Shown: positions 1 to 64,000 of the stretch, piece by piece
Position numbering within the stretch: the stretch's first letter is position 1
How the letters are laid out: the number at the start of each line of letters is the position of its first letter
Source of the DNA: Nanobdellota archaeon
GTDB lineage: Archaea > Nanobdellota > Nanobdellia > Woesearchaeales > DATGWN01
Assembly: GCA_051819685.1 (NCBI GenBank)
Contig: JBNJGI010000001.1
Location: forward strand, 18-64,017
DNA: 64,000 nucleotides
Direction: 5' to 3'
Translations under genes and position numbers: made by a program
The notes under the pieces: model-generated
What the model saw: only the letters and a program-made list of their open reading frames with translations
What the model was told of the DNA's origin: nothing
The model's database searches: none

Positions 1-3000
1 AATTAACAAACTCAGAAAAATTAATATTCCTGAAATTCTCAGAAGGCAGATCATTAACAAAATTCGTATTTGAAACAAAATAATAACTTCCATTCGAAAC
101 ATTACCAAACACTGAAACTGAATCAACCGAAAAATTATTCGAAGGAATCATAACTGTTTTTGAAAAATTCCCATAAAACCTAAAATCAGCATTTGAAAAA
201 TTAGAATAAAAACTTGATGAATTAATAACATCAATATAACTTTCCAAATCCAAATCAGAAAAGTTATAATCAGAAACTTCAAGCTCTAAAACAACATCGC
301 TCTCATTCAAAGAAACATTCCCTGACAAATTATCAATACTTGAAAGCAAAGAATAATTTCTAAAATCAATCATATTGGAAGTATTCCAAGAATAATTCCA
401 AGATGGAATGTGAGTTTCTTCAAAAACAAAAACATTACTTGAATTCAAATAAGGCAAAAACCTTGACTCATTAAAATACTCATAATTCAATTCAAAATCA
501 AAAGAATAATTCTTCAAACTTGAATTTTCTTGAACCAAAAACCATTTCTGCAATGAATTCCCTGAAAATGATCCATCATCATAACTCCCATTCAAAGAAA
601 TCAATTCATTCAAAGAATTCCTGAATTCAATAATAGAATAATTATAATAATAAACATCTTCAGTAAAATTAGAAGAACCATTATACACATAAACAGTAGA
701 ATTAGTTTTACTTCCATTAACAACTGAATTCGAAGAATTAAGAGTTGATGAATTCAAAAACAAATCAACAGAAGAATCATCAATTGAAATCGATGAATTA
801 TGCACATCAAAATTAACATTGTCAAAAATACAATTAGTAAATTTAATATCAGGCAAATTAAACATAGTTATATTTGAATTTGAAAAATTAGAATTAATAA
901 TTTCACTTCCTGCACTTGAATTAATAAAAGTCAAATTAGAACTTGCACTAATATTATTCCAATCAACTCTTTTACCAACAAAACTTGAATTTGGAGAAGT
1001 AAAAACAACATCATTATAATCTCCTCCTGTTGTATTAACATAACAACTTAAATTTGATACATAAGGGCAATCTGCTCCTTTCGCTTCTTTTTCTTTATTA
1101 GTTGCATTAGCTAAAATCATTGAATATTTATTCGGTTGAAAGCTAACAACATATTTATCTTCATTTGGAACTTTAAAATTATATGAATTATTTTCATGAA
1201 CTTGATAATATTTCAAATTTTGTTGTGAATCAAAATAATCATTACGATATTTCTGATTTACTTCATAAAAATCTGCTGAGAAGAAATAATTATTATAATT
1301 CCAATCAGAAGATATATTTTCAAATGAAAATGAAACATTATCTGAATATTTTTCAGCAAATATATCCATTGAATAATCAAAGTTATCATCTTTGTAATCG
1401 GTTATGTTGTTCTCGGTATATTGAATGACATAATTGTTACAATTTACTGTATTTTCTAGACATTCGCTTGATATAATTTTTTCATTTTTAGTAATTAAAC
1501 TATTTCTGGGATTTAATTTAGTTGTATTATAAATTTCATTTTGATTATAAATAATGCTTGTTTCAAATATTGATGTCTTAGTTCCAGTTATAAAATTCAT
1601 CTTGTTTTCTCTCATCAAGTCAGTTTGATAATGACTATAAATATTATAAGCATTTGGATTAAATTCAATGCTTTTTTTACTTAAATTTTTTATTTCATAA
1701 AATAATAAGGAATAAAATGTATCAAAACCAGTAGTTTCTTTTTTAATAACACCCAACTCCCACTCTCCATCGGAATCAATGTCAGTGAAAAAAATATCTG
1801 ATGGAGTGTAATCTAGCTCATAACTTTGAAATTCTGCGCTTGAAAGATTGACTGATAGATTGTCTCTTTGAAGAATTCTAATATAATTTTGTGTTTTATC
1901 AAGACAAACTAAATCTTGAATAGTATCTTTATTAAAATCAAAAATTATAAATTCTTCACAATATTCTAAATTATTATTATCAAGATTTAGTGTTCCTGAA
2001 GTTATTTTTTGTGAATCAGAATCCTCAATTAATGCATAATTCCAAGGTTCATCATGACTCCCATTCAGCACAATAATGTCCTTATAGAAATCTCCATCAA
2101 TGTCAAAAGAACCAAAAGAAGCCAAATTATTAAAAGTCCCACTCCAAGACTCAGAAAAACTAAAATCACCATCATAAGTAAGCAATATAAGCTCATCATT
2201 TCCACCAATCAGAATATCGCCATCTCCATCCCAATCGAAATCAGTAATAAAAAACTCATAAGAAGAATCAAAAGAAGAAGAATTAAAAACAGGATCCAAA
2301 GAACCTGAAGAATAAGACTCCAAATCATCACCAGAATAAATCAACAATTCCGAACCTAATATAATAATATCATCAACACCATCTAGATTGAAGTCATAGT
2401 TTCCTAACTTAAATCCATTCATAGAACTCAAATCTGAAAAAGGATTATCATCAGCCAAAGACAACTTCGGCTCATAAGGAGAAACATTCACACACGAACC
2501 ATTATCCATAATACAACCTGAAAAAGAAACATCACCTACATCAGAAAACGAACAATTAGCGCTCCAATTAAAAGTCCCTGATTCAACAAAACTATAATCA
2601 AAAGAAAAAGGCAAAGAAGAAAAAGAAAAATCAGTCTCCTCAAAACTCAAATTACAATCAATAAAATCATGCCTCACACCCTCGCCGTCAACATAATGTA
2701 CATCAGTTATATTATAATCATTCTCAACCGAAACCATAGGAAAAAAAGAAGGATTTAAAGACAAAGCCCAGTGTTCCTGATAACCGATACTTTTACTTTC
2801 AATCGTACCATCAGCACACTCAACTCCGACATAAGAATTATCACACTCATAACAAGTATAATTATAATAGCCATTCGAAAAATCAGGGACTAAAGAAAAA
2901 TCAGCATTATTATCCGTAGAATTATAAAACGAAACATTACAATTTCTGTCTTCTTCTACAAACCCTTCTTCATCTGAAATTGAAAAATTGATATAAAGAT

Positions 3001-3112
3001 CGCTTTCATCCCTGAAAAAATAACCTGAATCCGAAGAAATATCAAAAGAAACATCTTCTGCATAAACAAATGGAATTACAAGTAAAATTAACAATAACCA
3101 ACCTCTTCTCAT
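1..3112 (-). CDS. Giant secreted cell-surface protein, FG-GAP (integrin-like) repeats, N-glycosylation-sequon rich; 5'-partial in window (start codon at 3110-3112, runs off window edge)
   Basis: Reverse-strand translation from cat(3110-3112) gives MRRGWLLLILLVIPFVYA signal peptide; no minus ORF is listed in the track because the frame stays open to position 1. Repeated DxDGDGxxD-type motifs (FDWDGDGDILIGG, FDIDGDFYKDIIVL, TDIDSDGEWELGV) and many NxS/T sequons. Confidence 0.6.
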   Translation of the reverse strand, partial: MRRGWLLLILLVIPFVYAEDVSFDISSDSGYFFRDESDLYINFSISDEEGFVEEDRNCNVSFYNSTDNNADFSLVPDFSNGYYNYTCYECDNSYVGVECADGTIESKSIGYQEHWALSLNPSFFPMVSVENDYNITDVHYVDGEGVRHDFIDCNLSFEETDFSFSSLPFSFDYSFVESGTFNWSANCSFSDVGDVSFSGCIMDNGSCVNVSPYEPKLSLADDNPFSDLSSMNGFKLGNYDFNLDGVDDIIILGSELLIYSGDDLESYSSGSLDPVFNSSSFDSSYEFFITDFDWDGDGDILIGGNDELILLTYDGDFSFSESWSGTFNNLASFGSFDIDGDFYKDIIVLNGSHDEPWNYALIEDSDSQKITSGTLNLDNNNLEYCEEFIIFDFNKDTIQDLVCLDKTQNYIRILQRDNLSVNLSSAEFQSYELDYTPSDIFFTDIDSDGEWELGVIKKETTGFDTFYSLLFYEIKNLSKKSIEFNPNAYNIYSHYQTDLMRENKMNFITGTKTSIFETSIIYNQNEIYNTTKLNPRNSLITKNEKIISSECLENTVNCNNYVIQYTENNITDYKDDNFDYSMDIFAEKYSDNVSFSFENISSDWNYNNYFFSADFYEVNQKYRNDYFDSQQNLKYYQVHENNSYNFKVPNEDKYVVSFQPNKYSMILANATNKEKEAKGADCPYVSNLSCYVNTTGGDYNDVVFTSPNSSFVGKRVDWNNISASSNLTFINSSAGSEIINSNFSNSNITMFNLPDIKFTNCIFDNVNFDVHNSSISIDDSSVDLFLNSSTLNSSNSVVNGSKTNSTVYVYNGSSNFTEDVYYYNYSIIEFRNSLNELISLNGSYDDGSFSGNSLQKWFLVQENSSLKNYSFDFELNYEYFNESRFLPYLNSSNVFVFEETHIPSWNYSWNTSNMIDFRNYSLLSSIDNLSGNVSLNESDVVLELEVSDYNFSDLDLESYIDVINSSSFYSNFSNADFRFYGNFSKTVMIPSNNFSVDSVSVFGNVSNGSYYFVSNTNFVNDLPSENFRNINFSEFVN

Positions 3113-3187
3113 ACAAAATTAATAACCAAAATCATTTATAAACCTTTTGACTCATTCGATGAATCATGGAATAAAGTTAAGGATTTT

Positions 3188-3304
3188 AAGTGATAATATT
3201 GTCTTGAAGTAATTTTTGAATTTGAAGTAAAACGACTTACAGGAGCGTAAATTCAATCAAATTCACCCTGAGGGACGAACATTAGTTCGCAATATCCCTC
3301 ACTT
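3188..3304 (+). repeat. Intergenic repeat element A copy (about 120 bp, TIR-bounded hairpin element)
   Basis: Matches the A consensus (gagtgatgatattgc...cgacttacaggagcgyaaattcaatcaagttcgccc...gttcgcaatatcactcac) seen in at least 9 copies. Confidence 0.7.
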
Positions 3305-3315
3305 TTTTTATTTTA

Positions 3316-3400
3316 AGTGTCAATTATTTGACAAAATTAGTCTATCCAAATTTCTGGGTTTTCTGCAAGGCAATATAAAAATACAACAAATTTCATGTCG
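3316..3400 (-). repeat. Repeat module B (left half of composite element BC), inverted
   Basis: Reverse complement matches tagtaggcgacataagattgttatatttttatattgccttgcagaaaacccagaaatttgg... found at 26731, 35581 and 44031. Confidence 0.65.
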
Positions 3401-3466
3401 TTAACTAAATAAACAAAGGATTTATAAATATAAATTTGATAAAATCTATTAAAAGAGGGGCTATAT

Positions 3467-6400
3467 ATGAATGAAATAAAAAAAACAGGATTATTAGTAT
3501 TAACCTTGATTATAATCCTTTCCCTAACTTCCCATGCACAAATAACTAAAACCTCAGAAATAGGACTACCTTCAAACACGGCAAGAATATTCGATTTTGA
3601 CAATGATGGAGAAAAAGAAGCTCTTGCATTCTCAGATAAAATAGACTCCACACTATCGAAAATATCATATTGGGACTACGATGGAAATTACTATTTAAAA
3701 CAAAACATAACCAAACACAAGCTAAAAAGATGCTCATTAAGCTATCAGGACTATAATCTAGACGGAAAAATAGACATATTCTATACATGCATGGACAACA
3801 AAAGCAAAATAATATCAGCGCTCTATCAATACAATGGCACACAATTTCAACTAAAAAAGAATTTTACTCCATATACGCTTGACAAACAAAAAATAGATGA
3901 AAATGCATACGGAGACACAATATTCTTTGATCTGAACAATGACGGATATTCTGATATAGCTAACGCATTTCTATCAGAAGGTCAAAACCTTTCAATATTT
4001 TATTACAATCAAACATCAAAAGATTTTAATAAAAAGACATCAAGAATACCTCTTATAAACAACACAATCAAAACATTCTTCATCAAAAATATTGACTACG
4101 ACGCAGACGGTGATTTTGACATAATAACTTATTCCTACGATGACGACCACTTTGATTTATTTGAAAATCAAATCTGTAATACAACTTCATGCTCTCAAAA
4201 AGCTTTGTTCAGAAAAGTGAACAACTCTAAATTCATAAACAACACCTTCTTTGAAGAAAAACATATAAAATCATTAAATATATTCGATGAAAATAAAGAT
4301 GGATTTCCTGATCTATATTACATTGTAGATAAAGGAGCTAGAGATGAAGACACAAGAAACCTTGAATTCGGCTATTTCCTTAACAAACACAGAAGAATGA
4401 ACCACACATTCTCGATAACCATCCCTTCAAAATACAACTTCACCTACACACACTCATCAACAAAACTGATAAACGAGTCATGGGAAAATTATTCAGGGAA
4501 ACCTAATCATTATCAAATAACAATAAAAAATTCCAATTACACATTATCAACAGGCAGGACACAGAAAAAAAACATATTCTACAACCTTAACATAACTGCT
4601 GAAGATTATTCAAACGGTGAATATTTTACAAACAACTATGATTACAACTCCCGAAAAGGAAACCTATTATACAGAAAAAAACTGAATCTTACAATACCTA
4701 ACCAATGTTACAACTACACACTACAAGCTGAATCACCTAATCTATTAAGAAGCAATATTTCAAAAAAATACAACTATTCAGACAATCTTGAATACTGCGA
4801 TGGATATGACAATAATTGCGATGGAAAAATAGATGAAGCATTCAACTACACATGGCCGGATGGAAATAAAACATTAGTAAAACAAGGTTTCGATTATGAT
4901 GGAGATGGATTTTTCCCTCAATATTATACAATAAATCATACAATCAATGAAAGTGGAAACATCACACAATACCAAGTAACATTCAATTGCACCCTTAAAA
5001 AGCAAAGGGAAAATACATTATACGATACAAACGATTATGACAAAAACATAATACCTATAGTGAATACTCCTAAAGAAACTATTAAAAGCGACAAGTCTTC
5101 AGGTAATACAGGAAGCATATCGATAAGAGAACCTACTGAAAAAAATAAAACAGAAAAAAAAGATAAAAAAGATGAAAAACCAAAACCTCAAGAAAAGCAA
5201 ACAGAAGAATCATCATCTAAAAAAGACACATTTGCCCAAACAATAACCAAAGAGCTTTCAAACAAAAAATTCAGCCAAAAAACAACTATAGAACATCACA
5301 ATGGGAAAACTGTAGTGACCGAAGAGATCAAGAATATAGACATATATCCATTAAATAAAGTAAAACTAAGAGTTAAGATACCCAAATACATATCAAGATC
5401 TGCTGAATATATAAAATCTCCTATTAATTTCAATATAATACAAATGGACCCTATAATAGATTTCGAAATAGGTAAAATTGACAGCTTCAGGAAAAAAACA
5501 ATACAATACAAATTCGACAAAGAGATATCAGAAGAAGACGCAAAATTCATCCAAAGCACAATCACCTATAAAAATACGACAAAAGAAGAAAAAAGACAAA
5601 TAGAAAAAAACATAAACGATACCAAAAAAACACTTAACATTTCACAAAAAACTAAAGTCAAAGACAACAAAACAATCGTAACTCTGGACCTTAATCCTCA
5701 GAACGAATCTGCAATGTACAATGTATCAGTCTTCCAGCAAATACCCAAATGTCTTATCGAAATAATAAACGATGAAGTAGCTGAATCTGATGTTAAATTC
5801 GATATATTGAACGCAGACCCATTAATAGTATGGCATTTTGACAAACTTATAGACAAGCAGAAAATACAACTAAGCATAAACTCAGTAGCCGACTCAAATT
5901 GTAGCGACATGATAACAACAAAAGCATTAGCAAGGCAGATAGTATTCTCTGAAAAAAAGATAAACTACACAAATGTAGCAATTGGTCTTCTATTCATCCC
6001 TCTCATAGGATTCATATTCATCCTTCTTTCTAACCTTACCAAAAAAGCGCCTGAAAAAACCAACAAAAAAGGCATAATTGGAAAAATAAGAAAATTCTTC
6101 AACAAAATAAATTTCAAGATACATGAACTAATACTCATAGTCCTGATAATACTCAACATACTCGATTTCATAGAGCTCCTTCCAGGTGATATTGATTACT
6201 TTAAAAAAATAATATCATGGATAATACTTGGTTATGTCCTATATGATGTAAGTATAACAGGAATAGTCACCGGAATAAGAGACAAGACACTTGACATAGC
6301 CCTCATAATATCTTTCTTCATGCTGACACTAAAAAACCTTGTCGGATTCGCTAAAGTAGCCATACACGAAGTAAATCTCATGAAAGACCTATACTCATTT

Positions 6401-8335
6401 ATATGGAAACACAATACAATATTTGAAATCAACCTATTCCTTCTCGGAATAGCAGGAATATTTATTTGTTCATACATACTTGCAAAAAAAGAATCAAGAA
6501 ACCCTTCAATAATAGCTACCTTCATAAAAAAACAGACATTCTTCAAAAATTTCACTCTAATCTTCATAGTATTATCAGGATTTTTCATAACAGTCTTTAA
6601 CCTTATGTTTGAATGGCTTGCAATAGCAGTAGATGCCTTCATACTAGTAACGACCATGATATTCATTATATTTATCATAATAAAACACCACAAACATTTT
6701 AAGAAAAAAAGTAAAATAATCGAAGATATATCAGAAAAACCTGAAGAATTCTATGAAAAAGTAATATCCCTGTTCCATTATAGAAAATTCATCCCTCTCG
6801 CATTTTCAGGACTACTAATACTATTCATGCTGACCGAAATAGCCAACTTTCTAATACCTTACCTGACCGGAATATACGACATAATATACTTCGGTAACTT
6901 CACAGAACAACACATACCTATATTCAACATAAAAGAGTTCTTCAACCCTGATGCAAGCCTTTTTGCTCTAAAAGCTGCGCCCTTAGACCTTCCTTACAAA
7001 GCTTTAGTATTCTCTGCATACTGCTTCAATTTCTTTGCACTCATATACCTTCTCATACTACCTGCAAGATACTGGTATAATTACTTCGTCCAAAAAGATA
7101 AACCTATAACAGAAATAAAACACTTCCACCTATCGCCTGGAGAAACAGGATTCTTCTTCGCAAGCCTTATAATATACTTATTAAAACCAGCTTTCGGAAT
7201 ACAGAAACTTAAAACATATGACATAATAGCAAAAGAAAAAACACTAGTAGGGGTTAATATAACAACAAAACTGATAAACCTCGATAACCTTCCTATAATA
7301 CTCCTTGTAGCTGTAATTGGAGGAATAATAATAACATTCCTTGCCTTCAGATTCAAAAAACAATTCACAGACTATCTTCTTTTAGCATCACTCATATTTT
7401 TCATAACCTATATATTTAAATTCTTTTCCACACAACTAAATTATTACACATCAACTATAATATCACTAATCACATCATCAAAAATACCTGCAATTATAAT
7501 AGGAATATTCTTTATACTTCTATTTATAATATCATTCATATCGATATACGGAATTGGATTCGCCACCATGATATACCTTTACTTACCGACATCCTTTCAA
7601 CATTGCTTAACAAAAATGCCTTTCTTCAAAGTAATATTCCACACTCAAAAAATGCATCACATCTCACACAGGAACTCCTCAGGAGACTACATAAAAAATG
7701 CATCTGAATTCATCAAAAAATCCTTAAAATCCAAACATGAATTATATTACATAGTAGAACACCTTGAAAAAAAAGGCTGGTCGATAGAAGAAATTGAAGA
7801 AGCTGTATCAAAAACAGTTAAAGATGAAGAAATATGGAAAGGATTCGATCATTACAAACATTACCATCACAACAAAAAAATAATCCATGCATTAAGAAAA
7901 TACATAAAAAAAGAACATAAAACAAAAAATCTTGAAGAAATAATAGAAAACCTGAAAAAATTAAGACTTGACATAAAAGACATAGTACATGCCATAAGAG
8001 AAACTTCCAAAGAACACCAAATAAATAAACCGTACTTCAAACCTGGTTTCCAGGAAGAATGGACACATCACAAACTTATAAAAATTCTTAAAAAAGCCGA
8101 AAAAGAAGGAATCTCATTCAAGGAACTTCACGGAAGTTTCAAATACATAAAAAGCGAAGACGGAAAAAAACTTGCTGAAGATATAGCTGAAGCTTTATTA
8201 GAAAGACACTCAAAACTATCTGACCTTGCAAAAACCCTCAAGAATTTCAAAGTAAAAGAAGATGATATAAGAGTAGCATTGAAAACAATAAGACCTAAAA
8301 ATGAAAAAGAAGAAGAAATCGTAAGATACTTATAA
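3467..8335 (+). CDS. Giant (1622 aa) surface/membrane protein: signal peptide, FG-GAP-like repeats, CxGxDNNCDGxIDE metal-binding-like motif, N-glycosylation-rich region, K/E/T/S low-complexity linker, about 12 TM helices, His/Lys/Glu-rich cytoplasmic tail
   Basis: ORF track; MNEIKKTGLLVLTLIIILSLTSHA signal peptide; FDFDNDGEKEALAF / DLNNDGYSDIANAF / DYDADGDFDIITYS repeats; long hydrophobic block aa ~835-1330; TATA-like tttataaata about 40 bp upstream with agagggg SD-like. Confidence 0.7.
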   Translation: MNEIKKTGLLVLTLIIILSLTSHAQITKTSEIGLPSNTARIFDFDNDGEKEALAFSDKIDSTLSKISYWDYDGNYYLKQNITKHKLKRCSLSYQDYNLDGKIDIFYTCMDNKSKIISALYQYNGTQFQLKKNFTPYTLDKQKIDENAYGDTIFFDLNNDGYSDIANAFLSEGQNLSIFYYNQTSKDFNKKTSRIPLINNTIKTFFIKNIDYDADGDFDIITYSYDDDHFDLFENQICNTTSCSQKALFRKVNNSKFINNTFFEEKHIKSLNIFDENKDGFPDLYYIVDKGARDEDTRNLEFGYFLNKHRRMNHTFSITIPSKYNFTYTHSSTKLINESWENYSGKPNHYQITIKNSNYTLSTGRTQKKNIFYNLNITAEDYSNGEYFTNNYDYNSRKGNLLYRKKLNLTIPNQCYNYTLQAESPNLLRSNISKKYNYSDNLEYCDGYDNNCDGKIDEAFNYTWPDGNKTLVKQGFDYDGDGFFPQYYTINHTINESGNITQYQVTFNCTLKKQRENTLYDTNDYDKNIIPIVNTPKETIKSDKSSGNTGSISIREPTEKNKTEKKDKKDEKPKPQEKQTEESSSKKDTFAQTITKELSNKKFSQKTTIEHHNGKTVVTEEIKNIDIYPLNKVKLRVKIPKYISRSAEYIKSPINFNIIQMDPIIDFEIGKIDSFRKKTIQYKFDKEISEEDAKFIQSTITYKNTTKEEKRQIEKNINDTKKTLNISQKTKVKDNKTIVTLDLNPQNESAMYNVSVFQQIPKCLIEIINDEVAESDVKFDILNADPLIVWHFDKLIDKQKIQLSINSVADSNCSDMITTKALARQIVFSEKKINYTNVAIGLLFIPLIGFIFILLSNLTKKAPEKTNKKGIIGKIRKFFNKINFKIHELILIVLIILNILDFIELLPGDIDYFKKIISWIILGYVLYDVSITGIVTGIRDKTLDIALIISFFMLTLKNLVGFAKVAIHEVNLMKDLYSFIWKHNTIFEINLFLLGIAGIFICSYILAKKESRNPSIIATFIKKQTFFKNFTLIFIVLSGFFITVFNLMFEWLAIAVDAFILVTTMIFIIFIIIKHHKHFKKKSKIIEDISEKPEEFYEKVISLFHYRKFIPLAFSGLLILFMLTEIANFLIPYLTGIYDIIYFGNFTEQHIPIFNIKEFFNPDASLFALKAAPLDLPYKALVFSAYCFNFFALIYLLILPARYWYNYFVQKDKPITEIKHFHLSPGETGFFFASLIIYLLKPAFGIQKLKTYDIIAKEKTLVGVNITTKLINLDNLPIILLVAVIGGIIITFLAFRFKKQFTDYLLLASLIFFITYIFKFFSTQLNYYTSTIISLITSSKIPAIIIGIFFILLFIISFISIYGIGFATMIYLYLPTSFQHCLTKMPFFKVIFHTQKMHHISHRNSSGDYIKNASEFIKKSLKSKHELYYIVEHLEKKGWSIEEIEEAVSKTVKDEEIWKGFDHYKHYHHNKKIIHALRKYIKKEHKTKNLEEIIENLKKLRLDIKDIVHAIRETSKEHQINKPYFKPGFQEEWTHHKLIKILKKAEKEGISFKELHGSFKYIKSEDGKKLAEDIAEALLERHSKLSDLAKTLKNFKVKEDDIRVALKTIRPKNEKEEEIVRYL

Positions 8336-8377
8336 AAAAATAAAAAAAAATAAAATTCAATCAAAAAAATTCAATCA

Positions 8378-9430
8378 TTAACTTTCTACAGCACTAATCT
8401 CGATAATACCACTATACTCTCCTGAAGGTATGTTCTTAGGAAGATCAAAACTAATACTGACATTATCCATATTACCCTTTGAGATAAACTTCTCACCATA
8501 ACCATCCACAGTTAAATTTGCAAATCCTTCAAAACCTTCAAGAAGAGCACTAAATACAATATTCTTATTAGCTCTAACACCAATTCTAATATTTACAGTT
8601 TCACCAGGAAGAGCTGCATCACCTTCAATACTTTCAATAAAAAAAGGAGCATTAATGATATCTGCTGATATCCAATCACTAACTCCTCCACTCTTATCCA
8701 AAGCTCTTACAGAAATATTCACCTGATCATTATAAGACACATTGAAATTTGTATTATTTCCTTCCATAATAAAATCCTGTATCGCCATAATAGAATCATT
8801 AAAAATATATTCAAAACCATCAATATCATCATTACCATTAACATCATGAGACAATAAACTTAACATAAGAATATTATCTTCAGCCACAGCAGAAAGATTA
8901 CTAACAACAGGAGCTCCATTAAGAACAATTATATCAACAGAATCCTTATCTTCTTTATAAAAAAAAGGATCAGAAGAAACAAAATCAGCTGAATTATTAC
9001 CAGTATCCGAAACTCTTAACAAAGAATAACCATCACTAACAAGACCTACAGGACTCCCTTCGAAAACCTCACTATCACCATATCCTACAATCTCCTCATT
9101 CAACTTTACAGCGCCTTTATTATTCTGTAATTCGAGATCTCTAATAATATCGAAAGACTCATTCTCACCTATAAAAAAACTGCTCCTTGGAAGAACAGTC
9201 CTCTTTTCAAGACTTCCGTTCCAAACAACATTCCATAAATCATCTCCTGTAGAAGTATAAATATTAAAGCCGACAGTGTTCTGAGGCTCATAAAGGGGGT
9301 TATAGATTTCAATAAATTCTTTTCCATCATCACTACTGTCGGCATTATAGAATATCTGTTTTATCTGCAAGGCTTCAGCGCCTGAAGTCGCTATAATAAG
9401 CATCATCATAATAATAATCATCTTTTTCAT
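8378..9430 (-). CDS. Secreted protein with lamin-tail-domain-like motif (EFIEIYNP) and CARDB-like C-terminal domain
   Basis: N-terminal signal peptide MKKMIIIMMMLIIATSGAEA; LTD signature FIEIYNP; ALPGETVNIRIGVRAN CARDB-like. Confidence 0.55.
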   Translation of the reverse strand: MKKMIIIMMMLIIATSGAEALQIKQIFYNADSSDDGKEFIEIYNPLYEPQNTVGFNIYTSTGDDLWNVVWNGSLEKRTVLPRSSFFIGENESFDIIRDLELQNNKGAVKLNEEIVGYGDSEVFEGSPVGLVSDGYSLLRVSDTGNNSADFVSSDPFFYKEDKDSVDIIVLNGAPVVSNLSAVAEDNILMLSLLSHDVNGNDDIDGFEYIFNDSIMAIQDFIMEGNNTNFNVSYNDQVNISVRALDKSGGVSDWISADIINAPFFIESIEGDAALPGETVNIRIGVRANKNIVFSALLEGFEGFANLTVDGYGEKFISKGNMDNVSISFDLPKNIPSGEYSGIIEISAVES

Positions 9431-9563
9431 TGTAGAAACAAGGAAGCATCAATCTGATTTATAATCTTCGGAGAAAAATCCGGAAACTAATCGAAAAAAA
9501 TGAAAAACATAAAAATAAAATAAAAAAATTTCTAAAAATAATATACACAAAAATAACAAAAAA

Positions 9564-10148
9564 TTAACGATTCAATGATACCAGACATTTTTTTCTCGGC
9601 ATATTCTCAAATCTCAAAACATCTTTCTCTTCTTTTATATCATGGTATTCAAGGATAGTAAGTAATTCCTTAAGAACTTTTACAGTCGCATAAACATCAG
9701 ACATAGCACGATGTGCTTCAGAATTAACAATACCGAAATGATTACATAAAGCACTTAATCTTTTGCTATAAAGATCAGGCAACAACCTATTTGCAAGCTT
9801 TCTTGTGCATAACTTATCATTTTTTAAATCAATACCATGATAAAACCTTGAATTATGTTGTAAAAAACCAAAATCAAAAGAAGCATTATGAGCTACAAAA
9901 ATATCATCACCAATAAAATCCTTCAAGAAAGGTATAACATCCTTGATCAAAGGAGCATCTTTCACCATCTCATTATCGATTCCCGTAAGATTAGTAATAA
10001 AAGAAGGTATCTTAACTCCAGGATTAACTAAAGTATGGAATTTATCGATAATCTTTCCACCATCAACCTTTGCGCACGCAATCTCTGTAATCTTATCGGA
10101 ATTTTTGGAAAGACCTGTAGTTTCAATATCAGTGATAACATAAGCCAT
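9564..10148 (-). CDS. DEDDh 3'-5' exonuclease (DnaQ/epsilon-like)
   Basis: VITDIETTGL (Exo I), FVAHNASFDFGFL (Exo II), HRAMSDVYAT (Exo III). Confidence 0.8.
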   Translation of the reverse strand: MAYVITDIETTGLSKNSDKITEIACAKVDGGKIIDKFHTLVNPGVKIPSFITNLTGIDNEMVKDAPLIKDVIPFLKDFIGDDIFVAHNASFDFGFLQHNSRFYHGIDLKNDKLCTRKLANRLLPDLYSKRLSALCNHFGIVNSEAHRAMSDVYATVKVLKELLTILEYHDIKEEKDVLRFENMPRKKCLVSLNR

Positions 10149-10259
10149 TTATATTAAACATAGATTCCTGTTTATAATTTTTATTGCGATATACTTTATA
10201 ATAACTAAAAAGTAGTCACAACAAATAAATTTTTAAATTCGTAAAAAATACAAAATAAA

Positions 10260-10574
10260 ATGGACAGAACTATAGAGAAGCTAATATGTAATTTCAAAAA
10301 TAATTCGAATAATCATGAAACTGTCGAATTGACTCCTAAAGAAAGGTATAGATTTAATGATGTTTCATCAGATAGGATAAACCAGCAAATGAGAAATCTT
10401 ATAAAAGAAAATTTCAATCTTGAATCAATAGACCCTGATACAGGCAAAGTAATTTATCATGATAGTTATAATAGAAAAACAATATCATTAGAAGTGCTTG
10501 GATATGAAGAATCAATCATCGGTCATTATAGACCTTCACAAACAATTTTCTCTAAATTAAGGGATGAAAAATAA
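10260..10574 (+). CDS. Hypothetical protein
   Basis: ORF only, no recognisable motifs. Confidence 0.3.
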   Translation: MDRTIEKLICNFKNNSNNHETVELTPKERYRFNDVSSDRINQQMRNLIKENFNLESIDPDTGKVIYHDSYNRKTISLEVLGYEESIIGHYRPSQTIFSKLRDEK

Positions 10575-10578
10575 AAAT

Positions 10579-11067
10579 TCAAACACCGATAACATCACTT
10601 TTAGTAACTATACCTGCAATCTTACCTTTATCATTAACCAAAACCATAGAAGAATGCTTTAAAATCTGTATTATAACATCCACATTAGTACTCCTGCATA
10701 CGACAGGTGGAGGACTTTCCATGACATCCTTAACATTACAAGAACCTGAAGTACCTAAAAGACTCCTTTCAGTCACAACACCCATGACCTGATCTTTATC
10801 CTTGACAGGAACCTGTGAAATATTCTGTTTTTTCATAATATCTGTAACCTGATTGCATAAGTCATCCGGCTTCACAAAAAAAATATCTTTTTGCATAATC
10901 TCATCAGCACATAATTTTCTATCGCGAACCTTACCTTCAAGAGCTTCAATAATTTTTATCGCCTTTGAAAAGCCGGGATCTATAAGCCCTGATTCTATCT
11001 TGGCTATAAAAGACTGTGAGACATCCGAAATTTCAGCAAGACCTTTTTGAGTTATTCCAAGATTCAT
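10579..11067 (-). CDS. HTH (XRE-type) + CBS-pair domain regulator; start trimmed to MNLGITQ
   Basis: MNLGITQKGLAEISDVSQSFIAKIESG HTH, followed by two CBS-like segments; divergent to metK. Confidence 0.65.
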   Translation of the reverse strand: MNLGITQKGLAEISDVSQSFIAKIESGLIDPGFSKAIKIIEALEGKVRDRKLCADEIMQKDIFFVKPDDLCNQVTDIMKKQNISQVPVKDKDQVMGVVTERSLLGTSGSCNVKDVMESPPPVVCRSTNVDVIIQILKHSSMVLVNDKGKIAGIVTKSDVIGV

Positions 11068-11194
11068 TCTTATACTTTTTATTTCATAAACATTCTTTAT
11101 CATGAAAATAAAAAATAAACAATCATTAATAAATATTCTCATTGGAATAAAATTTTCAAAATATTTTATAAAAAGAATACGAATTTTTAAAATC

Positions 11195-12310
11195 ATGGCG
11201 AAAAAAATAATAACATCGGAAAGTGTCACAGAAGGTCATCCAGACAAAGTATGTGATAAGATAAGCGATTCATTGCTTGATGCTTACCTTGAACAGGATC
11301 CGGAATCAAGAGTAGCGATAGAAACTTTAGTCAAAGAAAACACAGTCATACTGGCAGGAGAGCTGACAAGCAAAGGAAGTGTAAACATCCAGGAAACAGT
11401 AAAAAAAACATTAAAAGATATCGGATATGACAACGAAGAATTTGGGATGGATCTTAATCTCATCGAAGTAATTTCCAAAATCAACAGGCAAAGCCCTGAT
11501 ATAGCTCAAGGAGTAAATGAAGACGATCATGAACAAGGAGCTGGAGATCAAGGGCTTATGTATGGTTATGCTTCTAACGAAACCGATAACTACATGCCTT
11601 TACCCATTGACTTGGCGCATAAGCTTACAAAAAGATTAAGTGAGGCAAGAAAATCAAAAGAAATAGAAAATTTAGGACCTGATGGAAAAAGTCAAGTATC
11701 TGTAGAATATGAAGATGGAATACCCAAAAGAATTGTAAATGTAGTAATAGCACAGCAACATACAGATGATATAAATGAAGATAAATTAAAACAAGAAATA
11801 AAAGAAAAAATAATAAAACCTGTATGCAATAAATACATAGACGAAAATACAAAATATTATATAAATGGTACAGGAAAATTCATAATAGGAGGACCTGCAG
11901 CTGATGCAGGATTGACAGGAAGAAAAATTATCGTCGATACATATGGTGGAATAGGTCGTCACGGTGGTGGTGCATTTTCAGGAAAAGACCCTTCTAAAGT
12001 TGACAGAAGCGCTGCTTACATGGCAAGACACATAGCTAAAAACATAGTAGCAAAAGGATATGCTGATAGATGTGAACTACAAGTAGCTTATTGCATAGGA
12101 GTTGCAGAACCAATGAGTATTGCGATAAACACTTTCGGAACCTCTAAAATTCCAGGCAAAGATATAGAAAAATGGGTAAGAGATAATTTCAGTCTTAAAC
12201 CGGCAGAAATAATAAAATATCTTGAACTAAAAAAACCAGTATTCTATGAAACAGCCGCTTATGGCCATTTCGGAAGAGAATCTTTCAAATGGGAAAAAAT
12301 AATAGAATAG
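11195..12310 (+). CDS. metK: S-adenosylmethionine synthetase, bacterial/eukaryotic-type (MetK)
   Basis: MAKKIITSESVTEGHPDKVCDKISD, GGGAFSGKDPSKVDRSAAY; TATA-like tattttataaaaag about 25 bp upstream of the ATG at 11195. Confidence 0.9.
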   Translation: MAKKIITSESVTEGHPDKVCDKISDSLLDAYLEQDPESRVAIETLVKENTVILAGELTSKGSVNIQETVKKTLKDIGYDNEEFGMDLNLIEVISKINRQSPDIAQGVNEDDHEQGAGDQGLMYGYASNETDNYMPLPIDLAHKLTKRLSEARKSKEIENLGPDGKSQVSVEYEDGIPKRIVNVVIAQQHTDDINEDKLKQEIKEKIIKPVCNKYIDENTKYYINGTGKFIIGGPAADAGLTGRKIIVDTYGGIGRHGGGAFSGKDPSKVDRSAAYMARHIAKNIVAKGYADRCELQVAYCIGVAEPMSIAINTFGTSKIPGKDIEKWVRDNFSLKPAEIIKYLELKKPVFYETAAYGHFGRESFKWEKIIE

Positions 12311-12324
12311 GCACAATCAAAAAA

Positions 12325-12449
12325 GTGAGTGATATTGCGAACAAATGTTCGTTCCTCCGGGCGAACTTGATTGAATTTACGCTCCTGTAAGTCGTTTTAC
12401 TCCTTACCGCAAATTCAAAAATTACTTCAAGGCAATATCATCACTCATT
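12325..12449 (-). repeat. Repeat element A, most complete (canonical) copy
   Basis: 125 bp between convergent metK and nucleotidyltransferase genes; terminal inverted repeats gtgagtgatattgc / gcaatatcatcactca; internal complementarity (ttgaatttgcg / cgtaaattcaa; gtaag / cttac). Confidence 0.75.
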
Positions 12450-12497
12450 TTATTGCATGTGCCATAGAATAAAAAAATACATAAAAAAGCAAAGTTA

Positions 12498-13319
12498 TCA
12501 CTTTGCTAATTTTTCTTTAAGTTTTATTTCATCACCTGGATGTGTCACACCATACCAAGTCTCATCAGTAGGATAGATTGACAAACTTATCTTTCCTTCT
12601 TTAATAAGTTCACCAATATCATTAGGAAGAAGACATTCTGCTTTCCTGTCACCCTCATGCGACCTCTTGAATGAATTAAGCTTTTCCTGAAGCATATCAA
12701 GTACCTCAGGCTGGAGACCAAAAATATTCATACTACAATATTCATTCCCTGTAAGACCTTTCTCTGAAATATTTTCCTTATAGATACTATAAATTTCTTT
12801 AAGGTCTTTAACCTTTCCATCCTCAACTTCAAAAACACCTCTATTATCATTACCATCTTCAGTTAAAGTATTCTTTAGGATAAAACCTGTAGTAACATTA
12901 TTATCTTTATTTCTTAAATGATCTATAAGAATTTCAAAAGTTTTATCACCATAAATATCATCCCCGTTGCATACAACAAAAGGATTATCTATAAGATCTT
13001 TCGCTGAAAGCAAAGCATCCGTAGTACCCCATGGTTTATCCCTTGAAGCTTCATCAAAACTCTGTTTAGCATACCTGACACTTTTTCCCAAAAATAAATT
13101 TCCAAAATATTCTTTAAAAGCATCTTCAGTCTTATTTCCTACAATAAGAATAAAATCGTCAACACCTGCCTTGATAGCTTGTTTCATAGAAAATTCCAGA
13201 AGGGTTTCTCCTTCAGGTCCCACCTTTTGCAATCCTTTAATCTTTCCTCCGAATCTCCTTGAAATCCCTGCAACCATATAAACCAAACTTATTTTTTCAT
13301 CCATTTTTATACCTCTCAT
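12498..13319 (-). CDS. Sugar-phosphate nucleotidyltransferase (NTP_transferase family)
   Basis: LVYMVAGISRRFGG...LIVGNK glycine-rich nucleotide-binding N-terminus. Confidence 0.6.
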   Translation of the reverse strand: MRGIKMDEKISLVYMVAGISRRFGGKIKGLQKVGPEGETLLEFSMKQAIKAGVDDFILIVGNKTEDAFKEYFGNLFLGKSVRYAKQSFDEASRDKPWGTTDALLSAKDLIDNPFVVCNGDDIYGDKTFEILIDHLRNKDNNVTTGFILKNTLTEDGNDNRGVFEVEDGKVKDLKEIYSIYKENISEKGLTGNEYCSMNIFGLQPEVLDMLQEKLNSFKRSHEGDRKAECLLPNDIGELIKEGKISLSIYPTDETWYGVTHPGDEIKLKEKLAK

Positions 13320-14524
13320 TTATTAGCCATTATTTCAATAACATCTCTGTGAGAAATTTTATGTTCCTTCCCTACAGGCATCTTAGTCCTCACATCAACT
13401 GCTTTGATAAAATTATCTCCAAAATCAGAATGGAGCTTATAAGCAAAATCTAAAGCAGAGCTTCCAGGTGGCATAAGAAAACAATCAGGAAGAACATTAC
13501 CATCAGAATCTTCCAACTTATTCACTCCTCCTGGAAAAATAGCTATATAGCCTAAAAAATCAAAAACTGCTGAATTTATAGACTTTTGCACTCCTGTCCC
13601 TTCTTCCAGCTTATCAAGAACATTTTTCTTGATAAAATCCAAGGCATTCTTCTGCTTATCGGTCATTTTACTTTCGCCTTTTTCAGTAATTTCAAAATTA
13701 TTTTCACCAGGAACATAATCTATAAGACCATGTTTAGCAGCTTCTCTCAAAGCTAACTCACCTTCTGCAGAAGTAGGTACAATAATATGATCTGGAAAAT
13801 CTTCCTTTAACTTATCTATATTCTCTCTTGATTTAGGGAAATCTGCTTTATTAGCAGCAATCACTGTCGGTTTTGTTTTTTTCCTCAACCCAGTAGCCAA
13901 AGATTTGAGATCATCCTCACTCCACTTCATTACATTTTCAGTATCAAGACCAAGATCTGATATAACTTCTTCAGCGATTATATCAGTAACACCAAGACCT
14001 GAAAGCTGTTTAGAAAGAGCATCTTTAATCTTACCATGAGTTTGTTGAATCTGTTTAGCAAACTTTTCCCAACCTCTTTTTATAATACCTAAATACCACA
14101 TATCAAGCTCAATCTCTAAAAACTTTATATCTTCAGCAGGATTATAACTCCCTTGTTCAACAGGTTCACCTTTCTCGTTCGTGGAACCTGAAGCATCAAT
14201 TACATGGATAAGGACATCAGCTTGCCTAATATCATCCAAGAACTGATTACCCATACCTGCACCTTTATAAGCTCCTGGTACCAGACCTGCAACATCGATA
14301 ACTTTTACCGGAACAAACCTGAAATTACCAGCAATCCATCCTTCTCTGGGATTCGCAGTTTTCCCGAAATCTTTAGCAACGCTTTCTACCTTTACATAAC
14401 CCACACCTTCATTTGGTTTGATAGTAGCAAAAGGATAATTAGCGATAAGAATCTCAGCTAAAGTGCTTGCTTTAAAGAAAGATGATTTACCAACATTAGG
14501 TTTTCCAACAAGACCGATTATCAT
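13316..14524 (-). CDS. YchF/OLA1-family GTPase/ATPase with C-terminal TGS-like domain
   Basis: MIIGLVGKPNVGKSSFFKA...NYPFATIKPNEG. Confidence 0.7.
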   Translation of the reverse strand: MIIGLVGKPNVGKSSFFKASTLAEILIANYPFATIKPNEGVGYVKVESVAKDFGKTANPREGWIAGNFRFVPVKVIDVAGLVPGAYKGAGMGNQFLDDIRQADVLIHVIDASGSTNEKGEPVEQGSYNPAEDIKFLEIELDMWYLGIIKRGWEKFAKQIQQTHGKIKDALSKQLSGLGVTDIIAEEVISDLGLDTENVMKWSEDDLKSLATGLRKKTKPTVIAANKADFPKSRENIDKLKEDFPDHIIVPTSAEGELALREAAKHGLIDYVPGENNFEITEKGESKMTDKQKNALDFIKKNVLDKLEEGTGVQKSINSAVFDFLGYIAIFPGGVNKLEDSDGNVLPDCFLMPPGSSALDFAYKLHSDFGDNFIKAVDVRTKMPVGKEHKISHRDVIEIMANK

Positions 14525-14581
14525 AAAAAAGTCTTTTTCATGGATTTTAAAAATTTTACTATAAAATTAGTATATTATCAC

Positions 14582-14662
14582 CGACATAAAATTTTTGTAT
14601 TGCCTTACAGCAATTTTTAATTATTCTGCGCCATATAAAATACTTTTATTTATGTTACCAAC
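14582..14662 (+). promoter_or_regulatory. Degenerate BC promoter-like module upstream of the pilin-like operon
   Basis: acataaaatttttgtattgccttacagcaa ... ttattctgcgccatataaaatacttttatttatgtt matches B and C modules (ccatataaaat TATA-like). Confidence 0.5.
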
Positions 14663-14736
14663 CACTAAAAAAAAACATTTATAAATACAAAGAGAGAAAA
14701 AAGTATATTGAATATAACTTTGCGAGGTGAAAATAA

Positions 14737-14994
14737 ATGAAAAAAGCTCAGGGAATGTCTTTGAACACAATAGTTATCGCTGCCCTAGTAGTAATGATCC
14801 TAGTGGTACTTTCAGTAATCTTCTTAAGATCAGGAGGTAATGTAAGTGAAACAGTAGGAGGATGTGAAGTACAGGGAGGAAAATGCGCAGTTGAATGTGG
14901 TCAAGGCGTATATAACACTGAAGAACATTCAATTAGGAGACCTGATTTGGATGATTCATGTAGTGAAGGAAAAGTATGTTGTATTAAAGGATGA
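14737..14994 (+). CDS. Class-III signal peptide (pilin-like) fused to 6-Cys defensin-like domain (C-x6-C-x3-C-x21-C-x5-CC)
   Basis: MKKAQGMSLNTIVIAALVVMILVV; GGCEVQGGKCAVECGQ...CSEGKVCCIKG; gaggtga SD 7 bp upstream. Confidence 0.7.
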   Translation: MKKAQGMSLNTIVIAALVVMILVVLSVIFLRSGGNVSETVGGCEVQGGKCAVECGQGVYNTEEHSIRRPDLDDSCSEGKVCCIKG

Positions 14995-15260
14995 AAATAA
15001 CAAAAAAATCGCAACAACTATCTTTATCTACTGTAATAATCGCTGCATTGCTTTTATTAGTTCTTGCAGTGATTATCTATATTTTCAGCACAAGATCAGG
15101 AGACTTTAACAAAGGAGTTGGTGAAGTTGCCGGTTGTAAGGAAGAATTTTGTGTAGATAATAAAGATGATTGCAAAAAAATAGAAAATCGGCCTGTTGCA
15201 GTCCCTTCTGATTGTCGTGAATCCGATGAAGTTAGTTATTGTTGCAAACCATTAGGTTAA
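14991..15260 (+). CDS. Paralogous pilin-like signal peptide + 6-Cys domain (C-x4-C-x6-C-x13-C-x8-CC)
   Basis: MKITKKSQQLSLSTVIIAALLLLVLAVIIYIF; 4-bp ATGA overlap with the previous gene. Confidence 0.7.
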   Translation: MKITKKSQQLSLSTVIIAALLLLVLAVIIYIFSTRSGDFNKGVGEVAGCKEEFCVDNKDDCKKIENRPVAVPSDCRESDEVSYCCKPLG

Positions 15261-15263
15261 AAA

Positions 15264-15398
15264 ATGGATCCTACGGAAATAGATTTCGGAAAGACCCGGT
15301 ATCTTACGATAGGGATGGCGGTTGTATTAGTGTTGCTTATACTCATAGTAATAATGGTAATTATGAGTAAACATGCTTCACTCGCATTTGGACAATGA
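15264..15398 (+). CDS. Small (44 aa) single-TM protein, stop overlaps next start
   Basis: MDPTEIDFGKTRYLTIGMAVVLVLLILIVIMVIM; below the ORF-track size cut-off; ATGA overlap with 15395. Confidence 0.4.
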   Translation: MDPTEIDFGKTRYLTIGMAVVLVLLILIVIMVIMSKHASLAFGQ

Positions 15399-16579
15399 AA
15401 AAAATTAAATTTTCAAAGAAAGGAGCTCTAGGTATAGTAATGATGCTTTTCCTTGCTCTTGTAGCTTTTCTTATACTTTTCACTTTCGTAGGAAGATTTC
15501 TTAAAGTAGCAGATGAAGGTTTGCAGAGTGAAATATGCAGAGCGAATATCGCTCTTTTAAATTCAGAAATCAAAGAAAAATCTGATGAAAATTCTGGCAT
15601 TATTGCAAGTACTTGGAATTTAGTTAAAGATAATAATGCCCGAGCAATGCTTAAAAATCCATTATGTACTTCTTTAGTTGAAGTATTTGATTATAGAGAT
15701 GTTAAAGATAAAAACCAATTAAGAAAAAAAGTAGCAACTGATATTGGCGAAATGATGCAAAACTGCTGGAAAACATTTGGTGAAGGAAAACAAGGAAACA
15801 CATTCGGACAGGAAAAAGGTTGGGCAGGAAGAGGAGATAAAAATAACTATTATTTTTCATGCTACAAATTCAAATTTAAAATGAAAGATTCATCTGATAG
15901 CATTTCAATGGAATATTTAAATGGAGATAAAGGACTTCTCTGGAAATATAATGTAGATGGAAAACCCTTATTCAATGAAAATGGAAGACTTTTAGAAAAC
16001 AATAAACTAAAAGATGAAGATAAAATGATTGAAGCTACAATAAAACAATCTTCATTGATGATGCTATATGAAGAATACTATAATAATCCTTCTAGTGATA
16101 AAATACCTTACCTGGGATACATAACTTGGGATGGATATGGATATTATGAATTTGTTAAAAAAACTGCTTCCGGACTGAAAATTGATTCAGCTGGTGAAAA
16201 TGTAGCAAAAGGCGCGATATCAGGAACAACTGCTGGAGTAATTGGAGCTGTAATTGGTACAGGTTTATGTTTTTATTTAGGACCCGGAGCTGTTGGTTGT
16301 GCTGCGTTAGGTAGTGCTATTGCAGGTGGTGCTGCTGCAGGTGGCGCTTCTCTTGCATCAAAAGGTTTAATTGATTCTTTTCAAAATAAAAATGTACCTG
16401 TAATGGCTGATGAATACAAATTAAAAGAAATATATTCTGATCAATACTATGAAGTAAGATACTATTCCCCTTATATAAAAAATATAGATGAAGAAAGCTG
16501 GGTTCTTAACAACATAAAAATCGTACCAATAAACGAAGAAAGTAAAGACAATAAAGAAATTCCGGGAGGAATATCATAA
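15395..16579 (+). CDS. Pilin-like N-terminus protein (394 aa) with Gly/Ala-rich glycine-zipper hydrophobic segment
   Basis: MKKIKFSKKGALGIVMMLFLALVAFLIL; GAISGTTAGVIGAVIGTGLCFYLGPGAVGCAALGSAIAGGAAAGGASLASKG. Confidence 0.65.
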   Translation: MKKIKFSKKGALGIVMMLFLALVAFLILFTFVGRFLKVADEGLQSEICRANIALLNSEIKEKSDENSGIIASTWNLVKDNNARAMLKNPLCTSLVEVFDYRDVKDKNQLRKKVATDIGEMMQNCWKTFGEGKQGNTFGQEKGWAGRGDKNNYYFSCYKFKFKMKDSSDSISMEYLNGDKGLLWKYNVDGKPLFNENGRLLENNKLKDEDKMIEATIKQSSLMMLYEEYYNNPSSDKIPYLGYITWDGYGYYEFVKKTASGLKIDSAGENVAKGAISGTTAGVIGAVIGTGLCFYLGPGAVGCAALGSAIAGGAAAGGASLASKGLIDSFQNKNVPVMADEYKLKEIYSDQYYEVRYYSPYIKNIDEESWVLNNIKIVPINEESKDNKEIPGGIS

Positions 16580-16722
16580 TGAAAAACAAAAAAGCAATGG
16601 AAATGAAAATACTAATGACTTGGCTATTCATAATACTTGCAGCATTGGTCTTTTTAGTTCTAATCGGAATATTTTCAAAAAAAGGATTTGAATTTTTAGA
16701 TGTAATAAACAATATTTTTTAA
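16579..16722 (+). CDS. Small (47 aa) pilin-like N-terminal protein
   Basis: MKNKKAMEMKILMTWLFIILAALVFLVLIGIF; TAATG overlap with previous stop. Confidence 0.45.
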   Translation: MKNKKAMEMKILMTWLFIILAALVFLVLIGIFSKKGFEFLDVINNIF

Positions 16723-16723
16723 G

Positions 16724-18430
16724 ATGAAAAATAAACAAAAAAAAGGAAGCTTCGCACTAATGAAATTAATATCTTACATAATACCTATAATTGTATTCTT
16801 AGTCTTACTAGCTTTTATTTTTCAAGATGATCTTAAAGCTGGAATGATAAATTTTGCAGATAAAAAACAACAAGAAATGGAAGATGCAGGAGAACTTTAT
16901 GAAAACTATGGTGAAGGAAGAAGGAAAACAGGAAATAATGAAATGAAAATACATACGATGAATATAGCTCAGATAATAAGTTCTGCTGAATCTGAAAAAA
17001 AAACTTGCATTATAGATCTATCGTCAGAACCTTACATAAAAAAACCTTATGAAGTATTTGGAAAAACATCAGAAAAAAGTCATTATTCTTATCGGTGTCA
17101 AAACAATATGGAAAACTGCAATTCTAAAATATGTAATGCACAAGGAAACTGCGCTGAATATGAACTGGAAGGCATCAGTAAAATAGTATATTATAGGGAT
17201 GATAAAGGAATGGCTAAGAAAAAAGGATATTCATTCGTTATGGATAAAGTAAAAAACTACATGATAAAAAATGGGCATATTAATGGAATATACTTCCTTA
17301 AAAGCAAAAATAAAAATGAAATTGAGGGAGGTCTTGTAGATTACAAGATAGATATATATTCATCTGAAAACATAGGAAGTGATCTTGAGCTTACAAATAA
17401 AATACAAGATAAAGAACTTAAAAAAAGGTTCTATACAGAACATGCTATAAAATTCTATAATATTCTTATCCTTCTTGACGGCCATGTAAATCTTCCGGGA
17501 ATTTTAGGAGGGTCAGATTTAAAAGAAGAAGACGCTGATTTTTCTGGAATTGAAGTTTGCGAACAAAAAAACAGCAATTTAATTAGTTTCACTGAAAAAG
17601 ATGATAAAAAAGTGAAAAAATATCTTTCTTTAATGGCTGAATCTATAAATAACGCTAAAAAAGAAAACTGCATAATAAAACTAAAATCTGATTTTTCTCT
17701 TGAAGAAGAAAAAGAATACTATTTTGGATTTTACAAAGAAAACAATAAAAACTTCCTTAAAGATGATATAAAGACATTAAACTATTATGATTTTGAAGAA
17801 AATCCTGATTTAGATTCAAGTAGTTCATTCGAAGAATTAAGAACAGGTTATAATTCATTAGAAGAAGAAGGAGAAAAATGGAAAAGAGCTATGATGATAT
17901 CAGAACATTTTAAAAATAAAGGTGATAAAGAATTAGCAAAAAAATGGAAACAAGAAGCAATGGAAATCAAAAATCCGTTCCTTACTAATTATGATATTAA
18001 CTCTGATACTAAAGAAAACCTTATAGGAGAAGTAGAAAGTTTTGATATAGAAAAACCGATAGATGATAAATATAAAAAATTCGGAGTAATTTATGATCGG
18101 GATTTTGTTTTTAATCACATAGAAGAAATTGGAAAAATAATAAAAGCAATAAAAGATAAAGATATAATCATAACATCTCTTACATTGCCTCCTTCAAAAG
18201 AGCTTAAAGTATCTGGTTATGATTCTATTTTTTTCAATATTATAAAAGAAAACGGTATGTTTGTAAAAGATAAAAATTATTATGCCGGTTTTGAAGGAGA
18301 CTTATCCGAAACTATAAAAGTTTCAAAAAAATATCTTATAAAAGCCGGTAACAATATTTATTTTTATAGTTCAAAAGGAAATGAAATTGATATAAATGAG
18401 ATAGATAAAGAATATATTTGTGAGGGATAA
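16724..18430 (+). CDS. Large (568 aa) secreted/anchored protein with class-III-like N-terminus and Cys-rich segment
   Basis: MKNKQKKGSFALMKLISYIIPIIVFLVLLAF; CQNNMENCNSKICNAQGNCAEYE. Confidence 0.6.
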   Translation: MKNKQKKGSFALMKLISYIIPIIVFLVLLAFIFQDDLKAGMINFADKKQQEMEDAGELYENYGEGRRKTGNNEMKIHTMNIAQIISSAESEKKTCIIDLSSEPYIKKPYEVFGKTSEKSHYSYRCQNNMENCNSKICNAQGNCAEYELEGISKIVYYRDDKGMAKKKGYSFVMDKVKNYMIKNGHINGIYFLKSKNKNEIEGGLVDYKIDIYSSENIGSDLELTNKIQDKELKKRFYTEHAIKFYNILILLDGHVNLPGILGGSDLKEEDADFSGIEVCEQKNSNLISFTEKDDKKVKKYLSLMAESINNAKKENCIIKLKSDFSLEEEKEYYFGFYKENNKNFLKDDIKTLNYYDFEENPDLDSSSSFEELRTGYNSLEEEGEKWKRAMMISEHFKNKGDKELAKKWKQEAMEIKNPFLTNYDINSDTKENLIGEVESFDIEKPIDDKYKKFGVIYDRDFVFNHIEEIGKIIKAIKDKDIIITSLTLPPSKELKVSGYDSIFFNIIKENGMFVKDKNYYAGFEGDLSETIKVSKKYLIKAGNNIYFYSSKGNEIDINEIDKEYICEG

Positions 18431-18432
18431 AA

Positions 18433-18708
18433 ATGAAAAATAAAAAATCAATGCAAATGTCATTACAGACAGTCATAGTGGGAGTTATTTTATTATTAGT
18501 ATTGGCAGTGATAATATACATATTCACCTCAAGGATGGGCGAACAGAATGAAGCAGTAGGGGATTTGCAAGGAAGTGTAACAGATAAATGTATTGATGAA
18601 GATGGAAACATAAAAGAAGATTGCGAATACACAAAAAATCTTAATGAAGGTTATATAATACCTTTAATACCTTTTATAAGAAAAAAATATTTTTTAAAAA
18701 GAACATGA
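18433..18708 (+). CDS. Pilin-like small protein (91 aa)
   Basis: MKNKKSMQMSLQTVIVGVILLLVLAVIIYIF, same N-terminal subfamily as 14737/14991. Confidence 0.65.
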   Translation: MKNKKSMQMSLQTVIVGVILLLVLAVIIYIFTSRMGEQNEAVGDLQGSVTDKCIDEDGNIKEDCEYTKNLNEGYIIPLIPFIRKKYFLKRT

Positions 18709-19316
18709 AACAAAATAAAAAAGCCGGAGTTACCATATCGTTGCATGCGCTGATGGGAATAATAATTTCAGCCTTATTGATCTTCTTTGGTTTAGGTCTT
18801 ATGATGAAAATTTTCTATACTCCTAATTACGAAAAAGAAGTTTTGAATTTCTGGAAAGAAGATATAGAAGAATTAAAATCTGGATACTTCACGCAATTAC
18901 TTGATGTTGAAACAAAAAAATTCAATTCAAACAGATATTTACTTGTAATGATACCTAAAAATTATAATGCAGTTACGCTTAAAGCTGAATCAAGGGGTAA
19001 TTTTGATTTTAGGATAAAAAACAAATGCAACAATAAAATATGCTTATGCATAGCTGATATAGAAAAACAAAGAAGCAGATATTGCAAAAGCCTAAGCTTC
19101 AAAAACATGAGATTCTATTCTGAAGGCGTAAATAATGAAATAAGAAAACAAAACCCGACACCTGATGATGGAATAATTAATGAGCCTGTTATATTCAATA
19201 AAAATTATGATATACAAAAAAAATATGATTACACGAAAACACCTTTCGTGATGAACAGAAACAACAATGAGATAGTAGTATGCGATACAAGAAGACTGTG
19301 TGAAGAAAATGCTTAA
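18705..19316 (+). CDS. Pilin-like/N-terminal TM protein (203 aa)
   Basis: MKQNKKAGVTISLHALMGIIISALLIFFGLGL; ATGA overlap. Confidence 0.55.
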   Translation: MKQNKKAGVTISLHALMGIIISALLIFFGLGLMMKIFYTPNYEKEVLNFWKEDIEELKSGYFTQLLDVETKKFNSNRYLLVMIPKNYNAVTLKAESRGNFDFRIKNKCNNKICLCIADIEKQRSRYCKSLSFKNMRFYSEGVNNEIRKQNPTPDDGIINEPVIFNKNYDIQKKYDYTKTPFVMNRNNNEIVVCDTRRLCEENA

Positions 19317-20202
19317 TATTTTCAAAAAAGACAAAAAAGGTATGACTTTAGTTATGCTGATAGAAATAATTCTTATGGTCTCTTTTGCAATATTTATAAT
19401 GTTCGGAGCAGAAAAAATAATATCTCATGAAGCTAAATACAGAGAATTGGATGTCAATAATCTTGGGCTTTTTCTTGAAAGAGCACCTTCCATACCATAT
19501 AATTTTTATTATAAAATAAACTTCAAAAATAATTACAGTCTTGAAATTAATGAAAAAAAAGTCCTTCTTGACAAGCCCGATATGATAAATAAAAGATACA
19601 TATATGACCTTTCAGATCTCGGTACATATTCAGTGGATATAAAATTCAAAAACATCAAAAACATTCACATCTATAAAATCGGCAATGATATGCACATAAA
19701 AAAATCCTATGATAACAACTTAGCTGACAGGATAATAAAAGAAAAAACAGAAAAAAAACCTCAAAAGATTAATTTCTATTATGAAGGTACTTCATCTTTA
19801 AGAACATCTATAAATTCCCACGATAAATTCAAACTAAAATCTCAGGAGAACGCTCTTGAGGATAAAAAAATTCCAATAATTATAATAGAAGAAAAAAAAG
19901 GCAAACCTGATATAGGCATATTCTATAATCCTGCATCTAAAGAAACAGCAAAAATATTATACAACGCAGCACTTGAAACCATCTATGAAGAATATAAAAA
20001 TATTTTTGAAAAAGAAGACAAATATTATCCTTCCTTTCAGGATAAGATAAAATATTATCCGATTAAAGACTATAAATTCATAAAAGATAATGACATAGAA
20101 AGAAAAGGTGATCTGTTAAAAACACCAATAATTCATCTTGAGATTTATGACAATAATAAAAAACAAAAATACATGGATGAAATTATAAAAGCCCTTAGAT
20201 AA
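19309..20202 (+). CDS. Prepilin-like protein (ATG at 19309; track shows GTG-extended 19300)
   Basis: MLNIFKKDKKGMTLVMLIEIILMVSFAIF (KKG|MTLV...E resembles pilin cleavage motif). Confidence 0.55.
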   Translation: MLNIFKKDKKGMTLVMLIEIILMVSFAIFIMFGAEKIISHEAKYRELDVNNLGLFLERAPSIPYNFYYKINFKNNYSLEINEKKVLLDKPDMINKRYIYDLSDLGTYSVDIKFKNIKNIHIYKIGNDMHIKKSYDNNLADRIIKEKTEKKPQKINFYYEGTSSLRTSINSHDKFKLKSQENALEDKKIPIIIIEEKKGKPDIGIFYNPASKETAKILYNAALETIYEEYKNIFEKEDKYYPSFQDKIKYYPIKDYKFIKDNDIERKGDLLKTPIIHLEIYDNNKKQKYMDEIIKALR

Positions 20203-20203
20203 A

Positions 20204-20695
20204 ATGATGAAAGATAAAAAAGCTATAGCAGACATTTTTACAATAATGTCAAGAATGGGATATTATGTATTCGCAATCCTTATAGCTTCCGCATTATTTC
20301 TTTTCATCGGAGTTCTATTGAAAATGGGTTCTATAGATTATTACAAAAGCGATTATGGAACAGGTGCTATAAATCTTGAAGAAAGATTCTTTAATGAATT
20401 CGCTTATGAAGATGAATTTACAGGAAAAAAATATGCAAGAACGATGGATATTCCCAAAATAAAAAAAATTTCAAAAAAACAGCAATTAGATAATATAATG
20501 GGTGTAAGAGGAAAAAATTCGAAAAAAGGACTTAAAGTCACTATCTTTTCTAAAGAAAAATCAAAAATACTTGAAGTATCCACTTCTAATTACCCTCAAA
20601 CACATGATTCTTACAAAAAAAAATATCCTATAATGATATATGAAAACGATAAATTCCAGGCAGGATTTATCGAAATGAGGTATTGGCAACCATGA
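20204..20695 (+). CDS. N-terminal TM protein (163 aa) of pilin-like operon
   Basis: ORF; hydrophobic segment YYVFAILIASALFLFIGVLL. Confidence 0.5.
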   Translation: MMKDKKAIADIFTIMSRMGYYVFAILIASALFLFIGVLLKMGSIDYYKSDYGTGAINLEERFFNEFAYEDEFTGKKYARTMDIPKIKKISKKQQLDNIMGVRGKNSKKGLKVTIFSKEKSKILEVSTSNYPQTHDSYKKKYPIMIYENDKFQAGFIEMRYWQP

Positions 20696-21258
20696 AAAGT
20701 AAAAGAAGCCAGACAACACTAGTAGTAAATATAACTTTCGGAGTAATCTTTGTAATAGCAGTTTTTTTTGCATACCTTTTCATAGACCATGAATTCAAGA
20801 AACTGAAAGATATGGAAATAATAGAATTCCAGGAAATAGACAGTGCTTCAGCATATATATCCACATTGAAAGAAGCTGACAAAGATGCAGTTAAGGATCT
20901 TATTTCTATAAATAAAAAGATAATTGACAATATGGTAGAAAGTGATACAGCAGAAGGGAGACAGAAAGATAGGATAAAATACTATAAGACTTTCAGAAAT
21001 GAAATAGGGAAAGAAAGTAATGCTGACTTTTCTCCTGAGTATTGGGTACTTAGATATTATCCTCTAATAAAAGACAATGAGCTGGAACTATTTGTTCCTG
21101 CCACTCTTTTTTTCGGAAAAGGAAAAGACCCTTATGAATTAGACTGCTCAAATTTTGGTGAAGCAGGGATATACACTTGGAATCCTTCAGTAAATCCTAA
21201 TCTTCAAATAAGTACATTTTACAAAGAATACTGCAAGCTAATGGTGTTAAAAAAATGA
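20692..21258 (+). CDS. Pilin-like protein (ATG at 20692; track TTG-extended)
   Basis: MKSKRSQTTLVVNITFGVIFVIAVFF (KRS|QTT motif shared with pilins at 32040 and 40998); ATGA overlap. Confidence 0.55.
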   Translation: MKSKRSQTTLVVNITFGVIFVIAVFFAYLFIDHEFKKLKDMEIIEFQEIDSASAYISTLKEADKDAVKDLISINKKIIDNMVESDTAEGRQKDRIKYYKTFRNEIGKESNADFSPEYWVLRYYPLIKDNELELFVPATLFFGKGKDPYELDCSNFGEAGIYTWNPSVNPNLQISTFYKEYCKLMVLKK

Positions 21259-22010
21259 TAAGGAAATTTTCAAAAAAAGGCGTATCAATTTTCATAGTAG
21301 CTCTTATAATGTTTTTTCTCCTGGGATCCCTTACAATAGCAGTACATGAGATAACAAACAGAATAGATTTCCGTGAATATGCAGGAAAAGATGCAGCAGT
21401 CTTGACAAGATTACAAAGAATAACCGAAAGCCATATATTTTTTATTGAGACAGTAGCTGAAGATTACTTTAAAAACAAAGCATCAGATTACGAAGAAGCT
21501 ATTAAAGGAGTCAAGTTCGAGCTTGAAAATACTACAAAACAAAAATATGAAATGCAGAAAAATCTATTCTTAAAAAATCTTGAACAAAAATTCAATAATT
21601 ATTATAAACAAAAAGCAGAAACCTATAATAATTACATACAGGATAATATCAGAAAAAGAGATGGATATTTTCTTGATAAAAATATTGATTTCAAACTATA
21701 CTCTTATAAAGACAAGCTCAAAGGAATTGCTTTAAAAAAACAAATAATTTCATCATGGAAAAAATCCGGAGGATATTTACATTACTTTCCTCATTTCAGT
21801 ATAAATATGCCTGAATTAAAAATGCTGAAAAATATAGAAAAAATAAAAAAAGAAAGAGTAAAATTAGAAAAATGTCTCATAGAACAAGATAATTTCGATA
21901 ACTGCAGGAAAAAATCTGATCTTGATATTCAAGGAGATTATAATAACAAAATAGCTGATCTTGAAATCAACATAGACGGATTCATATATCTTATAGAATT
22001 CAAAGTATAA
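21255..22010 (+). CDS. Pilin-like N-terminus protein (251 aa)
   Basis: MIRKFSKKGVSIFIVALIMFFLLGSL; ATGA overlap. Confidence 0.55.
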   Translation: MIRKFSKKGVSIFIVALIMFFLLGSLTIAVHEITNRIDFREYAGKDAAVLTRLQRITESHIFFIETVAEDYFKNKASDYEEAIKGVKFELENTTKQKYEMQKNLFLKNLEQKFNNYYKQKAETYNNYIQDNIRKRDGYFLDKNIDFKLYSYKDKLKGIALKKQIISSWKKSGGYLHYFPHFSINMPELKMLKNIEKIKKERVKLEKCLIEQDNFDNCRKKSDLDIQGDYNNKIADLEINIDGFIYLIEFKV

Positions 22011-22398
22011 TTAAATAAAAAATAATCGTTAATATAATACCTGAAACAATACCTGTAAGTACTTCTGGAACAGAATGTCCGATTCTTTCATCCATTTCTT
22101 TCTTTTTTGACAATTTATTAAGCTTCAAAGAATGATTTTGCAACTCTCTTCTTAAACCTAATGCATCTCTTATAAAAAGTGCTGAAAATATCAGAGATAC
22201 AGCAAAAACAATGCTAAAACCTTCAATCAAAAAAACAGAAGTGCATAAAGCTGCAACAAGTGAGGCATGGCTACTTGGCATCCCTCCATATGAAAAAAAC
22301 CCTTTAGAACCATATCCTTTATTAATCAATGGTTTGACTACTTGTGTAAGCATTACAATGATAATACAATTAATTATTACAAATAAAGTTCCATCCAT
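22000..22398 (-). CDS. Divergent PAP2/DUF212-family membrane protein
   Basis: GGMPSSHASLVAAL motif, multiple TM segments. Confidence 0.55.
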   Translation of the reverse strand: MDGTLFVIINCIIIVMLTQVVKPLINKGYGSKGFFSYGGMPSSHASLVAALCTSVFLIEGFSIVFAVSLIFSALFIRDALGLRRELQNHSLKLNKLSKKKEMDERIGHSVPEVLTGIVSGIILTIIFYLIIL

Positions 22399-22551
22399 AA
22401 ATGTTAAATAATTCCCATATTTATATATTTTTCAATATATATTCCTTTTCCATTCCTTACTCTTAATTCAAATATTACTTCAAAATAATTCATAACTCAT
22501 ATAATTTTATTTCCAAAATATTTATAAAAGGATGCAATTCCACAAAACACT

Positions 22552-22815
22552 ATGGTAGCAGGAAATAAAAAAAGCGGAAGCGCTAAGAAATTCCATAAAA
22601 AAGTCTCTAAAGATACAGTGTTAAGGTTTAAGAACAAAAAACCTAAAGTTGCACGATGTCAATTGACTGGTGAAAAACTAGCAGGAGTGCCAAGACTTTC
22701 AAAAGCTAAATCCGGAAATGCTTCTAAAAGTAAAAAAAGACCTGAAAGGCCTTTCGGAGGCGCATTAAGTCCAAAAGCTACTAAAAGAGTAATGATCGAA
22801 CGAGCTCGTAGTTGA
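22552..22815 (+). CDS. rpl34e: Ribosomal protein L34e
   Basis: KVARCQLTGEKLAGV...RPFGGALSPKATKRVMIERA; TATA-like atttataaaag about 23 bp upstream. Confidence 0.7.
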   Translation: MVAGNKKSGSAKKFHKKVSKDTVLRFKNKKPKVARCQLTGEKLAGVPRLSKAKSGNASKSKKRPERPFGGALSPKATKRVMIERARS

Positions 22816-22855
22816 ATTGGCGACAATCGACATGATTCTCAGCTCGGAGGTTAAG

Positions 22856-23227
22856 ATGATATACGAAATAGGAAGAGTATGTATGAAAATAGCAGGAAGA
22901 GATGCAGGTAATTACTGTGTTATCATAGACAAGAAAGATAATAATTTTGTAGAAATTGACGGGCAGACAAGAAGGAAAAAATGTAATATAAACCACCTTG
23001 AGCCTACAGAAAAATCAATTGATATAAAAAAAGGAGCTTCTAATAAAGAAGTATCTGAAGCTCTTACAAAAGAAGGTTTTGAGACAAAAGAAAAAAGCAG
23101 TTCGGCAAAAAAACCTTCAGAAAAGCCTAAAAAAACAGGAAAAAAAGTAAAGGCAAATAAAAAAGAAGATTCAAAAGAGAAAAAGAAAGAATCTAAAAAT
23201 CAAGAATCTTCTGAAAAAAAAGAATAA
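22856..23227 (+). CDS. rpl14e: Ribosomal protein L14e with K/E-rich tail
   Basis: MIYEIGRVCMKIAGRDAGNYCVIIDKKDNNFVEIDGQTRRKKCNINHLEP; ggaggt SD before ATG 22856. Confidence 0.7.
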   Translation: MIYEIGRVCMKIAGRDAGNYCVIIDKKDNNFVEIDGQTRRKKCNINHLEPTEKSIDIKKGASNKEVSEALTKEGFETKEKSSSAKKPSEKPKKTGKKVKANKKEDSKEKKKESKNQESSEKKE

Positions 23228-23231
23228 AAAG

Positions 23232-23915
23232 TTATTTTTTCCTTAAAAATTTCCTGAGTTCATTATTAATTTTATTGAAATCAGGAAACAATTTTTCTTC
23301 CTTCTTGAATTCTGATGTATGATGCATCCTCTTTCCAGTATCAGATGAACGGAACTTATGCTTCTTATGAAGCATCTCATGATAGACAACATACTTTAAA
23401 TATTTTTTTTCGTTTTCCTGCAAATCCTTAAATACTCTGCTTATAGTAATCTTATCCTTAGTGTAACTATAATGCCCTAAAGTCCTTTTAGAATATTTGC
23501 CCCAATCTATAGATGAGACTTCAATTTCTCCAGAAAAATAAATATTATTTATATCTTCAAAAATTTTCAAAAGATAGGGGTCAGAATACTTCTTTTCCGG
23601 ATATTTACCCAAATTAGCTATAAAATGATCATAAATATCCATATTAATAGTTCTATTCCTATTGATTCTGAAAATCTTTTTCATAAGAGATTGTAAAAGC
23701 CCTATAACAATATCTTTAGAAACATCTTTCCACTTATAGCTCAAATTAAAATTATATTCTTTATTCTTGTATTTAACATTAGCATTAAAATCACTAAAAC
23801 GCCTTGAATAAGACAAACTCATATCGAAATTATCGAAATTAACATCAGGTTCAAGCATTTCATAAGCATTTCTTAATAATTCGTTCTCCATTTTATTTTT
23901 TAGAATTAAGGTCAT
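23232..23915 (-). CDS. DUF45/YgjP-like zinc metallohydrolase (HExxH)
   Basis: YVVYHEMLHKKH. Confidence 0.55.
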   Translation of the reverse strand: MTLILKNKMENELLRNAYEMLEPDVNFDNFDMSLSYSRRFSDFNANVKYKNKEYNFNLSYKWKDVSKDIVIGLLQSLMKKIFRINRNRTINMDIYDHFIANLGKYPEKKYSDPYLLKIFEDINNIYFSGEIEVSSIDWGKYSKRTLGHYSYTKDKITISRVFKDLQENEKKYLKYVVYHEMLHKKHKFRSSDTGKRMHHTSEFKKEEKLFPDFNKINNELRKFLRKK

Positions 23916-25677
23916 TAGGAATCTTTAAAACAAATTCTGAACCTTTATTAAGCTTACTATTCAATGTTATATTTCCATGATGAAGCTCTATAATATGTTT
24001 AGATATAGTCAAACCCAAACCACTTCCTTTAATATTTCTTTTCATATGCCCTTCTGCTTGTAAAAATGGTTGGAATATATTTTTCTGATCTTTCTTTGAA
24101 ATACCTATACCTGTATCTTTTATTCTTATAGTACAATAATTCTTTCCGCTATTTATCTTAACAAATATCTTGCCGTTATTAGGAGTAAATTTAATAGCAT
24201 TACCTACAAGATTATAAATGACTTGATATATCTTATCTTTATCATGAGCAATAAACAAAGATTTCCTTCCTTCCCTTTCCAGAGAAATATTCTTATTTTT
24301 TATCTGTATCATAAGACTATCGATAGCTCCTTTCACTGTATTTACAATATCCTCATCCTGTAAATTTAATGTACTTCGGCCTGATTCAAGTCTTGAAAGA
24401 TCAAGAATATCATTAATCAGATTAGATAACCTTTTACTTTCGTTATCAATAACACTTATACTTTCCTTTTGCTTATCATTAATATCCCCTAATCTTTCTG
24501 AAAGAAGCAAAGAAGCATAACCTCTTATAGAAGTCAAAGGAGTTCTAAGTTCATGAGAGACGACAGAGACAAACTCTGATTTAAGATTATTCATTCTCCT
24601 TAATTCAATATTTGCATCCCTCAATTCTTTAGTAGCTGAATTAACTTTCTTCTGCAACTCTTTCTCTCTGAGCTTATAAGCCTCCTCAAGCTCTTTCTGA
24701 AGAATTATATTTTCAGATACATCTCTTATCATAAGAACAGTTCCATCAAAATCGCTCAATTTACTTTTCAATGGATAAGAAAGGATATTTAGATATCTCG
24801 TATTACCTTCTTCATTCTCAAATTTAATATATTTAATCTCATGGTCTTTCATATAAAAAGAAGTATTCTTTACAATTTTCTTAACATTATCCATGTTTTT
24901 CTTTTTGCTGAAAATTTGTAGAAAATTTTTTCCTAAAATATTATTCTCATCTAACTGAAATAATTTACTTGCATTATCGTTCCATAATACAACATTATCA
25001 TTAGAATTATCTATACCTATAAGACCAACAGGAAGATTATCGACAATATTCTGATACACATTTTCAAGAACTTCTATAGTTTTAGAAAAATGTGAAAGTC
25101 TGCTTGAAAGATTGATAGATTGAAGCCCGAAAGCAAAGTGATCTATAATAATCCTCAAATAATCATAATCTCCATAATTAAACTTATTCTTTTTTGTACC
25201 GAAAAAAAATGCTCCGAAAGTATTTTTCTGAAGATAAAATTTAATAACATGCAAATAACTATAATCCGAATAGCTTTTAGAATAAGAAAGATAATTATTC
25301 AACTTTACATCTTCTTTTGATATATTAAAATAATGTCTTGTATTTTCTATTCTTTTTACAAAATTATCTGAAACTTCTATACTACTATGGCCTTTAATGC
25401 TATCATAAATACATGAGAAATTTCTATTAACTGGATCGCAAAAAACAATACCTCCGAATAAAACTCCTGGAGTCATATCTACAATTGTAGAAAGGGCTTT
25501 TTTAGATATATCTTTAAGATTTTTCTGTTTATAGAAACTTTTACTCACTTCGAAAAGAACCCTTAACCTTTCATTCATAGATTTGTTAAATTTCTTTTTA
25601 TTATTTATTAGAATAAATCCCAGAATAAAGACAGAAACGACAAGTATACTTAATTCCGCGATAAGCAGGTTAACCAT
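23893..25677 (-). CDS. Sensor histidine kinase (N-terminal TM, PAS-like, HisKA, HATPase)
   Basis: VSVVSHELRTPLTSIRGYASLL H-box; GLGLTISKHIIELHHGNI G-box. Confidence 0.85.
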   Translation of the reverse strand: MVNLLIAELSILVVSVFILGFILINNKKKFNKSMNERLRVLFEVSKSFYKQKNLKDISKKALSTIVDMTPGVLFGGIVFCDPVNRNFSCIYDSIKGHSSIEVSDNFVKRIENTRHYFNISKEDVKLNNYLSYSKSYSDYSYLHVIKFYLQKNTFGAFFFGTKKNKFNYGDYDYLRIIIDHFAFGLQSINLSSRLSHFSKTIEVLENVYQNIVDNLPVGLIGIDNSNDNVVLWNDNASKLFQLDENNILGKNFLQIFSKKKNMDNVKKIVKNTSFYMKDHEIKYIKFENEEGNTRYLNILSYPLKSKLSDFDGTVLMIRDVSENIILQKELEEAYKLREKELQKKVNSATKELRDANIELRRMNNLKSEFVSVVSHELRTPLTSIRGYASLLLSERLGDINDKQKESISVIDNESKRLSNLINDILDLSRLESGRSTLNLQDEDIVNTVKGAIDSLMIQIKNKNISLEREGRKSLFIAHDKDKIYQVIYNLVGNAIKFTPNNGKIFVKINSGKNYCTIRIKDTGIGISKKDQKNIFQPFLQAEGHMKRNIKGSGLGLTISKHIIELHHGNITLNSKLNKGSEFVLKIPNDLNSKK

Positions 25678-25681
25678 TTGC

Positions 25682-26653
25682 TCAGTGTTTTATTGTATCG
25701 ATAACCAATGACATCTTCTTAAAATCACCTTTATTATCATTACCGGTATAAAGGTAAGGAAGTGTTTCAGTAAACCTTTTCTTCATCTCATCGATACTTT
25801 TACTTATATCTTTTGAAGAAAATATAGTAAAAATATTATCTTCAATATGTCCTATAAAATTATTTTCATCTTTAATACAATCCATTATCATCTTTCCGAT
25901 CAATTGAATTGTCTCATAACTTTTCTTATGACCAAAAAACTTAACATAATCATCAAAATGATTCACCTTGACCTTAATTTCATACCATGAATTCTTTTTA
26001 TCCCATATATTCTTATTCTCTTCTGCAATTATCTTTGATGGAATCCCTGTAATTGGATTCACGGAATAAAGGCCTTCTTTTACTTTAAGTCTGCTTTGTA
26101 TTCTGGCTTCAAGCTCAAGAGGGTCAAAAGGCTTAGTAATGTAATCATCTGCTCCCATATCCATTAGATTAACCTTATCTTTGATTTCACCTTTTGCAGA
26201 AAGGATAATTACAGGTATATTTTTAGTTAATACATTTCTTTTCACTTCTTTACATAAATCTTCTCCACTTTTTTTTGGCATCATAAGATCAAGAACAATT
26301 ATATCTGGAATTATTTTATTGATCATCTCGGATGCTTTTTCTCCATCATAAGCTTCATAAATATCATATCTGCCTTCAGAAAGACTTAACCTTATAAGAT
26401 CCACAATATTCTTCTCATCATCAGCTACAAGCACTCTGAATTTCTTTGAAAATTCAGCCAATTTCCAATACATAGCTGAAGCTATCTTCGTTGAAGTGAC
26501 TAACTTTTCTGCTTTAAGGATCTGAAGATATTTTCCGATAGTAATACGATTATGATTTATTCTATTTGCTATTTCAGAAGCTGAAGCTCCAGCAGGATTT
26601 TCTCTCAAAAAAGATATAATTTTACTTTTTATTTCAAAATCACTTGAATTCAT
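25682..26653 (-). CDS. Response regulator: N-terminal winged HTH + REC + degenerate GGDEF-like domain
   Basis: REC: VLVADDEKNIV...IIVLDLMMPKKSG...ILSAKG; C-terminus NPITGIPSK...VNHFDDYVKFFGHKKSYETIQLIGKMI...NNFIGHIEDNIF resembles GGDEF with motif degenerated. Confidence 0.6.
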   Translation of the reverse strand: MNSSDFEIKSKIISFLRENPAGASASEIANRINHNRITIGKYLQILKAEKLVTSTKIASAMYWKLAEFSKKFRVLVADDEKNIVDLIRLSLSEGRYDIYEAYDGEKASEMINKIIPDIIVLDLMMPKKSGEDLCKEVKRNVLTKNIPVIILSAKGEIKDKVNLMDMGADDYITKPFDPLELEARIQSRLKVKEGLYSVNPITGIPSKIIAEENKNIWDKKNSWYEIKVKVNHFDDYVKFFGHKKSYETIQLIGKMIMDCIKDENNFIGHIEDNIFTIFSSKDISKSIDEMKKRFTETLPYLYTGNDNKGDFKKMSLVIDTIKH

Positions 26654-26730
26654 ATTAATTTATGATAATGTCTTTTCTTTTAAATAATTTGTTATACATA
26701 ACTGTTAAAATACTTCTTATAAATTAAATA

Positions 26731-26815
26731 TAGTAGGCGACATAAGATTGTTATATTTTTATATTGCCTTGCAGAAAACCCAGAAATTTGGCTAGACAAA
26801 TTCTGTCAAATATTG
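26731..26815 (+). repeat. Repeat module B
   Basis: tagtaggcgacataagattgttatatttttatattgccttgcagaaaacccagaaatttggctagacaaattctgtcaaatatt. Confidence 0.7.
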
Positions 26816-26826
26816 AAACTTAAAAT

Positions 26827-27114
26827 AAAATGAGTGATGATATTGCTTCGAAGTAGTTTTTTAATTTGCGGTAAGGAGTGAAACGACTTACAGGAGCGCA
26901 AATTCAATCAAGTTCGCCCGGACAAAATAATTTGCCTTTACAAATTGACTTGTTCGGGGGGTTTTATACCCTTTTACTTTTATTAAACTTGTTTAAGGCT
27001 AGGAACAAAGTGACTATACCGCACTAAAAGTTTCTACTTGTTGAAACCGCCGAAAGGTTTTCCTTGACAGCGTGCCGGAACAGTTTCACGAATATTTGTT
27101 CGCAACATCACTCA
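26827..27114 (+). mobile_element. Repeat element A copy interrupted by a nested ~157-bp GC-richer insertion (26922..27078)
   Basis: A left arm to gttcgcccgg, then unrelated segment ending gcgtgccgg, then A right arm aacag...tttgttcgcaacatcactcac. Confidence 0.6.
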
Positions 27115-27120
27115 CTTTTA

Positions 27121-27211
27121 TAGATGTGCTCAAATTTCTTAATAGTTAAACCATTAGTGTTTAATTATCCTGCGCCATATAAAATATACTTTATTTATGT
27201 CGTCTACTAAT
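27121..27211 (+). promoter_or_regulatory. Repeat module C (right half of BC): palindromic gttaaacc-N-gtttaat site + ccatataaaat TATA-like box, about 100 bp upstream of the 27313 gene
   Basis: Near-identical to 37796..37885 and reverse copy 43958..44030. Confidence 0.6.
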
Positions 27212-27312
27212 ATTCCTTAAATAGTCGTTGACATAGATAAAGTATAACACTCTTATATCGTTGACTAAAAAATCATTTTATTTAAAAATAATAAAAACTT
27301 CCCTATTTCAAA

Positions 27313-28071
27313 ATGGTTTCAGTTGTCAGTACTGCGCAAGTTCAAAAAGGGAAATCTTATTATGGTCTTGGGAAAAAAATTATTGATATAGAAGATTCTG
27401 AAAAAGTTGTTAGCGGTAGCAATTACTATGCAGATTTCGGAATAAGACATTTATTGGAAATCGCAAAAAATCCTCAATATGAAAATGCTTTTGAACCCGG
27501 TACAGGTAGAGGATTCTATTTTGTAGGAGTTATGTCATTACCTAATATGAAATTTGGAAGAGCTGTAGATTTGAATCCTCGTGCTGTAAATCTTACAAAA
27601 AAAAATTTGTGGAGAAATAACATAGAAAAGCCAGTAGATGTTCAAGTACAAGACTGTTTCGAATACATGAAAAAAGATTTCCGGACTGATCTTATTATGG
27701 TCGATCTTCCTCTTATACCAGTACCGAAAGATGAAAAATTACCTTATGGTTTAAGAAGAATCGTTGATGGAGGCCCATCAGGTAATAGGAACCTGAAAAA
27801 GATAATAAATAATTCTCCTTATCATCTTAATGAAAATGGTTCTTTGTTTTTTGTAACATCTGATTTTATTAACCATGATATTTTTGATTTGATGACAGAA
27901 AACAACCTTGAACCTCATCTTATGGGGAGAAAAAAAAAGCATCTTGATGAAACTAAATTAACCTCAAAATTGAGGTCACATATTGAGGAACATCTTGATT
28001 ATCGTTTTAAAAAGGATAATAAAGGATTATATTTTTTGCTTGAAGCTGTTAAAGGTGTATATAAACCTTAA
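27313..28071 (+). CDS. Putative class I SAM-dependent methyltransferase
   Basis: EPGTGRGFYFVGV (motif I), VDLPLIP downstream. Confidence 0.5.
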   Translation: MVSVVSTAQVQKGKSYYGLGKKIIDIEDSEKVVSGSNYYADFGIRHLLEIAKNPQYENAFEPGTGRGFYFVGVMSLPNMKFGRAVDLNPRAVNLTKKNLWRNNIEKPVDVQVQDCFEYMKKDFRTDLIMVDLPLIPVPKDEKLPYGLRRIVDGGPSGNRNLKKIINNSPYHLNENGSLFFVTSDFINHDIFDLMTENNLEPHLMGRKKKHLDETKLTSKLRSHIEEHLDYRFKKDNKGLYFLLEAVKGVYKP

Positions 28072-28126
28072 ACAATCCTAATCTAATACATCATCTATTA
28101 TTTTTAATTTCTTTAATCAACACATA

Positions 28127-28247
28127 AAATAAGGATAATATTTCCTTGAAATAATATTTTAATTTTGGGTAAGAAATGGAATTATTTACAGGAGCGCGAA
28201 TTTAATCAAGTTAACATAGAACAAACATTTTTAACAATATCACTCAC
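28127..28247 (+). repeat. Repeat element A copy (degenerate left arm)
   Basis: ...ttacaggagcgcgaatttaatcaagtt...aacaatatcactcac. Confidence 0.6.
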
Positions 28248-28305
28248 TTTTTTGTATAAGTTTTAAATCAAAGTATTTATAAATAAGCTAAAACGACACT
28301 TTTAT

Positions 28306-29805
28306 ATGGAAGAATCTGATATTTTAGAAAAAGAAAAGAAAAGAAAATTAGAAGAGATAAGAGCTATGGACATTAATCCTTATCCTTATTCTTATAAAAG
28401 GGATTCATATTCATATGATATAAAAGAATTAAATTCTGGGCTTGAAAAAGAACAACATTCTGAAAATAAATGTTCAGTAGCAGGAAGAATAATTTCTATA
28501 AGACGTATGGGGCGTGCTTCTTTTATGCACATTAAAGACCAGAAAGGCAAGATACAATTATACTTAAGAGAAGATTCTGTAGGTAAGAAAAATTATAAGT
28601 TTTTGAAAAAATTAGATATAGGTGACTTCATAGGGGCTGAAGGTGAGATATTTAAGACAAAAACAGGCGAAGTATCGATATATGTCAGTGAATATTCAAT
28701 ATTAAGCAAATCTTTGAAACCCTTACCTGAAAAATTCCATGGATTGAAAGACAAAGAATTAAGATATAGACAAAGATATCTCGATCTTATAATGAATGAT
28801 GAAGTCATGGATATATTCAGGAAAAGAAGTATTATAATAAAAGCTATAAGAGAATTCCTTGATAATAAAGGTTTTTTAGAAGTAGAAACACCTTTACTTC
28901 AAACTCAGTACGGTGGTGCTAAAGCAAGACCTTTCGAGACACATATAAATGCTTGGGATATGAAAATGTACTTATCTATTTCACCTGAGCTTTATCTTAA
29001 AAGATTATTAGTTGGTGGTTTTGAGAAAATATATACTATATGCAAAAATTTCCGTAATGAAGGTGTCGATCAAAGCCACAATCCTGAATTCACGATGATA
29101 GAGATTTATCAGGCTTATACTGATTATAATGATATGATGAAGCTGATTGAAGAATGTTATGAATATGTATCTTTAAAAGTCAATGGAAATACAAAGATAA
29201 ATTATAATGCAAATGGAACTTATCACGAAGTTGACTTAAAAGCACCTTGGCCAAGATTATCTATGGCTGAAGCTATAAAAAAATATTTATCTATAGATGT
29301 TAAAGATATGAGTAAAGAAGAACTTGTTGATTTCGCAACCAAAAATAATCTTGAAGTGAGTGCTAATGACACTTGGGGTGATATTGTTATAGAAATATTT
29401 GAACTAGTGGAAGAAAAAATAATACAACCTACACATATTTATGATCATCCTAAAGAAGGAACTCCTTTATGCAAAAGCAAAAGAGATGATAATAGGTTCA
29501 ATGAACAATGTGAACCTATAGGATTTGGTATGGAATTAGGTAATATGTATTCTGAGCTTAATGATCCTGATCTTCAGGAAAAACACCTTAGTGCGCAAGC
29601 AGAAAAAGGAAGAGGTGGTGATGAAGAAGCTCACCCAATGGATAATGATTTTATCAATGCTATTAAAGTAGGGATGCCTCCTACTGGTGGAATCGGCTGG
29701 GGTATTGATAGGATGGTTATGTTACTGACAGGAGCTGAAAGTATAAGGGATGTAATTCTATTTCCTACAATGAAACCTGAAGATAAAGAAGAAACTAATT
29801 CTTGA
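28306..29805 (+). CDS. lysS: Lysyl-tRNA synthetase, class II
   Basis: OB-fold N-terminus, FRNEGVDQSHNPEFTMIE (motif 2), GGIGWGIDRMVMLLTGAESIRDVILFP (motif 3); TATA-like tatttataaata about 25 bp upstream. Confidence 0.9.
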   Translation: MEESDILEKEKKRKLEEIRAMDINPYPYSYKRDSYSYDIKELNSGLEKEQHSENKCSVAGRIISIRRMGRASFMHIKDQKGKIQLYLREDSVGKKNYKFLKKLDIGDFIGAEGEIFKTKTGEVSIYVSEYSILSKSLKPLPEKFHGLKDKELRYRQRYLDLIMNDEVMDIFRKRSIIIKAIREFLDNKGFLEVETPLLQTQYGGAKARPFETHINAWDMKMYLSISPELYLKRLLVGGFEKIYTICKNFRNEGVDQSHNPEFTMIEIYQAYTDYNDMMKLIEECYEYVSLKVNGNTKINYNANGTYHEVDLKAPWPRLSMAEAIKKYLSIDVKDMSKEELVDFATKNNLEVSANDTWGDIVIEIFELVEEKIIQPTHIYDHPKEGTPLCKSKRDDNRFNEQCEPIGFGMELGNMYSELNDPDLQEKHLSAQAEKGRGGDEEAHPMDNDFINAIKVGMPPTGGIGWGIDRMVMLLTGAESIRDVILFPTMKPEDKEETNS

Positions 29806-30358
29806 ATTCATGTATTTTTTTAAGTATAAGTTCTGCAGATTCTTCCTGACTTATTTCAGAAGTATCTATAGAAATATCGAAATTATCTTTATCATAAGGA
29901 TCCACATCATATAACATTTTATATCTTTTAGAATCACTTTCCATCCTTTCTTTTATTATTTTCATCTGCTTTTCTATACTTGAAACTTCTAGTTCATTCC
30001 TTTTATTTTCTTTTGATTTCTGATTAAAAATTCTTTCAGCAGCGATTTTTTCATTACAATAAAGAAATACTTTGATAGATTGTGGTATGAAATAAAAACC
30101 AAGTCTGGCTACAACTATAAAATCATTGTTATCTTTTCCAAAACTTTCAATTTTATTATCAAAATATTCATCACCTTCAGAAGGATTGTTTTCAGACCAT
30201 TCATTAAACTCTTCAATAGTCATACCTTTATCTTTTGCAAATTGCCTTCTTAATGCACCTACATCCACAATCCTGTGATTTTGGCCTAATCTATTTTTAA
30301 TTAATTCAGAAACAGTAGATTTTCCACTTCCGGGAGTCCCTGTTATAGTTATCTTCAT
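29795..30358 (-). CDS. cmk: Cytidylate kinase, archaeal-type (P-loop NMP kinase)
   Basis: MKITITGTPGSGKSTVSELI. Confidence 0.65.
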   Translation of the reverse strand: MKITITGTPGSGKSTVSELIKNRLGQNHRIVDVGALRRQFAKDKGMTIEEFNEWSENNPSEGDEYFDNKIESFGKDNNDFIVVARLGFYFIPQSIKVFLYCNEKIAAERIFNQKSKENKRNELEVSSIEKQMKIIKERMESDSKRYKMLYDVDPYDKDNFDISIDTSEISQEESAELILKKIHEFKN

Positions 30359-30786
30359 TGACTTGCTTCTTTAGTTCCTTCATTCACATTCACTTTAGGT
30401 AATGGAATTGGACTTGGAAGATTCATCTCTTTGCTTAATACAAGAGCTTCAACATTAGATCTACTCAAAATAGCATTCATGACCGGTTGAATGAAATCTT
30501 TAGGAATCTTTTTATCCTTTTTCCATTCAGCCATGATAGCATCGATTTTTTCAGGAGGAAGCATGTACATAATCTCTCCTTCCAGATTTATAGTAGCGAC
30601 GCTTGGTTCATATTTAGATTCAAATTTGAAAACGACTTTTATACATTTATTCTTATCATTTGAGAATGGTACTTTTTCTTCTGAAACATCAGAAATACCT
30701 ACATTGTTTGAAATATTAAGTTTGCCTTTTTTGCTTCCTGTCCTTTCGACGGAAATTTTATTGAAATTAAATCCTATTACAGTCAT
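30355..30786 (-). CDS. Hypothetical protein (143 aa), co-oriented between S6e and cmk
   Basis: ORF, 4-bp overlap with cmk. Confidence 0.35.
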   Translation of the reverse strand: MTVIGFNFNKISVERTGSKKGKLNISNNVGISDVSEEKVPFSNDKNKCIKVVFKFESKYEPSVATINLEGEIMYMLPPEKIDAIMAEWKKDKKIPKDFIQPVMNAILSRSNVEALVLSKEMNLPSPIPLPKVNVNEGTKEASQ

Positions 30787-30794
30787 TTTTACAC

Positions 30795-31199
30795 CTATTG
30801 TTCTTTATTTTCGCTCTCTGAACTTTCTTCATCCTCTTTCTTTTCTTCAAAAAGAGGTTGAGAACCATATTTTAAAGGTTTTAGATTGATTTGTGAAGTA
30901 TTTTCACCTATTGTGTTTCCGGCTACGCTTTTTCTTATTTTAGCTCCTTTAGCTTTCCTTTTAACTCCAACGCCTTCAACAGCAAGGATTTTTGATCTTC
31001 TTGCACCTTCAACATCTTTTCTCATAGCAGTTCCTATTTTATCGCTTCCACCAGTTATTTCAAATTCATAACCAGGTAACTCTAAAATATCGCCTTTTAT
31101 ATTAGAACCGATTTTGTAACCATAAAGAGGTTTAGCACTTTCTAATTCCTTCTGTAAACATTTACCTTCTTTACTTCCGATAACAATTTTTACTGCCAT
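30795..31199 (-). CDS. rps6e: Ribosomal protein S6e
   Basis: MAVKIVIGSKEGKCLQ...ITGGSDKIGTAMRKDVEG...; tttataaatag TATA-like about 25 bp upstream. Confidence 0.7.
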   Translation of the reverse strand: MAVKIVIGSKEGKCLQKELESAKPLYGYKIGSNIKGDILELPGYEFEITGGSDKIGTAMRKDVEGARRSKILAVEGVGVKRKAKGAKIRKSVAGNTIGENTSQINLKPLKYGSQPLFEEKKEDEESSESENKEQ

Positions 31200-31244
31200 A
31201 TTATTAAGCAAAAAATATTTCTATTTATAAAGCTTTTTGTTATT

Positions 31245-31300
31245 TAGTCTGAACATTAGATTTTTTTATTTTTATATTACCTTGCAGAAAATTCATAAAT
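31245..31300 (+). repeat. Partial B module
   Basis: tttttatattaccttgcagaaaattcataaatttgc. Confidence 0.4.
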
Positions 31301-31437
31301 TTGCTTTTATATTAAAAAGCAGTTTAATTATAAATCTAATTAAAGTTAAATTTCTGTTAATTCCAATTATCATTTATAAATATATTATCTTAAAAACAAA
31401 AAACATAAAAATAACTTATTAACTTTAGCAAATTACA

Positions 31438-31617
31438 ATGGCTGAAGAAGATACAATGCCGGACGATATAGAGAGCGATGAAGTGCTGAATGAACAAGTA
31501 GATAATTCAGAAATTTCATCTGAAGAAGAAGGTTTCCTTAGTGGTTATAATGAAGAATCTGAACCTGATAGATCTGACGAAGAAGGTCTTGAGGATGACG
31601 AAAGATTAGAAGGATAA
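31438..31617 (+). CDS. Small (59 aa) highly acidic protein
   Basis: MAEEDTMPDDIESDEVLNEQ...; ORF below track size cut-off. Confidence 0.3.
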   Translation: MAEEDTMPDDIESDEVLNEQVDNSEISSEEEGFLSGYNEESEPDRSDEEGLEDDERLEG

Positions 31618-31639
31618 ATATTAAAAATAAAAAATAATA

Positions 31640-31975
31640 TTAAATTTTCTTCAAAAGTTCTTCAAGATCATTTTTAAGTTGTTCCTTAGGTCTAAAACCA
31701 ACAAGCCTATCGATTTCTTTCCCATTTTTCATCAAGATAAGGCAAGGGATTCCTTGAATTTCATATTTTGAAGCAAGATCGCTTGATTTTTCTGTGTCAA
31801 TCTTTACGAACTTAACTCTACCTTCAAATTCTTTACTGGCTTCTTCAAAAGCAGGAGCCATCATCATGCAAGGTCCGCACCATGAAGCCCAGAAATCTGC
31901 AAGAACTGGTAGATTCTCATTAATTACTTCCTTCTCAAAATTTTCATTATTAATTTCTGTAACCATATTTATCAC
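31640..31975 (-). CDS. trx: Thioredoxin
   Basis: WASWCGPCMMMAP. Confidence 0.85.
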   Translation of the reverse strand: MINMVTEINNENFEKEVINENLPVLADFWASWCGPCMMMAPAFEEASKEFEGRVKFVKIDTEKSSDLASKYEIQGIPCLILMKNGKEIDRLVGFRPKEQLKNDLEELLKKI

Positions 31976-32039
31976 CTAAAAAGATTGACTAAAGAACTAT
32001 TTATAAATTATATGAAAAATTAAAATAAAAAATTAATTA

Positions 32040-32531
32040 TTAACTACTGGTTCTTTCACCTTCCAGTCTATTACCATCACCATCGAATGTGTATTGTGCA
32101 TTATTATCCACATTAGTATATTCAACATCCAATGTATAAGAGTACCTTTCACCTGGGTTAGCTACATCAAGTGTTTGATTTGTAAAAACAAACTCTCCAA
32201 TATCACCTTGTGCAAGTGTTGGATTATATGAAGCATTTGTAACAGTTGTTCCTTCTGCATTACTTAAGGACACACTTGTAATCTTTATTGTATTAGGCAT
32301 ATTATTTGTTAGCTTTAAGCTTACATTTGTCGCATTTGCAGGTACTGTCATACTAGCTACACCTATTTTAGCTGTTTTCCAATAAGTTGATCGTGAACCA
32401 GCTTTTGCGCCTCCACCAATACTTGGAATTCCTCCTAGAACAGCAACAACAATTAAAGCTATCACTATTACAACAGCCAGAATAATTAGATATTCAGTTG
32501 CTGTTTGACTTTTTCTTTTTTTCATAAACAT
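32040..32531 (-). CDS. Archaeal type IV pilin-like protein (class III signal peptide), many N-glycosylation sequons
   Basis: MFMKKRKSQTATEYLIILAVVIVIALIVVAVLGG. Confidence 0.7.
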   Translation of the reverse strand: MFMKKRKSQTATEYLIILAVVIVIALIVVAVLGGIPSIGGGAKAGSRSTYWKTAKIGVASMTVPANATNVSLKLTNNMPNTIKITSVSLSNAEGTTVTNASYNPTLAQGDIGEFVFTNQTLDVANPGERYSYTLDVEYTNVDNNAQYTFDGDGNRLEGERTSS

Positions 32532-32694
32532 TTTTAAACCTCTAAGTTCTTAAACAATCGTGGAATATTTAATTTATAAATTTTTCTCTAAATCGGGCTT
32601 TGCGTATCATAAAAATCCCATATTATCGGTAATATTTTTCTTTGATTTTTAAAATTTGAATTTACAATAAAAAATGCCTTTAATTGACATATAA

Positions 32695-32790
32695 ACTAAA
32701 ATAAGTGATAATAATACCTTGAAAGCGCAAATTTAATCAAGTTCATAAGAAGAAGAATTGAAAAATTGTTTGCAATATGACTCATTTTTT
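32695..32790 (+). repeat. Repeat element A, internally deleted copy
   Basis: aagtgataataatacc...gcgcaaatttaatcaagttc...tgcaatatgactca. Confidence 0.55.
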
Positions 32791-32830
32791 TAGTGTTACT
32801 CTGAATAAAACTTTTATAGATTAAAAATAT

Positions 32831-33736
32831 TTATTTTAAAGGAATTCTCATCAAATCATAACTTAAAATTGTTTCTGGAAAAATGTTCCCAGCTTCTTCT
32901 AGTAAGCTATTAAGATCATCATATCTTTGAGAAAAATGAAAAAGAACTAGTTTTTTCGAATTGCTCATTGAAGCTATCTGAGCTGCCTGTCTTGAAGTCA
33001 TATGGAAATAACTTTCAGCTCTGTCTTCATGCTTTTCTTCATAAGTGGCTTCAGAAATAATAATATCGCTTTTTTCAGCAAGATCAATAATCTTCTTATT
33101 AAACAATGTATCACTTATATAACTTAATTTCTTACCCCTAATCCTGGTTGTATAATCATCGGATTTAAGTTTTTTATCATTGAAAAATATATCCTTGCCA
33201 TTTTGAAGATCAGACCATAAATGTCCTTCAGGCACACCCAAACTTTTCAAATCTTTTGTTTTCATCCTTCTTTTATCCTTTTCTATCAAAGAAAATCCAA
33301 GACATGGGGCTCCATGATCAAGGTTCATAGCCTGGACAATAAAATCATCTGATTTCAATATAGTTCTCACATCAGGACAATTCAATTCATGTACTTTAAT
33401 ATTAACTTTATTTTCAAAAATTGAGGAACTCATTAGATTAGCGAAAAACTTCTCAGTTCCAGTAGGACCATAAACATCAAGCTGTGGATTGTCGCTATCA
33501 AAACCCATAGTCTGTATAAGCCCTGCTAAACCTGATGTATGATCAGCATGCCAATGTGAAATAAATATATATCTCACTTTACCCCTTTTTATCCCTGCAA
33601 TATTCATCTGTCTCTGAGTACCTTCCCCACAATCAAAAAGAATTCCTTTCCCTTTAATTTCAGCATAAGTAGAAGAAACATTCCTTTCTTTTGTCGGAAC
33701 CATACATGCAGTGCCTAAAATAGTTATATCAATCAT
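32831..33736 (-). CDS. rnz: Ribonuclease Z (tRNA 3' endonuclease, metallo-beta-lactamase)
   Basis: ISHWHADHTSGLAGL. Confidence 0.8.
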   Translation of the reverse strand: MIDITILGTACMVPTKERNVSSTYAEIKGKGILFDCGEGTQRQMNIAGIKRGKVRYIFISHWHADHTSGLAGLIQTMGFDSDNPQLDVYGPTGTEKFFANLMSSSIFENKVNIKVHELNCPDVRTILKSDDFIVQAMNLDHGAPCLGFSLIEKDKRRMKTKDLKSLGVPEGHLWSDLQNGKDIFFNDKKLKSDDYTTRIRGKKLSYISDTLFNKKIIDLAEKSDIIISEATYEEKHEDRAESYFHMTSRQAAQIASMSNSKKLVLFHFSQRYDDLNSLLEEAGNIFPETILSYDLMRIPLK

Positions 33737-33941
33737 TTTTTTCTAAAGCTAAAATAATATCTTTTTTCATAATAGTGTTTCTTTTTCCATAACGCGCAAA
33801 ACCAGAAGCTTTTCTGATAATTTCTTTTGTCCAACTTTCAAGTTCTTCTCGCAGAACTTCCTTAGAATCTTCTGAAACTATTTCAGCACCTGCTTCTCTG
33901 ATAATCCTTTCCATCGACGCCAAAGGAATTTTTTTCACCAT
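33729..33941 (-). CDS. Archaeal histone (histone-fold, HMf-like)
   Basis: IPLASMERIIREAGAEIVSEDSKEVL...ASGFARYGKRNTIMKKDIILAL. Confidence 0.7.
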   Translation of the reverse strand: MVKKIPLASMERIIREAGAEIVSEDSKEVLREELESWTKEIIRKASGFARYGKRNTIMKKDIILALEKND

Positions 33942-34041
33942 AACATAAGATTAATCTTATATTTTAAAAAATTAATGAATTCAAGATAAATAAATGCTAC
34001 ATAACTTAAAGTAAATTTTATATTCGCTATAAAATATTTAT

Positions 34042-34824
34042 TCATCCTTTATATAATTTAGCGGGCGAAATAAAAGTGATATAGACAAAAAATGCTAAAG
34101 CGCTCAGGATTATACTCATAAAAATAGGTATTATTCCACTGGAAAAGAATAAAATAAGAACATTAATGATATAGAAAACTACTGTAAAAACAGTGAAACT
34201 CACAGGGCCCATAATTAAACAACTTCCGAAACTAGGGGGAAATTCTTTTACAAAATAAAAAATGACAGCTTCAAGAGGGAAAAGACTCCATGCAGAAACA
34301 ACCACTGAAGTTAAAACAATCCTGAAAGCAAGATTTTCAGGCAGGAAAAATTTAATCATTGTAACAAAAAAGAACATAGAAAACAAACTCCAAAAAACAA
34401 TATAAGCTCTTTTTCTATAAGGAGAATAACCATGTATATATTTACCTAATTGTAAACTCTCAATCATTTTAAGATCAAACCCTCCTGGTAAAAGAAAAAC
34501 TGAAAAACCATTCGTTATAAATGTAATAAACACATTAGTTACAAGACCTAATTTCCACATACGGTAATCCAGCCTGTAACCAAATCTGATAGATGCGAAT
34601 TTACCTCCCAAAAGCATAAAAAATAAAGTCAAAAAGGAAAAAACAGAAAAAATAAACCAATTAGTCAAACCTGCTAAAGGATTATATGAATTCTCACCCC
34701 ATTTTCTAAAACTAAATATAAAACCGAAAACAATAGAAACAATTATCATTCTTAAAAGTTCTTTAAAAGAAAAGTTTCCGAATTTCCTGAAACCGCTTAA
34801 AAAACTATTATATGTGAACCTCAT
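34042..34824 (-). CDS. Polytopic membrane protein, unknown function
   Basis: about 7 hydrophobic helices. Confidence 0.45.
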   Translation of the reverse strand: MRFTYNSFLSGFRKFGNFSFKELLRMIIVSIVFGFIFSFRKWGENSYNPLAGLTNWFIFSVFSFLTLFFMLLGGKFASIRFGYRLDYRMWKLGLVTNVFITFITNGFSVFLLPGGFDLKMIESLQLGKYIHGYSPYRKRAYIVFWSLFSMFFFVTMIKFFLPENLAFRIVLTSVVVSAWSLFPLEAVIFYFVKEFPPSFGSCLIMGPVSFTVFTVVFYIINVLILFFSSGIIPIFMSIILSALAFFVYITFISPAKLYKG

Positions 34825-34826
34825 AT

Positions 34827-35537
34827 TTATAACCTATCTATTAAATTAAGCTTTTTATTTATAATTTTATCCATTTCTTCCTTATGTCCTGCACCTACAA
34901 CTATAAGAACTCTGCTTTCAGGATATTTTTTTATTATATTGACAATTCTTCGTGACATTACATGATTTCTATCTTCTACTAAAGCCTTATGCATCCCTGG
35001 ATATCTTTTCTTTAACATACCTATTGCTTTCTTAATTATCTTTTTACTAGGAACCTTATTCAAATCCTTTATACCCATATTAAGTCCATAATTATCTCTC
35101 ATAGCTTTTTTAGGGAAAAAAATACCCTTAAAGACATCACACAGCATATTAAATATATCTCTTATACCTATACTTTTTGAAAGTTTCTTTAAAGTTATAC
35201 TTATATCCTGATCCACAAGAAAAATATTTTTATTTGCTTTTTTTGCTTCATTAAAAGCACTAAGCATATCATTACCTGGTATTATATTAAGCTTCTTACC
35301 TATCTTTTTCTGAAAATACTGGCCTATTTTTGCAAAAATAAAACCAAAAAAGCCTATCTTAAAGATAGCAGAAAAACCTATTTTTTTACTGCTTTTATTG
35401 ATAAGACCTGCCAATCTTGATTCATCAAGTTCGATACAAACGATATGAGGGTCAAAACCATCCATCTCATTTTTTATCTCTTTAACAGATTCTTTAGCTA
35501 CATGACTAGTCCCTATAATCTTAAAATTTGACTCCAT
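34827..35537 (-). CDS. TraB/PrgY-family protein
   Basis: IIGTSHVAKESVKEI...PHIVCIELDESR. Confidence 0.6.
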   Translation of the reverse strand: MESNFKIIGTSHVAKESVKEIKNEMDGFDPHIVCIELDESRLAGLINKSSKKIGFSAIFKIGFFGFIFAKIGQYFQKKIGKKLNIIPGNDMLSAFNEAKKANKNIFLVDQDISITLKKLSKSIGIRDIFNMLCDVFKGIFFPKKAMRDNYGLNMGIKDLNKVPSKKIIKKAIGMLKKRYPGMHKALVEDRNHVMSRRIVNIIKKYPESRVLIVVGAGHKEEMDKIINKKLNLIDRL

Positions 35538-35580
35538 AAAATATTATATGCTTTCGTTTTTTAAAAAACTATTCTTTTAA

Positions 35581-35665
35581 TAGTAGGCGACATAAGATTG
35601 TTATATTTTTATATTGCCTTGCAGAAAAACCCGAAATTTGACTAGACTAATTCTGTCAAATATTA
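35581..35665 (+). repeat. Repeat module B
   Basis: tagtaggcgacataagattgttatatttttatattgccttgcagaaaaacccgaaatttgactagactaattctgtcaaatatt. Confidence 0.7.
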
Positions 35666-35676
35666 ACAATTATAAC

Positions 35677-35796
35677 AAAATGAGTAATGATATTGTTATT
35701 TGAGTTATGAGTTTACAGTTATAAGTCTTAAAATCAAAACTAATTTACTCAATCGCCCTGAGGGATTAATATTAGTTCGCAATATCACTAATTTTT
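35677..35796 (+). repeat. Repeat element A, diverged interior copy
   Basis: aaaatgagtaatgatattg ... ctgagggattaatattagttcgcaatatcacta; followed by start of C (gtagatgcgctc). Confidence 0.55.
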
Positions 35797-36320
35797 GTAG
35801 ATGCGCTCTTTTGATAATCTGGTGTAGATAGTATTTCTTCAAATCTGTTCAAAGGGATTTTTCTTTCAAGATTTGCAGGTAAAGAGGTCACTATTATTTT
35901 TCTATCATCAGATTCTTTTTCTGCTAAAATCAAAGGCAAACCTAAATCAAAATTATCCCTTATACCTTTAAAAGACATAGTTTTATGTGTAATATAATGC
36001 CATGGCATGAATTTTTTTGAAAAATTTTGGACTAATTCATCAAAACTTCGATAACCATCATTCCCATTAATTAACTCATCATATAAATTAGATAAATTAC
36101 TTCCTGGAAAAGGTTCATCATTAGGAGTTACAATTGATTTAATTCTAATTTCAGGATCACCTGGTCTTGAAATCCTTTCATCAAGGTAAGATATCATCTT
36201 TTTTCCGCTCAATAAAAGACTTAATTTCGTTTTATGGAAATCATATAAACTACTTTCATATAAATCAGCATTTTGTAGAAAAGTATCGACGGATTCGTTT
36301 AAAAGTATCTTATTATCCAT
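35772..36320 (-). CDS. Hypothetical protein (182 aa)
   Basis: ORF; 3' end overlaps repeat. Confidence 0.35.
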   Translation of the reverse strand: MDNKILLNESVDTFLQNADLYESSLYDFHKTKLSLLLSGKKMISYLDERISRPGDPEIRIKSIVTPNDEPFPGSNLSNLYDELINGNDGYRSFDELVQNFSKKFMPWHYITHKTMSFKGIRDNFDLGLPLILAEKESDDRKIIVTSLPANLERKIPLNRFEEILSTPDYQKSASTKISDIAN

Positions 36321-36375
36321 TCAAAGTAAAAAAATAAATTAATTTAAAAAGTTTTTTATATTTATCACTGTATAG

Positions 36376-37317
36376 TTAAATATTTTTATAAGATTTTATT
36401 GTAGAATCTACCATATCTCTTATATTCTTTTTTGGAGACCAACCCAATATATCCTTAGCTTTTTTACTTGAAGCTAATATCTTAGCAGGATCCCCTTCCC
36501 TTCTGCTTTCAATTTTCAATTTAAAATCTTTTCCTGAAATTTCCTTGAAATATTTGACAAGCTCAAAAACTGAAAAACCTTCTTCACTACCAAGATTAAG
36601 AATACCATTATAACTATTTTCCAAAGCAAGTATATGTGCATCTACCAAATCAGAAATATGTATGTAATCTCTTATACAACTACCATCTTTAGTAGGATAA
36701 TCATTACCAAAGACACAAAACTCCTCTTTCTTACCTTCAATAGTTTCCATAATGATAGGAAATACATTCTTTGCATCAGGATCCTGATAACCTAACTCAT
36801 CACCTGCAACATTGAAATACCTTAAACAACAAAAGCTTAACTTATGAATCTTATTATACCAATCTATGATTTTTTCACATTCAAGCTTAGTAAAACCATA
36901 AAAATTAATCGGATTAGTTAAAGAATCTTCATCAAGTACATTATCGCTATCACCATAAACTCCTGCTGAAGAAGAGAATATAAACCTTTTAACATTAAAA
37001 TCAACACACATATTAAGAAGATTTAAAGTCCCTTTTATATTATCCGAATACTTCACTGCATTTTTCATACTCTCTCCTGCTGCTTTATAAGCTGCAAAAT
37101 GTATAACAGCATCAAAATCTTCATAATTAAAAACATCCCTTAAACCAGATTCATCACAAAGGTCTGCATGAAAAAAAACTGCCCTTTTATCTATTAAATC
37201 TTTATTGCCTTTATACAGATTATCAATAACAAACACCTTATAACCTTTATCTGCCAATCTTTTCACAGCAACAGATCCTATATATCCTGCTCCTCCCGTA
37301 ACAAGTATCTTTTCCAT
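36376..37317 (-). CDS. galE: NAD-dependent epimerase/dehydratase (UDP-glucose 4-epimerase-like)
   Basis: MEKILVTGGAGYIGS...YxxxK region. Confidence 0.75.
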   Translation of the reverse strand: MEKILVTGGAGYIGSVAVKRLADKGYKVFVIDNLYKGNKDLIDKRAVFFHADLCDESGLRDVFNYEDFDAVIHFAAYKAAGESMKNAVKYSDNIKGTLNLLNMCVDFNVKRFIFSSSAGVYGDSDNVLDEDSLTNPINFYGFTKLECEKIIDWYNKIHKLSFCCLRYFNVAGDELGYQDPDAKNVFPIIMETIEGKKEEFCVFGNDYPTKDGSCIRDYIHISDLVDAHILALENSYNGILNLGSEEGFSVFELVKYFKEISGKDFKLKIESRREGDPAKILASSKKAKDILGWSPKKNIRDMVDSTIKSYKNI

Positions 37318-37331
37318 TATGTAATTTTTAA

Positions 37332-37604
37332 TCAAAGTTTATTGATCTTTTCTAAAAGAGCTTTGAATATAATCGCTGAGGATCTATTCCCTGCTTTTAT
37401 TCCTTTAATTCCATCCCTTATTTCATAAGCATCTTTTTTCTTTATATCTTTTATTGAATTCAAAATATCATTAATTTTTTTCTCTATAATAATTATTTCT
37501 TCGACTTCTTTTTTAGATGGTAATTGATCCGAATTTAATTTTGATACAAAATGATCTAACTTATTGAATTCTGTTTTCAATTCATTTTTCAATTTATTTT
37601 CCAT
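37332..37604 (-). CDS. Small coiled-coil protein (90 aa)
   Basis: ORF, K/E-rich heptads. Confidence 0.35.
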   Translation of the reverse strand: MENKLKNELKTEFNKLDHFVSKLNSDQLPSKKEVEEIIIIEKKINDILNSIKDIKKKDAYEIRDGIKGIKAGNRSSAIIFKALLEKINKL

Positions 37605-37664
37605 TTTATATAAAATAATTTAAAACTGACTTATAAATATTTTGAACATTTGAAACATAAAAAT

Positions 37665-37790
37665 AAATAAGGAAGGATATTACTTTGAAATAAATTTTGG
37701 GTTTGCGATAAAAAATGGAACTAGTTACAATAGTGCAAATTCAATCAAGTTCACCCGGAGGAACTAGCATTTGTTCGCAACATCACTCAT
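37665..37790 (+). repeat. Repeat element A copy
   Basis: ...agtgcaaattcaatcaagttcacccggaggaactagcatttgttcgcaacatcactca. Confidence 0.6.
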
Positions 37791-37795
37791 TTTTA

Positions 37796-37885
37796 TAGAT
37801 GTGCTTAAATTTCGTAATAGTTAAACCATTATTGTTTAATTATCCTGCGCCATATAAAATATACTTTATTTATGTTGTCTACTAT
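37796..37885 (+). promoter_or_regulatory. Repeat module C (palindrome gttaaacc-N-gtttaat + ccatataaaat TATA-like) upstream of tRNA-Leu
   Basis: Near-identical to 27121..27211. Confidence 0.6.
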
Positions 37886-37927
37886 TTTATGGATAATTTT
37901 TTAAAGGTAAGTTTTTTCAGAAAGTTT

Positions 37928-38057
37928 GATTTGCGGGGGTAGCAAAGTCTGGTCAAATGCGCAGGACTCAAGTAATTGAGTGATGAGCCGGAAGGCGATG
38001 ATTTTGCATTTGAGCAATCCTGTCTCTTAGTGAGTTCAAGGGTTCGAATCCCTTCCC
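37928..38057 (+). tRNA. tRNA-Leu (anticodon CAA), type II long variable arm, 44-nt intron in anticodon loop (about 37968..38011)
   Basis: Acceptor gcggggg/cccccgc, U8, D-arm, anticodon stem cagga/tcctg with loop c-t-CAA-g, T-arm aaggg-ttcgaat-ccctt, discriminator a; no encoded CCA. Confidence 0.8.
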
Positions 38058-38262
38058 CCGCATTTTATTCTAAAATGCTTTGTCAGGTATTCGAACGTCT
38101 TCAGAATCAAAGATTCTTCGAGTTACTCGTAAACTCGTAACAATCCCTTCCCCCGCATGAACGAAGTGAAGAGGTGGAAGGTCAGGGAAAATACTTTTTC
38201 CCGCTACCTTCCCCCGCATTTTATTCTAAAATGCTTTGTCAGGTATTCGAACGTCTTCAGAA
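38046..38262 (+). repeat. Tandem duplication (unit about 156 bp) of the tRNA-Leu 3' end and downstream 45 bp; a third partial tRNA-3' copy lies at 38137..38152
   Basis: ccttcccccgcattttattctaaaatgctttgtcaggtattcgaacgtcttcagaatcaaa occurs at 38046..38106 and 38202..38262. Confidence 0.75.
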
Positions 38263-38274
38263 TCAAAATAACTT

Positions 38275-38982
38275 CTATTTCTCAATTTCAAGTATTGCAT
38301 TAATCTCTTTATCTACAATAGCACACCCGTTAAGCTTCAAAGCCCATAAAATACCTTCAAGTATACCTTTATCGAAATCTTTCCTTTTTTGGAAATTAGA
38401 TAATTTATAGAAATCAAGAAGACCTTTTTCATATGCAATAGTTGCAAGCTCGCATGATCTTATCGCTCTGATAAAACCAACCTTTTTCTTTAAATTTTCA
38501 ATCATTTCAGTTTTTACATCTATCTTAGTATGAAGTTTTCTCTCAAGTCTTTTCTTTATCTTCAAAGGTGCTTCAATAAGATATCTAGTATTCCTTTCAT
38601 CAATAACAAGAGTCTTAATATCATATTTAATACAAGTAGCAATAGCTTCTGCTTCAGCGTAATGTACTATCTTTACAGCATTCCCTTTATTGAAAAAACA
38701 CTTATTAGCAATATCCAGTATTTCATTTGCTTTTTTAGAAATATCTTCATCATCTTTTTCGTCCACTATCTTTAAAATACCATTAGCAATATAAGGCATT
38801 ATCCTTATACTTTCAAACTTATATTTCTTAGTTTTCATAGGACGATCTATTATCTCTTTACTTACACTTTTAGGTATAATGAATTCACCATTGAAATTTT
38901 TCTTCAATGCTTCTAGAAGCCATTGGGAACCGCTCATAGTAAGACTTATAATAGGACCAGAATCAAAAACAATACCTCTCAT
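38275..38982 (-). CDS. PIN-like nuclease domain protein (putative toxin-like)
   Basis: N-terminal IVFDSGPIISL, acidic residues in HYAEAEAIA / LVIDERN. Confidence 0.4.
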   Translation of the reverse strand: MRGIVFDSGPIISLTMSGSQWLLEALKKNFNGEFIIPKSVSKEIIDRPMKTKKYKFESIRIMPYIANGILKIVDEKDDEDISKKANEILDIANKCFFNKGNAVKIVHYAEAEAIATCIKYDIKTLVIDERNTRYLIEAPLKIKKRLERKLHTKIDVKTEMIENLKKKVGFIRAIRSCELATIAYEKGLLDFYKLSNFQKRKDFDKGILEGILWALKLNGCAIVDKEINAILEIEK

Positions 38983-39542
38983 CTAAAAACCTCCCTCGCA
39001 TACTTCAATCTTATCTTTGTCCTTGTATCGACATCTTCAGGATAATCATTCATAGAAGATTTACCTATATAATCATAAAGTTCCCATTGTGAGACATTCA
39101 TACTATCAGCTGCCAAAGCCACACTCATACCATGATCATAAAGTCTGCTACCTTTTTTAACACCTGCTCTTTCTATAACATTCCCTATTTTCAGCTCTTC
39201 TCCATTTTTTATGATAAGTTTTATAATATCATTTGATTCAGATTCAAATTCTTTAATCTTACCTCTCAAAAGAAAATCGTGCATTTTTGTAAGGTGATTT
39301 ATGAAAGTACTTAAAGGCAAAGGTACATTTTTTTGTATTCCTATTCTTTCTAATTTAAAAATACCAAATATAATTTTTGATATACTAATAGAAATACTAT
39401 CTTGGAATGTTGTTGAACTATGGGTAAGTTCATTTGATATCTTTTCTAAAGAAAGAAGCTCATTATTTCTTATTGTCCTTATAGTTTTTTCAAGGACTTT
39501 CAGAGAATCTTCTACACTCAATCCTTTTTTTAGATAAGTCAT
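38979..39542 (-). CDS. UPF0175-like HTH protein (putative antitoxin-like partner), 4-bp overlap with PIN-like gene
   Basis: C-terminal RLYDHGMSVALAADSMNVSQWELYDYIG resembles UPF0175 HTH. Confidence 0.4.
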   Translation of the reverse strand: MTYLKKGLSVEDSLKVLEKTIRTIRNNELLSLEKISNELTHSSTTFQDSISISISKIIFGIFKLERIGIQKNVPLPLSTFINHLTKMHDFLLRGKIKEFESESNDIIKLIIKNGEELKIGNVIERAGVKKGSRLYDHGMSVALAADSMNVSQWELYDYIGKSSMNDYPEDVDTRTKIRLKYAREVFR

Positions 39543-39600
39543 TAACTCAACCTCTTAACATTACTTTATGAACTGGTATTTAAAAATTTATTTATACATT

Positions 39601-39655
39601 AGTCAACGACCTAAGATTGTTATATTTTCATATTGCTTTGAAGCAATATTTTAAC
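39601..39655 (+). repeat. Partial B module upstream of the aIF2-gamma gene
   Basis: agtcaacgacctaagattgttatattttcatattgctttgaagcaa. Confidence 0.45.
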
Positions 39656-39740
39656 ATTTACTTCTAGGCAATATATTCACTAACTTTTTTTCATGCCAAG
39701 TTGTCCAAATATTTATAAATAGACTTTTTTTCGCATATAT

Positions 39741-40991
39741 ATGGCAAAAAAATCAAGCAAAAACGCCAAAGAAGAAAAATTCATCCAACCAGAAATAAAT
39801 CTGGGTCTAGTGGGTCACGTAGATCATGGAAAAACTACTTTGACCAAGGCTCTTAGCGGAGTATGGACCGATACACATTCAGAAGAACTCAAAAGAGGAA
39901 TAACTATAAGATTAGGATATGCAAATATGGAAGTAAGAAAAACTTCAGATAACAATCTTACTGTTGATAAAAAAGATAGTTTCGGTGTTGATACAGAATT
40001 GGTAAGGAAAATAAGTCTTGTTGATGCTCCTGGCCACGAGAGCCTTATGGCTACATTACTTGCTGGAACAACAATTATGGACGGAGCTCTTTTACTAGTA
40101 TCTGCCGATGATGATTGTCCTCAAGCTCAAACTGCAGAACATTTACAGGCTTTAGAAATATCAGGTATAGATAAGATAATAGTGATACAGAACAAAGTGG
40201 ATATGGTTCCCGAAGAAGATTGTAAAAATAATTATAATCAAATTAAAGAATTTCTTAAAGGAACAAAATATGAAGATTCACCTATAGTACCTATTGCAGC
40301 AAGATTCGGTCTTAATATGGATCTTCTATTAGAAACTATACAAGATTATTTTCCAACACCAAAACGTGATGATTCTAAAGATGCAAGATTTTTAGTTGCC
40401 CGTACCTTCGATATAAATAAACCTGGAACAAGACCTGGAAATCTGAAAGGAGGTGTGTTTGGAGGAGTTCTAAAACAAGGTCGTTTAAGCGTTGGAGATG
40501 ACATTGTCTTAACTCCTGGAAAAATAGTTATTGAACAAAACCAAACAAGCTGGAAACCCATAAAAACTAAAATAACAAACATCATGACTGGAGATGCTCC
40601 GGTAAATACAATTGTTCCTGGAGGTTCTGTAGCAATAATGACAGAGCTTGATCCTGCTATTGTAAAAGGGGATGCCCTTAAAGGTAACACTTTAAGTCAT
40701 ACTGATGAAGTACCTCAGGTATGGACAAAAATAAAACTTGATGTGCATCTAATGAAACGTATAATAAGCAATCAAGGAGAAATTAAAGTTAATAACATAG
40801 CTAAAGGTGAACACCTTCTTATGAATGTCAATTCTGCCGCTACAGTAGGAATAGTAACGGATGTCAGCAAAAAAGGAACAGTTTTTGAGCTTAGAATACC
40901 TATAGCTGCAGAAAAAGGTCAAAAAATATCTTTATCCAGACAGATTGGAAATAGATTCAGACTTATAGGATATGGTGAAATAATAGAATAG
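39741..40991 (+). CDS. eif2g: Translation initiation factor aIF2 gamma subunit
   Basis: GHVDHGKTTL, DAPGHE, NKVD G-motifs; zinc-ribbon Cys; TATA-like atttataaatag about 25 bp upstream. Confidence 0.9.
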   Translation: MAKKSSKNAKEEKFIQPEINLGLVGHVDHGKTTLTKALSGVWTDTHSEELKRGITIRLGYANMEVRKTSDNNLTVDKKDSFGVDTELVRKISLVDAPGHESLMATLLAGTTIMDGALLLVSADDDCPQAQTAEHLQALEISGIDKIIVIQNKVDMVPEEDCKNNYNQIKEFLKGTKYEDSPIVPIAARFGLNMDLLLETIQDYFPTPKRDDSKDARFLVARTFDINKPGTRPGNLKGGVFGGVLKQGRLSVGDDIVLTPGKIVIEQNQTSWKPIKTKITNIMTGDAPVNTIVPGGSVAIMTELDPAIVKGDALKGNTLSHTDEVPQVWTKIKLDVHLMKRIISNQGEIKVNNIAKGEHLLMNVNSAATVGIVTDVSKKGTVFELRIPIAAEKGQKISLSRQIGNRFRLIGYGEIIE

Positions 40992-40997
40992 ATTTAA

Positions 40998-41429
40998 TCA
41001 TTCTTTTTTAAGCATAATTTTAGGCCCGTCCATTGTATAATTCTTATCGTTCTTTAAATTCTTATAATTGAACTTAACTACAGCAGAAGGAGAATCCACA
41101 CTTATATCCAGTTTATAAGTTTCTCCCGGAGTCAAATATTTATTCAATGAAAAAGTATTTTCATCAATTTCTATGGATGTAATATTTATGTTATAAGGAA
41201 GATTATTCTGTATAATCGCTTCAAGTTTTTCTCCATCCCATTTAATTTCCTTAAGTGCTATATCAGAAGATGCCCAGATACTCCTTGATTGTGATATTTT
41301 TTTATCATCAGCAAGACTTGTAAGATTGACAATTGTACCTGTAAGAATTAAAAGAAAAGCTATGACTACTGATATAATAATTATAAACTCCACAGTTGTT
41401 TGCGTTTTTTTTCTAAAAAACATCTTCAA
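40998..41429 (-). CDS. Pilin-like protein (class III signal peptide)
   Basis: MKMFFRKKTQTTVEFIIIISVVIAFLLIL. Confidence 0.65.
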   Translation of the reverse strand: MKMFFRKKTQTTVEFIIIISVVIAFLLILTGTIVNLTSLADDKKISQSRSIWASSDIALKEIKWDGEKLEAIIQNNLPYNINITSIEIDENTFSLNKYLTPGETYKLDISVDSPSAVVKFNYKNLKNDKNYTMDGPKIMLKKE

Positions 41430-42502
41430 GAAAAGTCATTAAGGTCTTTTACAGTAGTATCATAATAAATAAGAGTGGTTGTCCCTTCAATACCGCCTTT
41501 CTGTTTTTTTACTTTAATAAAATTATTTTCTTGCAGTTTATCCACTCTTCTTTGAAAAGTCTTATAACTTATATTACCTCCTCTTTCAGTATAAATATTA
41601 TACAAATCACCTATTCTTGCAGGAGAATTATCTTTAATTATATCTAATATACCTTTTTCATCCCCTTTCAGATCATCTACTTTTTTTGTCTTAAAATCAT
41701 GAAGCTTATTAATAGCCTTTTCAACATCTTTATCTTCCACTTTTTTTCTGCTTTCTTCCTCTGCAGAAAAGGTTGACTCTTTCAACAAGAAAAGTCCTGT
41801 CCTTATATCCTTCAGTTCATAAGTCTTATTGTAAATTTTTTCTAAAGTTTTTTCTTCCCAAACTCCTGGTTTAAAAGCGAGGTCTTTTCTTTCTTTGATA
41901 ATTTCTTTAGTCTCATTTTTGCTATACGGAAGAAACTCTATTTTTTCAGGTACAAACCGTGACATAATTCTTTTATCTAATGAAGAAATCCAACTCTTAT
42001 AATTAGTTATACATATAAGACTTTTTCTATATATTTCTTCGAGTATAGAATACAAAAAACCCTGATCTTCAGCTTTATCTATTTCATCAAAAACAAAAAC
42101 TGCTGATTTTTTATTAACAATACCTTTGATAACAGCAAATAATTCTTCAGTCCTTTTATTATGAGTGAATTTATAATCTAGCTGATAACAAATATCAAGA
42201 AAAATTTTATAACTCGTATTTTTCTGCCAACAATTAACATAAATCGGCAGAATATCATCTGTCTGGTCCTCCATTTCAGAAAGAATGTGTTTAGTTGCTA
42301 CAGTCTTACCAACTCCTGGAAGACCAAATATTATAGCATTCTTTCCATTCATATCTCCGAACAAAGGTTTTATACATCTTGCGATAGAAAATTGAGATTT
42401 TTCTCTAAAAGGAATAAGTTTAGGTATATAGTCATAGCTTAATGCTACCTCATTTTTGAAAAGAGTTTCGTCACTTGATAAAATTTCATCGAATACGCCC
42501 AT
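41426..42502 (-). CDS. cdc6: Orc1/Cdc6 replication initiator (AAA+ + winged helix)
   Basis: YIPKLIPFREKSQF...NAIIFGLPGVGKT (Walker A), VFVFDEIDK (Walker B). Confidence 0.8.
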   Translation of the reverse strand: MGVFDEILSSDETLFKNEVALSYDYIPKLIPFREKSQFSIARCIKPLFGDMNGKNAIIFGLPGVGKTVATKHILSEMEDQTDDILPIYVNCWQKNTSYKIFLDICYQLDYKFTHNKRTEELFAVIKGIVNKKSAVFVFDEIDKAEDQGFLYSILEEIYRKSLICITNYKSWISSLDKRIMSRFVPEKIEFLPYSKNETKEIIKERKDLAFKPGVWEEKTLEKIYNKTYELKDIRTGLFLLKESTFSAEEESRKKVEDKDVEKAINKLHDFKTKKVDDLKGDEKGILDIIKDNSPARIGDLYNIYTERGGNISYKTFQRRVDKLQENNFIKVKKQKGGIEGTTTLIYYDTTVKDLNDFS

Positions 42503-42662
42503 AAAATTGATATAATTAATGTATTTTTAAAGTTTGTTACAAGGCGGCAAATACATTTAAATGACTTAAGATATTCTCTTAAAATAAATTGCTATAAAGT
42601 TTTAAATAAAATGGCATATATTTATTTATATTTTTAAGTATTAAATATAGATAATCCAACAA

Positions 42663-43889
42663 TCATATCTTTTTTATCTTTACTTTATCTATTTTATGAT
42701 GCCGTATCTTTTGAACACTCATTGCTAGCCTATTCTTCTTATCTTTTATCTCTTGACCTATTTCAGGAAAATCATTCAATTTATATTGTATATAACCACC
42801 TAAAGTAGAATAATGACCATTTTCAGGAATTTTTATTCTCAAAGCTTCATTTAAATCATTAATATTAACATCTCCATCGAAAAGATAAGAATCCTTACTT
42901 ATTCTTTTAAAAAAATACTCCTCATTATCGCTTTCATCAGTAATCTCTCCCACTATCTCTTCAAGAATATCTTCCATAGTAACAATACCGGCAGTCCCTC
43001 CAAATTCGTCAAGTACTACGGCCATTTGCATTCTATATTTTTGAAACTCTGAAAAAAGCTCCTGTATAATTTTCTCTCCAGAAACGAAAATGATTTTTTT
43101 ATATATATCTTTAGCTTTCTTTTTACTACTATTTCCAGAAGGAATTAAATCACGTATATGGAGATATCCTATAATATTATCTATATCCTTACTATAAACA
43201 GGAACTCTTGAATAACAAGTATTGCTTAACTTTTTTCTTATATCTTTTACTATCTCATCTTCCTGTATAGAAAACACATCAGTTCTTGGAGTCATAATTT
43301 CCTTAACTTTAATATCATCGAACTGGAAAACGCTTTTCATCATCTGTTTTTGTTTCTTGTGAAGCACTTCTTTTTCAGCTCCCATTTCAATCATAGTTTC
43401 AATTTCACTTTCAGTGACAATATCGGGATTTTTATTATCCATCTTTAAAAAATTTGAAAGTAATTCAAAAAGAAAAATGACAGGTAGCAGAAGATATTCT
43501 AAAAATAATATATATTTAGAAGCGATTAAGCTAATCTTGGTCGAATGTTTAGCAAAAGAAGTCTTCGGAAGAATTTCTCCGAAAGTCAGGATGAGCAAAG
43601 TCATTATACCTGTAGCAACACCAATACCTGCGCTACCGAAAGCTTCAGTAAAAACTACTGTAGCAATTGATGAAGAAGCGACATTAACAAGATTGTTCCC
43701 TATAAGAATAGTTATAATAAGTCTTCTTTGATTATTCTTAAGCTTCAATAAAAACTCGCTGTTTTTTTGCTTTTGATTATAAAGAGATCTTGCTTTTACA
43801 TGGCTTAATGTAAGAAAGGCAGTCTCAAGTCCTGAAAAAACCCCTGAGAGGACCAAAAGAACGATAAGCATTAATAAAAATTCTATCAT
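42663..43889 (-). CDS. CNNM/CorC-HlyC family transporter (DUF21 TM + CBS pair + CorC_HlyC)
   Basis: MIEFLLMLIVLLVLSGVFSGLETAFLTLSHVKARSL. Confidence 0.75.
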   Translation of the reverse strand: MIEFLLMLIVLLVLSGVFSGLETAFLTLSHVKARSLYNQKQKNSEFLLKLKNNQRRLIITILIGNNLVNVASSSIATVVFTEAFGSAGIGVATGIMTLLILTFGEILPKTSFAKHSTKISLIASKYILFLEYLLLPVIFLFELLSNFLKMDNKNPDIVTESEIETMIEMGAEKEVLHKKQKQMMKSVFQFDDIKVKEIMTPRTDVFSIQEDEIVKDIRKKLSNTCYSRVPVYSKDIDNIIGYLHIRDLIPSGNSSKKKAKDIYKKIIFVSGEKIIQELFSEFQKYRMQMAVVLDEFGGTAGIVTMEDILEEIVGEITDESDNEEYFFKRISKDSYLFDGDVNINDLNEALRIKIPENGHYSTLGGYIQYKLNDFPEIGQEIKDKKNRLAMSVQKIRHHKIDKVKIKKI

Positions 43890-43957
43890 ATTGAGTCACT
43901 TATATTTTAACAATTACTAAAGACTAACTAAGATATTTATAAATTTTGCTTATTTTT

Positions 43958-44098
43958 AATAAAGTATATTTTATATGGCGCAGAATAATTAAACACTTAT
44001 GGTTTAACTATTACGAAATTTGATAGAATTAGTCTAGCCAAATTTCTGTTTTTTCTGCAAGGCAATATAAAAATATAACAATCTTATGTCGCCTACTA
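43958..44098 (-). repeat. Contiguous composite BC element (reverse orientation); C part carries the palindrome and TATA-like box facing the CNNM gene
   Basis: Reverse complement reads tagtaggcgacataagattgttatatttttatattgccttgcagaaaaaacagaaatttggctagactaattctatcaaatttcgtaatagttaaaccataagtgtttaattattctgcgccatataaaatatactt. Confidence 0.7.
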
Positions 44099-44114
44099 TT
44101 TTAGAACATATAAC

Positions 44115-44243
44115 AAAATGAGTGATGATATTGCCTTGAAGTAAAGTTTGAATTTGCGGCAATAAGTGAAACTACTTACAGGAGCGCAAATTCAATCTTA
44201 TTCGTCCGGAGACACGAAAGATTATTCGCAATATCACTCGCTT
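44115..44243 (+). repeat. Repeat element A copy
   Basis: aaaatgagtgatgatattgccttgaag...cttacaggagcgcaaattcaatc...ttattcgcaatatcactcgcttttt. Confidence 0.7.
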
Positions 44244-44374
44244 TTTGTAAGTATACCAGAAACTGGTAAAATATATATTCAATTTGAATTAACTTATAAA
44301 AAACTACGCAATTTCATTAAACAATAATAACAAATATTTATAAATGAATCTGTTCCTTTAAAAACAGGGGTTTA

Positions 44375-47300
44375 ATGGTAGATAAAAAAGAAGGTGAAAA
44401 GCAGTCTTTTGAGGAACTAAATGAAAAATTTAATAATCTCAAAAAATTAGCTTCAGAATTCGGTGTAGGAACAGATAAAAGCGATAAAGAAAAAAATGAT
44501 AATATAGTAAATCTTTCTGTAGATAATTCTAAACCCTATGAAAAAGAAAACGATCTCAAGTTAGTCGAAAATACAGCTGAATCTTATAATGAAGTTGAAG
44601 TATATGATAGTATTTCAGAAAACAAGGATAAATTTACGCTTAACAAAGAAAATTTATCTGACGATTCCATCAACAAATTCAATGATGGGATAATAAAGAT
44701 TAAAGATGAGATAAAAAAATCTCTTGGTGGATCAATATCGCCTGATATTAAAGAAGATACACCGGAAACTAACACTAATGAAGAAGAATCTTTTGAAAAC
44801 AAACAATCTCAAAAAGAAATAATAGAAAAAGAACCAGTTGAGCAGAATAATTCAGATAAAGCTGAAGAAATCCAAGAAGAAAAAAAGATAGAAGAAGAAA
44901 ACAATAAACTTCAGGAAAAAATAAATAAAAAACAACATCTTAAGAACAAATACATCCAGTTAGAGGAAGATATCAAAGATGCGAAAAACATCCATAAATT
45001 AAGAAAAGAAATAGAAAAAAAGAATAAAAAAATAGATGAGAAACTTTATTATCTCGAATCTAAAGAAAGTGAATTAGCTGAAAAATCTACACAAATCTAT
45101 GAAAAAGAGAAAGAACTTGAAGAAACAAGAAAAAAATTATTCATGAAAGAGCAGGAAGTAGGTGAACTTATAGAAAAAAATGTAGAAAAAGTCAAGGAGT
45201 TCGATGATAAATCTACTGAAATCAGTGATAAATCAAAAGATATAGCTCAAAGGGAAAATGAATTATTGGTGCAAGAAAAAAAGCTAATGAAATTACAATC
45301 AGAACTTAATGAAGAACAGATCAAATTAAAAAATAATTCATTAAAACAAGAAAACAGCTGGAAAAAAGCAAAAAGTAAAATAGATGAGATGGAAAGATAT
45401 GTGACTGATAAAGAAAAAGAGATCAAATCAAGATTAAAACACCTCAATGATAAAGAAAAAAATCTCAAAAAGAAAGAAGAAAAAGTAAACAAAACAGAAA
45501 AAGGTATACATGAACACCTAAACCATATCAGTAAAAGGGAAAAGGAAGTTGATAAGAAAGAAAAAGAACTTCATAAAAAAGAAATAGGAATGAATGACCA
45601 AGAAGAAAAACTATCTCAGAAAAAACTCGAGCTTGAAGAAACATTAAGACATAATAATAACATAAAAAAAGAGCTTGAAGATAAAAGAAAAGAAATTGAT
45701 GAAATTGAAAAAGATAAGCAGAAAGCACTTGAAGAATATAACAATTACCTTAAAGAAAAAGATGCTCTTGAACAAGAAAAAAACAGACTAAAAAAACTTG
45801 AAGAGGATATTCTTGAAAACGAAGAAAATGTAAGAAAAAATGCTAATGTATTGAAAAAACGTGAAAATGAACTGGAAATAAGAGAAAGGAAAGCCGAAGA
45901 TCTGATAGAACATAATAATTCATTAAAACTTAAATTAGAAGAAGAAGAATCTAAGAAAAAAGATGTAAAGAAACTACACAAAGAGTTAAAAGATAAGAAA
46001 ATAGAAATTGAAAAAGAAAAAAATAATTATGAAACATTAAGTGATGAACTCAAACAGAAAATTGAAATAAATAAACAAGAAAAAAATAACCTTGAAAAAG
46101 AAAAGTCAGAAATTAAAAATAATAAAAACAATCTTGAGAAAAAAGAGAAAGATCTTACTAAAAGGGATGCTCAAATACAAGTAAAAGAGAATGATATCAA
46201 ACAAAAAGAGAAAGAAATAAATGTTTATCTAAAACAAAAGAAAGAGTTTGAAAAAGAACTTGAAAATATAGAAACCAAAAAAACTGAATTAAGAGATAAA
46301 GAAGCAGAAATACAAGGAAAAATCGATAAAAATACTGCAATGCTTGATGAAATAGATCAAAAAAGTCAGCAAATTGAAAAAGAAAAGTCAGAAATTTCAG
46401 AAAAAGAAAATGATATTGAAAGTAAAGAAAAAGAATTAAAAACATTATTGGAAGAAGAAAAGAAAAGTAAAACAAGAACCTCTCAAATAGAATCTGAAAA
46501 GAAAAAAGAGCTTAAAGAACTACAATCACTAAAAAAAGATCAAGGAAAAACCAATAAGGAACTTGAAAACAAAATAAATAAGGTTGAAAAAGAAAGAACT
46601 CTTCTTCAAGAAAAACAAGAATCGCTCAAAACAAAGGAATCTGAAATAAAATCCAAACTTGAAGAAATAAAGACCGAAAAGAAAGAAAAAGAAAAACTAC
46701 TTGCTAATCTTGACAAGAAAGAAAAATCTCTTGCTAAAGAAGAAGTCCGTATAGATAAAAAATCAAGTGAACTTGAAGAAAAATCCAAAGAAGATGAAGC
46801 AAGAAAATCTGACATCAAAAATCTTATATCTGAAAAGAAATCTGTTCTGGAAGATCTTGATAAAAAAGAAAAAAACATCTCCAAACTTGAAGAAGAATAC
46901 AATAAAAAACTTTCATCCCTCACAAAAAAAGAAGAATCGCTCAAAACAAAGGAATCTGAAATAAAATCCAAACTTGAAGAAATAAAGACCGAAAAGAAAG
47001 AAAAAGAAAAACTACTTGCTAATCTTGACAAGAAAGAAAAATCTCTTGCTAAAGAAGAAGTCCGTATAGATAAAAAATCAAGTGAACTTGAAGAAAGAAG
47101 TGCTTCAGTCATTGAAGATGAAAAAAATCTTAAAACCAAAAATCAGAATTATCATAAAAAGATGAAAGAACTAGAAAAAAAATCTGAAGAATTGAATATT
47201 CACGAATCTGATCTGAAAGAAAGAGAAATGCAAAATAGGAAACTAATTGATGAAATAAAAGAAGAAAAAACCCAGGTTGAAGGTATCAAACAAAAAATCA

Positions 47301-47935
47301 CTGACATCAATAAAAATATTGAAGATAAAGACATTAATCTAAAAAATAAAGAAAAGGAACTTAATTCACGTGAAGAAAGAGTTAAATCTACTGAAGAAGA
47401 TATCTATAATAGAAAAGATCAAATCGAAAAGAAAGAAAAAGAACTTTTCAACGCTAAAAAACTTGTAGAGGATATGAAGGAACAAATAAAAGAAGAATAT
47501 TTAAAAATAAACCAGACGAAAGATTTGCTTGATGATAAACTAAAAATGACAGAAGAAAAAAGACAGTTATATGAAAAAGAATGGGAAGAATTTCAAGAAA
47601 AATCCAAAGAAACAGAAAACACAAAAACTCAGTTCCTTGAAGCTAAGGAAAAATTGGAAGAGATAAAATCCAGATCAGAAAAAGAATTAGATAATCTTTT
47701 AACGGAAAAGAACAAATATATACGTGAAAACAAAAAAATGCGTCAGATGAATCATGAAATGAAAAAGAAAAAAGAAATCTTGGATGTTTCAAAACATAAG
47801 ATAGCTGGAAAAATAAAAGAACTCACAAAAAAAGAAAAAGCTTTACAATCAAAAGAATCTATATATAATAAAAAAGAAGAATTTTTAAATAGATATGAAA
47901 AGGAATTGGTCGAGAAGGAAAAGAGGTTAATATGA
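44375..47935 (+). CDS. Giant (1186 aa) K/E-rich coiled-coil protein
   Basis: Continuous heptad-like EKEKELKK low complexity; no TM or signal peptide; TATA-like atttataaatg + cagggg upstream. Confidence 0.7.
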   Translation: MVDKKEGEKQSFEELNEKFNNLKKLASEFGVGTDKSDKEKNDNIVNLSVDNSKPYEKENDLKLVENTAESYNEVEVYDSISENKDKFTLNKENLSDDSINKFNDGIIKIKDEIKKSLGGSISPDIKEDTPETNTNEEESFENKQSQKEIIEKEPVEQNNSDKAEEIQEEKKIEEENNKLQEKINKKQHLKNKYIQLEEDIKDAKNIHKLRKEIEKKNKKIDEKLYYLESKESELAEKSTQIYEKEKELEETRKKLFMKEQEVGELIEKNVEKVKEFDDKSTEISDKSKDIAQRENELLVQEKKLMKLQSELNEEQIKLKNNSLKQENSWKKAKSKIDEMERYVTDKEKEIKSRLKHLNDKEKNLKKKEEKVNKTEKGIHEHLNHISKREKEVDKKEKELHKKEIGMNDQEEKLSQKKLELEETLRHNNNIKKELEDKRKEIDEIEKDKQKALEEYNNYLKEKDALEQEKNRLKKLEEDILENEENVRKNANVLKKRENELEIRERKAEDLIEHNNSLKLKLEEEESKKKDVKKLHKELKDKKIEIEKEKNNYETLSDELKQKIEINKQEKNNLEKEKSEIKNNKNNLEKKEKDLTKRDAQIQVKENDIKQKEKEINVYLKQKKEFEKELENIETKKTELRDKEAEIQGKIDKNTAMLDEIDQKSQQIEKEKSEISEKENDIESKEKELKTLLEEEKKSKTRTSQIESEKKKELKELQSLKKDQGKTNKELENKINKVEKERTLLQEKQESLKTKESEIKSKLEEIKTEKKEKEKLLANLDKKEKSLAKEEVRIDKKSSELEEKSKEDEARKSDIKNLISEKKSVLEDLDKKEKNISKLEEEYNKKLSSLTKKEESLKTKESEIKSKLEEIKTEKKEKEKLLANLDKKEKSLAKEEVRIDKKSSELEERSASVIEDEKNLKTKNQNYHKKMKELEKKSEELNIHESDLKEREMQNRKLIDEIKEEKTQVEGIKQKITDINKNIEDKDINLKNKEKELNSREERVKSTEEDIYNRKDQIEKKEKELFNAKKLVEDMKEQIKEEYLKINQTKDLLDDKLKMTEEKRQLYEKEWEEFQEKSKETENTKTQFLEAKEKLEEIKSRSEKELDNLLTEKNKYIRENKKMRQMNHEMKKKKEILDVSKHKIAGKIKELTKKEKALQSKESIYNKKEEFLNRYEKELVEKEKRLI

Positions 47936-49404
47936 TGCAGGGATCAGATAATAATTCAAGCAGTTATGGTAGTTTATTGAAAAATCTAAGTAATCGACTA
48001 AATGAGGTTAAGACTGAAAAAGATAACGAGTATATAACAAAAAAAAACAATGAACTAAAAGAACTTTTAGATTCTTACAGCAAAAAAAATTCATATGAAC
48101 AATCTTCTAAAAAAACATACCAGCATGATTCTGTAACAGAAGCTACTAATTTTGCTAAAAAAGACGATTATCTAAAAGAAAAAGAAGCTCGTCTGAATAA
48201 AGAGCAAGAAGAAATTGAACATGAAAAGTTTATTTTAGATTCAAAACAAAGAGTAATGAATAAAGAACTAGATTCTTTAAATAATCCTGAAGTTGTAAAA
48301 GTGCTTGAAGAGATTGAGAGAAGATCTTCCTTACTTTCTCAAAATAAAAAATATTATGAAGATAGGGAAAAAGAGATATCAAGAAGAGAAGATAAAATAA
48401 GGGAAAGAGAAAATCAGGTACAATTATCACATCAAAAATTATTAGATGAAAAGAAAAAATTATCTCATGATATATTCGATCTTAAATCATCCCGTGATAA
48501 TATTAAATTTGAAATCGACTCATTGCAACAGGAAAAATCCACTCTTGATTCTGTAGTTAAAGAAAGAACTCAATTAATAGAAGATCTCAACAAACAATAT
48601 CAGGAATCAAAGATTGAACTTAAAAAAATACAAGACAGCATATTATCTGAAAGAAAAGCTTTCGCAAGATTAAAAGAAGATACAGATGAAGAAAAGAGGA
48701 ATCTGGAAAGTGAAAAAAAATCTTTTGAAGAATATAAAAATGCTTTTTACGAAAAAGTCAACAGGTTATCTGAAGAATCAAAGAAAGAACTAAGTGATTA
48801 CAAGAAAAATGTGCTTTCTGAAATAGAAGAAAAGTCGGAAAAGATAAATAAAAAATATAAAGAGATTCAGGAAAAAGAAAAGAAGGTCAATAATAAAGAA
48901 CAAGAACTGAAAGATTTTGAAGAAAAGTTATATAGAAAGCTAGAAGAATCAGATAAAAAAGAAAAATCAATTGAAGAAGAAAAAAAGAAAATAGATGAAT
49001 TAAAAAATGATTATGAAAAAAAGAACGAAGAAATAAATAATTATGAAGATGAATTAAAAAAGATTGAAAATACAGTTATGGACCTTAAAAATGTTGTCGA
49101 TCGTAAAGAAAAAGATATAAAAGAAAAACAGAAAATACTCGATGAGAACATAAATTATTTCGAGAAACTGCAACATAATAACAGATATGAAAAAAAATTG
49201 AAAGAAGTAATATCCGGTATAGAGTCTAAAATTAAAGAAAAAAATATAATAGGGGCGCAAAAGCTATATGCTCAAGCCAATATGATATATAAAAATTCAC
49301 CGGAAAACGTAAAAAAATTTTACAAAAGTAAACTTGCTTCAATTAAACAAAGGATAACTATAATGTCAAAAAGAAATTCAGGAGGTGTTTCACATGGTGA
49401 ATAA
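47932..49404 (+). CDS. Coiled-coil protein (490 aa), 4-bp overlap with previous
   Basis: ATGA overlap; K/E-rich heptads. Confidence 0.65.
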   Translation: MMQGSDNNSSSYGSLLKNLSNRLNEVKTEKDNEYITKKNNELKELLDSYSKKNSYEQSSKKTYQHDSVTEATNFAKKDDYLKEKEARLNKEQEEIEHEKFILDSKQRVMNKELDSLNNPEVVKVLEEIERRSSLLSQNKKYYEDREKEISRREDKIRERENQVQLSHQKLLDEKKKLSHDIFDLKSSRDNIKFEIDSLQQEKSTLDSVVKERTQLIEDLNKQYQESKIELKKIQDSILSERKAFARLKEDTDEEKRNLESEKKSFEEYKNAFYEKVNRLSEESKKELSDYKKNVLSEIEEKSEKINKKYKEIQEKEKKVNNKEQELKDFEEKLYRKLEESDKKEKSIEEEKKKIDELKNDYEKKNEEINNYEDELKKIENTVMDLKNVVDRKEKDIKEKQKILDENINYFEKLQHNNRYEKKLKEVISGIESKIKEKNIIGAQKLYAQANMIYKNSPENVKKFYKSKLASIKQRITIMSKRNSGGVSHGE

Positions 49405-51490
49405 TTCTGCTGATTATTCTTATGAACTTCCGGATCTTCCTTCAGATCTAAATCCTGAAGAAAATAACGACAAAAAAACAGAAGAGGAACCTGAAAATAA
49501 TAATTCGTCTGATAATCTTGATTTCTCTCCTGAAGATTATAATTTTGATGAAGAAGAAGAACTTATAAGTACATTTGGTAGTGATGATAAAAAGGTAGCT
49601 GAAAAAGGTGCTCTTGACCATGAAATAAACACCTTGAGTTCAAGAAAACAGGAATTAGAAAATAAAGTATCTGAACTTACTGATAAGATATTCAAACTAA
49701 AAAAAGAATATGAAAATAACAAAGGAGTTCTTGATGATGACATAAAGAAAGTAAAAGAACTCATGGATGAATCCTCAAAAGCCAAAGAAGAATATAACCA
49801 AAAAATAAACGACTTATCGAATAATCAGGATAAAGTGGCTTCTGTTCTTGAAGATCTCGAAAAACAAAAAGAAGCCATAAATAAAAAGCTTGAAGAAGCT
49901 GAAGAAAACAGAAAAACATATGAGAATAAGAAAAAAGAGATAGATGATGAAAAAGAAAGTATTAATCATCTCAAAAAATCTTTAGAAGAAAAAGAAAAAA
50001 GGCTTAATGAAAAAGAAAAAGAGATAAATGAGACTGACAACACAACATCATCAAAAAGGTTCGAGATTTCAAAAAAAATACAAGAAATAAAAGATGCCTA
50101 TGAAAAATTAAAAAATAAAGAAAAGGATCTTGAACAACGTGAAAAAAATCTGGCACTTAATGTAAGCAACCTCAAAAAAAATCAAATTGATTTCTCAAGA
50201 CAAAAAGATCAATTCATGAAAAACACCAAAAACATACATGAAAAGCTCAATTACATAAAAACAAAAGAACAAGAAGTTAAAAATATCTTTAATTCAGTAT
50301 CAAGAAAAGAAAAAGACTTGAACCAAAGGGTAAAAAAACTTAAGGAACAAAAGAAAGATCTTGAAAAAAGGGAAAATAAAATATATACAATATCAGGTGA
50401 AATAGAAGGTCATAAAAGGATTCTTAATGATCTGAAAGAAAAAAAGAAAGAAATATCAAAAGAAAATAACTCATTAGAAAAAGAGAATGAAAAATTAAGA
50501 AAAAAGAAAACAGATCTATCCGGTCAGATTATGTCTCTTGAAAATAAATATAATTCATTAAAAAACGATATAAAAGCTTCAAAATTCAGTAATGCTGAAA
50601 CTGAAAAATATCTTGACTCACAAAGAAAAGAACTTGAAAAGTTCAATAAGGAACTATCGCAAAAACAACTTGAATTAAAACAAAAAGAAGTGGATCTAAA
50701 TAAAAATTCAGTATTGGCAGAACAAAAAAGGATAAGAGCTGAAGGTCTTGAGAATCAACTGGAAGAAAGGGAAAAATTTTTAGTCAAACAACAAGAAGAT
50801 ATTAAAAAAGAAGAAGCAAGAATACAATCTTTAGTATCTAAACATACCGGTCTTAAAGAAAAGATAAAAGAACTTGAGATGAGAGAAAGAGATATGAATC
50901 TCAAAATATTAAGCTTCGAAAAAAGAGAAGAAGCTCTTAAGACACTTGAATCAAATCTCAAACAAAGAGAAGAAGAATTGAAGCAAAAAGAAGAAGCAAG
51001 CTCTCCTCTTCAGCTAGAATCTGAAATAACTAAGAAAAAAGAAAAGATATCGTCTCTTGAAAAAGAAAAAGAAGATCTTCAGAATCAATTGAAACAGAAA
51101 GAAGAAGAAATGAATAAAAAACTTCAAGAGAAAGAAAAACAAGTAGAACAAGATGGAGAAGAAACTTCATCTCTTGAAAAAGAAAGGGATGAACTGAAAG
51201 CCAAGAACAAGGAATTGCTTCAGAATAACACTCAATTACAGACAAATATGGATAGTATTAAGACCGAAAGGGATGCATTAAAGACGCAAGTCAAAGATCT
51301 TAACTCTACACTACTTGATGTTGAAAAGAACAAGGTAAAGTTCGTCGATGAAGATCAGGATGTAAAAACAGTTCTTCAAATAACTGATGATCTATTAGAA
51401 AATCTTCCTGAAGATGTATTGAAAGAATTCGTTAAATCAGACAACTATAAGATATTCGAAAAAGTATTCAAAAAATACAACATAGAATGA
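49394..51490 (+). CDS. Coiled-coil protein (about 699 aa), acidic N-terminus, overlaps previous stop; aggaggtg SD
   Basis: ATG 49394 seven nt after aggaggtg; track shows GTG-extended 49385. Confidence 0.65.
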   Translation: MVNNSADYSYELPDLPSDLNPEENNDKKTEEEPENNNSSDNLDFSPEDYNFDEEEELISTFGSDDKKVAEKGALDHEINTLSSRKQELENKVSELTDKIFKLKKEYENNKGVLDDDIKKVKELMDESSKAKEEYNQKINDLSNNQDKVASVLEDLEKQKEAINKKLEEAEENRKTYENKKKEIDDEKESINHLKKSLEEKEKRLNEKEKEINETDNTTSSKRFEISKKIQEIKDAYEKLKNKEKDLEQREKNLALNVSNLKKNQIDFSRQKDQFMKNTKNIHEKLNYIKTKEQEVKNIFNSVSRKEKDLNQRVKKLKEQKKDLEKRENKIYTISGEIEGHKRILNDLKEKKKEISKENNSLEKENEKLRKKKTDLSGQIMSLENKYNSLKNDIKASKFSNAETEKYLDSQRKELEKFNKELSQKQLELKQKEVDLNKNSVLAEQKRIRAEGLENQLEEREKFLVKQQEDIKKEEARIQSLVSKHTGLKEKIKELEMRERDMNLKILSFEKREEALKTLESNLKQREEELKQKEEASSPLQLESEITKKKEKISSLEKEKEDLQNQLKQKEEEMNKKLQEKEKQVEQDGEETSSLEKERDELKAKNKELLQNNTQLQTNMDSIKTERDALKTQVKDLNSTLLDVEKNKVKFVDEDQDVKTVLQITDDLLENLPEDVLKEFVKSDNYKIFEKVFKKYNIE

Positions 51491-51502
51491 TTGAGGTCTA
51501 AA

Positions 51503-52630
51503 ATGGCAAGATATACAGATAAAAAAGTTTTGATAAGAGTAGAATTCAATGTACCTCTTGATAAGAAGGGAAAGATAAAAGACAACAGCAGGATAAAAAG
51601 AGCAATACCTACTATCAAAAAAATATTATCTCAAAAACCTCGACAACTAATTATTATGACACATCTGGGGAGACCTAAAAATAAAGAAACACATCTTAAA
51701 ACAGACATTCTTGCAAAAGAATTAGAAACATTATTGAGACGTAAAGTCTATAAAACTGATTATTGCGGTGAAAATCCTTTACCGACTAAAAACATTATTA
51801 TGTTAGAGAACCTCAGATTCTATGAAGGCGAAAAAAAAGGTTCCAGAAAGTTCGCTAAGCAACTGGCTTCATTAGCTGATATATATGTAAATGAAAGTTT
51901 CGGCACCTGCCATAGGAAAGATTCCAGTATGTATTTAGTACCTCAATATTTCCCTGAAAACAGACGTTTTGCAGGAGAACTCCTTAAGAATGAAATAAAG
52001 AAGCTTGATAAAGTGAATAAATCAAAAAATATAACAGTAATGGTAGGATTTGCCAAAATAAGTGATAAAATAAAAATATTAAGCAAGCTTTTAAAAAAAT
52101 CGGACAAAACTCTAATAGGAGGTCTGGTAGTATTCAGTTTTCTCAAAGCAAAAGGATACAAAGTAGGAAAAGTGGAATGTTCTGAAGAAGATGTTCAGTT
52201 GGCAAAAAAATTGCTAAAAAAACATGCTGATAGGATAATATTACCAACAGATTTTACAGGAAAAAAAGGAAAAAGAAAATATGAATGTTCTCATGATAAT
52301 ATACCTGATGATTTCATCGGTTATGATATAGGTGGAAATTCCATAGAACTCTTCAAAAATACATTGAAAAGTTCAAAATTAGTATTCTGGAATGGCCCTT
52401 TAGGATATTTCGAGAAAAAACCCTTCGACCATGCAACAAACAAAATATCAGAATACCTTGCGAAAAATTCACAAAACATAAAGACTGTTATTGGAGGAGG
52501 TGACACTGCTTCAGCTGTCTATGAATCAGGTTTCGCAAATAAGATGTACCATATATCTACAGGAGGAGGAGCATCTCTTGAATATATAGAAAAAGGAACC
52601 TTGCCAGCACTTAAGTGGCTTAAGGTTTAA
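51503..52630 (+). CDS. pgk: Phosphoglycerate kinase
   Basis: KKVLIRVEFNVPLD...RIKRAIPTIK...IIMTHLGRPK; track TTG-extended to 51491. Confidence 0.8.
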   Translation: MARYTDKKVLIRVEFNVPLDKKGKIKDNSRIKRAIPTIKKILSQKPRQLIIMTHLGRPKNKETHLKTDILAKELETLLRRKVYKTDYCGENPLPTKNIIMLENLRFYEGEKKGSRKFAKQLASLADIYVNESFGTCHRKDSSMYLVPQYFPENRRFAGELLKNEIKKLDKVNKSKNITVMVGFAKISDKIKILSKLLKKSDKTLIGGLVVFSFLKAKGYKVGKVECSEEDVQLAKKLLKKHADRIILPTDFTGKKGKRKYECSHDNIPDDFIGYDIGGNSIELFKNTLKSSKLVFWNGPLGYFEKKPFDHATNKISEYLAKNSQNIKTVIGGGDTASAVYESGFANKMYHISTGGGASLEYIEKGTLPALKWLKV

Positions 52631-52640
52631 AACAATTAAT

Positions 52641-52952
52641 TTATTTCTTTTTAACTAAAAAAATATCGATTGTAGAAACACGAACTTCCTTTCCTTCTTG
52701 GTTTTTAAAAACTTCAGAATCAGTCTTTATTTCTTTTATATCGACCTGATCTTTAAGAAAGTTATTTCTTACAACTTCTGCAACGTCTACTGCACGGGAA
52801 ATAAATTTTCCTCTTGACTTGATAATAACTTCTTCTGCTTCATGGGTAGTGAACTGCATAATAACACCAGTGACATAATTCATAAAAGGCTTGTTACCCA
52901 CAAAAATTCTATTATCTTTTTCGTTGCTTTCTTTTTCTTCCGGCATTTTCAA
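52641..52952 (-). CDS. albA: Alba (DNA/RNA-binding protein)
   Basis: IFVGNKPFMNYVTGVIMQF...VIIKSRGKFISRAVDVAEVVRNNF. Confidence 0.7.
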   Translation of the reverse strand: MKMPEEKESNEKDNRIFVGNKPFMNYVTGVIMQFTTHEAEEVIIKSRGKFISRAVDVAEVVRNNFLKDQVDIKEIKTDSEVFKNQEGKEVRVSTIDIFLVKKK

Positions 52953-53143
52953 ATCTCTTCTTGTGCTTTCTTAAGTCTTGTAGTATAACCTGCAACTATA
53001 TTTCTCATCTTCTTTGACTTGTAACTCATCAATTCTTTAACTCTCTCTTTATTATCAGAAAAGTTTTCATTGATTTTATCACCTGCAAAGTTCATAAGAT
53101 CTTTTGTTTTCCTTTTTATAAGCTTAGTTTTAATTCTTCCCAT
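52949..53143 (-). CDS. rps17e: Ribosomal protein S17e
   Basis: MGRIKTKLIKRKTKDL...NIVAGYTTRLKK. Confidence 0.65.
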   Translation of the reverse strand: MGRIKTKLIKRKTKDLMNFAGDKINENFSDNKERVKELMSYKSKKMRNIVAGYTTRLKKAQEEI

Positions 53144-53145
53144 TT

Positions 53146-53367
53146 TTACTCCTTATGATGTTTTATTGCTGCTAATCGTTCTTTCTTAACTTTGTTTGCT
53201 TCTTCTGTCCATCTAACATTCTGAGGTTTTCTATTAAGCTTAAACATGTTCTTCTCACATTTCCTATCATAAAAATACATGATTTTACCATCAGGCTTAA
53301 TACGCATAATCCCTTTTCCTCTTGGAATTTCTTTTCCTGAAAAACTACATTTAACCATTATAATCAC
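53146..53367 (-). CDS. rpl24e: Ribosomal protein L24e
   Basis: [34 protein letters not shown]. Confidence 0.75.
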
Positions 53368-53621
53368 CTGCTTCCGGAACTCAAAGGTCTTGCTTCTATT
53401 TCAGTCTCTCTAAGCATAAGCTTATCGCCGACTCTCACTGGGCCTTTAACATTCCTTCTCATAACTTTATTCATATCTCTGCCATCAAGGATCTTTACAA
53501 TAACCTGCATTGCTTCTCCTCTTGTACCTGTTCTTCCGACAAGCTCCTGTATTTCAGCAGGGACAGCCTCGCTAAAGCTTACACCGGATTTCGTTGTATC
53601 TTTGCTTTCTTTTTTAGCCAT
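53364..53621 (-). CDS. rps28e: Ribosomal protein S28e
   Basis: [28 protein letters not shown]...[11 protein letters not shown]. Confidence 0.8.
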
Positions 53622-53622
53622 C

Positions 53623-53964
53623 TTATTCCTCTTTGAAATCTGCTTTCATCGCTTCAATATCTTTCTTAGCATCTCCTGCATTAACAACAGCAACAGCTAC
53701 TGTACTAACAGGAAGACCTGCTGCAGCTCCCAGCTCTTCTTTCGAAGGAACCTTTACAGTCATAATATCTTTTTCCTTACCTAAAACTGATAAGTGCATT
53801 GTAATTTCAGGAGGATTTGCATCTGCTGCGAAAGCTACAAGGATTGCATTAGCTCTTTCCATCTCCTTAGTAACTTCATTAATACCTTTTTTTACTTTTC
53901 CTGTTGATCTTGCAACCTCTATTGAGGTGAATACTTTTTCTGCTTGTTCTTTTGATAATTCCAT
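53623..53964 (-). CDS. rpl7ae: Ribosomal protein L7Ae (K-turn binding)
   Basis: [32 protein letters not shown]...; aggag SD; 7-bp inverted repeat gtaactt/aagttac in 5' leader. Confidence 0.85.
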
Positions 53965-54142
53965 TTTATATTCTCCTAAAGTAACTTAGAACAAGTTACC
54001 TTCCTTCAGGCTTACGCCATCATAATTCATTAGGTATTACTTGGTAAAAAAACAAGAATTTATAAATGTTTACATATGAAATCCTAAAAAAGGATTTTCC
54101 ATTAAAAAATAAAGAAAAACAAGATATACAATATAAACAAAG

Positions 54143-55066
54143 ATGATTTCGACAGATATAATTAGTAACACTACATTAATCATAGGATTTTTAGGACTCT
54201 TTATTGGCACTATTACTGATTTTAAGAAACGTGAAGTGCCTGATTGGCTTAATTTTTTTCTTATATTTTCAGGATTGGGATTAAGTATAATAGGAGCTAT
54301 ATATTATAAAGATATATTCTATATAATAATACCGCTGATATGGCTTTTAGTTGCATATCTTATAAGTGCCATAATGTATTATTCCGGCCAATGGGGTGGC
54401 GGTGATTGCAAAATGATAATGGGTATCGCAACACTATTCGGAATCACCACTTTTGCAATCTCGGATCCAATAAGATATCTTCTGGAAAATTATATAACTC
54501 TTCCTTTCACATATAACATATCCTTTTTTGCAAATTTCATATTCAACAGTTTTGTAATTGGAGCTTTCTATGGAGTTGCATGGATAATATACTATATAAT
54601 AAGCAATTACCGAAAATTCATAGATACTTTGAAGCAAAAACTGAAAACATATAAAAAATTCATATATTTTGTATTGATATTTTTCCTTATAGCTACAATA
54701 TCCATAGCTCTTCTCAATCTATTCAATTGGCATTCATTCTTATTATTATTAATGATACTCCTTTTTCCATTCTTAATTTATTCGGTAAAAAGTGTTGAAG
54801 AATCATGCATGATAAGAGATATGAAAATAAAAGATCTCACAGAAGGAGAATGGATCGCTGAAGATATAGAAATTGACGGAAAAGAAATATGCAAATCAAA
54901 AGAACTTGGTCTCACACCTAAACAATTAAATAAACTGAAAAAACTTGAAAAGAAAGGAAAAATCGAAAAAGTAAAAGTAAAAGTAGGAATACCTTTCGTA
55001 CCGGCTTTCTTCCTCTCATTTATCTTTACTATAATATACGGAAATTTCGTGATATTATTCATATAG
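54143..55066 (+). CDS. A24-family archaeal prepilin/preflagellin peptidase (PibD/FlaK-like)
   Basis: TITDFKKREVPD (first catalytic Asp region) and GQWGGGDCKMIMGIA (GGGD second Asp motif); polytopic; TATA-like atttataaatg upstream. Confidence 0.75.
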   Translation: MISTDIISNTTLIIGFLGLFIGTITDFKKREVPDWLNFFLIFSGLGLSIIGAIYYKDIFYIIIPLIWLLVAYLISAIMYYSGQWGGGDCKMIMGIATLFGITTFAISDPIRYLLENYITLPFTYNISFFANFIFNSFVIGAFYGVAWIIYYIISNYRKFIDTLKQKLKTYKKFIYFVLIFFLIATISIALLNLFNWHSFLLLLMILLFPFLIYSVKSVEESCMIRDMKIKDLTEGEWIAEDIEIDGKEICKSKELGLTPKQLNKLKKLEKKGKIEKVKVKVGIPFVPAFFLSFIFTIIYGNFVILFI

Positions 55067-55070
55067 AATA

Positions 55071-56840
55071 TCAAATATAATAATACTTATTTTCAGAAAT
55101 CTGTTTCTGATCCATCTGACTATTCCTTTTATTTGCCTTAGGTCTATTAGTCTCCTCATCTCTCCTAAAAGTTAACTTGATTTCCTTAAGAAAATCATTC
55201 ATACCTTCCTGAAGACTGAAAGGACCTTTTGCTTTCCCTTCCATAGCGGGCTTACCCTCAAACACAAGCATCTTATCAGAAATATAATCAAGGAAAAGAA
55301 GATCGTGATCTATAATGACAGCTGTCTTTCCCCTCAATTCCATAAGATCTCTTATAATTTTTGAAATAACCAGTCTTTGTTCTATATCAAGATAAGCTGA
55401 TGGCTCATCAAGAAGAAAAAGGTCTGCATCCTGACTAAGTGTATAAGCTATACTTACACGCTGCATTTGTCCTCCGGATAACTCATTCAGTGGCTTAAGA
55501 AGTATACTCTCGATACCAAGAGGTTTAATAAGATTGTTCTTATATTTACTTAAAGCCTCTTTAAGATAATTCATCACAAGTTCATCACTATCTGTCTCTA
55601 TATACTGTGGCTTGTATGAAATATTTATATTCTCTTCAATATTCCCCTTATCCACTTTTATCTCATCTGCAAGAATCTTCATAAAAGTAGTCTTACCTAT
55701 ACCATTTTCTCCAAGAACACCAACAATATCCTTTCTATATATCTTACCTTCACCTGATGTAAGATTAAATCTACCAAAATCTTTTTCAAGATTTTCCCAT
55801 GACACAAGAAGCTCATCTTCTTTCTTGACATTGACGACCTTTTCCGGAAACTTAATTCTATAATCCCTGAACCTTATGTTTTCCTGTTGAAGATAACCAT
55901 CAAGATACCTATTGATACCTCTTTTTGAAGCTTTAGGAAGACTAACTATACCATAAGTATTCTCTTGTCCATAAATAAGATGTATGAGATCGGTTATATA
56001 GTCGAGTATAATAAGATCATGTTCTATTACAACAACAGCAATCTCCTCTCCTTTACTATTTTTCTTCCCTGCAAGATTTTTAATAAATTCAGAAACCTTT
56101 AATCTTTGTTTTATATCAAGGAAAGAAGTTGGCTCATCAAAAAAATAAACATTAGCATCCTTCAAAACAGTAGCAGCAATAGCAACCCTTTGCAATTCCC
56201 CTCCGCTTATTACACCTATATTTGAATCAAGAATATTATCGAAACTCAACTCTTCTGACAAATCTTTTATCCTTTTTTCATCATCAGATACTTTCGATAA
56301 AAATTCTTTAACAGAACCCTTGAAAGCTTTAGGTATCTGATCAACTTGCTGTAATTTATAGCTCACTTTTATTTTTCCATCCCTTAACTTCTCAAAATAA
56401 TATTGTGCTTCAGTACCTTTAAAATATTCAATAAGTTTATTCATATAATCATCTGTATTATCCTCTCCCAGATTAGGCTTGAGTATTCCTGAAAGAATAT
56501 TAATAGCCGTAGATTTACCAATACCATTCTTTCCTATAATACCTGTAACTTTGCCAAAAATAGGGATTGGTAATCCGTAAAGATGAAATCCGTTCCTTCC
56601 ATACCTATGTACAGGAGGTTTGTCGAGATCTTCAGGGAGATTAACAATACTTATCGCATCAGGTGCAGCATTATGACATATACCACAACCTATACAAAGC
56701 ATTTCATCTATCTGGAGCTTCCCGTTTTCAAGATAAATACAAGGATCTCCTTTCTTATTAACAGGACAAATATTGATAAGATGCTTTTTTAAGCTCGGAT
56801 CAGTCAGTTTTTCATTATCTACTACAGCGATACGTGTCAT
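55071..56840 (-). CDS. abcE1: ABCE1 (RNase L inhibitor) ribosome recycling factor
   Basis: N-terminal Fe-S Cys clusters (CPVNKKGDPC, CIGCGICHNAAP), two ABC domains (GKNGIGKST / GENGIGKTT, LSGGELQR / LSGGQMQR). Confidence 0.9.
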   Translation of the reverse strand: MTRIAVVDNEKLTDPSLKKHLINICPVNKKGDPCIYLENGKLQIDEMLCIGCGICHNAAPDAISIVNLPEDLDKPPVHRYGRNGFHLYGLPIPIFGKVTGIIGKNGIGKSTAINILSGILKPNLGEDNTDDYMNKLIEYFKGTEAQYYFEKLRDGKIKVSYKLQQVDQIPKAFKGSVKEFLSKVSDDEKRIKDLSEELSFDNILDSNIGVISGGELQRVAIAATVLKDANVYFFDEPTSFLDIKQRLKVSEFIKNLAGKKNSKGEEIAVVVIEHDLIILDYITDLIHLIYGQENTYGIVSLPKASKRGINRYLDGYLQQENIRFRDYRIKFPEKVVNVKKEDELLVSWENLEKDFGRFNLTSGEGKIYRKDIVGVLGENGIGKTTFMKILADEIKVDKGNIEENINISYKPQYIETDSDELVMNYLKEALSKYKNNLIKPLGIESILLKPLNELSGGQMQRVSIAYTLSQDADLFLLDEPSAYLDIEQRLVISKIIRDLMELRGKTAVIIDHDLLFLDYISDKMLVFEGKPAMEGKAKGPFSLQEGMNDFLKEIKLTFRRDEETNRPKANKRNSQMDQKQISENKYYYI

Positions 56841-57048
56841 ATAGCTTGAAGAACTCTCTCATTTAATAAATTTAACTATGGGCGATACAATAAAATAAAT
56901 GGAGTTTTGCCTTTTGAGTTTAAATTTGTAAGTTTTAACATTAAAAGTAGGCTACTTAATCATCTTATTAATTGAAGGTATTTCGCATGATTTTTTGTTT
57001 CCACTTCACAGTAAAATATATAAATAAGGTTAATCTAGATTTCTTAAA

Positions 57049-58020
57049 ATGAATTTAGAATTAAAACAAGGTGGGAAATTTTCATCCCCTGCACCTTTCT
57101 TTCAAGTTGATAGCCCACAACAATTAAATCAATTGAGGTGTAATCAACGTAATTATTTATTAAATCAACGTAGAAAAGGTGAAGCTTTTACAATAGATCA
57201 ATATGTAGATGCAATGTTAGGTGTGTCTTTAGGTGATTTAATTACTTCAGTTCTAGTAACTCCTATAAGAATTTCACAAAAAGATTTTAATGGATTAACA
57301 GTTTTATTACCTGATGGCATGAAAAAAGAAAGATATGTATTTTCACCTGATGTTCAAGCTATTAAAAGAGAACAGGATGATTATGGACATATTGGAAAAT
57401 CCAATATTGAAAGAACAAGACTTACTGGTAGTTTTTTTGATAGGTTTTTGGCAAAAATATCAACTAATGTTATCCAATTTCCATTTTATAAAGTTGGTAA
57501 AAATGCTTTACAATATAGTTTTAATGTGGCTGAACGTAATTGGAACGGAATAGTTAATAAACTAGATGATGGTAATAATTATGATGTTAAATTAAATGCA
57601 GAAAATTCTGGTTTAGAAGTTAATTTAAAAGTTACAGAAGGAGATATAGACACAGCGAAAATTAAGCAAAAGGCAAAATGTCGCCTTAGTGTTATCTGTC
57701 CTTATGAAATTGATTTTGAATTAGATCTTCCTTTTAGTGGTACTCATAGCGGGTATATTAGTGTAGCAGGGAACGGTTTTAGTTTAGGAGAGAAAGGAAT
57801 TACTTGCATATCTGTTGGTAATTATAGTGGTCCTGCTGCTAATAACTATAAAGCTGTTTGTAGTGAAAGAGCAAAAATTATAAGACAATTAGAAGGTTCA
57901 TATGTTGATTTAGAAGCAACTCTTGGAAATCTTACTCAACCAAAAACTGAACCAGTAAAGTTATATAATTGTGGTGCTGCAATTGATTTAGGACCACTCG
58001 CATTAAGAGATAAAGATTAA
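57049..58020 (+). CDS. Hypothetical protein (323 aa), atypical codon usage
   Basis: ORF; third positions T-biased (ggt, gtt, act, gat) unlike neighbouring genes (gga, gta, aca). Confidence 0.45.
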   Translation: MNLELKQGGKFSSPAPFFQVDSPQQLNQLRCNQRNYLLNQRRKGEAFTIDQYVDAMLGVSLGDLITSVLVTPIRISQKDFNGLTVLLPDGMKKERYVFSPDVQAIKREQDDYGHIGKSNIERTRLTGSFFDRFLAKISTNVIQFPFYKVGKNALQYSFNVAERNWNGIVNKLDDGNNYDVKLNAENSGLEVNLKVTEGDIDTAKIKQKAKCRLSVICPYEIDFELDLPFSGTHSGYISVAGNGFSLGEKGITCISVGNYSGPAANNYKAVCSERAKIIRQLEGSYVDLEATLGNLTQPKTEPVKLYNCGAAIDLGPLALRDKD

Positions 58021-58377
58021 TCAGAAAAGTTAATTAAAATAATTAAATCTTTCAATTATGAAAATCATAAAAACAAAGGCAGAACAATATGCAAAAAAGC
58101 AATATAAAAAAATTATTCTTTCCATCAATATTCATATCTAGAAAAAGTTCTACACATAGCTTTACAAATAGCAAAAAAATAAAAAATGCAATGTTAGGTC
58201 ACTCAACAAAATATAGAATCCAATTTAAAGAAAAAAATTCTAAAGAGGGCAAAATATTATATGGTGCAGATAAATAAATATTTCTTACTACAAATGAAAC
58301 AATTGAAAAATACTTACCTTTACTTTATTTTCAAGAAACAAAGGAATTAGTAAGAAAAAACCTCTGGAACATACAAT

Positions 58378-58504
58378 AAAATAATTGATGATATTGCCTC
58401 GAATTAATATTTGAATTTGTGGTAAGGAGTAGAATTATTTAAAGGAGCGTAATTCAATCAAGTTCGCTAGGATAAAATATTAGTCCGCAATATCACTCAC
58501 TTTT
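58378..58504 (+). repeat. Repeat element A copy
   Basis: aaaataattgatgatattgcctcgaatt...aaaggagcgtaattcaatcaagttcgc...agtccgcaatatcactcactttt. Confidence 0.7.
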
Positions 58505-58561
58505 ATGAATGCGCCAAAACTCCGATAAATTTAAATCTATTAAAAAATTACACTTTTTCTT

Positions 58562-59719
58562 ATGAATTATAATTATAAGCATGAAATCTATAAGTTATAT
58601 CTTATAAAAACTTTAAAATGGTTTATGCTTATAATGCCTATTGTTGTAATATTCTTTCAAGAAAATGGCTTGAATTTAAAAAAAATAATGATATTACAAG
58701 CAATTTTCTCAATATCAATTATATTATTTGAAATACCTTCTGGATATTTTTCTGATGTATTGGGACGAAAAAAAACAATAATAATAGGATGTACTTTAGG
58801 ATTTATCGGTTTTTTTATCTATTCTGTATCTTATGGATTTTATGGTTTTCTTTTAGCAGAACTGATATTAGGTTTGGGTTCAAGTTTTATATCAGGCACT
58901 GATTCTGCAATGATATATGATATATTGTTGCAAAATAAAAAAGAAAAAAATTATACGAAAATAGAAGGAAGGATGAACGCTATAGGAAACTTTTCAGAAT
59001 CAACTGCGAGCATATTTGGAAGTTTAATTGCATTAATAAGTTTAAGATTGCCATTTTATGCTGAAACTGCAATAACATTTCTTACCATCCCTATAGCATT
59101 TACATTGATAGAGCCTAAAAGACATTTTGCAGAATCCTCTAAAAATCCCTTAAATGAAATACTGCGAATAGTAAAATACTCTATGCATCATAATAGAGAA
59201 ATAAAATGGTTGATTATATATTCAGGTTTTGTTGGAGCATCAACACTAACTATGGTTTGGTTCATACAACCTTATTTAAAACTAATAGGGGTTCCTTTGG
59301 CATTATTCGGATTAATCTGGGCTTTATTAAATTTTTCAGTTGGCATTTTTTCAATATATGCTTATAAAATTGAAAAATTACTTGGTAGAAAGATTTCTTT
59401 AGTATCATTAATAATTATATCCTTCATAGGTTATATTTTATTAGGACTTATAAACCAAATTTATGCTATAATTTTCATCTTCTTATTTTATTTAGTAAGA
59501 GGAATAAGCTTACCTATAATCAAAGATTACATAAACAAACTCATTTCTTCAAACATGAGAGCAACTGTTTTATCTGTAAAAAGCATGTTTGGAAGACTTA
59601 TATTTTCAATTATAGGTCCTTTTATCGGTTTTATGGCTGACTTTTATACACTACAAATAGCTTTTATCAATGCAGGTATCATTTTTCTTATTTTTGGGAT
59701 ATTATCATTATTATTTTAA
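58562..59719 (+). CDS. MFS transporter
   Basis: about 12 TM helices; GRKKTIIIGCTLG loop motif. Confidence 0.7.
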   Translation: MNYNYKHEIYKLYLIKTLKWFMLIMPIVVIFFQENGLNLKKIMILQAIFSISIILFEIPSGYFSDVLGRKKTIIIGCTLGFIGFFIYSVSYGFYGFLLAELILGLGSSFISGTDSAMIYDILLQNKKEKNYTKIEGRMNAIGNFSESTASIFGSLIALISLRLPFYAETAITFLTIPIAFTLIEPKRHFAESSKNPLNEILRIVKYSMHHNREIKWLIIYSGFVGASTLTMVWFIQPYLKLIGVPLALFGLIWALLNFSVGIFSIYAYKIEKLLGRKISLVSLIIISFIGYILLGLINQIYAIIFIFLFYLVRGISLPIIKDYINKLISSNMRATVLSVKSMFGRLIFSIIGPFIGFMADFYTLQIAFINAGIIFLIFGILSLLF

Positions 59720-59775
59720 CATAAAAACAAAGCACTTTAATAATATTTATAAACAAAATAAACAAAAAGTATAAT

Positions 59776-60477
59776 ATGACAAAAAAAAGTGGGAAAAATA
59801 AAAAACCAATTATAGAAATAAAACAAGCATGGAAAACATATCATGTAGGAAAAGTAGATGTACATGCTTTAAGAGGCTTGAATATATCAATCAATCCAGG
59901 TGAATTTGTCGCAATACAAGGACCTTCAGGAAGCGGTAAAAGCACTGCAATGAATTTAGTGGGTTGTCTTGACATACCAACAAAAGGTCATATCTATCTT
60001 GAAGGAAAAGATATTTCTCTAATGAAAGAAAGTGATCTTGCTCAGATAAGAGGTAGAAAAATAGGGTTTATATTTCAGAAATTCAATTTAATCCCTACTT
60101 TAAGCGCAAAAGAGAATATCAAACTACCTATGTCCTTCCAAGGAATTCCTGATGAAGAAAGAGATAAAAGAGCTGAAGAATTACTAAAATTAGTTGATCT
60201 GAAAGAAAGAATGGATCACCTTCCAACAGAATTATCAGGTGGTCAACAGCAAAGAGTTGCAATAGCAAGAGCCTTATCATTAGACCCTCCTGTAATACTA
60301 GCAGATGAGCCGACAGGAAACCTTGACTCAACAATGGGAACCAATGTCATGGAATTTTTAATGAAACTACATAAAGAAAAAAAGAAAACAATTGTAATGG
60401 TAACTCATGATGATGAGCTTGCACAATATGCTGACAGGATTCAAGTACTAAAAGATGGTCAGATAGTAAGTTCATAA
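59776..60477 (+). CDS. ABC transporter ATP-binding protein (MacB/LolD-type)
   Basis: GPSGSGKST, LSGGQQQRVAIARAL, ILADEPTGNLD. Confidence 0.85.
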   Translation: MTKKSGKNKKPIIEIKQAWKTYHVGKVDVHALRGLNISINPGEFVAIQGPSGSGKSTAMNLVGCLDIPTKGHIYLEGKDISLMKESDLAQIRGRKIGFIFQKFNLIPTLSAKENIKLPMSFQGIPDEERDKRAEELLKLVDLKERMDHLPTELSGGQQQRVAIARALSLDPPVILADEPTGNLDSTMGTNVMEFLMKLHKEKKKTIVMVTHDDELAQYADRIQVLKDGQIVSS

Positions 60478-60572
60478 AAAGTAAATTTAAGTTAACGAAA
60501 TAAGAATTTTTTATTCATGTCCTTGATTTAAACGATAAAGTTATAAATTAAAAAAATAAAGAGAATGATAAG

Positions 60573-61796
60573 ATGAAAAAAATAATAATGTTGATAGCAA
60601 TAATAATGGTCATGCCATTAGCTTTAGCTGCAAACAATACAATAGATGCATCGCCATTCAGGCCTCAACAAGAATCTTTGAAAGCCACATTCATTAATCA
60701 GGATCCCGATCCAGCAAGACCAGGAGAATATGTTGACTTGAAAATAAGAATTGATAATATGGGACAAGAAACAGCAAAAGATGTTGAAGTTAATTTTGTA
60801 GAAACATATCCTTTTGCATTAGATGCATCTGAAGAAAAAACAAAAAATTTAGGAAACATAGGGGCATTCAACGAGCAGGATTATGGTACAATTATTGAAT
60901 ACAAAGTGAGAGTGGATTCTAAAGCAGTAGAAGGGGATAATAAAGCGAAAATATCCTTGAAATCTACGAATAAAAACCCTGTAATCTATGAATTTGATGT
61001 AGAAGTAAAAACAGTTGATGCAGGTTTGATAGTAGAAAATGTTGAAACTGAACCCTCACAATTAACTCAAGGTAGTAAAGGAACATTAAGGATAGACCTT
61101 GAGAACCCTTCAGATTCTGTATTAAGGGAAGTCACAGTTTCTCTTGACTTATCTGATGATAATCTATTATTTGCGCCTATAGAATCTGCAAGCACAAAAA
61201 AATTAAACTACTTAAATCCTGGGAAAACAAGTACATTCAGATTCGGTCTTATGCCATTCCCTGAAGCACAATCAAAAGTATACAGGATACCTATAACTAT
61301 AAGCTATTATGACTCAACCAACAAAAAAGTAGAAAAATCAGAATTAATTGGTGTTATAGTAGGAAGCGAACCGGATATCAATTTTTATTCAGAAAATTTT
61401 GAGGTAGAAAACGGGAATAAAGGAACCCTTACAATAAATTCGGTCAATAAAGGTTTAATAGATGTAAAATTCCTTAATATAAAACTTGAAAATACTGATG
61501 ATTATGAAATATTATCAAGCAAGGAATATTATGTAGGGAGTGTTGATAGCGATGATTTTGAAACAGCAGAATTTGATATGAACATAAAAACAGAAAAGAA
61601 TAAATTTAATATTAAAGGAAATGTTGAATATAGAGATGCCAACAATAAACTTTTTACAAAGGAAATAAATTTTCCTATAAGAATAAATAATACAAAATCA
61701 GAAAGTTCTTTCAATTGGTTATATCTAGTCTTTGCTTTAATTATATCTTTTATAGGATATAAAATATGGAAGAAAAAAAAGGGAATGAAAAGATGA
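60573..61796 (+). CDS. Secreted protein with tandem CARDB-like domains and C-terminal TM anchor
   Basis: Signal peptide MKKIIMLIAIIMVMPLALA; PARPGEYVDLKIRIDNMGQETAKDVEV; C-terminal WLYLVFALIISFIGYKIWKKKK. Confidence 0.6.
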   Translation: MKKIIMLIAIIMVMPLALAANNTIDASPFRPQQESLKATFINQDPDPARPGEYVDLKIRIDNMGQETAKDVEVNFVETYPFALDASEEKTKNLGNIGAFNEQDYGTIIEYKVRVDSKAVEGDNKAKISLKSTNKNPVIYEFDVEVKTVDAGLIVENVETEPSQLTQGSKGTLRIDLENPSDSVLREVTVSLDLSDDNLLFAPIESASTKKLNYLNPGKTSTFRFGLMPFPEAQSKVYRIPITISYYDSTNKKVEKSELIGVIVGSEPDINFYSENFEVENGNKGTLTINSVNKGLIDVKFLNIKLENTDDYEILSSKEYYVGSVDSDDFETAEFDMNIKTEKNKFNIKGNVEYRDANNKLFTKEINFPIRINNTKSESSFNWLYLVFALIISFIGYKIWKKKKGMKR

Positions 61797-61797
61797 A

Positions 61798-63021
61798 ATG
61801 GCAAGGATTAATGATTATCTAAAACTTGCATGGGAAAACATAAAGCATAAAAGGCTTAGGAGCTGGCTTACGCTTCTTGGCATTTTTATCGGCGTAGCTG
61901 CCGTAGTATCTTTAATTGGTCTTGGTGAAGGTCTTAAACTTGCAGTTTCTTCACAATTCGGAGTAAGTTCAACAGAAGTTATAACAGTACAGGCAGGAGG
62001 AATGACAGGCCAAGGTCCACCTGGGACTGGTGTTGCTAATCCGTTGATAGAAGATGATGCTGAAGATATAGAAAAAATTTCTACTGTAGATTTCGCAGTA
62101 ACAAGAATAATAGAACAAGTTAAATTTGAATATGATGATCAGTTAAGTTTCGGTTTCGCTGCAGATGTTCCTGATGGTGAAGAAAGAGACTTTGTCTATG
62201 ACAGTTTAGAACTTGAAGTAAAAGAAGGAAGATTTCTCAAAGATGGTGATGGCCAGAAAATAAATCTTGGCTACAATTTCGGAAAAGAAGAGAACAGGTT
62301 CGGAAAAAAGATAAGAGTTGGAGACAATATAAAAATAGAAAACAGAAATTTTGAAGTGGTCGGAATATATGAAAAACTTGGAAGCTTTATTTTTGATAAT
62401 ATAATAATAATTAACAGTGATACTCTGAAAAAATTAGTGGATAAAGAAGAAAAAGTTGATGTAATTGTTGCAAAAGTAAAAGATAAGGAATACATGGACA
62501 AAACAAAAGAAGAAATTGAAAAACTATTAAGGAAAAACCGTGATGTAGATGAAGGTGAGGAAGATTTTTCTGTTGAAACTCCCGAATCTTCTTTATCGAC
62601 AGTAAACGATGTCTTGACAGGAGTTCAAATATTCATATCCTTGATTGCAGCTATTTCAATTATTGTAGGAGCTATAGGAATAATAAACACTATGTTTACA
62701 TCAGTTGTAGAAAGAAGATCTCAGATTGGTATCATGAAAGCCTTAGGGGCTAAAAATTCAGATATTTTTTTTCAGTTCACCATAGAAGCCGGACTTATGG
62801 GATTAATAGGGGGTATAATAGGATCTATAGTAGGAGAGCTTATAGCATATTTAGGAACAATGGGATTAAGTTCTTTCCTAGGATCAGACATATCACCTTC
62901 GGTGAATTTCATATTGATAGGGTTGACTTTATTCGGAGCATTTATGATAGGGGCTATTTCCGGAACCATACCTGCTTTACAAGCAGCAAAACAAAATCCT
63001 GTTGATGCAATAAGGAGTTAA
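61798..63021 (+). CDS. ABC transporter permease, FtsX/MacB-type
   Basis: N-terminal TM + large extracytoplasmic loop + 3 C-terminal TMs. Confidence 0.75.
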   Translation: MARINDYLKLAWENIKHKRLRSWLTLLGIFIGVAAVVSLIGLGEGLKLAVSSQFGVSSTEVITVQAGGMTGQGPPGTGVANPLIEDDAEDIEKISTVDFAVTRIIEQVKFEYDDQLSFGFAADVPDGEERDFVYDSLELEVKEGRFLKDGDGQKINLGYNFGKEENRFGKKIRVGDNIKIENRNFEVVGIYEKLGSFIFDNIIIINSDTLKKLVDKEEKVDVIVAKVKDKEYMDKTKEEIEKLLRKNRDVDEGEEDFSVETPESSLSTVNDVLTGVQIFISLIAAISIIVGAIGIINTMFTSVVERRSQIGIMKALGAKNSDIFFQFTIEAGLMGLIGGIIGSIVGELIAYLGTMGLSSFLGSDISPSVNFILIGLTLFGAFMIGAISGTIPALQAAKQNPVDAIRS

Positions 63022-63022
63022 A

Positions 63023-64000
63023 ATGATAACTTTACAAAACTTAAAATATTCATTAAGAAACCTCTGGATGAGGAAAGGTAGAAGTTTTCTTACAATTTTC
63101 TCCATTTTCATAGGCATCGCTACAGTCTTCATATTCATAAGTTTTGGATGGGGATTGTATGATTATATTGAAGAACTTACTGAAGGTGGTTCAGCCAATA
63201 AATTTTGGGTGCAAGGAAAAGGTTCAGGAGCTCCGGGAACTTCTGAAATAAAACTTAATGATGATGACGTCGATGCAATAGAAAAAACGAGAGGCGTATT
63301 TGACACTTCAGGAGTTCACTTCAAATCTATACAATTAAAAGAAAATGATGTGTTGCGTTACGTTTATCTGACAGGTTATAATCCTGATAAAAATCTCCTC
63401 ATGGAATCATTCGACATAGGTATAGAAAAAGGAAGGATGCTTGAAGATGATGATACGAATAAAGTAATTTTAGGGTATAATTATATGGTAGAAGATAAAA
63501 TATTCCCTGATAAATTTGAAATAAATGATAAAATTATGATAAACGAGAAAAAATTCCGTATAATAGGGTTCTTAGAGTCAATCGGAAATCCTGCTGATGA
63601 TTCTAATGTATACATGCCAAAAGAATCTTTTGAAAACTTATTCCCTGAAGTAGATTCCTATTCCATGATAGTTGGTGAAGCAGATAAAGAAAAAATTGAA
63701 AAAACAGTAAAAAGTGTTGAAAAAAACCTAAGAAAATCAAGAAATGAAGAAGAAGGAAAAGAAACTTTTGTGGTAACCTCTTTTGAAGAACAACTGGAAT
63801 CGTTCAGTACAATACTTAACATGGTAATAGGATTCGTCATATTTATAGCTTTTATTTCAGTCATAGTATCAGCAATAAACACAGCAAACACTATGATAAC
63901 TTCTGTTCTTGAAAGACTGAGGGAAATAGGTATAATAAAATCTATAGGAGCTAAAAACTCTGAAATATTTAACATTTTTCTTCTGGAATCAAGTATACTG
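63023..64000 (+). CDS. Second FtsX/MacB-type permease, 3'-partial (runs off window)
   Basis: MITLQNLKYSLRNLWMRKGRSFLTIFSIFIGIATVFIF; frame open to window end. Confidence 0.65.
   Translation, partial: MITLQNLKYSLRNLWMRKGRSFLTIFSIFIGIATVFIFISFGWGLYDYIEELTEGGSANKFWVQGKGSGAPGTSEIKLNDDDVDAIEKTRGVFDTSGVHFKSIQLKENDVLRYVYLTGYNPDKNLLMESFDIGIEKGRMLEDDDTNKVILGYNYMVEDKIFPDKFEINDKIMINEKKFRIIGFLESIGNPADDSNVYMPKESFENLFPEVDSYSMIVGEADKEKIEKTVKSVEKNLRKSRNEEEGKETFVVTSFEEQLESFSTILNMVIGFVIFIAFISVIVSAINTANTMITSVLERLREIGIIKSIGAKNSEIFNIFLLESSIL

What the first reader, a model, noticed from the sequence alone, without database searches (positions are those of the whole stretch)
1..8335. Divergent pair of giant integrin-like (FG-GAP) glycoprotein-candidate surface proteins; one fuses the propeller to a ~12-TM domain and a His-rich cytoplasmic tail
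Both genes (1..3112- partial, over 1037 aa; 3467..8335+, 1622 aa) have signal peptides and several DxDxDG calcium-binding FG-GAP blades. Both are very dense in N-x-S/T sequons. The 1622-aa protein also has a CxGxDNNCDGxIDE metal-binding-like motif and a K/E/S/T linker. Unusually, it has a large polytopic membrane domain followed by an about 300-aa cytoplasmic tail with HYKHYHH-type histidine clusters. That layout suggests an adhesin coupled to a transport or signalling membrane module. Divergent arrangement with a shared A+B repeat region suggests co-regulation.
Basis: partly seen in the sequence, partly recalled or inferred. Interest (0 to 1): 0.6.

Follow-up and report, generated by a model that had tools for sequence, protein, structure and literature searches.

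The report
Archaeal adhesin fused to unknown 12-helix membrane core
A tiny symbiotic (DPANN) archaeon encodes a giant, heavily sugar-tagged surface protein whose integrin-like head is fused to a 12-helix membrane module from a large family that nobody has described. That module may be the membrane base of these cells' attachment machinery.

Summary
Gene 3467..8335(+) is one real 1622-aa gene of a Nanobdellota/Woesearchaeota-type MAG. Its parts, in order:
- signal peptide
- five-loop FG-GAP propeller (Pfam above cut-off)
- MopE-like motif
- K/E/S/T linker
- conserved ~210-aa juxtamembrane (JM) domain
- TM1
- 12-helix core
- ~250-aa His-rich cytoplasmic tail with three-helix "GW" modules

Ten genomes carry the same fusion, so it is not a frameshift artefact.

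The main new result concerns the core. It belongs to a large un-annotated family (494 clusters at 50% identity) found mostly as free-standing ~490-aa proteins. It has no Pfam, NCBIfam or PDB sequence match. A confident AlphaFold model (pLDDT 88.5) has no Foldseek match in the PDB. In 12 of 33 loci a free-standing core sits next to a gene for a JM-domain surface protein, so the window's protein looks like a fused "client plus base".

The divergent, anchorless partner (1..3112-) accompanies the fusion in four genomes, which supports a functional pair. The "A+B repeat" is a window-wide intergenic repeat and says nothing specific about co-regulation.

The function is inferred, not shown. I favour an adhesion complex on a dedicated membrane base. 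Transporter, processing-enzyme and S-layer readings remain open.

The parts
3467..8335 (+). Whole 1622-aa gene (NCBI hypothetical protein ACQER9_00010, Nanobdellota archaeon MAG): surface head + JM domain + 13 TM + cytoplasmic tail
   Evidence: ORF. Identical database entry P0001 and full-length orthologues P0003 and P0004.
3467..3538 (+). Sec-type signal peptide (residues 1-24)
   Evidence: Sequence; hydrophobic segment 6-24.
3554..4366 (+). FG-GAP beta-propeller region with five Ca-type DxDxDG loops (residues 43, 95, 155, 210, 274)
   Evidence: PF13517 at 34.3 bits, cut-off 26.9. Loop positions. Direct-repeat family D1.
4367..4771 (+). Sequon-rich beta-rich spacer after the propeller (residues about 301-435); conserved in the family, no Pfam match
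   Evidence: Conserved columns; no Pfam hit.
4772..4837 (+). MopE-like Cys/Asp motif CDGYDNNCDGKIDE (residues 436-457)
   Evidence: PF11617 at 25.3 bits, cut-off 27. Matched in 8 of 24 relatives, best E 3.9e-10.
5057..5266 (+). K/E/S/T-rich low-complexity linker (residues about 531-600)
   Evidence: Read from the translation. Variable in length among orthologues.
5339..5977 (+). Juxtamembrane (JM) domain (residues 625-837) with signature IPKC...DPLIVWHFD...C and a short coiled-coil-like stretch
   Evidence: JM profile at 290 bits. Alignment A10. No Pfam or PDB relative.
5978..6040 (+). TM1 (residues 838-858): takes the chain from outside to the cytoplasm, followed by a Lys-rich loop
   Evidence: Hydropathy. 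Lys-rich loop read.
6092..7585 (+). 12-helix membrane core (residues 876-1373), a member of a large un-annotated family; most conserved motif FNLMFEWLAIAVD (1045-1057)
   Evidence: Family profile at 427.7 bits. Exhaustive HMMER search gave 494 clusters. AlphaFold pLDDT 88.5, pTM 0.88, 12 long helices. No PDB fold match.
7586..8332 (+). Cytoplasmic tail (residues 1374-1622). His clusters at nt 7640-7672 and 7847-7876; 'GW' three-helix modules at nt 7691-7810 and 7883-7999
   Evidence: Sequence. Module profile hits. Sequon-poor and Lys/His-rich.
1..3112 (-). Partner gene, 5' 1037 codons (runs off the window). Signal peptide, N-terminal beta-rich region, FG-GAP propeller (nt about 1733-2425), then a long N-x-S/T-rich repetitive region. 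Full-length orthologues have no membrane anchor.
   Evidence: Orthologues: L001 30% identity, E 8e-80; L003 38%, E 8e-86; L013. C-termini without a hydrophobic segment.
3113..3466 (.). Divergent spacer. TATA-like TTTATAAA at 3135-3142 (23-30 nt from the minus-strand ATG) and TTTATAAATA at 3421-3430, with AGAGGGG at 3454-3460 before the plus-strand ATG. Dispersed repeat elements A (3186-3308) and B (3306-3400).
   Evidence: Sequence. Repeat copies. No Rfam match.

Best explanation
The 1622-aa gene encodes a modular cell-surface protein of a Woesearchaeota-type DPANN archaeon. It has three functional parts:
- A variable, N-glycosylated, Ca-type FG-GAP adhesive head.
- A conserved juxtamembrane (JM) stalk domain carrying that head.
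- A permanently attached membrane base: TM1 plus a 12-helix core of a previously undescribed family, ending in a cytoplasmic His-rich tail built from small three-helix modules.

In most relatives the core is a separate ~490-aa protein, encoded next to a single-pass or pilin-like surface protein that carries the JM domain. So the core is a dedicated membrane partner (docking base) for JM-domain surface proteins. In this window, client and base are fused.

The divergently encoded giant FG-GAP glycoprotein has a signal peptide but no anchor. It is a conserved companion, most likely held on the cell by the fusion protein. Together they would form an adhesion complex for cell-cell (host) contact, with the core and tail linking that contact to the membrane and cytoplasm.

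Shown: the anatomy, the conservation of the fusion, the family and its fused/split alternation, the gene pairing, and the lack of known relatives.
Inferred: physical JM-core and head-partner contacts, adhesion, and any transduction.
For: - One gene: orthologues of 1624 and 1626 aa align end to end at 42% and 35% identity. The JM and core profiles hit a single ORF in ten loci.
- Core family: 494 clusters at 50% identity with E<=1e-3, and 317 with E<=1e-30. Among the best 150, 74 are 430-530 aa and 33 exceed 1300 aa.
- Core structure: AlphaFold pLDDT 88.5 with 12 long helices. With TM1 this gives N-out/C-in, consistent with the sequon-rich head and the Lys/His-rich, sequon-poor tail.
- Fused/split alternation: a JM-domain gene is the immediate neighbour of a free-standing core in 12 of 33 loci. 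Example: L004, whose 1069-aa neighbour is signal peptide + PKD/Big_9 domains + JM + TM + GW module.
- Heads vary across fused members (FG-GAP, cadherin-like, Big_9, CARDB, Hint, LamG) while JM, core and tail stay constant.
- Two JM cysteines are lost together in three proteins, as expected for an extracellular disulfide.
- Partner gene beside the fusion in four genomes: divergent twice, one intervening gene once, 4-nt overlap once. Its full-length orthologues end without any hydrophobic anchor.
- Distribution: 36 GTDB species genomes. The titles that name a lineage below 'archaeon' read Woesearchaeota, Nanoarchaeia or Nanobdellota. This fits a lineage known for many unannotated membrane and extracellular families (PMC8204110).
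Against: - No experiment or structure shows JM-core or head-partner contact.
- In 19 of 33 free-core loci no JM gene lies within the 15 kb held. Several of the adjacent cases are syntenic relatives, so they are not independent.
- A nearly invariant His of the family (TM7, LVLHLLTD) is Phe in the window's protein and in P0003. The fused subfamily may therefore have lost an activity that the free cores have.
- Conserved acidic residues in the TM5/TM6 hairpin and the His-rich tail would also suit an ion or metal transporter.
- The recurrent SppA-type peptidase next to free cores would also suit a protein-processing role.
Confidence: 0.5

Rival explanations
1. The 12-helix core is a solute, ion or metal transporter or channel. 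The fused adhesive head only localises or gates it at the contact site with a host cell, for example for uptake of host-derived compounds that DPANN cells cannot make.
For: - About 490 aa, 12 TM, N-in/C-in is the commonest format of secondary transporters.
- Nearly invariant E, W and D in the TM5/TM6 hairpin, and an HxxxD-like LVLHLLTD in TM7 of most members.
- His-rich cytoplasmic segments recall the His-rich regions of metal transporters (my own knowledge).
- Most family members are free-standing.
Against: - No Pfam, NCBIfam or PDB sequence match, even with a 75-sequence profile.
- Foldseek finds no transporter fold: best E 0.55, TM-score at most 0.26.
- No internal N-half/C-half repeat.
- Many conserved positions lie in outer loops rather than mid-membrane (GH.P, LYF, GVDIxT).
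- The TM7 His is Phe in this very protein.
- No substrate-binding or ATPase partner in the neighbourhoods.
Confidence: 0.18
2. The core is a membrane-embedded processing or attachment enzyme, sortase-like in logic. Its clients are the JM-domain proteins. In the window's gene, enzyme and client are fused, and the head may be cleaved or re-anchored in cis.
For: - Polytopic protein genomically paired with surface proteins that share a conserved domain, then a TM helix, then a basic cytoplasmic stretch. This is the pattern of dedicated sorting-enzyme/target pairs (my own knowledge of exosortase/archaeosortase systems).
- An S49/SppA signal-peptide-peptidase-like gene occurs in 10 of 40 loci, and is directly upstream on the same strand in 5.
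- A prepilin peptidase gene lies within 4 kb in 5 loci, and some clients have pilin-type signal peptides.
- Conserved D/E/H/Y residues face the outside.
Against: - No match to exosortase/archaeosortase, rhomboid, CPBP, S2P, GT-C or O-antigen-ligase families in Pfam.
- No match to solved structures.
- No invariant Cys, Ser or His set. Only W1050 is invariant in 75 sequences.
- The conserved DPLIVWHFD motif lies about 50 residues before the TM helix, not next to it.
- A stable enzyme-substrate fusion conserved in ten genomes is unusual.
- The peptidase neighbours cluster in related, syntenic loci.
Confidence: 0.17
3. The two giant glycoproteins are the two components of this organism's S-layer: an anchorless canopy protein and a membrane-anchored stalk protein. 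The polytopic block is simply an unusually large anchor.
For: - An adjacent, conserved gene pair: one anchorless, very sequon-rich protein of about 1270 aa, and one membrane-anchored protein with a coiled-coil-like stalk segment. This resembles the SlaA/SlaB logic of Sulfolobales (my own knowledge).
- The repeat element B upstream carries a TATA-like box shared by several genes.
Against: - FG-GAP propellers and MopE motifs are adhesin-type rather than lattice-type domains.
- Fused relatives carry quite different heads.
- Free-standing cores exist without any giant partner.
- One genome has both a fused and a free core side by side.
- There are no expression data.
Confidence: 0.1
4. Artefact: the long ORF is a mis-assembled or frameshift-joined product of two genes, and the FG-GAP calls are compositional noise in an AT-rich genome.
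For: In most relatives the core is indeed a separate gene. The partner's FG-GAP score and the MopE score are just under the Pfam cut-offs.
Against: - The same uninterrupted architecture occurs in ten loci from independent assemblies, at 35-71% identity.
- TM1 and the loop joining head and core are themselves conserved.
- FG-GAP_3 is above cut-off here and reaches E 1.4e-39 in relatives.
- The loop spacing is regular.
Confidence: 0.02

Closest known systems
FG-GAP / integrin-alpha-type beta-propeller surface proteins (Pfam PF13517, PF01839)
   Same: Repeated ~55-60-aa blades with DxDxDG..D/E Ca-type loops. Extracellular, signal-peptide-dependent, adhesin-like context.
   Different: Only five recognisable loops. 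No thigh or calf domains, and no single-pass GFFKR-type anchor. Followed by an unrelated JM domain, 13 TM helices and a 250-aa tail. Archaeal N-glycosylation sequons at 4-5 per 100 aa.
Adhesion GPCRs (variable adhesion domains + GAIN juxtamembrane domain + 7TM + tail)
   Same: Design logic only. Interchangeable adhesive heads, one conserved juxtamembrane domain, a polytopic membrane module and a cytoplasmic tail. Fused and two-chain (split) forms both exist.
   Different: No sequence or fold relationship detected. 1+12 helices rather than 7. No GPS/GAIN match. Archaeal. No G-protein system. Signalling is not shown.
Exosortase/archaeosortase with PEP-CTERM or PGF-CTERM clients
   Same: A polytopic membrane protein genomically coupled to surface proteins that share a conserved C-terminal region, TM helix and basic tail.
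   Different: No homology. No conserved Cys/Arg/His triad. The conserved motif is ~50 residues from the helix. Client and partner are often fused into one stable protein.
SlaA/SlaB S-layer pair of Sulfolobales
   Same: Adjacent genes for a giant anchorless glycoprotein and a membrane-anchored, stalk-bearing partner. Both heavily N-glycosylated.
   Different: Different folds (propellers, not Ig-like lattice domains). Anchor of 13 helices plus a large tail. Heads vary among relatives.
MopE-type 'putative metal-binding motif' (PF11617)
   Same: The CxGxDNNCDGxIDE Cys/Asp motif.
   Different: A single copy, scoring just below the Pfam cut-off in this protein. Metal binding is untested.

Membership tests
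FG-GAP_3 (PF13517) repeat proteins | Profile score above Pfam's gathering threshold (26.9 bits) in the 1622-aa protein | tested here: met
   34.3 bits, E 3.6e-08, two stretches. 16 of 24 fused relatives match, best E 1.4e-39.
FG-GAP_3 (PF13517) repeat proteins | Profile score above threshold in the minus-strand partner | tested here: inconclusive
   25.8 bits against a cut-off of 26.9. Five regularly spaced D-rich loops. The orthologue in L001 carries only a 'faint' precomputed hit.
Integrin alpha subunit | Seven-bladed propeller followed by thigh/calf domains, a single TM helix and a short GFFKR-type tail | tested here: not met
   Five recognisable loops. No Integrin_alpha2 or other integrin domains in Pfam. 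13 TM helices and a 250-aa tail.
Cu-binding_MopE motif (PF11617) | Profile score above 27 bits | tested here: inconclusive
   25.3 bits at residues 436-457. 8 of 24 relatives match, best E 3.9e-10.
Any curated membrane transporter, channel or enzyme family (Pfam-A, NCBIfam) | Significant profile match of the 12-helix core | tested here: not met
   No hit for the window protein. No hit for nine relatives. No family matched by more than 2 of 75 core sequences at E<=1.
Any protein with a solved structure | Sequence-profile or fold similarity of the core to a PDB chain | tested here: not met
Archaeosortase/exosortase system | Exosortase-family membrane protein with conserved Cys/Arg/His, and clients with the motif directly before a C-terminal TM helix | tested here: not met
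   No Pfam match. Only W1050 is invariant, with no conserved Cys. DPLIVWHFD lies ~50 residues before TM1.
Secondary transporters with inverted or tandem 6+6 repeat | Detectable internal duplication of the two halves | tested here: not met
   hhalign of the N-half profile against the C-half profile gave probability 0.1%.
Archaeal N-glycoproteins | N-x-S/T sequons enriched on the extracellular part; glycans attached by AglB | tested here: inconclusive
   Enrichment is strong: z 7.6 in both proteins, and depleted in the core and tail. Actual glycosylation and the presence of AglB in this genome were not tested.

The most novel reading that the evidence does not exclude
JM domain, 12-helix core and GW-module tail together define an undescribed, Woesearchaeota-wide class of modular surface receptor or conduit. 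Interchangeable adhesive heads dock on, or are fused to, a membrane machine with a new fold. That machine couples contact with a host cell to the symbiont's cytoplasm, either by signalling or by moving host-derived material. If so, this would be the first candidate molecular hardware for host interaction in this very large, uncultured archaeal group.
Probability: 0.3. Interest if true: 0.85.

Novelty: new variant of a known kind. Interest (0 to 1): 0.62.

Why it matters
Woesearchaeota and their relatives are among the most abundant uncultured archaea. They are thought to live attached to other cells, but no attachment or exchange machinery has been identified for them.

This locus points to a concrete, widespread and testable candidate. 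It is a membrane protein family of hundreds of sequence clusters with no annotation. Its predicted structure is confident yet matches nothing solved. It is repeatedly fused to, or encoded beside, adhesin-type surface proteins.

The work also yields three new domain definitions (JM domain, 12-helix core, GW module) that would improve annotation of thousands of 'hypothetical' DPANN proteins. The natural fused/split pairs are ideal material for co-evolution analysis and complex prediction.

Tried and rejected
- AlphaFold on the whole C-terminal 803 aa with only 4 sequences gave pLDDT 50 and was discarded. It was repeated on the core alone with 75 sequences.
- Profile searches of the PDB gave nothing usable:
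  - core: 0 hits
  - GW module: best E 0.024, to a designed three-helix miniprotein
  - JM domain: best E 0.2
  - head: best E 0.14
- Pfam at permissive thresholds gave only scattered single hits on the core set, including one 60KD_IMP hit at E 3.7e-4 in 1 of 75 members, and on the JM set. I treated these as noise.
- The internal-repeat test of the core was negative.
- The word-indexed protein search with the JM alignment returned only 5 small proteins and missed the known members. It cannot be used to count clients.
It was repeated with 8 sequences.
- Rfam on the spacer found no match. The sigma-70/terminator scan was uninformative for an archaeon.
- Literature searches for DPANN + FG-GAP returned 0 papers. 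Searches on Woesearchaeota surface or membrane proteins found no description of this family. The relevant supplementary table of PMC8204110 is not held.
- I considered GT-C glycosyltransferases, because of the GDxD in the first outer loop. I rejected them because no Pfam or Foldseek match to PglB, AglB, ArnT or PMT appeared.
Full report
**Where the window comes from.** The window is about 30% G+C. It carries an intron-containing tRNA (130 nt; found by Rfam but not by ARAGORN). It also carries archaeal/eukaryotic-type genes such as a YGR210-like GTPase. The 1622-aa product is identical to NCBI 'MAG: hypothetical protein ACQER9_00010 [Nanobdellota archaeon]' on a 70-kb contig. The organism is therefore a DPANN archaeon of the Woesearchaeota/Nanoarchaeia type.

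**Checking the observation.**
- FG-GAP_3 scores above Pfam's threshold in the long protein (34.3 against 26.9 bits). It scores just below in the partner (25.8 bits). The MopE-like motif is just below its threshold (25.3 against 27 bits).
- Ca-type DxDxDG..D/E loops recur every 52-64 residues, five times in each protein.
- N-x-S/T sequons are 2.3-2.8 times commoner than composition predicts. The head has 35 observed against 12.5 +/- 3.0 expected. The partner has 56 against 23.9 +/- 4.2. Both give z 7.6.
- The membrane block, the tail and the cytoplasmic proteins of the window carry about 0-1.5 sequons per 100 aa.
- Hydropathy gives one helix at 838-858, followed by a Lys-rich loop and a hydrophobic block that ends at 1373. 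The AlphaFold model of residues 870-1385 resolves that block into 12 long helices.
- The protein therefore has 13 TM helices. The head is outside and the 250-aa Lys/His-rich tail is inside.

**Is it one gene?** Yes.
- Two full-length orthologues (1624 and 1626 aa; 42% and 35% identity) and a 71%-identical fragment align across head, linker, membrane block and tail.
- Profiles for the juxtamembrane region and for the core hit a single ORF in ten independent loci: the window, L001, L003, L010-L014, L028 and L030.

**What the membrane block is.**
- An exhaustive HMMER search with a profile of the C-terminal 800 aa found 494 clusters at 50% identity (317 with E<=1e-30).
- The matched region in most hits is profile positions ~100-590. 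That is residues ~876-1373, the 12 helices without TM1 and without the tail.
- Among the best 150 hits, 74 are free-standing proteins of 430-530 aa. About 30 more carry an insert in one outer loop. 33 are long fusions of 1382-5101 aa.
- No member matches Pfam or NCBIfam.
- A 75-sequence profile matches no PDB sequence, even at E<=10.
- With those 75 sequences AlphaFold gives a confident model (pLDDT 88.5, pTM 0.88). Foldseek finds nothing comparable in the PDB (best E 0.55, TM-score at most 0.26) or in BFVD.
- There is no detectable internal duplication.
- Nearly invariant residues include E1049-W1050 and D1056 in the tight TM5/TM6 hairpin (motif FNLMFEWLAIAVD), D943, an Asn in TM8, and several outer-loop positions (LYF, GH.P, KPxF, GVDIxT).
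- A His in TM7 that is conserved in over 90% of members is Phe in this protein and in P0003.

**What travels with the core.**
- In all fused members the core is preceded by the same ~210-aa juxtamembrane (JM) domain (signature ...EIPKC...DPLIVWHFD...C...), then TM1.
- In 13 of 36 fused members the TM1-core loop also holds a ~40-aa three-helix 'GW' module (xxLxxxIxxxxxxGHxxxxIxExLxxxGWxxxxIxxA). The same module recurs one to three times in the tails, and twice in the window's tail.
- The heads differ among members: FG-GAP, MopE, cadherin-like, Big_9, CARDB, Hint, LamG.
- Neither the JM domain nor the GW module has a Pfam or PDB relative.
- The two JM cysteines are replaced together in three proteins, which suggests a disulfide.

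**The split arrangement.**
- Where the core is free-standing, a gene with the JM domain is its immediate neighbour in 12 of 33 loci, and lies nearby in two more.
- One kind of neighbour is 'signal peptide + adhesin domains + JM + one TM + GW module'. An example is L004:9458-12667, tail to tail with the core. This is the window's protein cut in two.
- The other kind has a pilin-type (class III) signal peptide with a JM-like domain in mid-protein.
- In the genome of orthologue P0004, the gene directly after the fusion is itself a free-standing core paralogue.
- This fused/split alternation is the strongest evidence that JM-bearing surface proteins and the core work as one unit.

**The divergent partner.**
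- Its orthologues lie beside the fusion gene in four genomes:
  - divergent in the window and in L001 (30% identity over 1106 aa, E 8e-80)
  - with one methyltransferase gene in between in L003 (38% identity, E 8e-86)
  - directly downstream with a 4-nt overlap in L013
- Two full-length orthologues end in ...FYYxGDIxxxGxxxxIIN with no hydrophobic anchor.
- A secreted, anchorless giant glycoprotein that keeps company with a membrane-anchored one is most simply explained by the first being held by the second. That step is inference.

**The 'A+B repeat'.**
- The 354-bp spacer does contain two repeat elements.
- Element A (3186-3308) is ~125 nt with a 15-bp terminal inverted repeat and a T-run. 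It has four further full copies and several partial ones.
- Element B (3306-3400) ends in a TATA-like GCAATATAAAAATA. It has three further full copies and one partial copy. Each points towards a gene start 45-280 nt away.
- The genes downstream of the B copies are:
  - a response-regulator gene (with a histidine-kinase gene immediately downstream on the same strand)
  - a TraB-family gene
  - a 1186-aa unknown gene
  - a small ORF starting at 31211
- The elements are a genome-wide feature: MITE-like, multicopy small RNA, or portable promoter. They are not evidence of pair-specific co-regulation.
- The functional link between the pair rests instead on conserved synteny.

**Other context.** An S49/SppA-type peptidase gene recurs in 10 of 40 loci and is directly upstream on the same strand in five. 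A prepilin peptidase lies within 4 kb in five. The other recurrent neighbours are housekeeping genes that reflect synteny among related genomes.

**Distribution.**
- A scan of one genome per GTDB species found 36 loci.
- The informative titles read Woesearchaeota, Nanoarchaeia or Nanobdellota.
- Fourteen titles from an automated TPA set read 'uncultured Methanosarcinales archaeon'.
- These share architecture and synteny with Woesearchaeota-titled loci (for example L044 with L045) and overlap them in G+C. I regard those titles as unreliable, but I could not verify this.
- Castelle et al. 2021 reported that Pacearchaeota/Woesearchaeota-specific families are mostly unannotated. They also reported that many DPANN lineage-specific families are predicted to be membrane-bound or extracellular (PMC8204110). 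I found no paper describing this family.

**Interpretation.**
- I am confident in four points:
  - the anatomy of the protein
  - that the fusion is real
  - that an un-annotated core family exists, with no detectable known relative at the depth I could test
  - that the core is genetically coupled to JM-domain surface proteins and, in this subfamily, to the anchorless partner
- Likely but inferred: this is an adhesion complex in which the core is a dedicated membrane base.
- Open: what the base does. I weigh the options as follows:
  - anchoring/transduction 0.5
  - transport 0.18
  - client processing 0.17
  - S-layer 0.1
- The design resembles adhesion GPCRs or integrins in logic only. No membership in those families is claimed, and the tests for it failed.

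**Verdict.** The finding is real and more interesting than a 'giant FG-GAP protein'. The head is ordinary. The juxtamembrane domain, the 12-helix core and the tail modules are undescribed and widespread in a major uncultured archaeal lineage.

Noticed in passing
window 3186-3308, 12316-12450(-), 28127-28256, 44115-44246, 58379-58506; partial copies at 27088-27125, 35756-35790, 37737-37800: Dispersed intergenic element A, ~125-135 nt at 80-90% identity. It has a 15-bp terminal inverted repeat (GAGTGATGATATTGC...GCAATATCACTC) followed by a T-run. It could be a MITE or a multicopy structured small RNA. There is no Rfam match, and only 2 compensatory pairs among 5 copies.
   Followed up: partly
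window 3306-3400, 26738-26842(-), 35588-35675(-), 44005-44095; partial copy at 31255-31310(-): Dispersed element B, ~85 nt at >90% identity, ending in the TATA-like GCAATATAAAAATA. Each copy points at a gene start 45-280 nt downstream: the fusion gene, a response-regulator gene, a TraB-family gene, a 1186-aa unknown gene and a small ORF. It looks like a portable promoter module.
   Followed up: partly
window 15395-22010 (+): A run of at least five genes whose products begin MKxxKKG followed by a hydrophobic stretch. These look like archaeal class III (type IV pilin-like) signal peptides. None has a Pfam match. Probably a pilus or pilin cluster about 7 kb from the finding.
   Followed up: no
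window 8378-9430 (-): The convergent downstream gene encodes a 350-aa secreted protein with a lamin-tail-domain-like start (IKQIFYNADSSDDGKEFIEIYNP) and 10 sequons. It has no Pfam hit at 1e-3. It is another surface protein next to the pair.
   Followed up: no
window 44375-51490 (+): Three consecutive large ORFs (1186, 490 and 701 aa) have no Pfam match. They lie in a stretch of very strong AT skew (0.36-0.48) and are preceded by elements B and A.
   Followed up: no
window 37933-38062 (+): A tRNA gene of 130 nt, presumably intron-containing. Rfam found it (47 bits) but ARAGORN missed it.
   Followed up: no
window 11102-12310 (+): A bacterial-type three-domain S-adenosylmethionine synthetase (MetK) in an archaeal genome. 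The listed ORF overlaps the start of the divergent CBS/HTH gene (10579-11229), so the true start is probably further downstream.
   Followed up: no
L001:14884-16608(-) and L002:8538-10262(-): In the genome of orthologue P0004, the gene directly after the fused gene is a free-standing paralogue of the 12-helix core (574 aa, with an outer-loop insert). A site-2 protease (Peptidase_M50) gene lies two genes further on.
   Followed up: partly
L024:4252-6771(-) and one fused relative in alignment A4: Some JM-domain partners and fusions carry a Hint/intein-like module (CLLEGSEV...HNDHPILV; Pfam Hint, PT-HINT and Vint hits). This hints at autoproteolytic processing in part of the family.
   Followed up: no
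L010, L012-L015, L023, L025, L027, L035, L038, L039, L041, L042, L044: Fourteen GTDB-representative MAG records titled 'uncultured Methanosarcinales archaeon' (automated TPA assemblies) carry this Woesearchaeota-type gene family with the same synteny. The titles are probably wrong taxonomic labels.
   Followed up: partly
P0014 (2759 aa): One fused family member is reported on a 6.15-Mb contig. That is far larger than any DPANN genome. It may be a concatenated MAG record or a different host lineage.
   Followed up: no

Follow-up and report, generated by a model that had tools for sequence, protein, structure and literature searches.

The window, a 64-kb stretch of DNA with a GC content of 25–34%, carries a short repeated element whose best-preserved copy, 154 bp in length, occupies positions 12310–12463 of the minus strand and lies over the stop codon of metK. 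A perfect 8-bp direct repeat (8/8), ATAGAATA, flanks this copy at positions 12302–12309 and 12464–12471, a match with a null frequency of ∼1e-4. The TA of the duplication and base G12310 of the element together form the metK stop codon TAG. The element-free sequence reads ...GAA TAA, and the MetK protein is therefore unchanged by the insertion.

The boundaries of the element were set by alignment of the copies with 90-nt flanks. Conservation ran ∼15 nt past each end of the ∼125-bp unit proposed in the earlier note, and the unit is thus 154 bp, with copies of 143–159 bp. The ends of the best copy are GGCACATGCAATAAAATGAGTGATGATATTGC and GCAATATCACTCACTTTTTTGATTGTGCC, with tips GGCACA...TGTGCC. 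Inverted repeats at the termini, previously put at 16–20 bp, are indeed present, but they are ∼32 bp long and imperfect, with 25 of 34 aligned positions matching and one 3-nt indel in the best copy. The A-rich and T-rich flanks (aaaataa and ttttat) in which the shorter unit had been placed are the outer parts of these terminal repeats, A-run and T-run included. Both terminal repeats vary in concert across subfamilies, as is seen in helix 1 of the covariation count described below. Two further hairpins lie inside the element, TTGAATTTGCG/CGCAAATTCAA with GTAAG/CTTAC, and CGAAC/GTTCG, and the full 154-nt unit folds as RNA at −51.8 kcal/mol. No copy has a stop-free stretch of more than 52 codons, these stretches differ from copy to copy, and the element has no coding capacity. 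Pairwise identity among the copies is 49–91%, which indicates that the family is old, and since no pair is more than 91% identical there is no sign of recent activity. GC content is 39% in the best copy and has fallen to 23% in the most decayed one.

A blastn search with the 125-bp copy as query recovered all nine copies that had been listed from the letters (positions 3189, 12325 (−), 26829, 28134, 32700, 35679, 37676, 44117, and 58380), and the nhmmer profile matched them with E-values of 1e-47 to 1e-14. The 18-nt terminus AATGAGTGATGATATTGC has five matches at three or fewer mismatches, as against 0.10 expected by chance. With the addition of two one-ended remnants the window contains 11 loci, amounting to ∼1.4 kb or 2.2% of the 64 kb and to a density of about one locus per 6 kb. 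The hundreds of copies per genome put forward in the earlier note would be an extrapolation from such counts.

Further full-length copies are found at 37652–37805 (+), 44103–44256 (+), and 58366–58515 (+). The first of these is diverged, and its right flank is a promoter-like cassette (see below) upstream of a tRNA gene at 37933. The second lies between a cassette at 44032–44103 and the gene of that cassette, which starts at 44375, and presumably sits in the 5′ leader of this gene. The third retains a decayed duplication, AAACCTCT/AAAACTCC (6/8). The copy at 3171–3317 (+), which is almost full length but lacks 7 nt internally and has diverged at its 5′ tip, adjoins the outer end of the cassette at 3340–3410. 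The observation that some copies are internally deleted or diverged was confirmed: the copy at 32686–32800 (+) is missing consensus positions 39–80, and the copy at 35665–35807 (+) is diverged, its 3′ end supplying the last codons and stop of an ORF on the minus strand (35772–36320). Between a methyltransferase gene and lysS lies a decayed copy (28114–28263, +) of 23% GC that has lost its fold. The copy at 26815–27130 (+), within a divergent promoter cassette, is 316 bp long with a nested segment. The remnants are the 5′ half of an element at 22448–22514 (−; consensus 1–69, 78% identity) and a fragment comprising only the 5′ terminal repeat at 39650–39695 (−; consensus 5–50).

The nested segment of the 26815 copy (26923–27087) is a unique sequence of 165 bp and 40% GC bracketed by a CCGGA repeat, with no second copy in the window. 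It could be another mobile fragment or a retained part of the interior of the parent insertion sequence. The reading of this segment as an RNA gene was rejected, its fold not being significant (z-scores of −0.7 and −1.6) and Rfam giving no match.

Copies occupy convergent, divergent, and tandem intergenic contexts and are found 5′ and 3′ of genes alike; they are intergenic or, at most, clip the last codons of genes. Read-through from the neighboring genes would cross the element in the forward direction in about five copies and in the reverse direction in about four, in keeping with the earlier description of copies in either orientation relative to genes. Along the window itself eight of the nine two-ended copies share one orientation (binomial p ∼0.04). 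A replication-linked origin of this bias was considered and set aside: the bias is weak, it does not flip anywhere in the window, and GC skew there is dominated by the coding strand.

The lysyl-tRNA synthetase encoded by lysS (28306–29805) is 100% identical to MGM5483309.1 (“MAG: Nanobdellota archaeon”), and its next relatives are Woesearchaeota and Nanoarchaeota proteins with at most 70% identity (65–70% for those compared). The archaeal genes of the window include an intron-bearing tRNA and an Orc1/Cdc6-type ATPase (Pfam matches); aIF2-gamma, L7Ae, and ABCE1 we take to be present from inspection by eye of the ORF translations. Judging from the LysRS match and this archaeal gene content, the host of the element is a Nanobdellota (Woesearchaeota-like) DPANN archaeon rather than a bacterium. 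DPANN archaea have streamlined genomes of ∼1 Mb.

Scanning of the genome contigs with the 17-mer GTTCGCAAYATCACTCA gave 85 single-match loci. Two contigs, L007 (JBNJGP010000157.1) and L060 (JBNJGP010000132.1), proved by nhmmer to be true multi-copy carriers, the remaining matches being due to chance. The profile detected full-length copies at 1769–1921 and 2391–2544 of L060, and copies at 1171–1329 and 3958–4104 of L007 together with a 3′ remnant at 82–170. There are thus five copies beyond the window, in 9.1 kb in total, beside unrelated archaeal genes. The earlier note had made its reading depend on there being further copies and on their not all being co-linear with one flanking gene, and on both points the contigs agree with it. 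The copy at 2391–2544 of L060 supplies the last codons and stop of an aMBF1 gene, and L007 terminates within a copy, as expected because assemblies break at repeats. Both contigs, which have a GC content of 28%, are filed under the MAG [quoted passage not shown]. They encode aMBF1, archaeal RqcH, replication factor A, an archaellin/pilin N-terminal domain, and an archaeal HemK-related methyltransferase. Given these archaeal proteins and the presence of both the element and the promoter cassette, the two are probably DPANN contigs that were wrongly binned with a bacterial MAG; their source is the same organism as that of the window or a close relative. No other carrier came up when JGI metagenomes and IMG/VR were scanned for exact patterns, and the archaeal lineage represented by the window, L007, and L060 is the only one in which the element was found.

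Two IMG/VR contigs gave partial matches within a phage tail-protein ORF (L087 7994–8041 and L086 4765–4812), which contains AATTCAATCAAGTT and, ∼13 nt on, ACATTTGTTCGCAA. The additional 14-mer was unexpected and goes beyond what the search pattern demanded. These contigs were judged to match by coincidence, the matching sequence being coding and of higher GC, amid bacterial-phage gene content.

Target-site duplications were sought at 12 copies with the ends fixed by alignment, and random window positions served as the null. Direct repeats matching at 6 or more of 8 positions flank 5 of the 12 copies (8, 8, 7, 6, and 6 matches) as against 1.5% of random positions, for which our own binomial estimate from the 1.5% null is ∼6e-7. 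In addition to the focal copy, the copy at 1769–1921 of L060 has a perfect 8-bp duplication, AAAAATCC. The other L060 copy (2391–2544) is flanked by AGATAATA/AGACAATA (7/8), and the copy at 26815 by CAAATATT on the left (26807–26814) and CAAATTTC on the right (27131–27138), which agree at 6/8 positions. About half of the 12 copies have no recognizable duplication, as would be expected of old copies.

A paralogous empty site exists for the 26815 copy. The divergent promoter cassette (∼190 bp) is uninterrupted at 43958–44102, with a single CAAATTTC at mid-cassette (44015–44022, −), whereas the cassette at 26722–27213 is split by 324 bp made up of CAAATATT and the element; the right flank CAAATTTC is the target sequence. 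Sequence 43958–44102 is co-linear, at ∼95% identity, with 26730–26805 plus 27130–27197, and the difference between the empty and the filled cassette is exactly the element and one duplication. The copy at 3171–3317 meets the same cassette end at another junction and in the orientation opposite to that of the 26815 copy, which points to an independent insertion in the same region. The contigs of the nearest LysRS relatives (65–70% identity) contain no element, no cassette, and no synteny, and therefore provide no orthologous empty site.

The 8-bp duplications, the paralogous empty site, and the presence of copies on other contigs by unrelated genes bear out the MITE-like behavior suggested in the earlier note. 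The element is very probably a 154-bp non-coding DNA transposon, a MITE, with imperfect terminal inverted repeats of ∼32 bp. The features by which a MITE is recognized and which are found here are small size without coding capacity (143–159 bp, below ∼500 bp), terminal inverted repeats, a target-site duplication of fixed length (8 bp), an empty and a filled site (the paralogous 43958–44102 and 26722–27213), and dispersed copies with differing neighbor genes (11 loci in the window and five on L007 and L060).

Several of the copies adjoin a promoter-like cassette of ∼70 nt with the consensus ...AAATTTCTGGGTTTTCTGCAAGGCAATATAAAAATATAACAATCTTATGTCGCCTACTA. The window contains 10 of these, five on the plus strand (3340–3410, 14612–14664, 27145–27213, 37820–37888, and 44032–44103) and five on the minus strand (26727–26797, 31242–31305, 35577–35647, 39595–39659, and 43958–44008); others are located at 3875–3943 of L007 (−) and 69–133 of L060 (+). 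Every cassette faces a gene or tRNA start 31–272 nt downstream, and transcription is predicted to start ∼25 nt after ATATAAAAATA. Two cassettes placed back to back form the divergent unit of ∼190 bp. Between unrelated genes, a tRNA gene and a pilin gene among them, cassette identity reaches 98%, and the length and similarity of the cassettes suggest recent copying. No target-site duplication was seen at the one complete cassette unit examined. Beside copies of the element the cassettes are 93–98% identical between loci, whereas the adjoining element segments are 71–91% identical, from which we conclude that selection keeps the promoters and not the element.

The same junction between the element 3′ end and a cassette occurs at three loci (27094–27209, 37769–37884, and L007 3875–4000), placing this combination upstream of a methyltransferase gene, a tRNA gene, and, on the other contig, a pilin gene. 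Likewise, the same junction between a cassette and the element 5′ end occurs at two loci (26730–26845 and 35580–35695), the left flank of the 35665 copy being a cassette joined exactly as at 26815. Identity is 96% between 27094–27209 and 37769–37884 and 91% between 26730–26845 and 35580–35695. Two explanations are possible: duplication or gene conversion may have copied the composite whole, or the element may repeatedly hit one position in the cassette. The copies thus cannot all be counted as separate transposition events.

The inner 5′ arm of the element, GATATTGCCTTGAAGTAA (12415–12438, 44128–44152, and others), when reverse-complemented, resembles TTCTGCAAGGCAATAT, the part of the cassette just upstream of the TATA-like box. 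The promoter profile matches the element arm weakly (E 0.05–0.2). This likeness could reflect a shared protein-binding site or common ancestry.

The long hairpin raises the alternative, akin to the structured intergenic RNA family of the earlier note, that the copies are structured non-coding RNA genes or cis-regulatory RNAs, such as a terminator or stabilizer hairpin, that are kept by selection, with mobility secondary or absent. Hairpin potential was upheld in intact copies, whose minimum free energies lie well below those of shuffled sequences (z = −5.6 at 12325 and −4.4 at 44117), but not in decayed copies, which fold no better than shuffles (z = +0.5 at 28134 and −0.25 at 37676) and are two of the seven copies whose folds were computed. 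The forward strand folds somewhat better than the reverse (−40.3 versus −34.6 kcal/mol). Of the 11 copies whose 3′ arm is aligned, 8 have a run of at least five T residues immediately behind this arm, oligo-T being an archaeal termination signal. In the 12-copy alignment, standard pairs fill 83.3% of the cells of the reference fold as against 81.8 ± 0.5% after shuffling (3 of 500 shuffles reach this value), and 11 pairs are changed on both sides as against 7.4 ± 1.7 (10 of 500). Over the pairing and covariation measures as a whole only 3–18 of 500 shuffles attain the observed values. The excess is marginal, and according to the documentation of the pair-counting tool related sequences often exceed shuffles without any structure. 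Changes on both sides that preserve pairing, A-U to G-U to G-C, are seen at alignment columns 49/90 and 54/85. Many of the both-side changes, however, fall in the outermost terminal repeat, where they are expected because both ends of a transposon subfamily change together. RNAalifold yields only a weak consensus (−5.2 kcal/mol; covariation term −0.3), and Rfam has no match to the element at the gathering score or at E ≤ 1, the tRNA being the sole match in the window. The copies show no preference among 5′, 3′, and divergent contexts, their orientation relative to read-through is mixed, and the element diverges much faster than the adjoining cassettes, which are far better conserved. Insertion, moreover, is demonstrated by the duplications and the empty site. 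The marginal covariation, the lost folds, the fast divergence, and the mixed orientation favor a selfish element with a by-product hairpin, and we regard maintenance as an RNA as highly improbable. Some selection on the hairpin is conceivable, and it is plausible that the element incidentally affects transcripts.

If the element were a module in an intergenic mosaic, spread without a transposase through segmental duplication, unequal recombination, or gene conversion as in bacterial BIMEs, this would account for the flanks common to some copies (the 91% and 96% pairs), for the recurrence in L007 of the junction between element 3′ end and cassette, and for the presence of the cassettes themselves 10 times in the window. 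Against this, the best copies (12310–12463 and L060 1769–1921) have unique flanks and perfect 8-bp duplications, which recombination does not create; the empty and filled cassettes differ by just the element and one duplication; and the element meets the cassette at 3340 the other way round and at another junction, which indicates an independent insertion. The present sample leans to unique flanks with 8-bp duplications, and spread by recombination is given very little weight as the explanation of the family. The strongly palindromic sequence would also suit a REP/RAYT-type or IS200/IS605-derived palindromic element (PATE) mobilized as single-stranded DNA by a Y1 (HUH) transposase, and the common orientation of eight of nine two-ended copies could hint at a strand-biased mechanism. 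The orientation bias is nonetheless weak (p ∼0.04) and unchanged across the window, and the element has long terminal inverted repeats and not subterminal hairpins with a fixed flanking tetranucleotide. Elements of this kind make, to our knowledge, no target-site duplication, whereas the 8-bp duplications are significant here. A PATE origin is accordingly barely credible.

A C/D-box or K-turn reading of the motif GTGATGA in the 5′ arm was also rejected. The D box (CTGA) is present in only 3 of 12 copies, and the pairing of the 5′ arm is that of a plain helix that has a 1-nt bulge.

The copies show that the element inserts into new sites with duplication of 8 bp of the target. Its landing contexts are unrelated, comprising stop codons, the spacers between tandem genes, and the interior of promoter cassettes, and decay follows. 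The combination of an 8-bp duplication and long terminal inverted repeats points to a DDE-type transposase acting in trans. Such an enzyme, encoded elsewhere in the genome, would bind both ends, cut A/T-rich spacer DNA with an 8-bp stagger, and integrate the element there. No transposase was found among the ORFs of the window by comparison with Pfam, nor on L007 or L060. The palindromes and the long hairpin would be a by-product of the inverted-repeat architecture and not a selected RNA structure. To a read-through transcript a copy would add a stable hairpin and, directly after it, an oligo-T of 4–7 T residues, and these could incidentally end or stabilize archaeal transcripts.

We know of no target-site duplication made by IS200/IS605, REP/RAYT, IS91, or IS110 elements, and the IS630/Tc1 type duplicates TA. 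The 8-bp duplication therefore excludes these mechanisms. Duplications of 8 bp are made by more than one family, among them ISL3, IS256, IS1595, and the ISH1 group of IS5. An IS6/IS26-like parent, to which the termini may point, is possible although rather doubtful. This family has an 8-bp duplication (PMC7986276) and a terminal-repeat consensus, GGTTCTGTTGCAAA, in which G1, G2, and G7 are conserved (PMC6807381). Archaeal IS6-like terminal inverted repeats are longer than 14 bp, and ISfinder includes two IS6-family MITEs, MITEBth2 and MITEHarch3, of 227 and 336 bp (PMC7986276, PMC6807381). The element shares with the family its 8-bp duplication and a GG tip, which 4 of the 12 copies have, the best ones among them (the best copy begins GGCAC). 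The match to GGTTCTGTTGCAAA is otherwise loose: G7 is absent, with T7 and G8 in its place followed by CAAT or a loose CAA(T)AAA, and at 154 bp the element is smaller than the IS6 MITEs. All 27 annotated IS families have been reported from Nanobdellota genomes (PMC13343696), and taxonomy therefore does not narrow the choice of parent.

The shared junctions suggest that the MITE and the promoter cassettes together might make up a regulatory mosaic that is itself mobile, comparable to the BIME- and Correia-type repeats but in an archaeon. MITEs would land at the upstream edge of the ∼70-nt cassettes and then give portable homology for the gene conversion or duplication by which adjacent promoters move to new genes. 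We think this unlikely; were it so, transcription in a minimal, host-dependent archaeal genome would be rewired with the help of a selfish element.

Elements of similar form are known from bacteria. Correia elements (CREE/NEMIS) of Neisseria are ∼100–155 bp long, have terminal inverted repeats of ∼26 bp and the potential to form a long hairpin, and are intergenic near gene ends, where they can affect neighboring transcripts; promoter, IHF-site, and RNase III effects are documented. The present element resembles them in its size, inverted repeats, hairpin potential, and intergenic position near gene ends. It differs in duplicating 8 bp, where Correia elements duplicate a TA dinucleotide, in its archaeal host, and in being known here from its sequence alone. 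Rickettsia palindromic elements (RPEs) are palindromic repeats of ∼100–150 bp, present in many copies in the small, AT-rich genome of an organism that depends on a host, and the element is like them in all these respects. RPEs often insert in frame within genes and have no clear inverted-repeat or duplication signatures, unlike the element, which is intergenic or clips last codons only, has terminal inverted repeats and 8-bp duplications, and resides in an archaeon.

MITEs are already well known in bacteria and archaea, so the type of element is not new, and general knowledge of MITEs is unchanged by it. A 2024 census of prokaryotic MITEs found the highest archaeal densities in DPANN, with one Woesearchaeal genome at 105 per Mb (PMC11602168). 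The element is like the catalogued archaeal MITEs in being small, non-coding, bounded by terminal inverted repeats, intergenic, multi-copy, and dense in a reduced DPANN genome; set against 105 MITEs per Mb, one family alone accounts here for 11 loci within 64 kb. As far as we have checked, the sequence family appears not to have been individually described, the MITEs of the census having been compared by description. A reduced DPANN genome evidently tolerates a MITE at about one locus per 6 kb, with insertions that clip stop codons, split a promoter cassette, and occupy a presumed 5′ leader, and the question arises whether gene regulation in such archaeal genomes is shaped by selfish repeats. 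Its exact ends, its 8-bp duplications, and the empty site make the element a well-defined example for annotation, where it can be masked and can explain contig breaks. It also has a use in quality control of binning, having flagged two archaeal contigs in a bacterial MAG.

Downstream of the 44103–44256 copy, the region 44375–51490 consists of three successive large ORFs (1186, 490, and 701 amino acids) that are extremely Lys/Glu-rich, coiled-coil-like, and repetitive. They contain internal direct repeats (for example, 46611–46781 matches 46926–47096 at 99%) and govern the local AT and GC skew.

The intron-bearing tRNA gene next to the 37652–37805 copy spans 37933–38062 (130 nt, with ∼47 nt in the anticodon loop) and was missed by ARAGORN in bacterial mode. 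Its intron holds TGAGTGATGA, a 10-mer that is also present in the 5′ arm of the element. The 3′ end of the tRNA, CCCTTCCCCCGCA, has two more occurrences downstream (38145–38158 and at the start of 38207–38280) and begins a 74-nt direct repeat (38051–38124 and 38207–38280). These repeats of the tRNA 3′ end may be att-like scars of an integrated element.

Follow-up and report, generated by a model that had tools for sequence, protein, structure and literature searches.

DPANN 'dark-matter' pilin islands are already known in general terms. They are unannotatable gene runs with N-terminal signal-like helices, lying next to genes for the type IV pilus (T4P) ATPase and TadC, and were interpreted as diverse, fast-evolving pilins (Makarova, Wolf & Koonin 2019, PMC6393860, Fig. 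2A). The published examples came to notice through neighbouring FlaI/TadC-type genes, whereas the cassette described here stands alone. It has a conserved 12-gene order and two definable families, the MKKAQG/six-cysteine proteins and the g4 proteins. Among characterized archaeal systems, it resembles the Epd pilus of Methanococcus maripaludis, in which several pilin-like proteins (MMP1685 and EpdA-C) bear class III signals, in many cases with a Gln at +1, and are processed by a dedicated A24 peptidase, EppA; the archaeal type IV filament (TFF) 'system 1', with many pilins and accessory proteins, is reported from some DPANN (PMC3875500; bioRxiv 10.64898/2026.04.22.720090). Unlike Epd, the cassette has no sequence match to DUF361/Class_IIIsignal and no Q-x-S-x-E motif, and the Epd minor pilins sit with their own ATPase and platform genes.

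Bacterial FimU-PilVWXE, GspH-K and ComGC-GG operons likewise consist of prepilin-like genes alone, translationally coupled and, in some species, apart from the ATPase gene. Such operons pair one small abundant subunit with several larger, low-copy proteins that act in priming the fibre or at its tip, and the cassette may do likewise. Bacterial minor pilins, however, have a site cleaved as G/F-T-L-x-E, N-methylation and known folds, and no homology links them to the cassette, which is larger (10-11 candidates) and includes membrane peptides of 44-47 aa. The substrates of the Sulfolobus bindosome (Bas) are sugar-binding proteins with class III signals; they lie at the surface without forming a filament and rely on prepilin-type signals and an assembly ATPase resembling that of T4P. 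The cassette products might be comparable, yet the cassette has neither solute-binding domains nor associated ABC transporter genes. Modular type IV pilins, such as PilB of Streptococcus sanguinis (PMC8179133), are large proteins that join a pilin-type N-terminus to an extra functional module. Both g6 and the proteins with NlpC/P60, Amidase_3 and SLT domains in two related loci, L082 and L083, may fit this outline; the candidate modules of the window proteins have no family match.

Here we describe this cassette in a 64-kb stretch of DNA (the window) from a tiny, symbiotic-type Nanobdellota archaeon. Its recurrence across many uncultured relatives suggests that it is probably no one-off oddity but provides the subunits of a surface filament yet to be characterised.

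Results

Twelve ORFs, g1-g12, fill positions 14737-22010 of the plus strand (Table 1), with intergenic distances of -17 to +3 nt; the overlaps become ATGA-type or -8 with g11 started at ATG 20692 and g9 at ATG 19309. No ORF longer than 98 aa lies on the minus strand of this region. The operon that an earlier note on this DNA had proposed from such tight, coupled packing is genuine, and the putative promoter module placed at its head can be read upstream of g1 as a TATA-box-like element, from which transcription would start, followed by the ribosome-binding site GAGGTG. An (A)CATTTATAAATA / TTTATATATA element precedes the first small gene by a similar distance in L081, L088, L086, L148, L085, L110 and L125, and GAGGTG or a one-mismatch variant lies 5-9 nt before the ATG in nine of ten relatives inspected. 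The GC content of the cassette equals that of its flanks. The 3' end of g12 overlaps a convergent DUF212 gene by 11 nt; this gene follows the cassette in equal position and orientation in L081, L088 and L148, and is a syntenic neighbour without a shown functional link to it.

Table 1. Features of the cassette and of other genes in the window (a slash marks the predicted cleavage site; labels beginning with L denote related loci and their genes, with E-values in brackets)
Feature	Position	Strand	Length (aa)	Remarks
TATA-box-like element TTTATAAATA	14678..14687	+		~50 nt upstream of g1; putative promoter
Shine-Dalgarno-like GAGGTG	14724..14729	+		7 nt ahead of g1 ATG
g1	14737..14994	+	85	small pilin-like, six-cysteine head, MKKA/QGMSLNTIV...; 37 homologues; orthologues L081_01 (4e-33), L088_04 (1e-29)
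g2	14991..15260	+	89	g1 paralogue, KKS/QQLSLSTVI...; start overlaps g1 stop (ATGA)
g3	15264..15398	+	44	single-helix membrane peptide; acidic N-terminus, basic C-terminus; not class-III-like
g4	15395..16579	+	394	hallmark protein, leader SKKG/ALGIV...; four conserved Cys plus motifs
g5	16579..16722	+	47	mini-protein, KKA/MEMKILMTW...; orthologues L081_04 (2e-12), L088_07 (3e-11), L082_05 (3e-5)
g6	16724..18430	+	568	large variable protein, QKKG/SFALMK...; most divergent position of the cassette
g7	18433..18708	+	91	third small pilin-like paralogue, KKS/MQMSLQTVIV...; orthologue L088_09 (KKG/MEMSLSTVIV)
g8	18705..19316	+	203	pilin-like, NKKA/GVTISLHALMG...; orthologues L088_10 (1e-18), L086_05 (1e-17), L081_07 (7e-7), all with [KR]A/[GA]
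g9	19309..20202	+	297/300	pilin-like, DKKG/MTLVMLIE...; alternative GTG start 19300; orthologues L088_11 (5e-25), L081_08 (6e-19), L086_06 (3e-16)
g10	20204..20695	+	163	bitopic protein; conserved FD(L/I)xxx(L/M)GY(Y/W) between KK[AG] and helix; orthologues L088_12 (4e-35), L086_08 (1e-31), L081_09 (4e-19)
g11	20692..21258	+	188/191	pilin-like, SKRS/QTTLVVN...; ATG 20692 gives ATGA overlap with g10; listed ORF start TTG 20683; orthologues L088_13 (2e-8), L081_10 (9e-8), L086_09 (6e-6)
g12	21255..22010	+	251	pilin-like, SKKG/VSIFIVAL...; final cassette gene; orthologues L086_10 (1e-15), L081_11 (1e-9), L088_14 (4e-9)
DUF212 (divergent PAP2) membrane protein	22000..22398	-		convergent; Pfam 4.5e-28
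Solo pilin-like gene	32040..32531	-		KRKS/QTATEYLIIL...; canonical archaeal type
Second solo pilin-like gene	40998..41429	-		RKKT/QTTVEFIII...; paralogue of 32040
A24 prepilin/preflagellin-type peptidase	54143..55066	+		Peptidase_A24 1.2e-10; Arc_PepC_II 4.4e-6

In 10 or 11 of the 12 products, 20-28 uncharged residues follow a short, basic leader with [KR][GAS] at its end; in g9 this run is only 15 because of an internal Glu. We applied a relaxed class-III test ([KR][GAS] and then, within 8 aa, a 15-aa window with a Kyte-Doolittle mean >=2.2) to all 154 ATG-ORFs of the window that have >=40 aa. Of the 12 operon genes, 10 passed, as against 2 of the 142 others: a transmembrane (TM) helix of FtsX and the solo pilin-like gene that lies at 32040. 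The strict FlaFind regular expression matches g9 alone and fails for the other 11. In the secreted proteins encoded at 3467, 8378 and 60573 in the window, the signals are of the ordinary Sec type and end in an A-x-A-like motif, and the [KR][GAS] position is kept across orthologues whose mature parts are merely 19-40% identical. Among relatives' cassettes, an N-terminal hydrophobic segment is found in 159/166 ORFs, with [KR][GAS] directly ahead in 138 of the 159 and several of the apparent exceptions being start-codon miscalls; the corresponding figures for control Woesearchaeota ORFs are 146/1180 and 37/146. These observations support signals of class III (prepilin) type rather than Sec type, as the earlier note had put forward, although its extension of this to every gene goes too far: it fits 10 or 11 of the 12, does not fit g3 and is doubtful for g10 and possibly g5, so that not all cassette genes are plausible pilins. 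The site itself had been placed after Q(G/Q), whereas family alignments, in which the KK[AGS] register is consistent across paralogues, put the likely cleavage after KK[AGS] (KKA/QGMSLN, KKS/QQLSLS, KKS/MQMSLQ).

Two hallmark families, both large, define the cassette: the six-cysteine MKKAQG small proteins (g1, g2 and g7) and the g4 family. None of the g1 homologues has a Pfam domain. In an alignment of 28 of these sequences (A6), M1, K3, A4, Q5 and G6, that is, five of the six leader positions, are invariant, together with Cys 50, 75, 81 and 82, and Cys 43 and 54 are nearly so; the heads vary. The g4 family comprises 922 clusters at 50% identity and is marked by the motifs EICxANI, CWxxFGEGK, NYYFxCYKFK and YYEVRYYSPY..IKIVP and by a variable Gly/Ala-rich insert. 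In the confident AlphaFold model of g4, an N-terminal helix of 55 residues leads into an alpha/beta domain, a pilin-like 'lollipop' outline; the model has no analogue in the PDB, and the head does not resemble any solved pilin.

None of the 12 products matches Pfam, NCBIfam (known pilin families included), PHROGs or the PDB, in keeping with the claim that the mature domains lack recognisable motifs. For g6, a word-indexed search of 5.8e9 proteins returned only the protein itself; a weak positional orthologue is L088_08 (2e-7), and positional equivalents elsewhere range from 239 to 1237 aa. The charge distribution of g3 implies an inverted topology, without a K/R-G site; its equivalents at the equal position are called in L084 and L085 and uncalled in L081 and L088, and, judging by locus-tag numbering, the NCBI annotation does not include it. 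The g5 product could be a pilin-like subunit of very small size or else a membrane peptide; with its start corrected, its orthologue L088_07 reads ...SRKG/MAMRT, just as the g9 orthologue L086_06 then reads KKA/EIFF. As a pilin, g10 appears doubtful: a 12-aa polar, charged spacer separates KK[AG] from the helix, and its orthologue L081_09 has neither K-[GA] nor an upstream start.

The cassette genes had been regarded as ORFans and lineage-specific, but for 11 of the 12, positional orthologues exist on other contigs. At least three further Nanobdellota/Woesearchaeota contigs carry orthologous cassettes, gene for gene in L081 and L088, and rearranged and partly duplicated in L086 and L148. Looser versions are found in ~15 further contigs, with gene order kept in L084, L095, L112, L113, L124, L125 and L136, and the GC content of the cassette-bearing contigs ranges from 27 to 47%. 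In L082 and L083 the NlpC/P60, Amidase_3 and SLT proteins, with the same K-[GA]+helix N-termini, are encoded behind the cassette head on its own strand; hydrolase genes are found neither in the window nor in the closest relatives (L081, L088, L086 and L148).

Elsewhere in the window, the A24 peptidase and the two further pilin-like genes listed by the earlier note were all recovered. The peptidase also matches FlaK_Arch (4.7e-13, below the curated cut-off) and is intact, with both catalytic Asp motifs (...TD26F... and GGGD); it is the candidate processing enzyme, acting in trans. In L103, an A24 peptidase lies 1.5 kb from MKKAQG genes. The solo genes are mutual paralogues (E 3e-14), and that at 32040 is a candidate major pilin, stand-alone pilins usually being major ones (PMC4858521). 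As also stated before, no pilus ATPase or platform gene was seen: the larger ORFs of the window contain no T2SSE or T2SSF domains, and 16 of the 18 longer related loci have no such gene within 10 kb of the cassette. In L141, a distant relative, a single run of genes on one strand encodes a TadA/FlaI-type ATPase (T2SSE 7.6e-15; TadA 9e-35; FlaI 3e-33), a 694-aa polytopic protein with 9 TM segments, MKKAQG proteins, further proteins of the K-[GA] type and a member of the g4 family in which the hallmark Cys/CW..G.GK motifs align. The same ATPase and membrane-protein pair lies upstream of MKKAQG genes in L139. The small proteins of L139 and L141 resemble g1 over the N-terminal 40-50 residues only, and no T2SSF match was obtained for the 693/694-aa membrane protein, so that only position and topology suggest it as a putative platform.

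Discussion

It seems on balance probable, though far from certain, that the operon encodes the subunits and accessory proteins of a TFF system peculiar to DPANN archaea of Nanobdellota/Woesearchaeota type, detached here from its motor genes. Operon anatomy, leader enrichment, the near-invariant MKKAQG leader, the orthologous cassettes, the ATPase of L139/L141, the A24 peptidases of L103 and the window, the 'lollipop' outline of g4 and the precedent of the published DPANN islands support this, while the absence of motor genes in cis from the window and most related loci, the partial resemblance of the L139/L141 small proteins to g1, the lack of known-pilin matches, the dissimilarity of the g4 head to solved pilins, the failure of strict FlaFind for 11 of the 12 products, the inverted topology of g3 and the charged spacer and non-conserved site of g10 count against it. 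The canonical solo pilins at 32040 and 40998 could be the real filament subunits.

Alternatively, the cassette could encode a TFF-like machine of another kind, a short pseudopilus for enzyme secretion or display or for DNA uptake, comparable to GspG-K of the T2SS or the Gram-positive ComG; the solo pilins could supply an adhesive pilus. Operons of the ComGC-GG and GspG-K type combine small 'major' subunit(s) with larger 'minor' ones, as do the one to three very small and 5-8 larger proteins per operon here, and the hydrolases of L082/L083 share the cassette's type of N-terminus. Nevertheless, the window cassette has no secretin, ComEC-like channel or identifiable cargo, the hydrolase genes are missing from the window and its four closest relatives, and we know of no established T2SS-like system in Archaea, which leaves this an unlikely, if serious, alternative. 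Rather unlikely, too, is a non-filament membrane or envelope complex of uncleaved bitopic (type II signal-anchor) proteins, for which K-K-[GAS] would be merely a positive-inside determinant. It draws on the absence of motor genes in cis at most loci, the lack of known-pilin homology and of strict FlaFind matches, the membrane-resident look of g3, of g10 and of the hydrophobic, Gly-rich insert in g4, and a bitopic outline resembling that of PilN and PilO, bitopic accessory proteins of bacterial T4P. Yet a small residue directly follows the last Lys/Arg in ~87% or more of the 159 cassette proteins, compared with 25% of control proteins with an N-terminal TM segment, the MKKAQG leader is almost invariant, and the cassette is linked to an ATPase (L139/L141) and an A24 peptidase (L103).

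The many short, overlapping, unannotated genes might also suggest an integrated virus or other mobile element encoding small membrane proteins, and g3 and g7 do have weak matches, to an inovirus coat protein (E 0.031, far below cut-off) and to a PHROG 'secreted protein' (E 0.0019), respectively. Such an origin is most improbable: the GC content equals that of the flanks, integrase, replication and capsid genes are absent, the g4 and g1 profiles find no relatives in IMG/VR, and chromosomal synteny with DUF212 is conserved at four loci.

As a type IV filament system, the cassette would be transcribed from the TATA box upstream of g1 as a single message with coupled translation, and 10 or 11 products would insert into the membrane through a hydrophobic helix of 20-28 residues, with the N-terminus inside. 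We infer that the A24 aspartyl peptidase then cuts off the 3-10-residue basic leader after KK[G/A/S], because the motif is conserved and the enzyme present, and, because relatives carry these genes in cis, that a TadA/FlaI-type ATPase and a polytopic platform encoded elsewhere in the genome draw the processed proteins out of the membrane into a filament or short pseudopilus. The small six-cysteine g1, g2 and g7 would most likely be repetitive or core subunits. The low-copy parts, of 'minor pilin'/tip or adhesin type, would be g4, g6 (large and variable), g8, g9, g11 and g12, whereas g10, being bitopic, and the g3 and g5 peptides may stay in the membrane as assembly factors. DPANN archaea typically live as episymbionts, which invites the speculation that such a filament most likely serves contact with another cell, possibly a host, or with a surface.

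Operon layout and setting

The window is AT-rich (GC 0.25-0.34) and carries the archaeal markers Orc1/Cdc6, aIF2-gamma, an archaeal-type A24 peptidase with an Arc_PepC_II domain and an RNase Z-type metallo-beta-lactamase. One product of the pilin-like cassette g1-g12, g6, is identical to the NCBI entry 'MAG: hypothetical protein ACQER9_00070 [Nanobdellota archaeon]'. Among 185,579 species representatives, the closest YchF comes from Woesearchaeota-type MAGs and is merely 68% identical, so that no close genome is available.

The operon proposed in the earlier note is real: as read from the DNA, twelve coupled plus-strand ORFs lie behind one promoter-like element. The genes are spaced by -17 to +3 nt, and the starts ATG 20692 (g11) and ATG 19309 (g9) turn the two largest overlaps into ATGA and -8; ychF is divergent from g1, from which 212 bp separates it. 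Seven relatives have a TATA-like element matching that of the window ahead of their first small gene, and in nine of the ten relatives inspected GAGGTG, exact or with one mismatch, lies upstream. Because both elements recur in this way, the prediction that the cassette has one archaeal promoter and a first gene led by a Shine-Dalgarno sequence is well supported.

Coordinates and sizes of the features discussed (L-numbers are loci on other contigs)
Feature	Locus	Position	Strand	Details
Cassette g1-g12	window	14737-22010	+	85, 89, 44, 394, 47, 568, 91, 203, 297, 163, 188, 251 aa in order
TATA-like element TTTATAAATA	window	14678-14687		upstream of g1
GAGGTG	window	14724-14729		upstream of g1
Related cassette	L081			85-87-(uncalled 47)-360-46-239-85-242-234-148-177-295 aa, then convergent DUF212 gene
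Related cassette	L088			89-88-(uncalled)-403-41-485-96-213-267-170-180-439 aa, then convergent DUF212 gene
DUF212 gene	window	22000-22398	-	
DUF212 gene	L081	15999-16391		
DUF212 gene	L088	11925-12323		
DUF212 gene	L148	7683-7967		
Set B	L088	2196-4274		
Set B	L124	6528-9385		
Set B	L125	4061-6545		
Set B	L082	2793-5316		
Set B	L083	2632-5237		
Set B	L118	6755-8773		
Set B	L123	3380-4913		
Hydrolase-bearing cassette part	L082	13958-20264		same strand as cassette
Hydrolase-bearing cassette part	L083	14335-20264		same strand as cassette
g4 insert	window	16180-16330		residues ~264-320
Large Sec-signal surface proteins	window	3467-8335 (+), 8378-9430 (-), 60573-61796 (+)		
A24 peptidase	window	54143-55066	+	
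Three consecutive large ORFs	window	44375-51490	+	1186, 490, 701 aa
MetK-type synthetase	window	11102-12310	+	
Sensor kinase and response regulator	window	23893-26653	-	

Related cassettes in other genomes

The same cassette was found elsewhere, on contigs bearing matches to a profile built from the small six-cysteine proteins g1, g2 and g7, and the label 'ORFan' therefore has to be given up. The layouts of two such loci, L081 and L088, agree with that of the window, and phmmer pairs 11 of the 12 window genes, all except g3, with positional partners (E from 1e-53 for g4 to 2e-7 for g6). Between the window and these two loci, identity is 40-44% for the DUF212 neighbour and from 19% (g11) to 65% (g1) for the cassette proteins, which by this comparison are divergent, though not extraordinarily so; the ORFan impression is mainly due to sparse sampling. 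Two further cassettes (L086 and L148) are rearranged and contain two g4 copies. More distant loci (L084, L095, L112, L113, L124, L125 and L136; GC 0.30-0.38) retain this order, with small genes, a tiny peptide, a g4-like gene, a second tiny peptide, a giant gene (922-1237 aa), another small gene and four or five mid-sized genes.

Profile iteration with mature domains (first 38 aa removed) recovered only the query itself for g6, g8, g11 and g12 and only close orthologues for g4, g9 and g10; the orthology of several genes is therefore based on full-length scores and position. For g6, an exact-sequence look-up gave no match, and a word-indexed search returned g6 alone. A scan of upstream YchF/OLA1 synteny across 80 Woesearchaeota loci (best identity 68%) found cassette homologues in none of them, which indicates that the left flank is not conserved.

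On the right, in four loci, a DUF212 (divergent PAP2) gene is convergent to the last cassette gene and slightly overlaps it, so that either synteny is simply conserved here or the two are functionally linked, perhaps through lipid-phosphate chemistry at the membrane. A further conserved group of pilin-like genes, here termed set B, often directly precedes the cassette. One of its proteins, about 345-365 aa long, starts with ...IE(V/I)QFNWIF..., and two or three more, of about 160-190 aa, start with K[GS]↓Q (arrows mark likely cleavage sites); a 1000-1300-aa Big_13/TSP3 surface protein sometimes adjoins the set. Set B adjoins the cassette in L088, L124, L125, L082 and L083, and a search of the window for it was negative. 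Many public MAG records titled 'uncultured Methanosarcinales archaeon' (L001, L003, L009 and others; L086 is GCA_964557345.1) bear Woesearchaeota/Nanobdellota-type genes, including a YchF 62-68% identical to that of the window and the cassette itself, and their organism label looks wrong.

N-terminal signals

In a relaxed test for class III signals ([KR][GAS] followed within at most 8 residues by a 15-residue window of mean hydropathy >=2.2), 10 of the 12 cassette genes passed, or 11 by eye if g10 is counted, in which KKA is followed by a 12-residue polar spacer. The statement that all twelve begin in this way therefore needs correction: g3 does not, and its acidic N-terminus and basic C-terminus imply an inverted topology. 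Among the 154 ATG-ORFs of at least 40 aa in the window, only two passed outside the cassette, one being the solo pilin-like gene at 32040 and the other an FtsX TM helix. The leader and helix are kept in orthologues. Among cassette ORFs of relatives, an N-terminal hydrophobic segment is present in 159/166, with [KR][GAS] directly before it in 138/159, and at least five apparent exceptions regain [KR][GAS] from an upstream in-frame start; the corresponding figures for control ORFs of 80 Woesearchaeota loci are 146/1180 and 37/146.

The strict FlaFind pattern [KRDE][GA][ALIFQMVED][ILMVTAS]x3 matches g9 alone among the twelve, the other proteins having G, Q, E or N at positions +2 to +4. This weakens the pilin claim without overturning it, because the pattern was derived from other phyla. 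The cassette products gave no Pfam or NCBIfam match at E<=1, including to Class_IIIsignal/DUF361-type and archaeal flagellin N-terminal domains, and no sequence relatives were found in the PDB. By inspection they also lack Sec-type (class I) signals, with their h-region of ~7-15 residues and A-x-A-type site: the uncharged runs span 20-28 residues and have no A-x-A end. Classic Sec-type signals, such as MKKIIMLIAIIMVMPLALA↓ANN, are borne by three other exported proteins of the window (a 1622-aa FG-GAP/MopE-like protein, one with a weak lamin-tail-domain match and a CARDB protein), which shows that other surface proteins leave this organism by the ordinary route. Alignment of paralogues and orthologues (KKA↓QGMSLN with KKS↓QSMTLN, KKG↓VELSMN and KKG↓MEMSLS) fixes the likely register and puts the predicted cleavage site after KK[A/S/G], for the small proteins two residues upstream of the site placed in the earlier note.

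The small six-cysteine proteins and the g4 family

The profile of g1, g2 and g7 finds 37 proteins of 56-105 aa, all unnamed and none with a Pfam domain. Across 28 sequences of the g1 family, M1, K3, A4, Q5 and G6 are invariant, as are four cysteines, and two other cysteines are almost invariant; the remaining head positions vary. A mere membrane anchor would hardly require a five-residue cytoplasmic leader to be kept so constant, whereas recognition by a processing enzyme would fit. A metagenome scan with the MKKAQG pattern of this leader gave matches; one with a g4 pattern gave none.

The second hallmark family, g4, has four conserved cysteines and the motifs EICxANI, CWxxFGEGK, NYYFxCYKFK and YYEVRYYSPY...IKIVP. 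An exhaustive HMMER search of 1.84 billion cluster representatives found relatives in 922 clusters (50% identity) at E<=1e-3 and in 18 at E<=1e-30, most matches covering the N-terminal 150-190 profile positions, a region over which no Pfam domain was found in 76 sampled members; named members derive from Woesearchaeota and Nanoarchaeota MAGs. The predicted structure (pLDDT 78.5) consists of a helix (residues 8-63) followed by an alpha/beta domain, and in a PDB fold search the head matches no solved pilin. A Gly/Ala-rich hydrophobic stretch was considered as a second TM hairpin, which would have ruled out a pilin role. As a general feature this was rejected, since the stretch is a variable insert, present in most members and missing from others (P0042, P0043 and P0045), and also because it is predicted to be disordered. 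The same insert weakly matches a prion-protein AGAAAAGA region (HMM E 0.02-0.1), a likeness that is compositional.

Connection with type IV filament machinery

Domain searches of the 64-kb window find no T2SSE or T2SSF genes, in agreement with the earlier note, which had seen no pilus ATPase or platform gene, and in most relatives none lies within 10 kb of the cassette. Two divergent loci, L139 and L141 (on a 723-kb contig), do encode a 759-762-aa ATPase in cis, which in L141 scores 7.6e-15 for T2SSE, 9e-35 for the TadA family and 3e-33 for FlaI. At its stop the ATPase gene overlaps the next one, whose product of 693-694 aa is predicted to have 8-9 TM segments; this protein has no T2SSF match, and its position and topology make it a candidate platform. 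Two MKKAQG genes and eight others, most of them with K-[GA] plus helix N-termini, come after the pair on the same strand in L141, and the string ends with a g4-family member (E 2.5e-13) in which the hallmark cysteines and CW..G.GK motifs align. In another locus, L103, an A24 peptidase (Peptidase_A24 and Arc_PepC) lies 1.5 kb from MKKAQG genes. The A24 prepilin peptidase encoded in the window has both catalytic aspartate motifs intact.

The additional pilin-like genes reported at 32040 and 40998 are indeed canonical pilin-like paralogues, with K[ST]↓QTxxE[YF] N-termini. Because stand-alone pilins are usually major pilins (PMC4858521), their products may be the major pilins, a reading that would suit a cassette of minor pilins or pseudopilus components.

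Possible functions of the cassette

The promoter-like element, the coupled ORFs, the class-III-like N-termini and the intact A24 peptidase are the parts of a mechanism that can be read from the DNA itself. Leaders would be removed after KK[GAS], and an ATPase/platform pair encoded elsewhere would extract the products into a filament or pseudopilus, with g1, g2 and g7 as putative core subunits, g4, g6, g8, g9, g11 and g12 as putative minor or tip components, while g3, g5 and g10 may be helpers that stay in the membrane. Support for the pilin-like interpretation is indirect, and the function is inferred. An uncleaved bitopic membrane complex is a less probable alternative, disfavoured by the conservation of the leader together with its small residue, as well as by the rare cis links to motor genes. 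Nor do we favour a viral or mobile element: the GC content of the cassette equals that of its flanks, mobile-element genes were not found, searches of IMG/VR with the g4 and g1 profiles gave no relatives, the sole PHROG match is sub-threshold and chromosomal synteny is conserved.

A pseudopilus serving secretion, uptake or enzyme display is, on the other hand, a real alternative. In L082 and L083, two Woesearchaeota-type relatives, the same cassette head is followed by an NlpC/P60 protein (757 aa), Amidase_3 proteins (352/361 aa) and an SLT lytic transglycosylase (at least 720 aa), all of which start with K-[GA] plus helix, like the cassette proteins. To our knowledge, the archaea that encode these peptidoglycan hydrolases have no peptidoglycan of their own. 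Cultivated DPANN archaea are episymbiotic, and it is solely from this and from the variability of the protein at the g6 position that a role of the pilin-like cassette in host contact is drawn, as speculation. A bolder and rather improbable version is a DPANN-specific host-engagement organelle, in which pilin-type N-termini load a modular, fast-diversifying tip onto a filament or pseudopilus, so that partner cells are recognised and their envelopes breached. Such a tip would combine the g4 fold with the giant, variable protein at the g6 position and, in certain lineages, with hydrolases that cleave peptidoglycan (NlpC/P60, amidase and lytic transglycosylase types). If true, some Woesearchaeota-type archaea would be wall-piercing symbionts or predators of bacteria.

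Nanobdellota and Woesearchaeota are abundant, have almost entirely escaped cultivation and are considered to live attached to other cells. An 'ORFan' block from such an organism now becomes a definable and searchable cassette, with conserved order, MKKAQG leader, six-cysteine mini-subunits, g4 family and TATA/SD elements, tied by rare cis arrangements to type IV filament motors; its g4 family (>900 clusters at 50% identity) has a confident predicted fold without a match, and a variant with cell-wall hydrolases is brought to notice. Metaproteomics, cryo-ET and heterologous cleavage assays thereby gain concrete targets. The advance is one of definition and scope, not of concept, because the general notion of divergent pilins in DPANN dark matter has already been published: dark-matter genes with signal peptides beside FlaI/TadC in some DPANN genomes were considered probable diverse pilins (Makarova, Wolf and Koonin, PMC6393860). 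A 2026 TFF census finds that some DPANN have system 1, Aap-like or 4A systems, and its accessible part makes no mention of a detached multi-pilin cassette (bioRxiv 10.64898/2026.04.22.720090). Outside T4P loci, pilin genes mostly occur singly or in tandem (Makarova et al. 2016, PMC4858521). Against this background a stand-alone cassette of 12 genes in conserved order is unusual, though its theme is known.

Other genes of the window

Two kb downstream of the cassette, a PAS-HisKA-HATPase sensor kinase adjoins a response regulator with an N-terminal wHTH domain and a weak GGDEF-like C-terminus. The S-adenosylmethionine synthetase of the window, with S-AdoMet_synt N, M and C domains, belongs to the MetK type of bacteria and eukaryotes; since this is not the usual archaeal enzyme, the gene may have been horizontally acquired. 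The three consecutive large ORFs at 44375-51490 overlap at their junctions, and their products, very rich in Asn, Ser, Glu and Lys, show neither a signal sequence nor a significant Pfam match; the AT skew of this region (0.36-0.48) is strikingly high compared with the rest of the window.

Follow-up and report, generated by a model that had tools for sequence, protein, structure and literature searches.

A truncated copy of a probable MITE-like repeat upstream of a CNNM/CorC gene in a DPANN archaeon

We analyzed a 64,000-nucleotide stretch of archaeal DNA, here called the window. At about 44 kb, between a CNNM/CorC gene on the minus strand and a gene for a 1186-aa protein on the plus strand, there is a copy of a dispersed, non-coding repeat that we call BC after its two modules, B (~85 nt) and C (~75 nt). 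This copy, BC44, contains no ORF of 50 aa or more (43949-44098), and a copy of a second repeat, A, lies next to it (Table 1). A first-pass annotation of the window had already described a repeated element of B and C parts at this site, and we could confirm it on the minus strand by profile search and by repeat finding, which gave inverted matches at 91-95% identity to 26727-26818, 35579-35661, 27130-27195 and 37807-37870. Each motif that the annotation had quoted occurs here in reverse complement, TTTTTATATTGCC at 44061-44073 and CCATATAAAAT at 43968-43978, as does the quoted palindrome. The annotation had also given the element its own inverted termini. That is correct for the B side of this copy, but the C-side repeat is absent from its expected site (about 43944-43958), where we find the unrelated sequence TTTTGCTTATTTTTA, and the quoted pair of ends belongs to the copy at 26731-27209.

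Table 1. Features of the 44-kb locus and copies of the BC and A repeats in the window.
Feature	Position	Strand	Remarks
CNNM/CorC gene	42663-43889	-	
TATA box TTTATAAATA of the CNNM/CorC gene	43934-43943	-	54 nt upstream of the ATG, outside BC44
BC44	43949-44098	-	nhmmer profile positions 1-150 of 154, E = 3.6e-47
Arms of BC44	B ~44018-44098, C ~43949-44023	-	Contiguous
Palindrome TAATTAAAC-N7-GTTTAACTA	43986-44010		Within the C arm of BC44
B-side 15-nt terminal repeat TAGTAGGCGACATAA	44084-44098	-	Exact match; the only terminus of BC44
A44	44103-44257	+	Adjoins the B terminus of BC44; nhmmer E = 1e-42
TATA box TTTATAAATG	44337-44346	+	Serves the 1186-aa gene starting at 44375; outside BC
A3 then B3	A 3170-3319, B 3326-3403	A +, B -	
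A12	12310-12463 (12302-12471 with flanking repeats)	-	Solo 154-bp A in a convergent 3'-3' intergenic region
BC14	14568-14672	+	Short, diverged BC derivative without the central part; nhmmer E = 3.3e-05 (C part)
BAC26	26731-27209	+	Sole BC copy with both terminal repeats
Parts of BAC26	B 26731-26814, nested A 26815-27129, C 27130-27209	+	
A28	28113-28262	+	Solo A between the methyltransferase and LysRS genes; nhmmer E = 7.7e-32
B31	31243-31304	+	Degenerate solo B end, TAGTC... terminus subfamily; nhmmer E = 2.6e-05
A32	32689-32794	+	Internally deleted A; nhmmer E = 1.8e-08 plus a weak 5' piece
B35 and degenerate A35	B 35581-35664, A 35665-35806	+	Without C
A37 and C37	A 37652-37804, C 37805-37884	+	Terminal repeat with 2 mismatches; without B
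B39	39598-39695	+	Degenerate B end, TAGTCAACGAC subfamily, fused to an A-end fragment
A58	58366-58515	+	Solo A upstream of an MFS transporter gene; nhmmer E = 5.3e-40
17-mer in B	26761, 35611, 44052(-), 3360(-)		
17-mer in A	44128, 12422(-), 3196		

The window is AT-rich, with ~30% GC across its 64 kb. Judging from its proteins it is from a DPANN (Nanobdellota/Woesearchaeota-type) archaeon, since the CNNM/CorC protein has 100% identity to a hemolysin family protein of a Nanobdellota MAG and the next relatives are found in Woesearchaeota MAGs at 55-76% identity. The genes are housekeeping genes (MetK, LysRS, aIF2-gamma, Orc1/Cdc6, ribosomal proteins, PGK and Alba), and a two-component pair and ABC transporters are also encoded. 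Among the ~55 ORFs of the window none has a transposase domain, and an autonomous element with matching ends was likewise not found there. The 1186-aa gene (44375-47935) encodes a lysine/glutamate-rich protein without a Pfam match and contains a 171-nt segment present twice at 99% identity, 315 nt apart (46611-47096), which looks like a recent in-frame internal duplication. We also noted that the cumulative GC skew has its minimum at about 43.6-44.0 kb, 1.5 kb from orc1/cdc6 (interval 41426-44375), and that the genes switch from the minus to the plus strand at about the same place. These two features could mark a replication origin, although the skew there tracks the coding strand and the two are inseparable. 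The idea that BC or A serve as origin-recognition boxes near orc1/cdc6 (41426-42502) was rejected, because the copies are spread window-wide and GC skew follows the coding strand.

BC-derived sequence occurs at eight loci in the 64-kb window, at 3.3, 14.6, 26.7/27.1, 31.2, 35.6, 37.8, 39.6 and 44.0 kb, and an nhmmer profile search of the window returned nine BC-derived segments with E values from 1e-47 to 3e-5. The element measures about 155 bp, not the ~165 bp of the first-pass annotation, and is bounded by 15-nt terminal inverted repeats, TAGTAGGCGACATAA. This 15-mer has eight matches at up to three mismatches when 1.06 are expected, and none of 100 shuffles reached eight. In BAC26, the copy at 26.7 kb, the two termini (26731-26745 and 27195-27209) agree in inverted orientation at 14 of 15 positions. 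Copies are ~95% identical overall, and the 47 nt at the B end are identical in three of them. A second subfamily of termini, TAGTCAACGAC, exists as well, and the copies form a decay series of full, truncated, internally deleted and solo-end forms. We could not demonstrate a target-site duplication for BC: 12% of randomly chosen position pairs do as well as the strongest candidate, AATAT (5/5), and a "TA" duplication within the TAGTAG...CTACTA of BC would be indistinguishable from the repeat itself. Just beyond the C end of BAC26, at 27222-27268, we observed a mini-element of ~47 bp with two diverged termini (TAGTCGTTGACATAGA ... TATATCGTTGACTAA).

The second repeat, A, is 154 bp long and non-coding, with segments at 3.2, 12.4, 26.8, 28.1, 32.7, 35.7, 37.7, 44.1 and 58.4 kb; nhmmer finds about ten segments in the 64-kb window (E from 2e-50 to 2e-8). 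Its ends are imperfect inverted repeats of ~30 nt (GGCACAT..AATAAAATGAGTGATGATATTGC; GGCACA...TGTGCC). The solo copy A12 has the 8-bp sequence ATAGAATA immediately outside both termini as a perfect direct repeat (12302-12309 and 12464-12471; 8/8 at offset 0,0), a score reached by only 0.7% of random position pairs even with a slack of +-4 nt. This duplication is a signature of transposition.

Repeat finding and alignments bear out that A is found nested in or adjoining B and C in both relative orientations, as the first-pass annotation had proposed. In BAC26, A interrupts BC at ...GTCAAAT|..., and the copy at 44 kb shows the same site uninterrupted. The B-A junction of BAC26 recurs at 35.6 kb (B35/A35) and its A-C junction at 37.8 kb (A37/C37) and on L054, a contig from outside the window; therefore the B-A-C composite itself has been copied or recombined. 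At 3.3 kb the orientation of A relative to B is the inverse of that in BAC26. The same annotation had regarded BC as a reusable module that moves or recombines, and this idea is supported by the dispersed copies with terminal repeats, the identical 47-nt B ends and the nesting with A. We made two further observations on the composites. The A copy in BAC26 carries a unique, more GC-rich insert of ~165 nt (about 26925-27090), giving three levels of nesting; it is perhaps flanked by (G)CC(C)GGA and has neither a second copy in the window nor a match in Rfam. In 35581-37884, the B-A pair at 35.6 kb and the A-C pair at 37.7 kb, with their A copies co-oriented, bracket three genes (an unknown 182-aa ORF, an NAD-dependent epimerase and a 90-aa ORF), an arrangement that resembles a gene block between the two halves of a B-A-C composite. 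We rejected a single composite element running from B35 to C37 with three genes, as the flanking TTTTA (5/5) is not significant.

Beside the C copy at 37.8 kb is a tRNA-Leu gene (37933-38062; 47.2 bits in Rfam) that ARAGORN missed and that has a 47-nt insertion at the anticodon loop, an intron. By eye, the intron has GTGATGA and GATGA motifs resembling C/D-box elements. The 3' end of the tRNA (CCTTCCCCCGCA) recurs at about 38147 and 38207 (interval 38049-38280) and forms part of a 74-nt direct repeat (38051-38124 and 38207-38280, 92%). These 3'-end repeats resemble attachment sites left behind by an integration event at the tRNA gene.

In size, which for MITEs is below about 600 bp, in being non-coding, and in their terminal inverted repeats, copy number and nesting, BC and A have the properties of MITEs, and one copy of A (A12) also has the target duplication. 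We believe that the copy at 44 kb is probably a truncated, now immobile copy of BC, and that BC is a MITE-like non-autonomous DNA transposon that occurs alongside a second MITE family, A. A transposase, encoded in another part of the genome or since lost, would have spread both families, and B-A-C composites would subsequently have been propagated or recombined. Copies would persist only where the compact genome tolerates them, that is, just upstream of TATA boxes and mostly between divergent promoters, and such survival beside promoters would make the elements look like promoter modules.

The lack of a demonstrable target-site duplication for BC and of a transposase among the ORFs of the window would also suit an intergenic repeat spread by recombination or gene conversion, with a function in host DNA or RNA (like REP/BIME or ERIC), that is not a transposon relic. 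Mosaic copies (B alone, C alone, B-A and A-C) are what recombination predicts, and the B end that is identical in three copies points the same way. However, the terminal inverted repeats of BC lie exactly at the element ends, its companion A has a textbook 8-bp target-site duplication, structural covariation was not found, and the decay series is typical of neutral relics. We consider this explanation unlikely.

The first-pass annotation had interpreted BC as a promoter cassette that imposes a regulon on its neighbors. The 8-mers most enriched upstream of the window's genes are pieces of TTTATAAATA, which is matched 20-59 nt upstream of about 16 start codons with an A-rich, BRE-like stretch before it. 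We built a promoter matrix from these 16 host sites (A-rich BRE plus TTTATAAATA). The host promoters score 11-20 bits, while no B or C copy contains, on either strand, a site above 2.1 bits, a score that 0.2-0.8% of the positions in the window also attain. Judged by the standard of this genome, the boxes of BC are poor promoters. In addition, the arms of B and C align further past their first 15 nt (TATA-TTTTATAT-GC-GCAG), so the two "TATA-like boxes" may most simply be read as arms of one longer imperfect terminal repeat; this alignment is statistically insecure, with 99/1000 shuffles scoring equally.

Each of the 11 BC termini is directed at the start of the neighboring gene, and a TATA-like box, 20-70 nt ahead of the start codon, intervenes in every case. 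Compared with TTTATAAATA, this box has zero or one mismatch at seven of the 11 termini, two at three and three at one, and at 9/11 it is only 1-17 nt from the terminus. Because the genes' own boxes lie outside BC and the boxes of BC score low, the flanking genes appear not to need BC as a promoter. The C part does face a downstream gene, as had been claimed, but this would follow if a genome so compact retains the elements nowhere except upstream of promoters.

Six of the eight BC loci are in divergent intergenic regions, versus roughly 27% of element-free intergenic DNA (binomial estimate, p about 0.006). Unlike BC, the solo copies of A are in a convergent 3'-3' region (A12) or in tandem regions (A28, A32 and A58). 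The simplest reading of the BC placement is survivorship, with back-to-back promoter spacers as the only neutral targets, because the operons of this genome overlap and convergent gaps are only a few bp. A regulatory role upstream of the genes, or insertion targeted to promoters, would also account for it.

The palindrome in the C arm had been taken for an operator-like site, and we do not find this borne out. Four C copies have it, with identical arms and a variable spacer, but copies are alike at ~95% overall and the palindrome is conserved only to that extent. Inverted repeats of this kind (9-nt arms, at most one mismatch, 3-10 nt spacer) start once per ~440 bp in the window, so that 0.35 are expected per 155 bp and the quality of this one is at chance level.

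These results bear on whether BC is a promoter or regulatory cassette whose outward-facing TATA boxes and common operator join unrelated flanking genes in a regulon. Sites of archaeal activators sit just upstream of the TATA box, which is where most of the termini are, and promoters carried by MITEs are known elsewhere, for example in Correia elements. The invariant palindrome arms would suit such a cassette, as would a subterminal 17-mer, ATATTGCCTTG[A/C]AG[A/T]AA, that is common to B and A, 31 nt (B) and 26 nt (A) from their termini, and that may be a putative joint protein-binding site or reflect common ancestry. Against this, the internal boxes are far below real promoters in score, most flanking genes retain a canonical TATA at a normal distance, the palindrome is of chance quality, and many copies are truncated or degenerate. 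The flanking genes are also unrelated in function (response regulator, methyltransferase, tRNA-Leu, CNNM, S6e and others). We therefore find the regulon cassette unsupported and its existence improbable.

A variant in which BC, and perhaps A, are MITEs that have been exapted to wire a regulon, with the palindrome (TAgTTAAAC-N7-GTTTAAtTA) or the 17-mer (ATATTGCCTTG[A/C]AG) as the candidate site of a single factor, seems to us very unlikely. If true, exapted elements would bring otherwise unrelated housekeeping genes under joint control in a genome that has very few regulators.

A folds very stably, with equal results for its two strands (z = -5.2 and -5.5). The T-run at its 3' end is the counterpart of an A-run at the opposite inverted end, and Rfam has no match for A, the only hit of the Rfam search being the tRNA-Leu. 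Over ten copies we obtained a covariation term of +1.65, and shuffled controls matched or exceeded the observed covariation measures in 58 to 340 of 500 cases. Because both strands fold equally, covariation is missing and Rfam gives no match, we reject a structured RNA; the behavior of A is therefore that of a MITE, a palindrome at the DNA level, rather than that of an RNA gene. The most improbable explanation of all takes A for a multi-copy gene of a small RNA, B for its promoter and BC for a control region located upstream or downstream of it. The stable fold with a T-run at its end would suit this, as would the changes in stem P2 (several compatible with G-U pairing on the plus strand and, in one copy, L054a, a double change from A-U to G-C) and the outward B box at 44 kb that points into A. 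However, the opposite strand folds equally well, shuffles match the covariation of A, the T-run is the mirror of an A-run, the terminal stem has A-C breaks in several copies, and the orientation of B relative to A is inconsistent.

To look beyond the window we scanned a genome collection with the 15-nt terminus and obtained 115 matches, nearly all of them chance matches in unrelated bacteria, the pattern being too short. One match is genuine, on contig L054 (JBNJGP010000157.1, 4104 bp), on which we find A three times and C once, the latter with its terminus, and which ends inside a copy of A. The C terminus there is ~14 nt from the TATA of a pilin-like gene. L054 is filed under "Candidatus Muiribacteriota", a bacterial phylum. 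Some of its proteins are of archaeal type, RPA and NFACT among them, and the RPA shows 100% identity to a protein, on a 20.7-kb contig, whose second NCBI accession neighbors the numbers of this Nanobdellota MAG. Because of the RPA identity and the adjacent accession number, L054 is most likely a mis-binned piece of the same DPANN population. Scans of metagenomes with the cores of B and A, scans of viral contigs, and a blastn search of the 479-bp composite against plasmids and phages gave no match. Copies of A or BC are also absent from the corresponding loci of relatives at 70-76% protein identity, where the loci are non-syntenic or the contigs are cut. In one such relative (GCA_036681025.1, 70% LysRS identity) we noted a contig, L121, that ends in ...AATTTATAAAGGCGACATATTTTA (2460-2478). 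Here a TATA box precedes AGGCGACATA, a stretch that agrees with the BC terminus over 10 nt. Another Woesearchaeota-type MAG may thus have a related element at this point, where its assembly breaks off.

Our results indicate that a reduced, compact DPANN genome can bear very dense, nested relics of miniature transposons, here roughly 18 segments in 64 kb. What is known of archaeal promoters and transposons is unchanged by this, and a high density of MITEs in a Woesearchaea genome has already been published (PMC11602168). The relics are crowded into narrow spaces just upstream of promoters, where they mimic regulatory modules to a reader who has only the sequence. Such repeats also break metagenome assemblies, as at the end of L054 inside a copy of A, and they can travel with mis-binned contigs.

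Several known systems resemble BC in part. The ERIC/IRU and REP/BIME repeats of enterobacteria are dispersed imperfect palindromes in intergenic DNA with a mosaic, modular makeup, and in being dispersed, intergenic and mosaic BC is like them. REP elements depend on the RAYT (TnpA_REP) transposase and are usually found at gene 3' ends within transcripts, whereas BC is upstream of promoters and has discrete 15-nt terminal repeats. The Correia elements of Neisseria (CREE/NEMIS) are MITE-like inverted-repeat elements of ~100-155 bp near gene starts, with full and internally deleted forms, and BC shares the inverted repeats, the location and both forms. Correia elements have been proposed to affect the expression of their neighbors, and promoter activity and IHF binding have been shown experimentally. 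They are the closest functional analogue of the promoter-cassette idea, but BC lacks the promoter properties: its boxes fail the host-consensus test and its neighbors keep their own TATA. The two also belong to different domains of life and have no sequence similarity.

The closest known systems are the prokaryotic MITEs, including SM1-SM4 of Sulfolobus and the dense MITEs reported for DPANN/Woesearchaea genomes (PMC11602168). In a prokaryotic MITE census, a Woesearchaea genome had one of the highest MITE densities among archaea, 105 per Mb (PMC11602168). BC and A differ from known MITEs in that a cognate transposase or IS family was not found for either in the window, that BC is without a demonstrable target-site duplication, and that neither has a sequence match in the plasmid, phage, viral-contig and metagenome collections. 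Like MITEs, both are ~150 bp, non-coding, AT-rich and multi-copy with terminal inverted repeats, are almost entirely intergenic and mutually nested, and form decay series, and A has an 8-bp target-site duplication.
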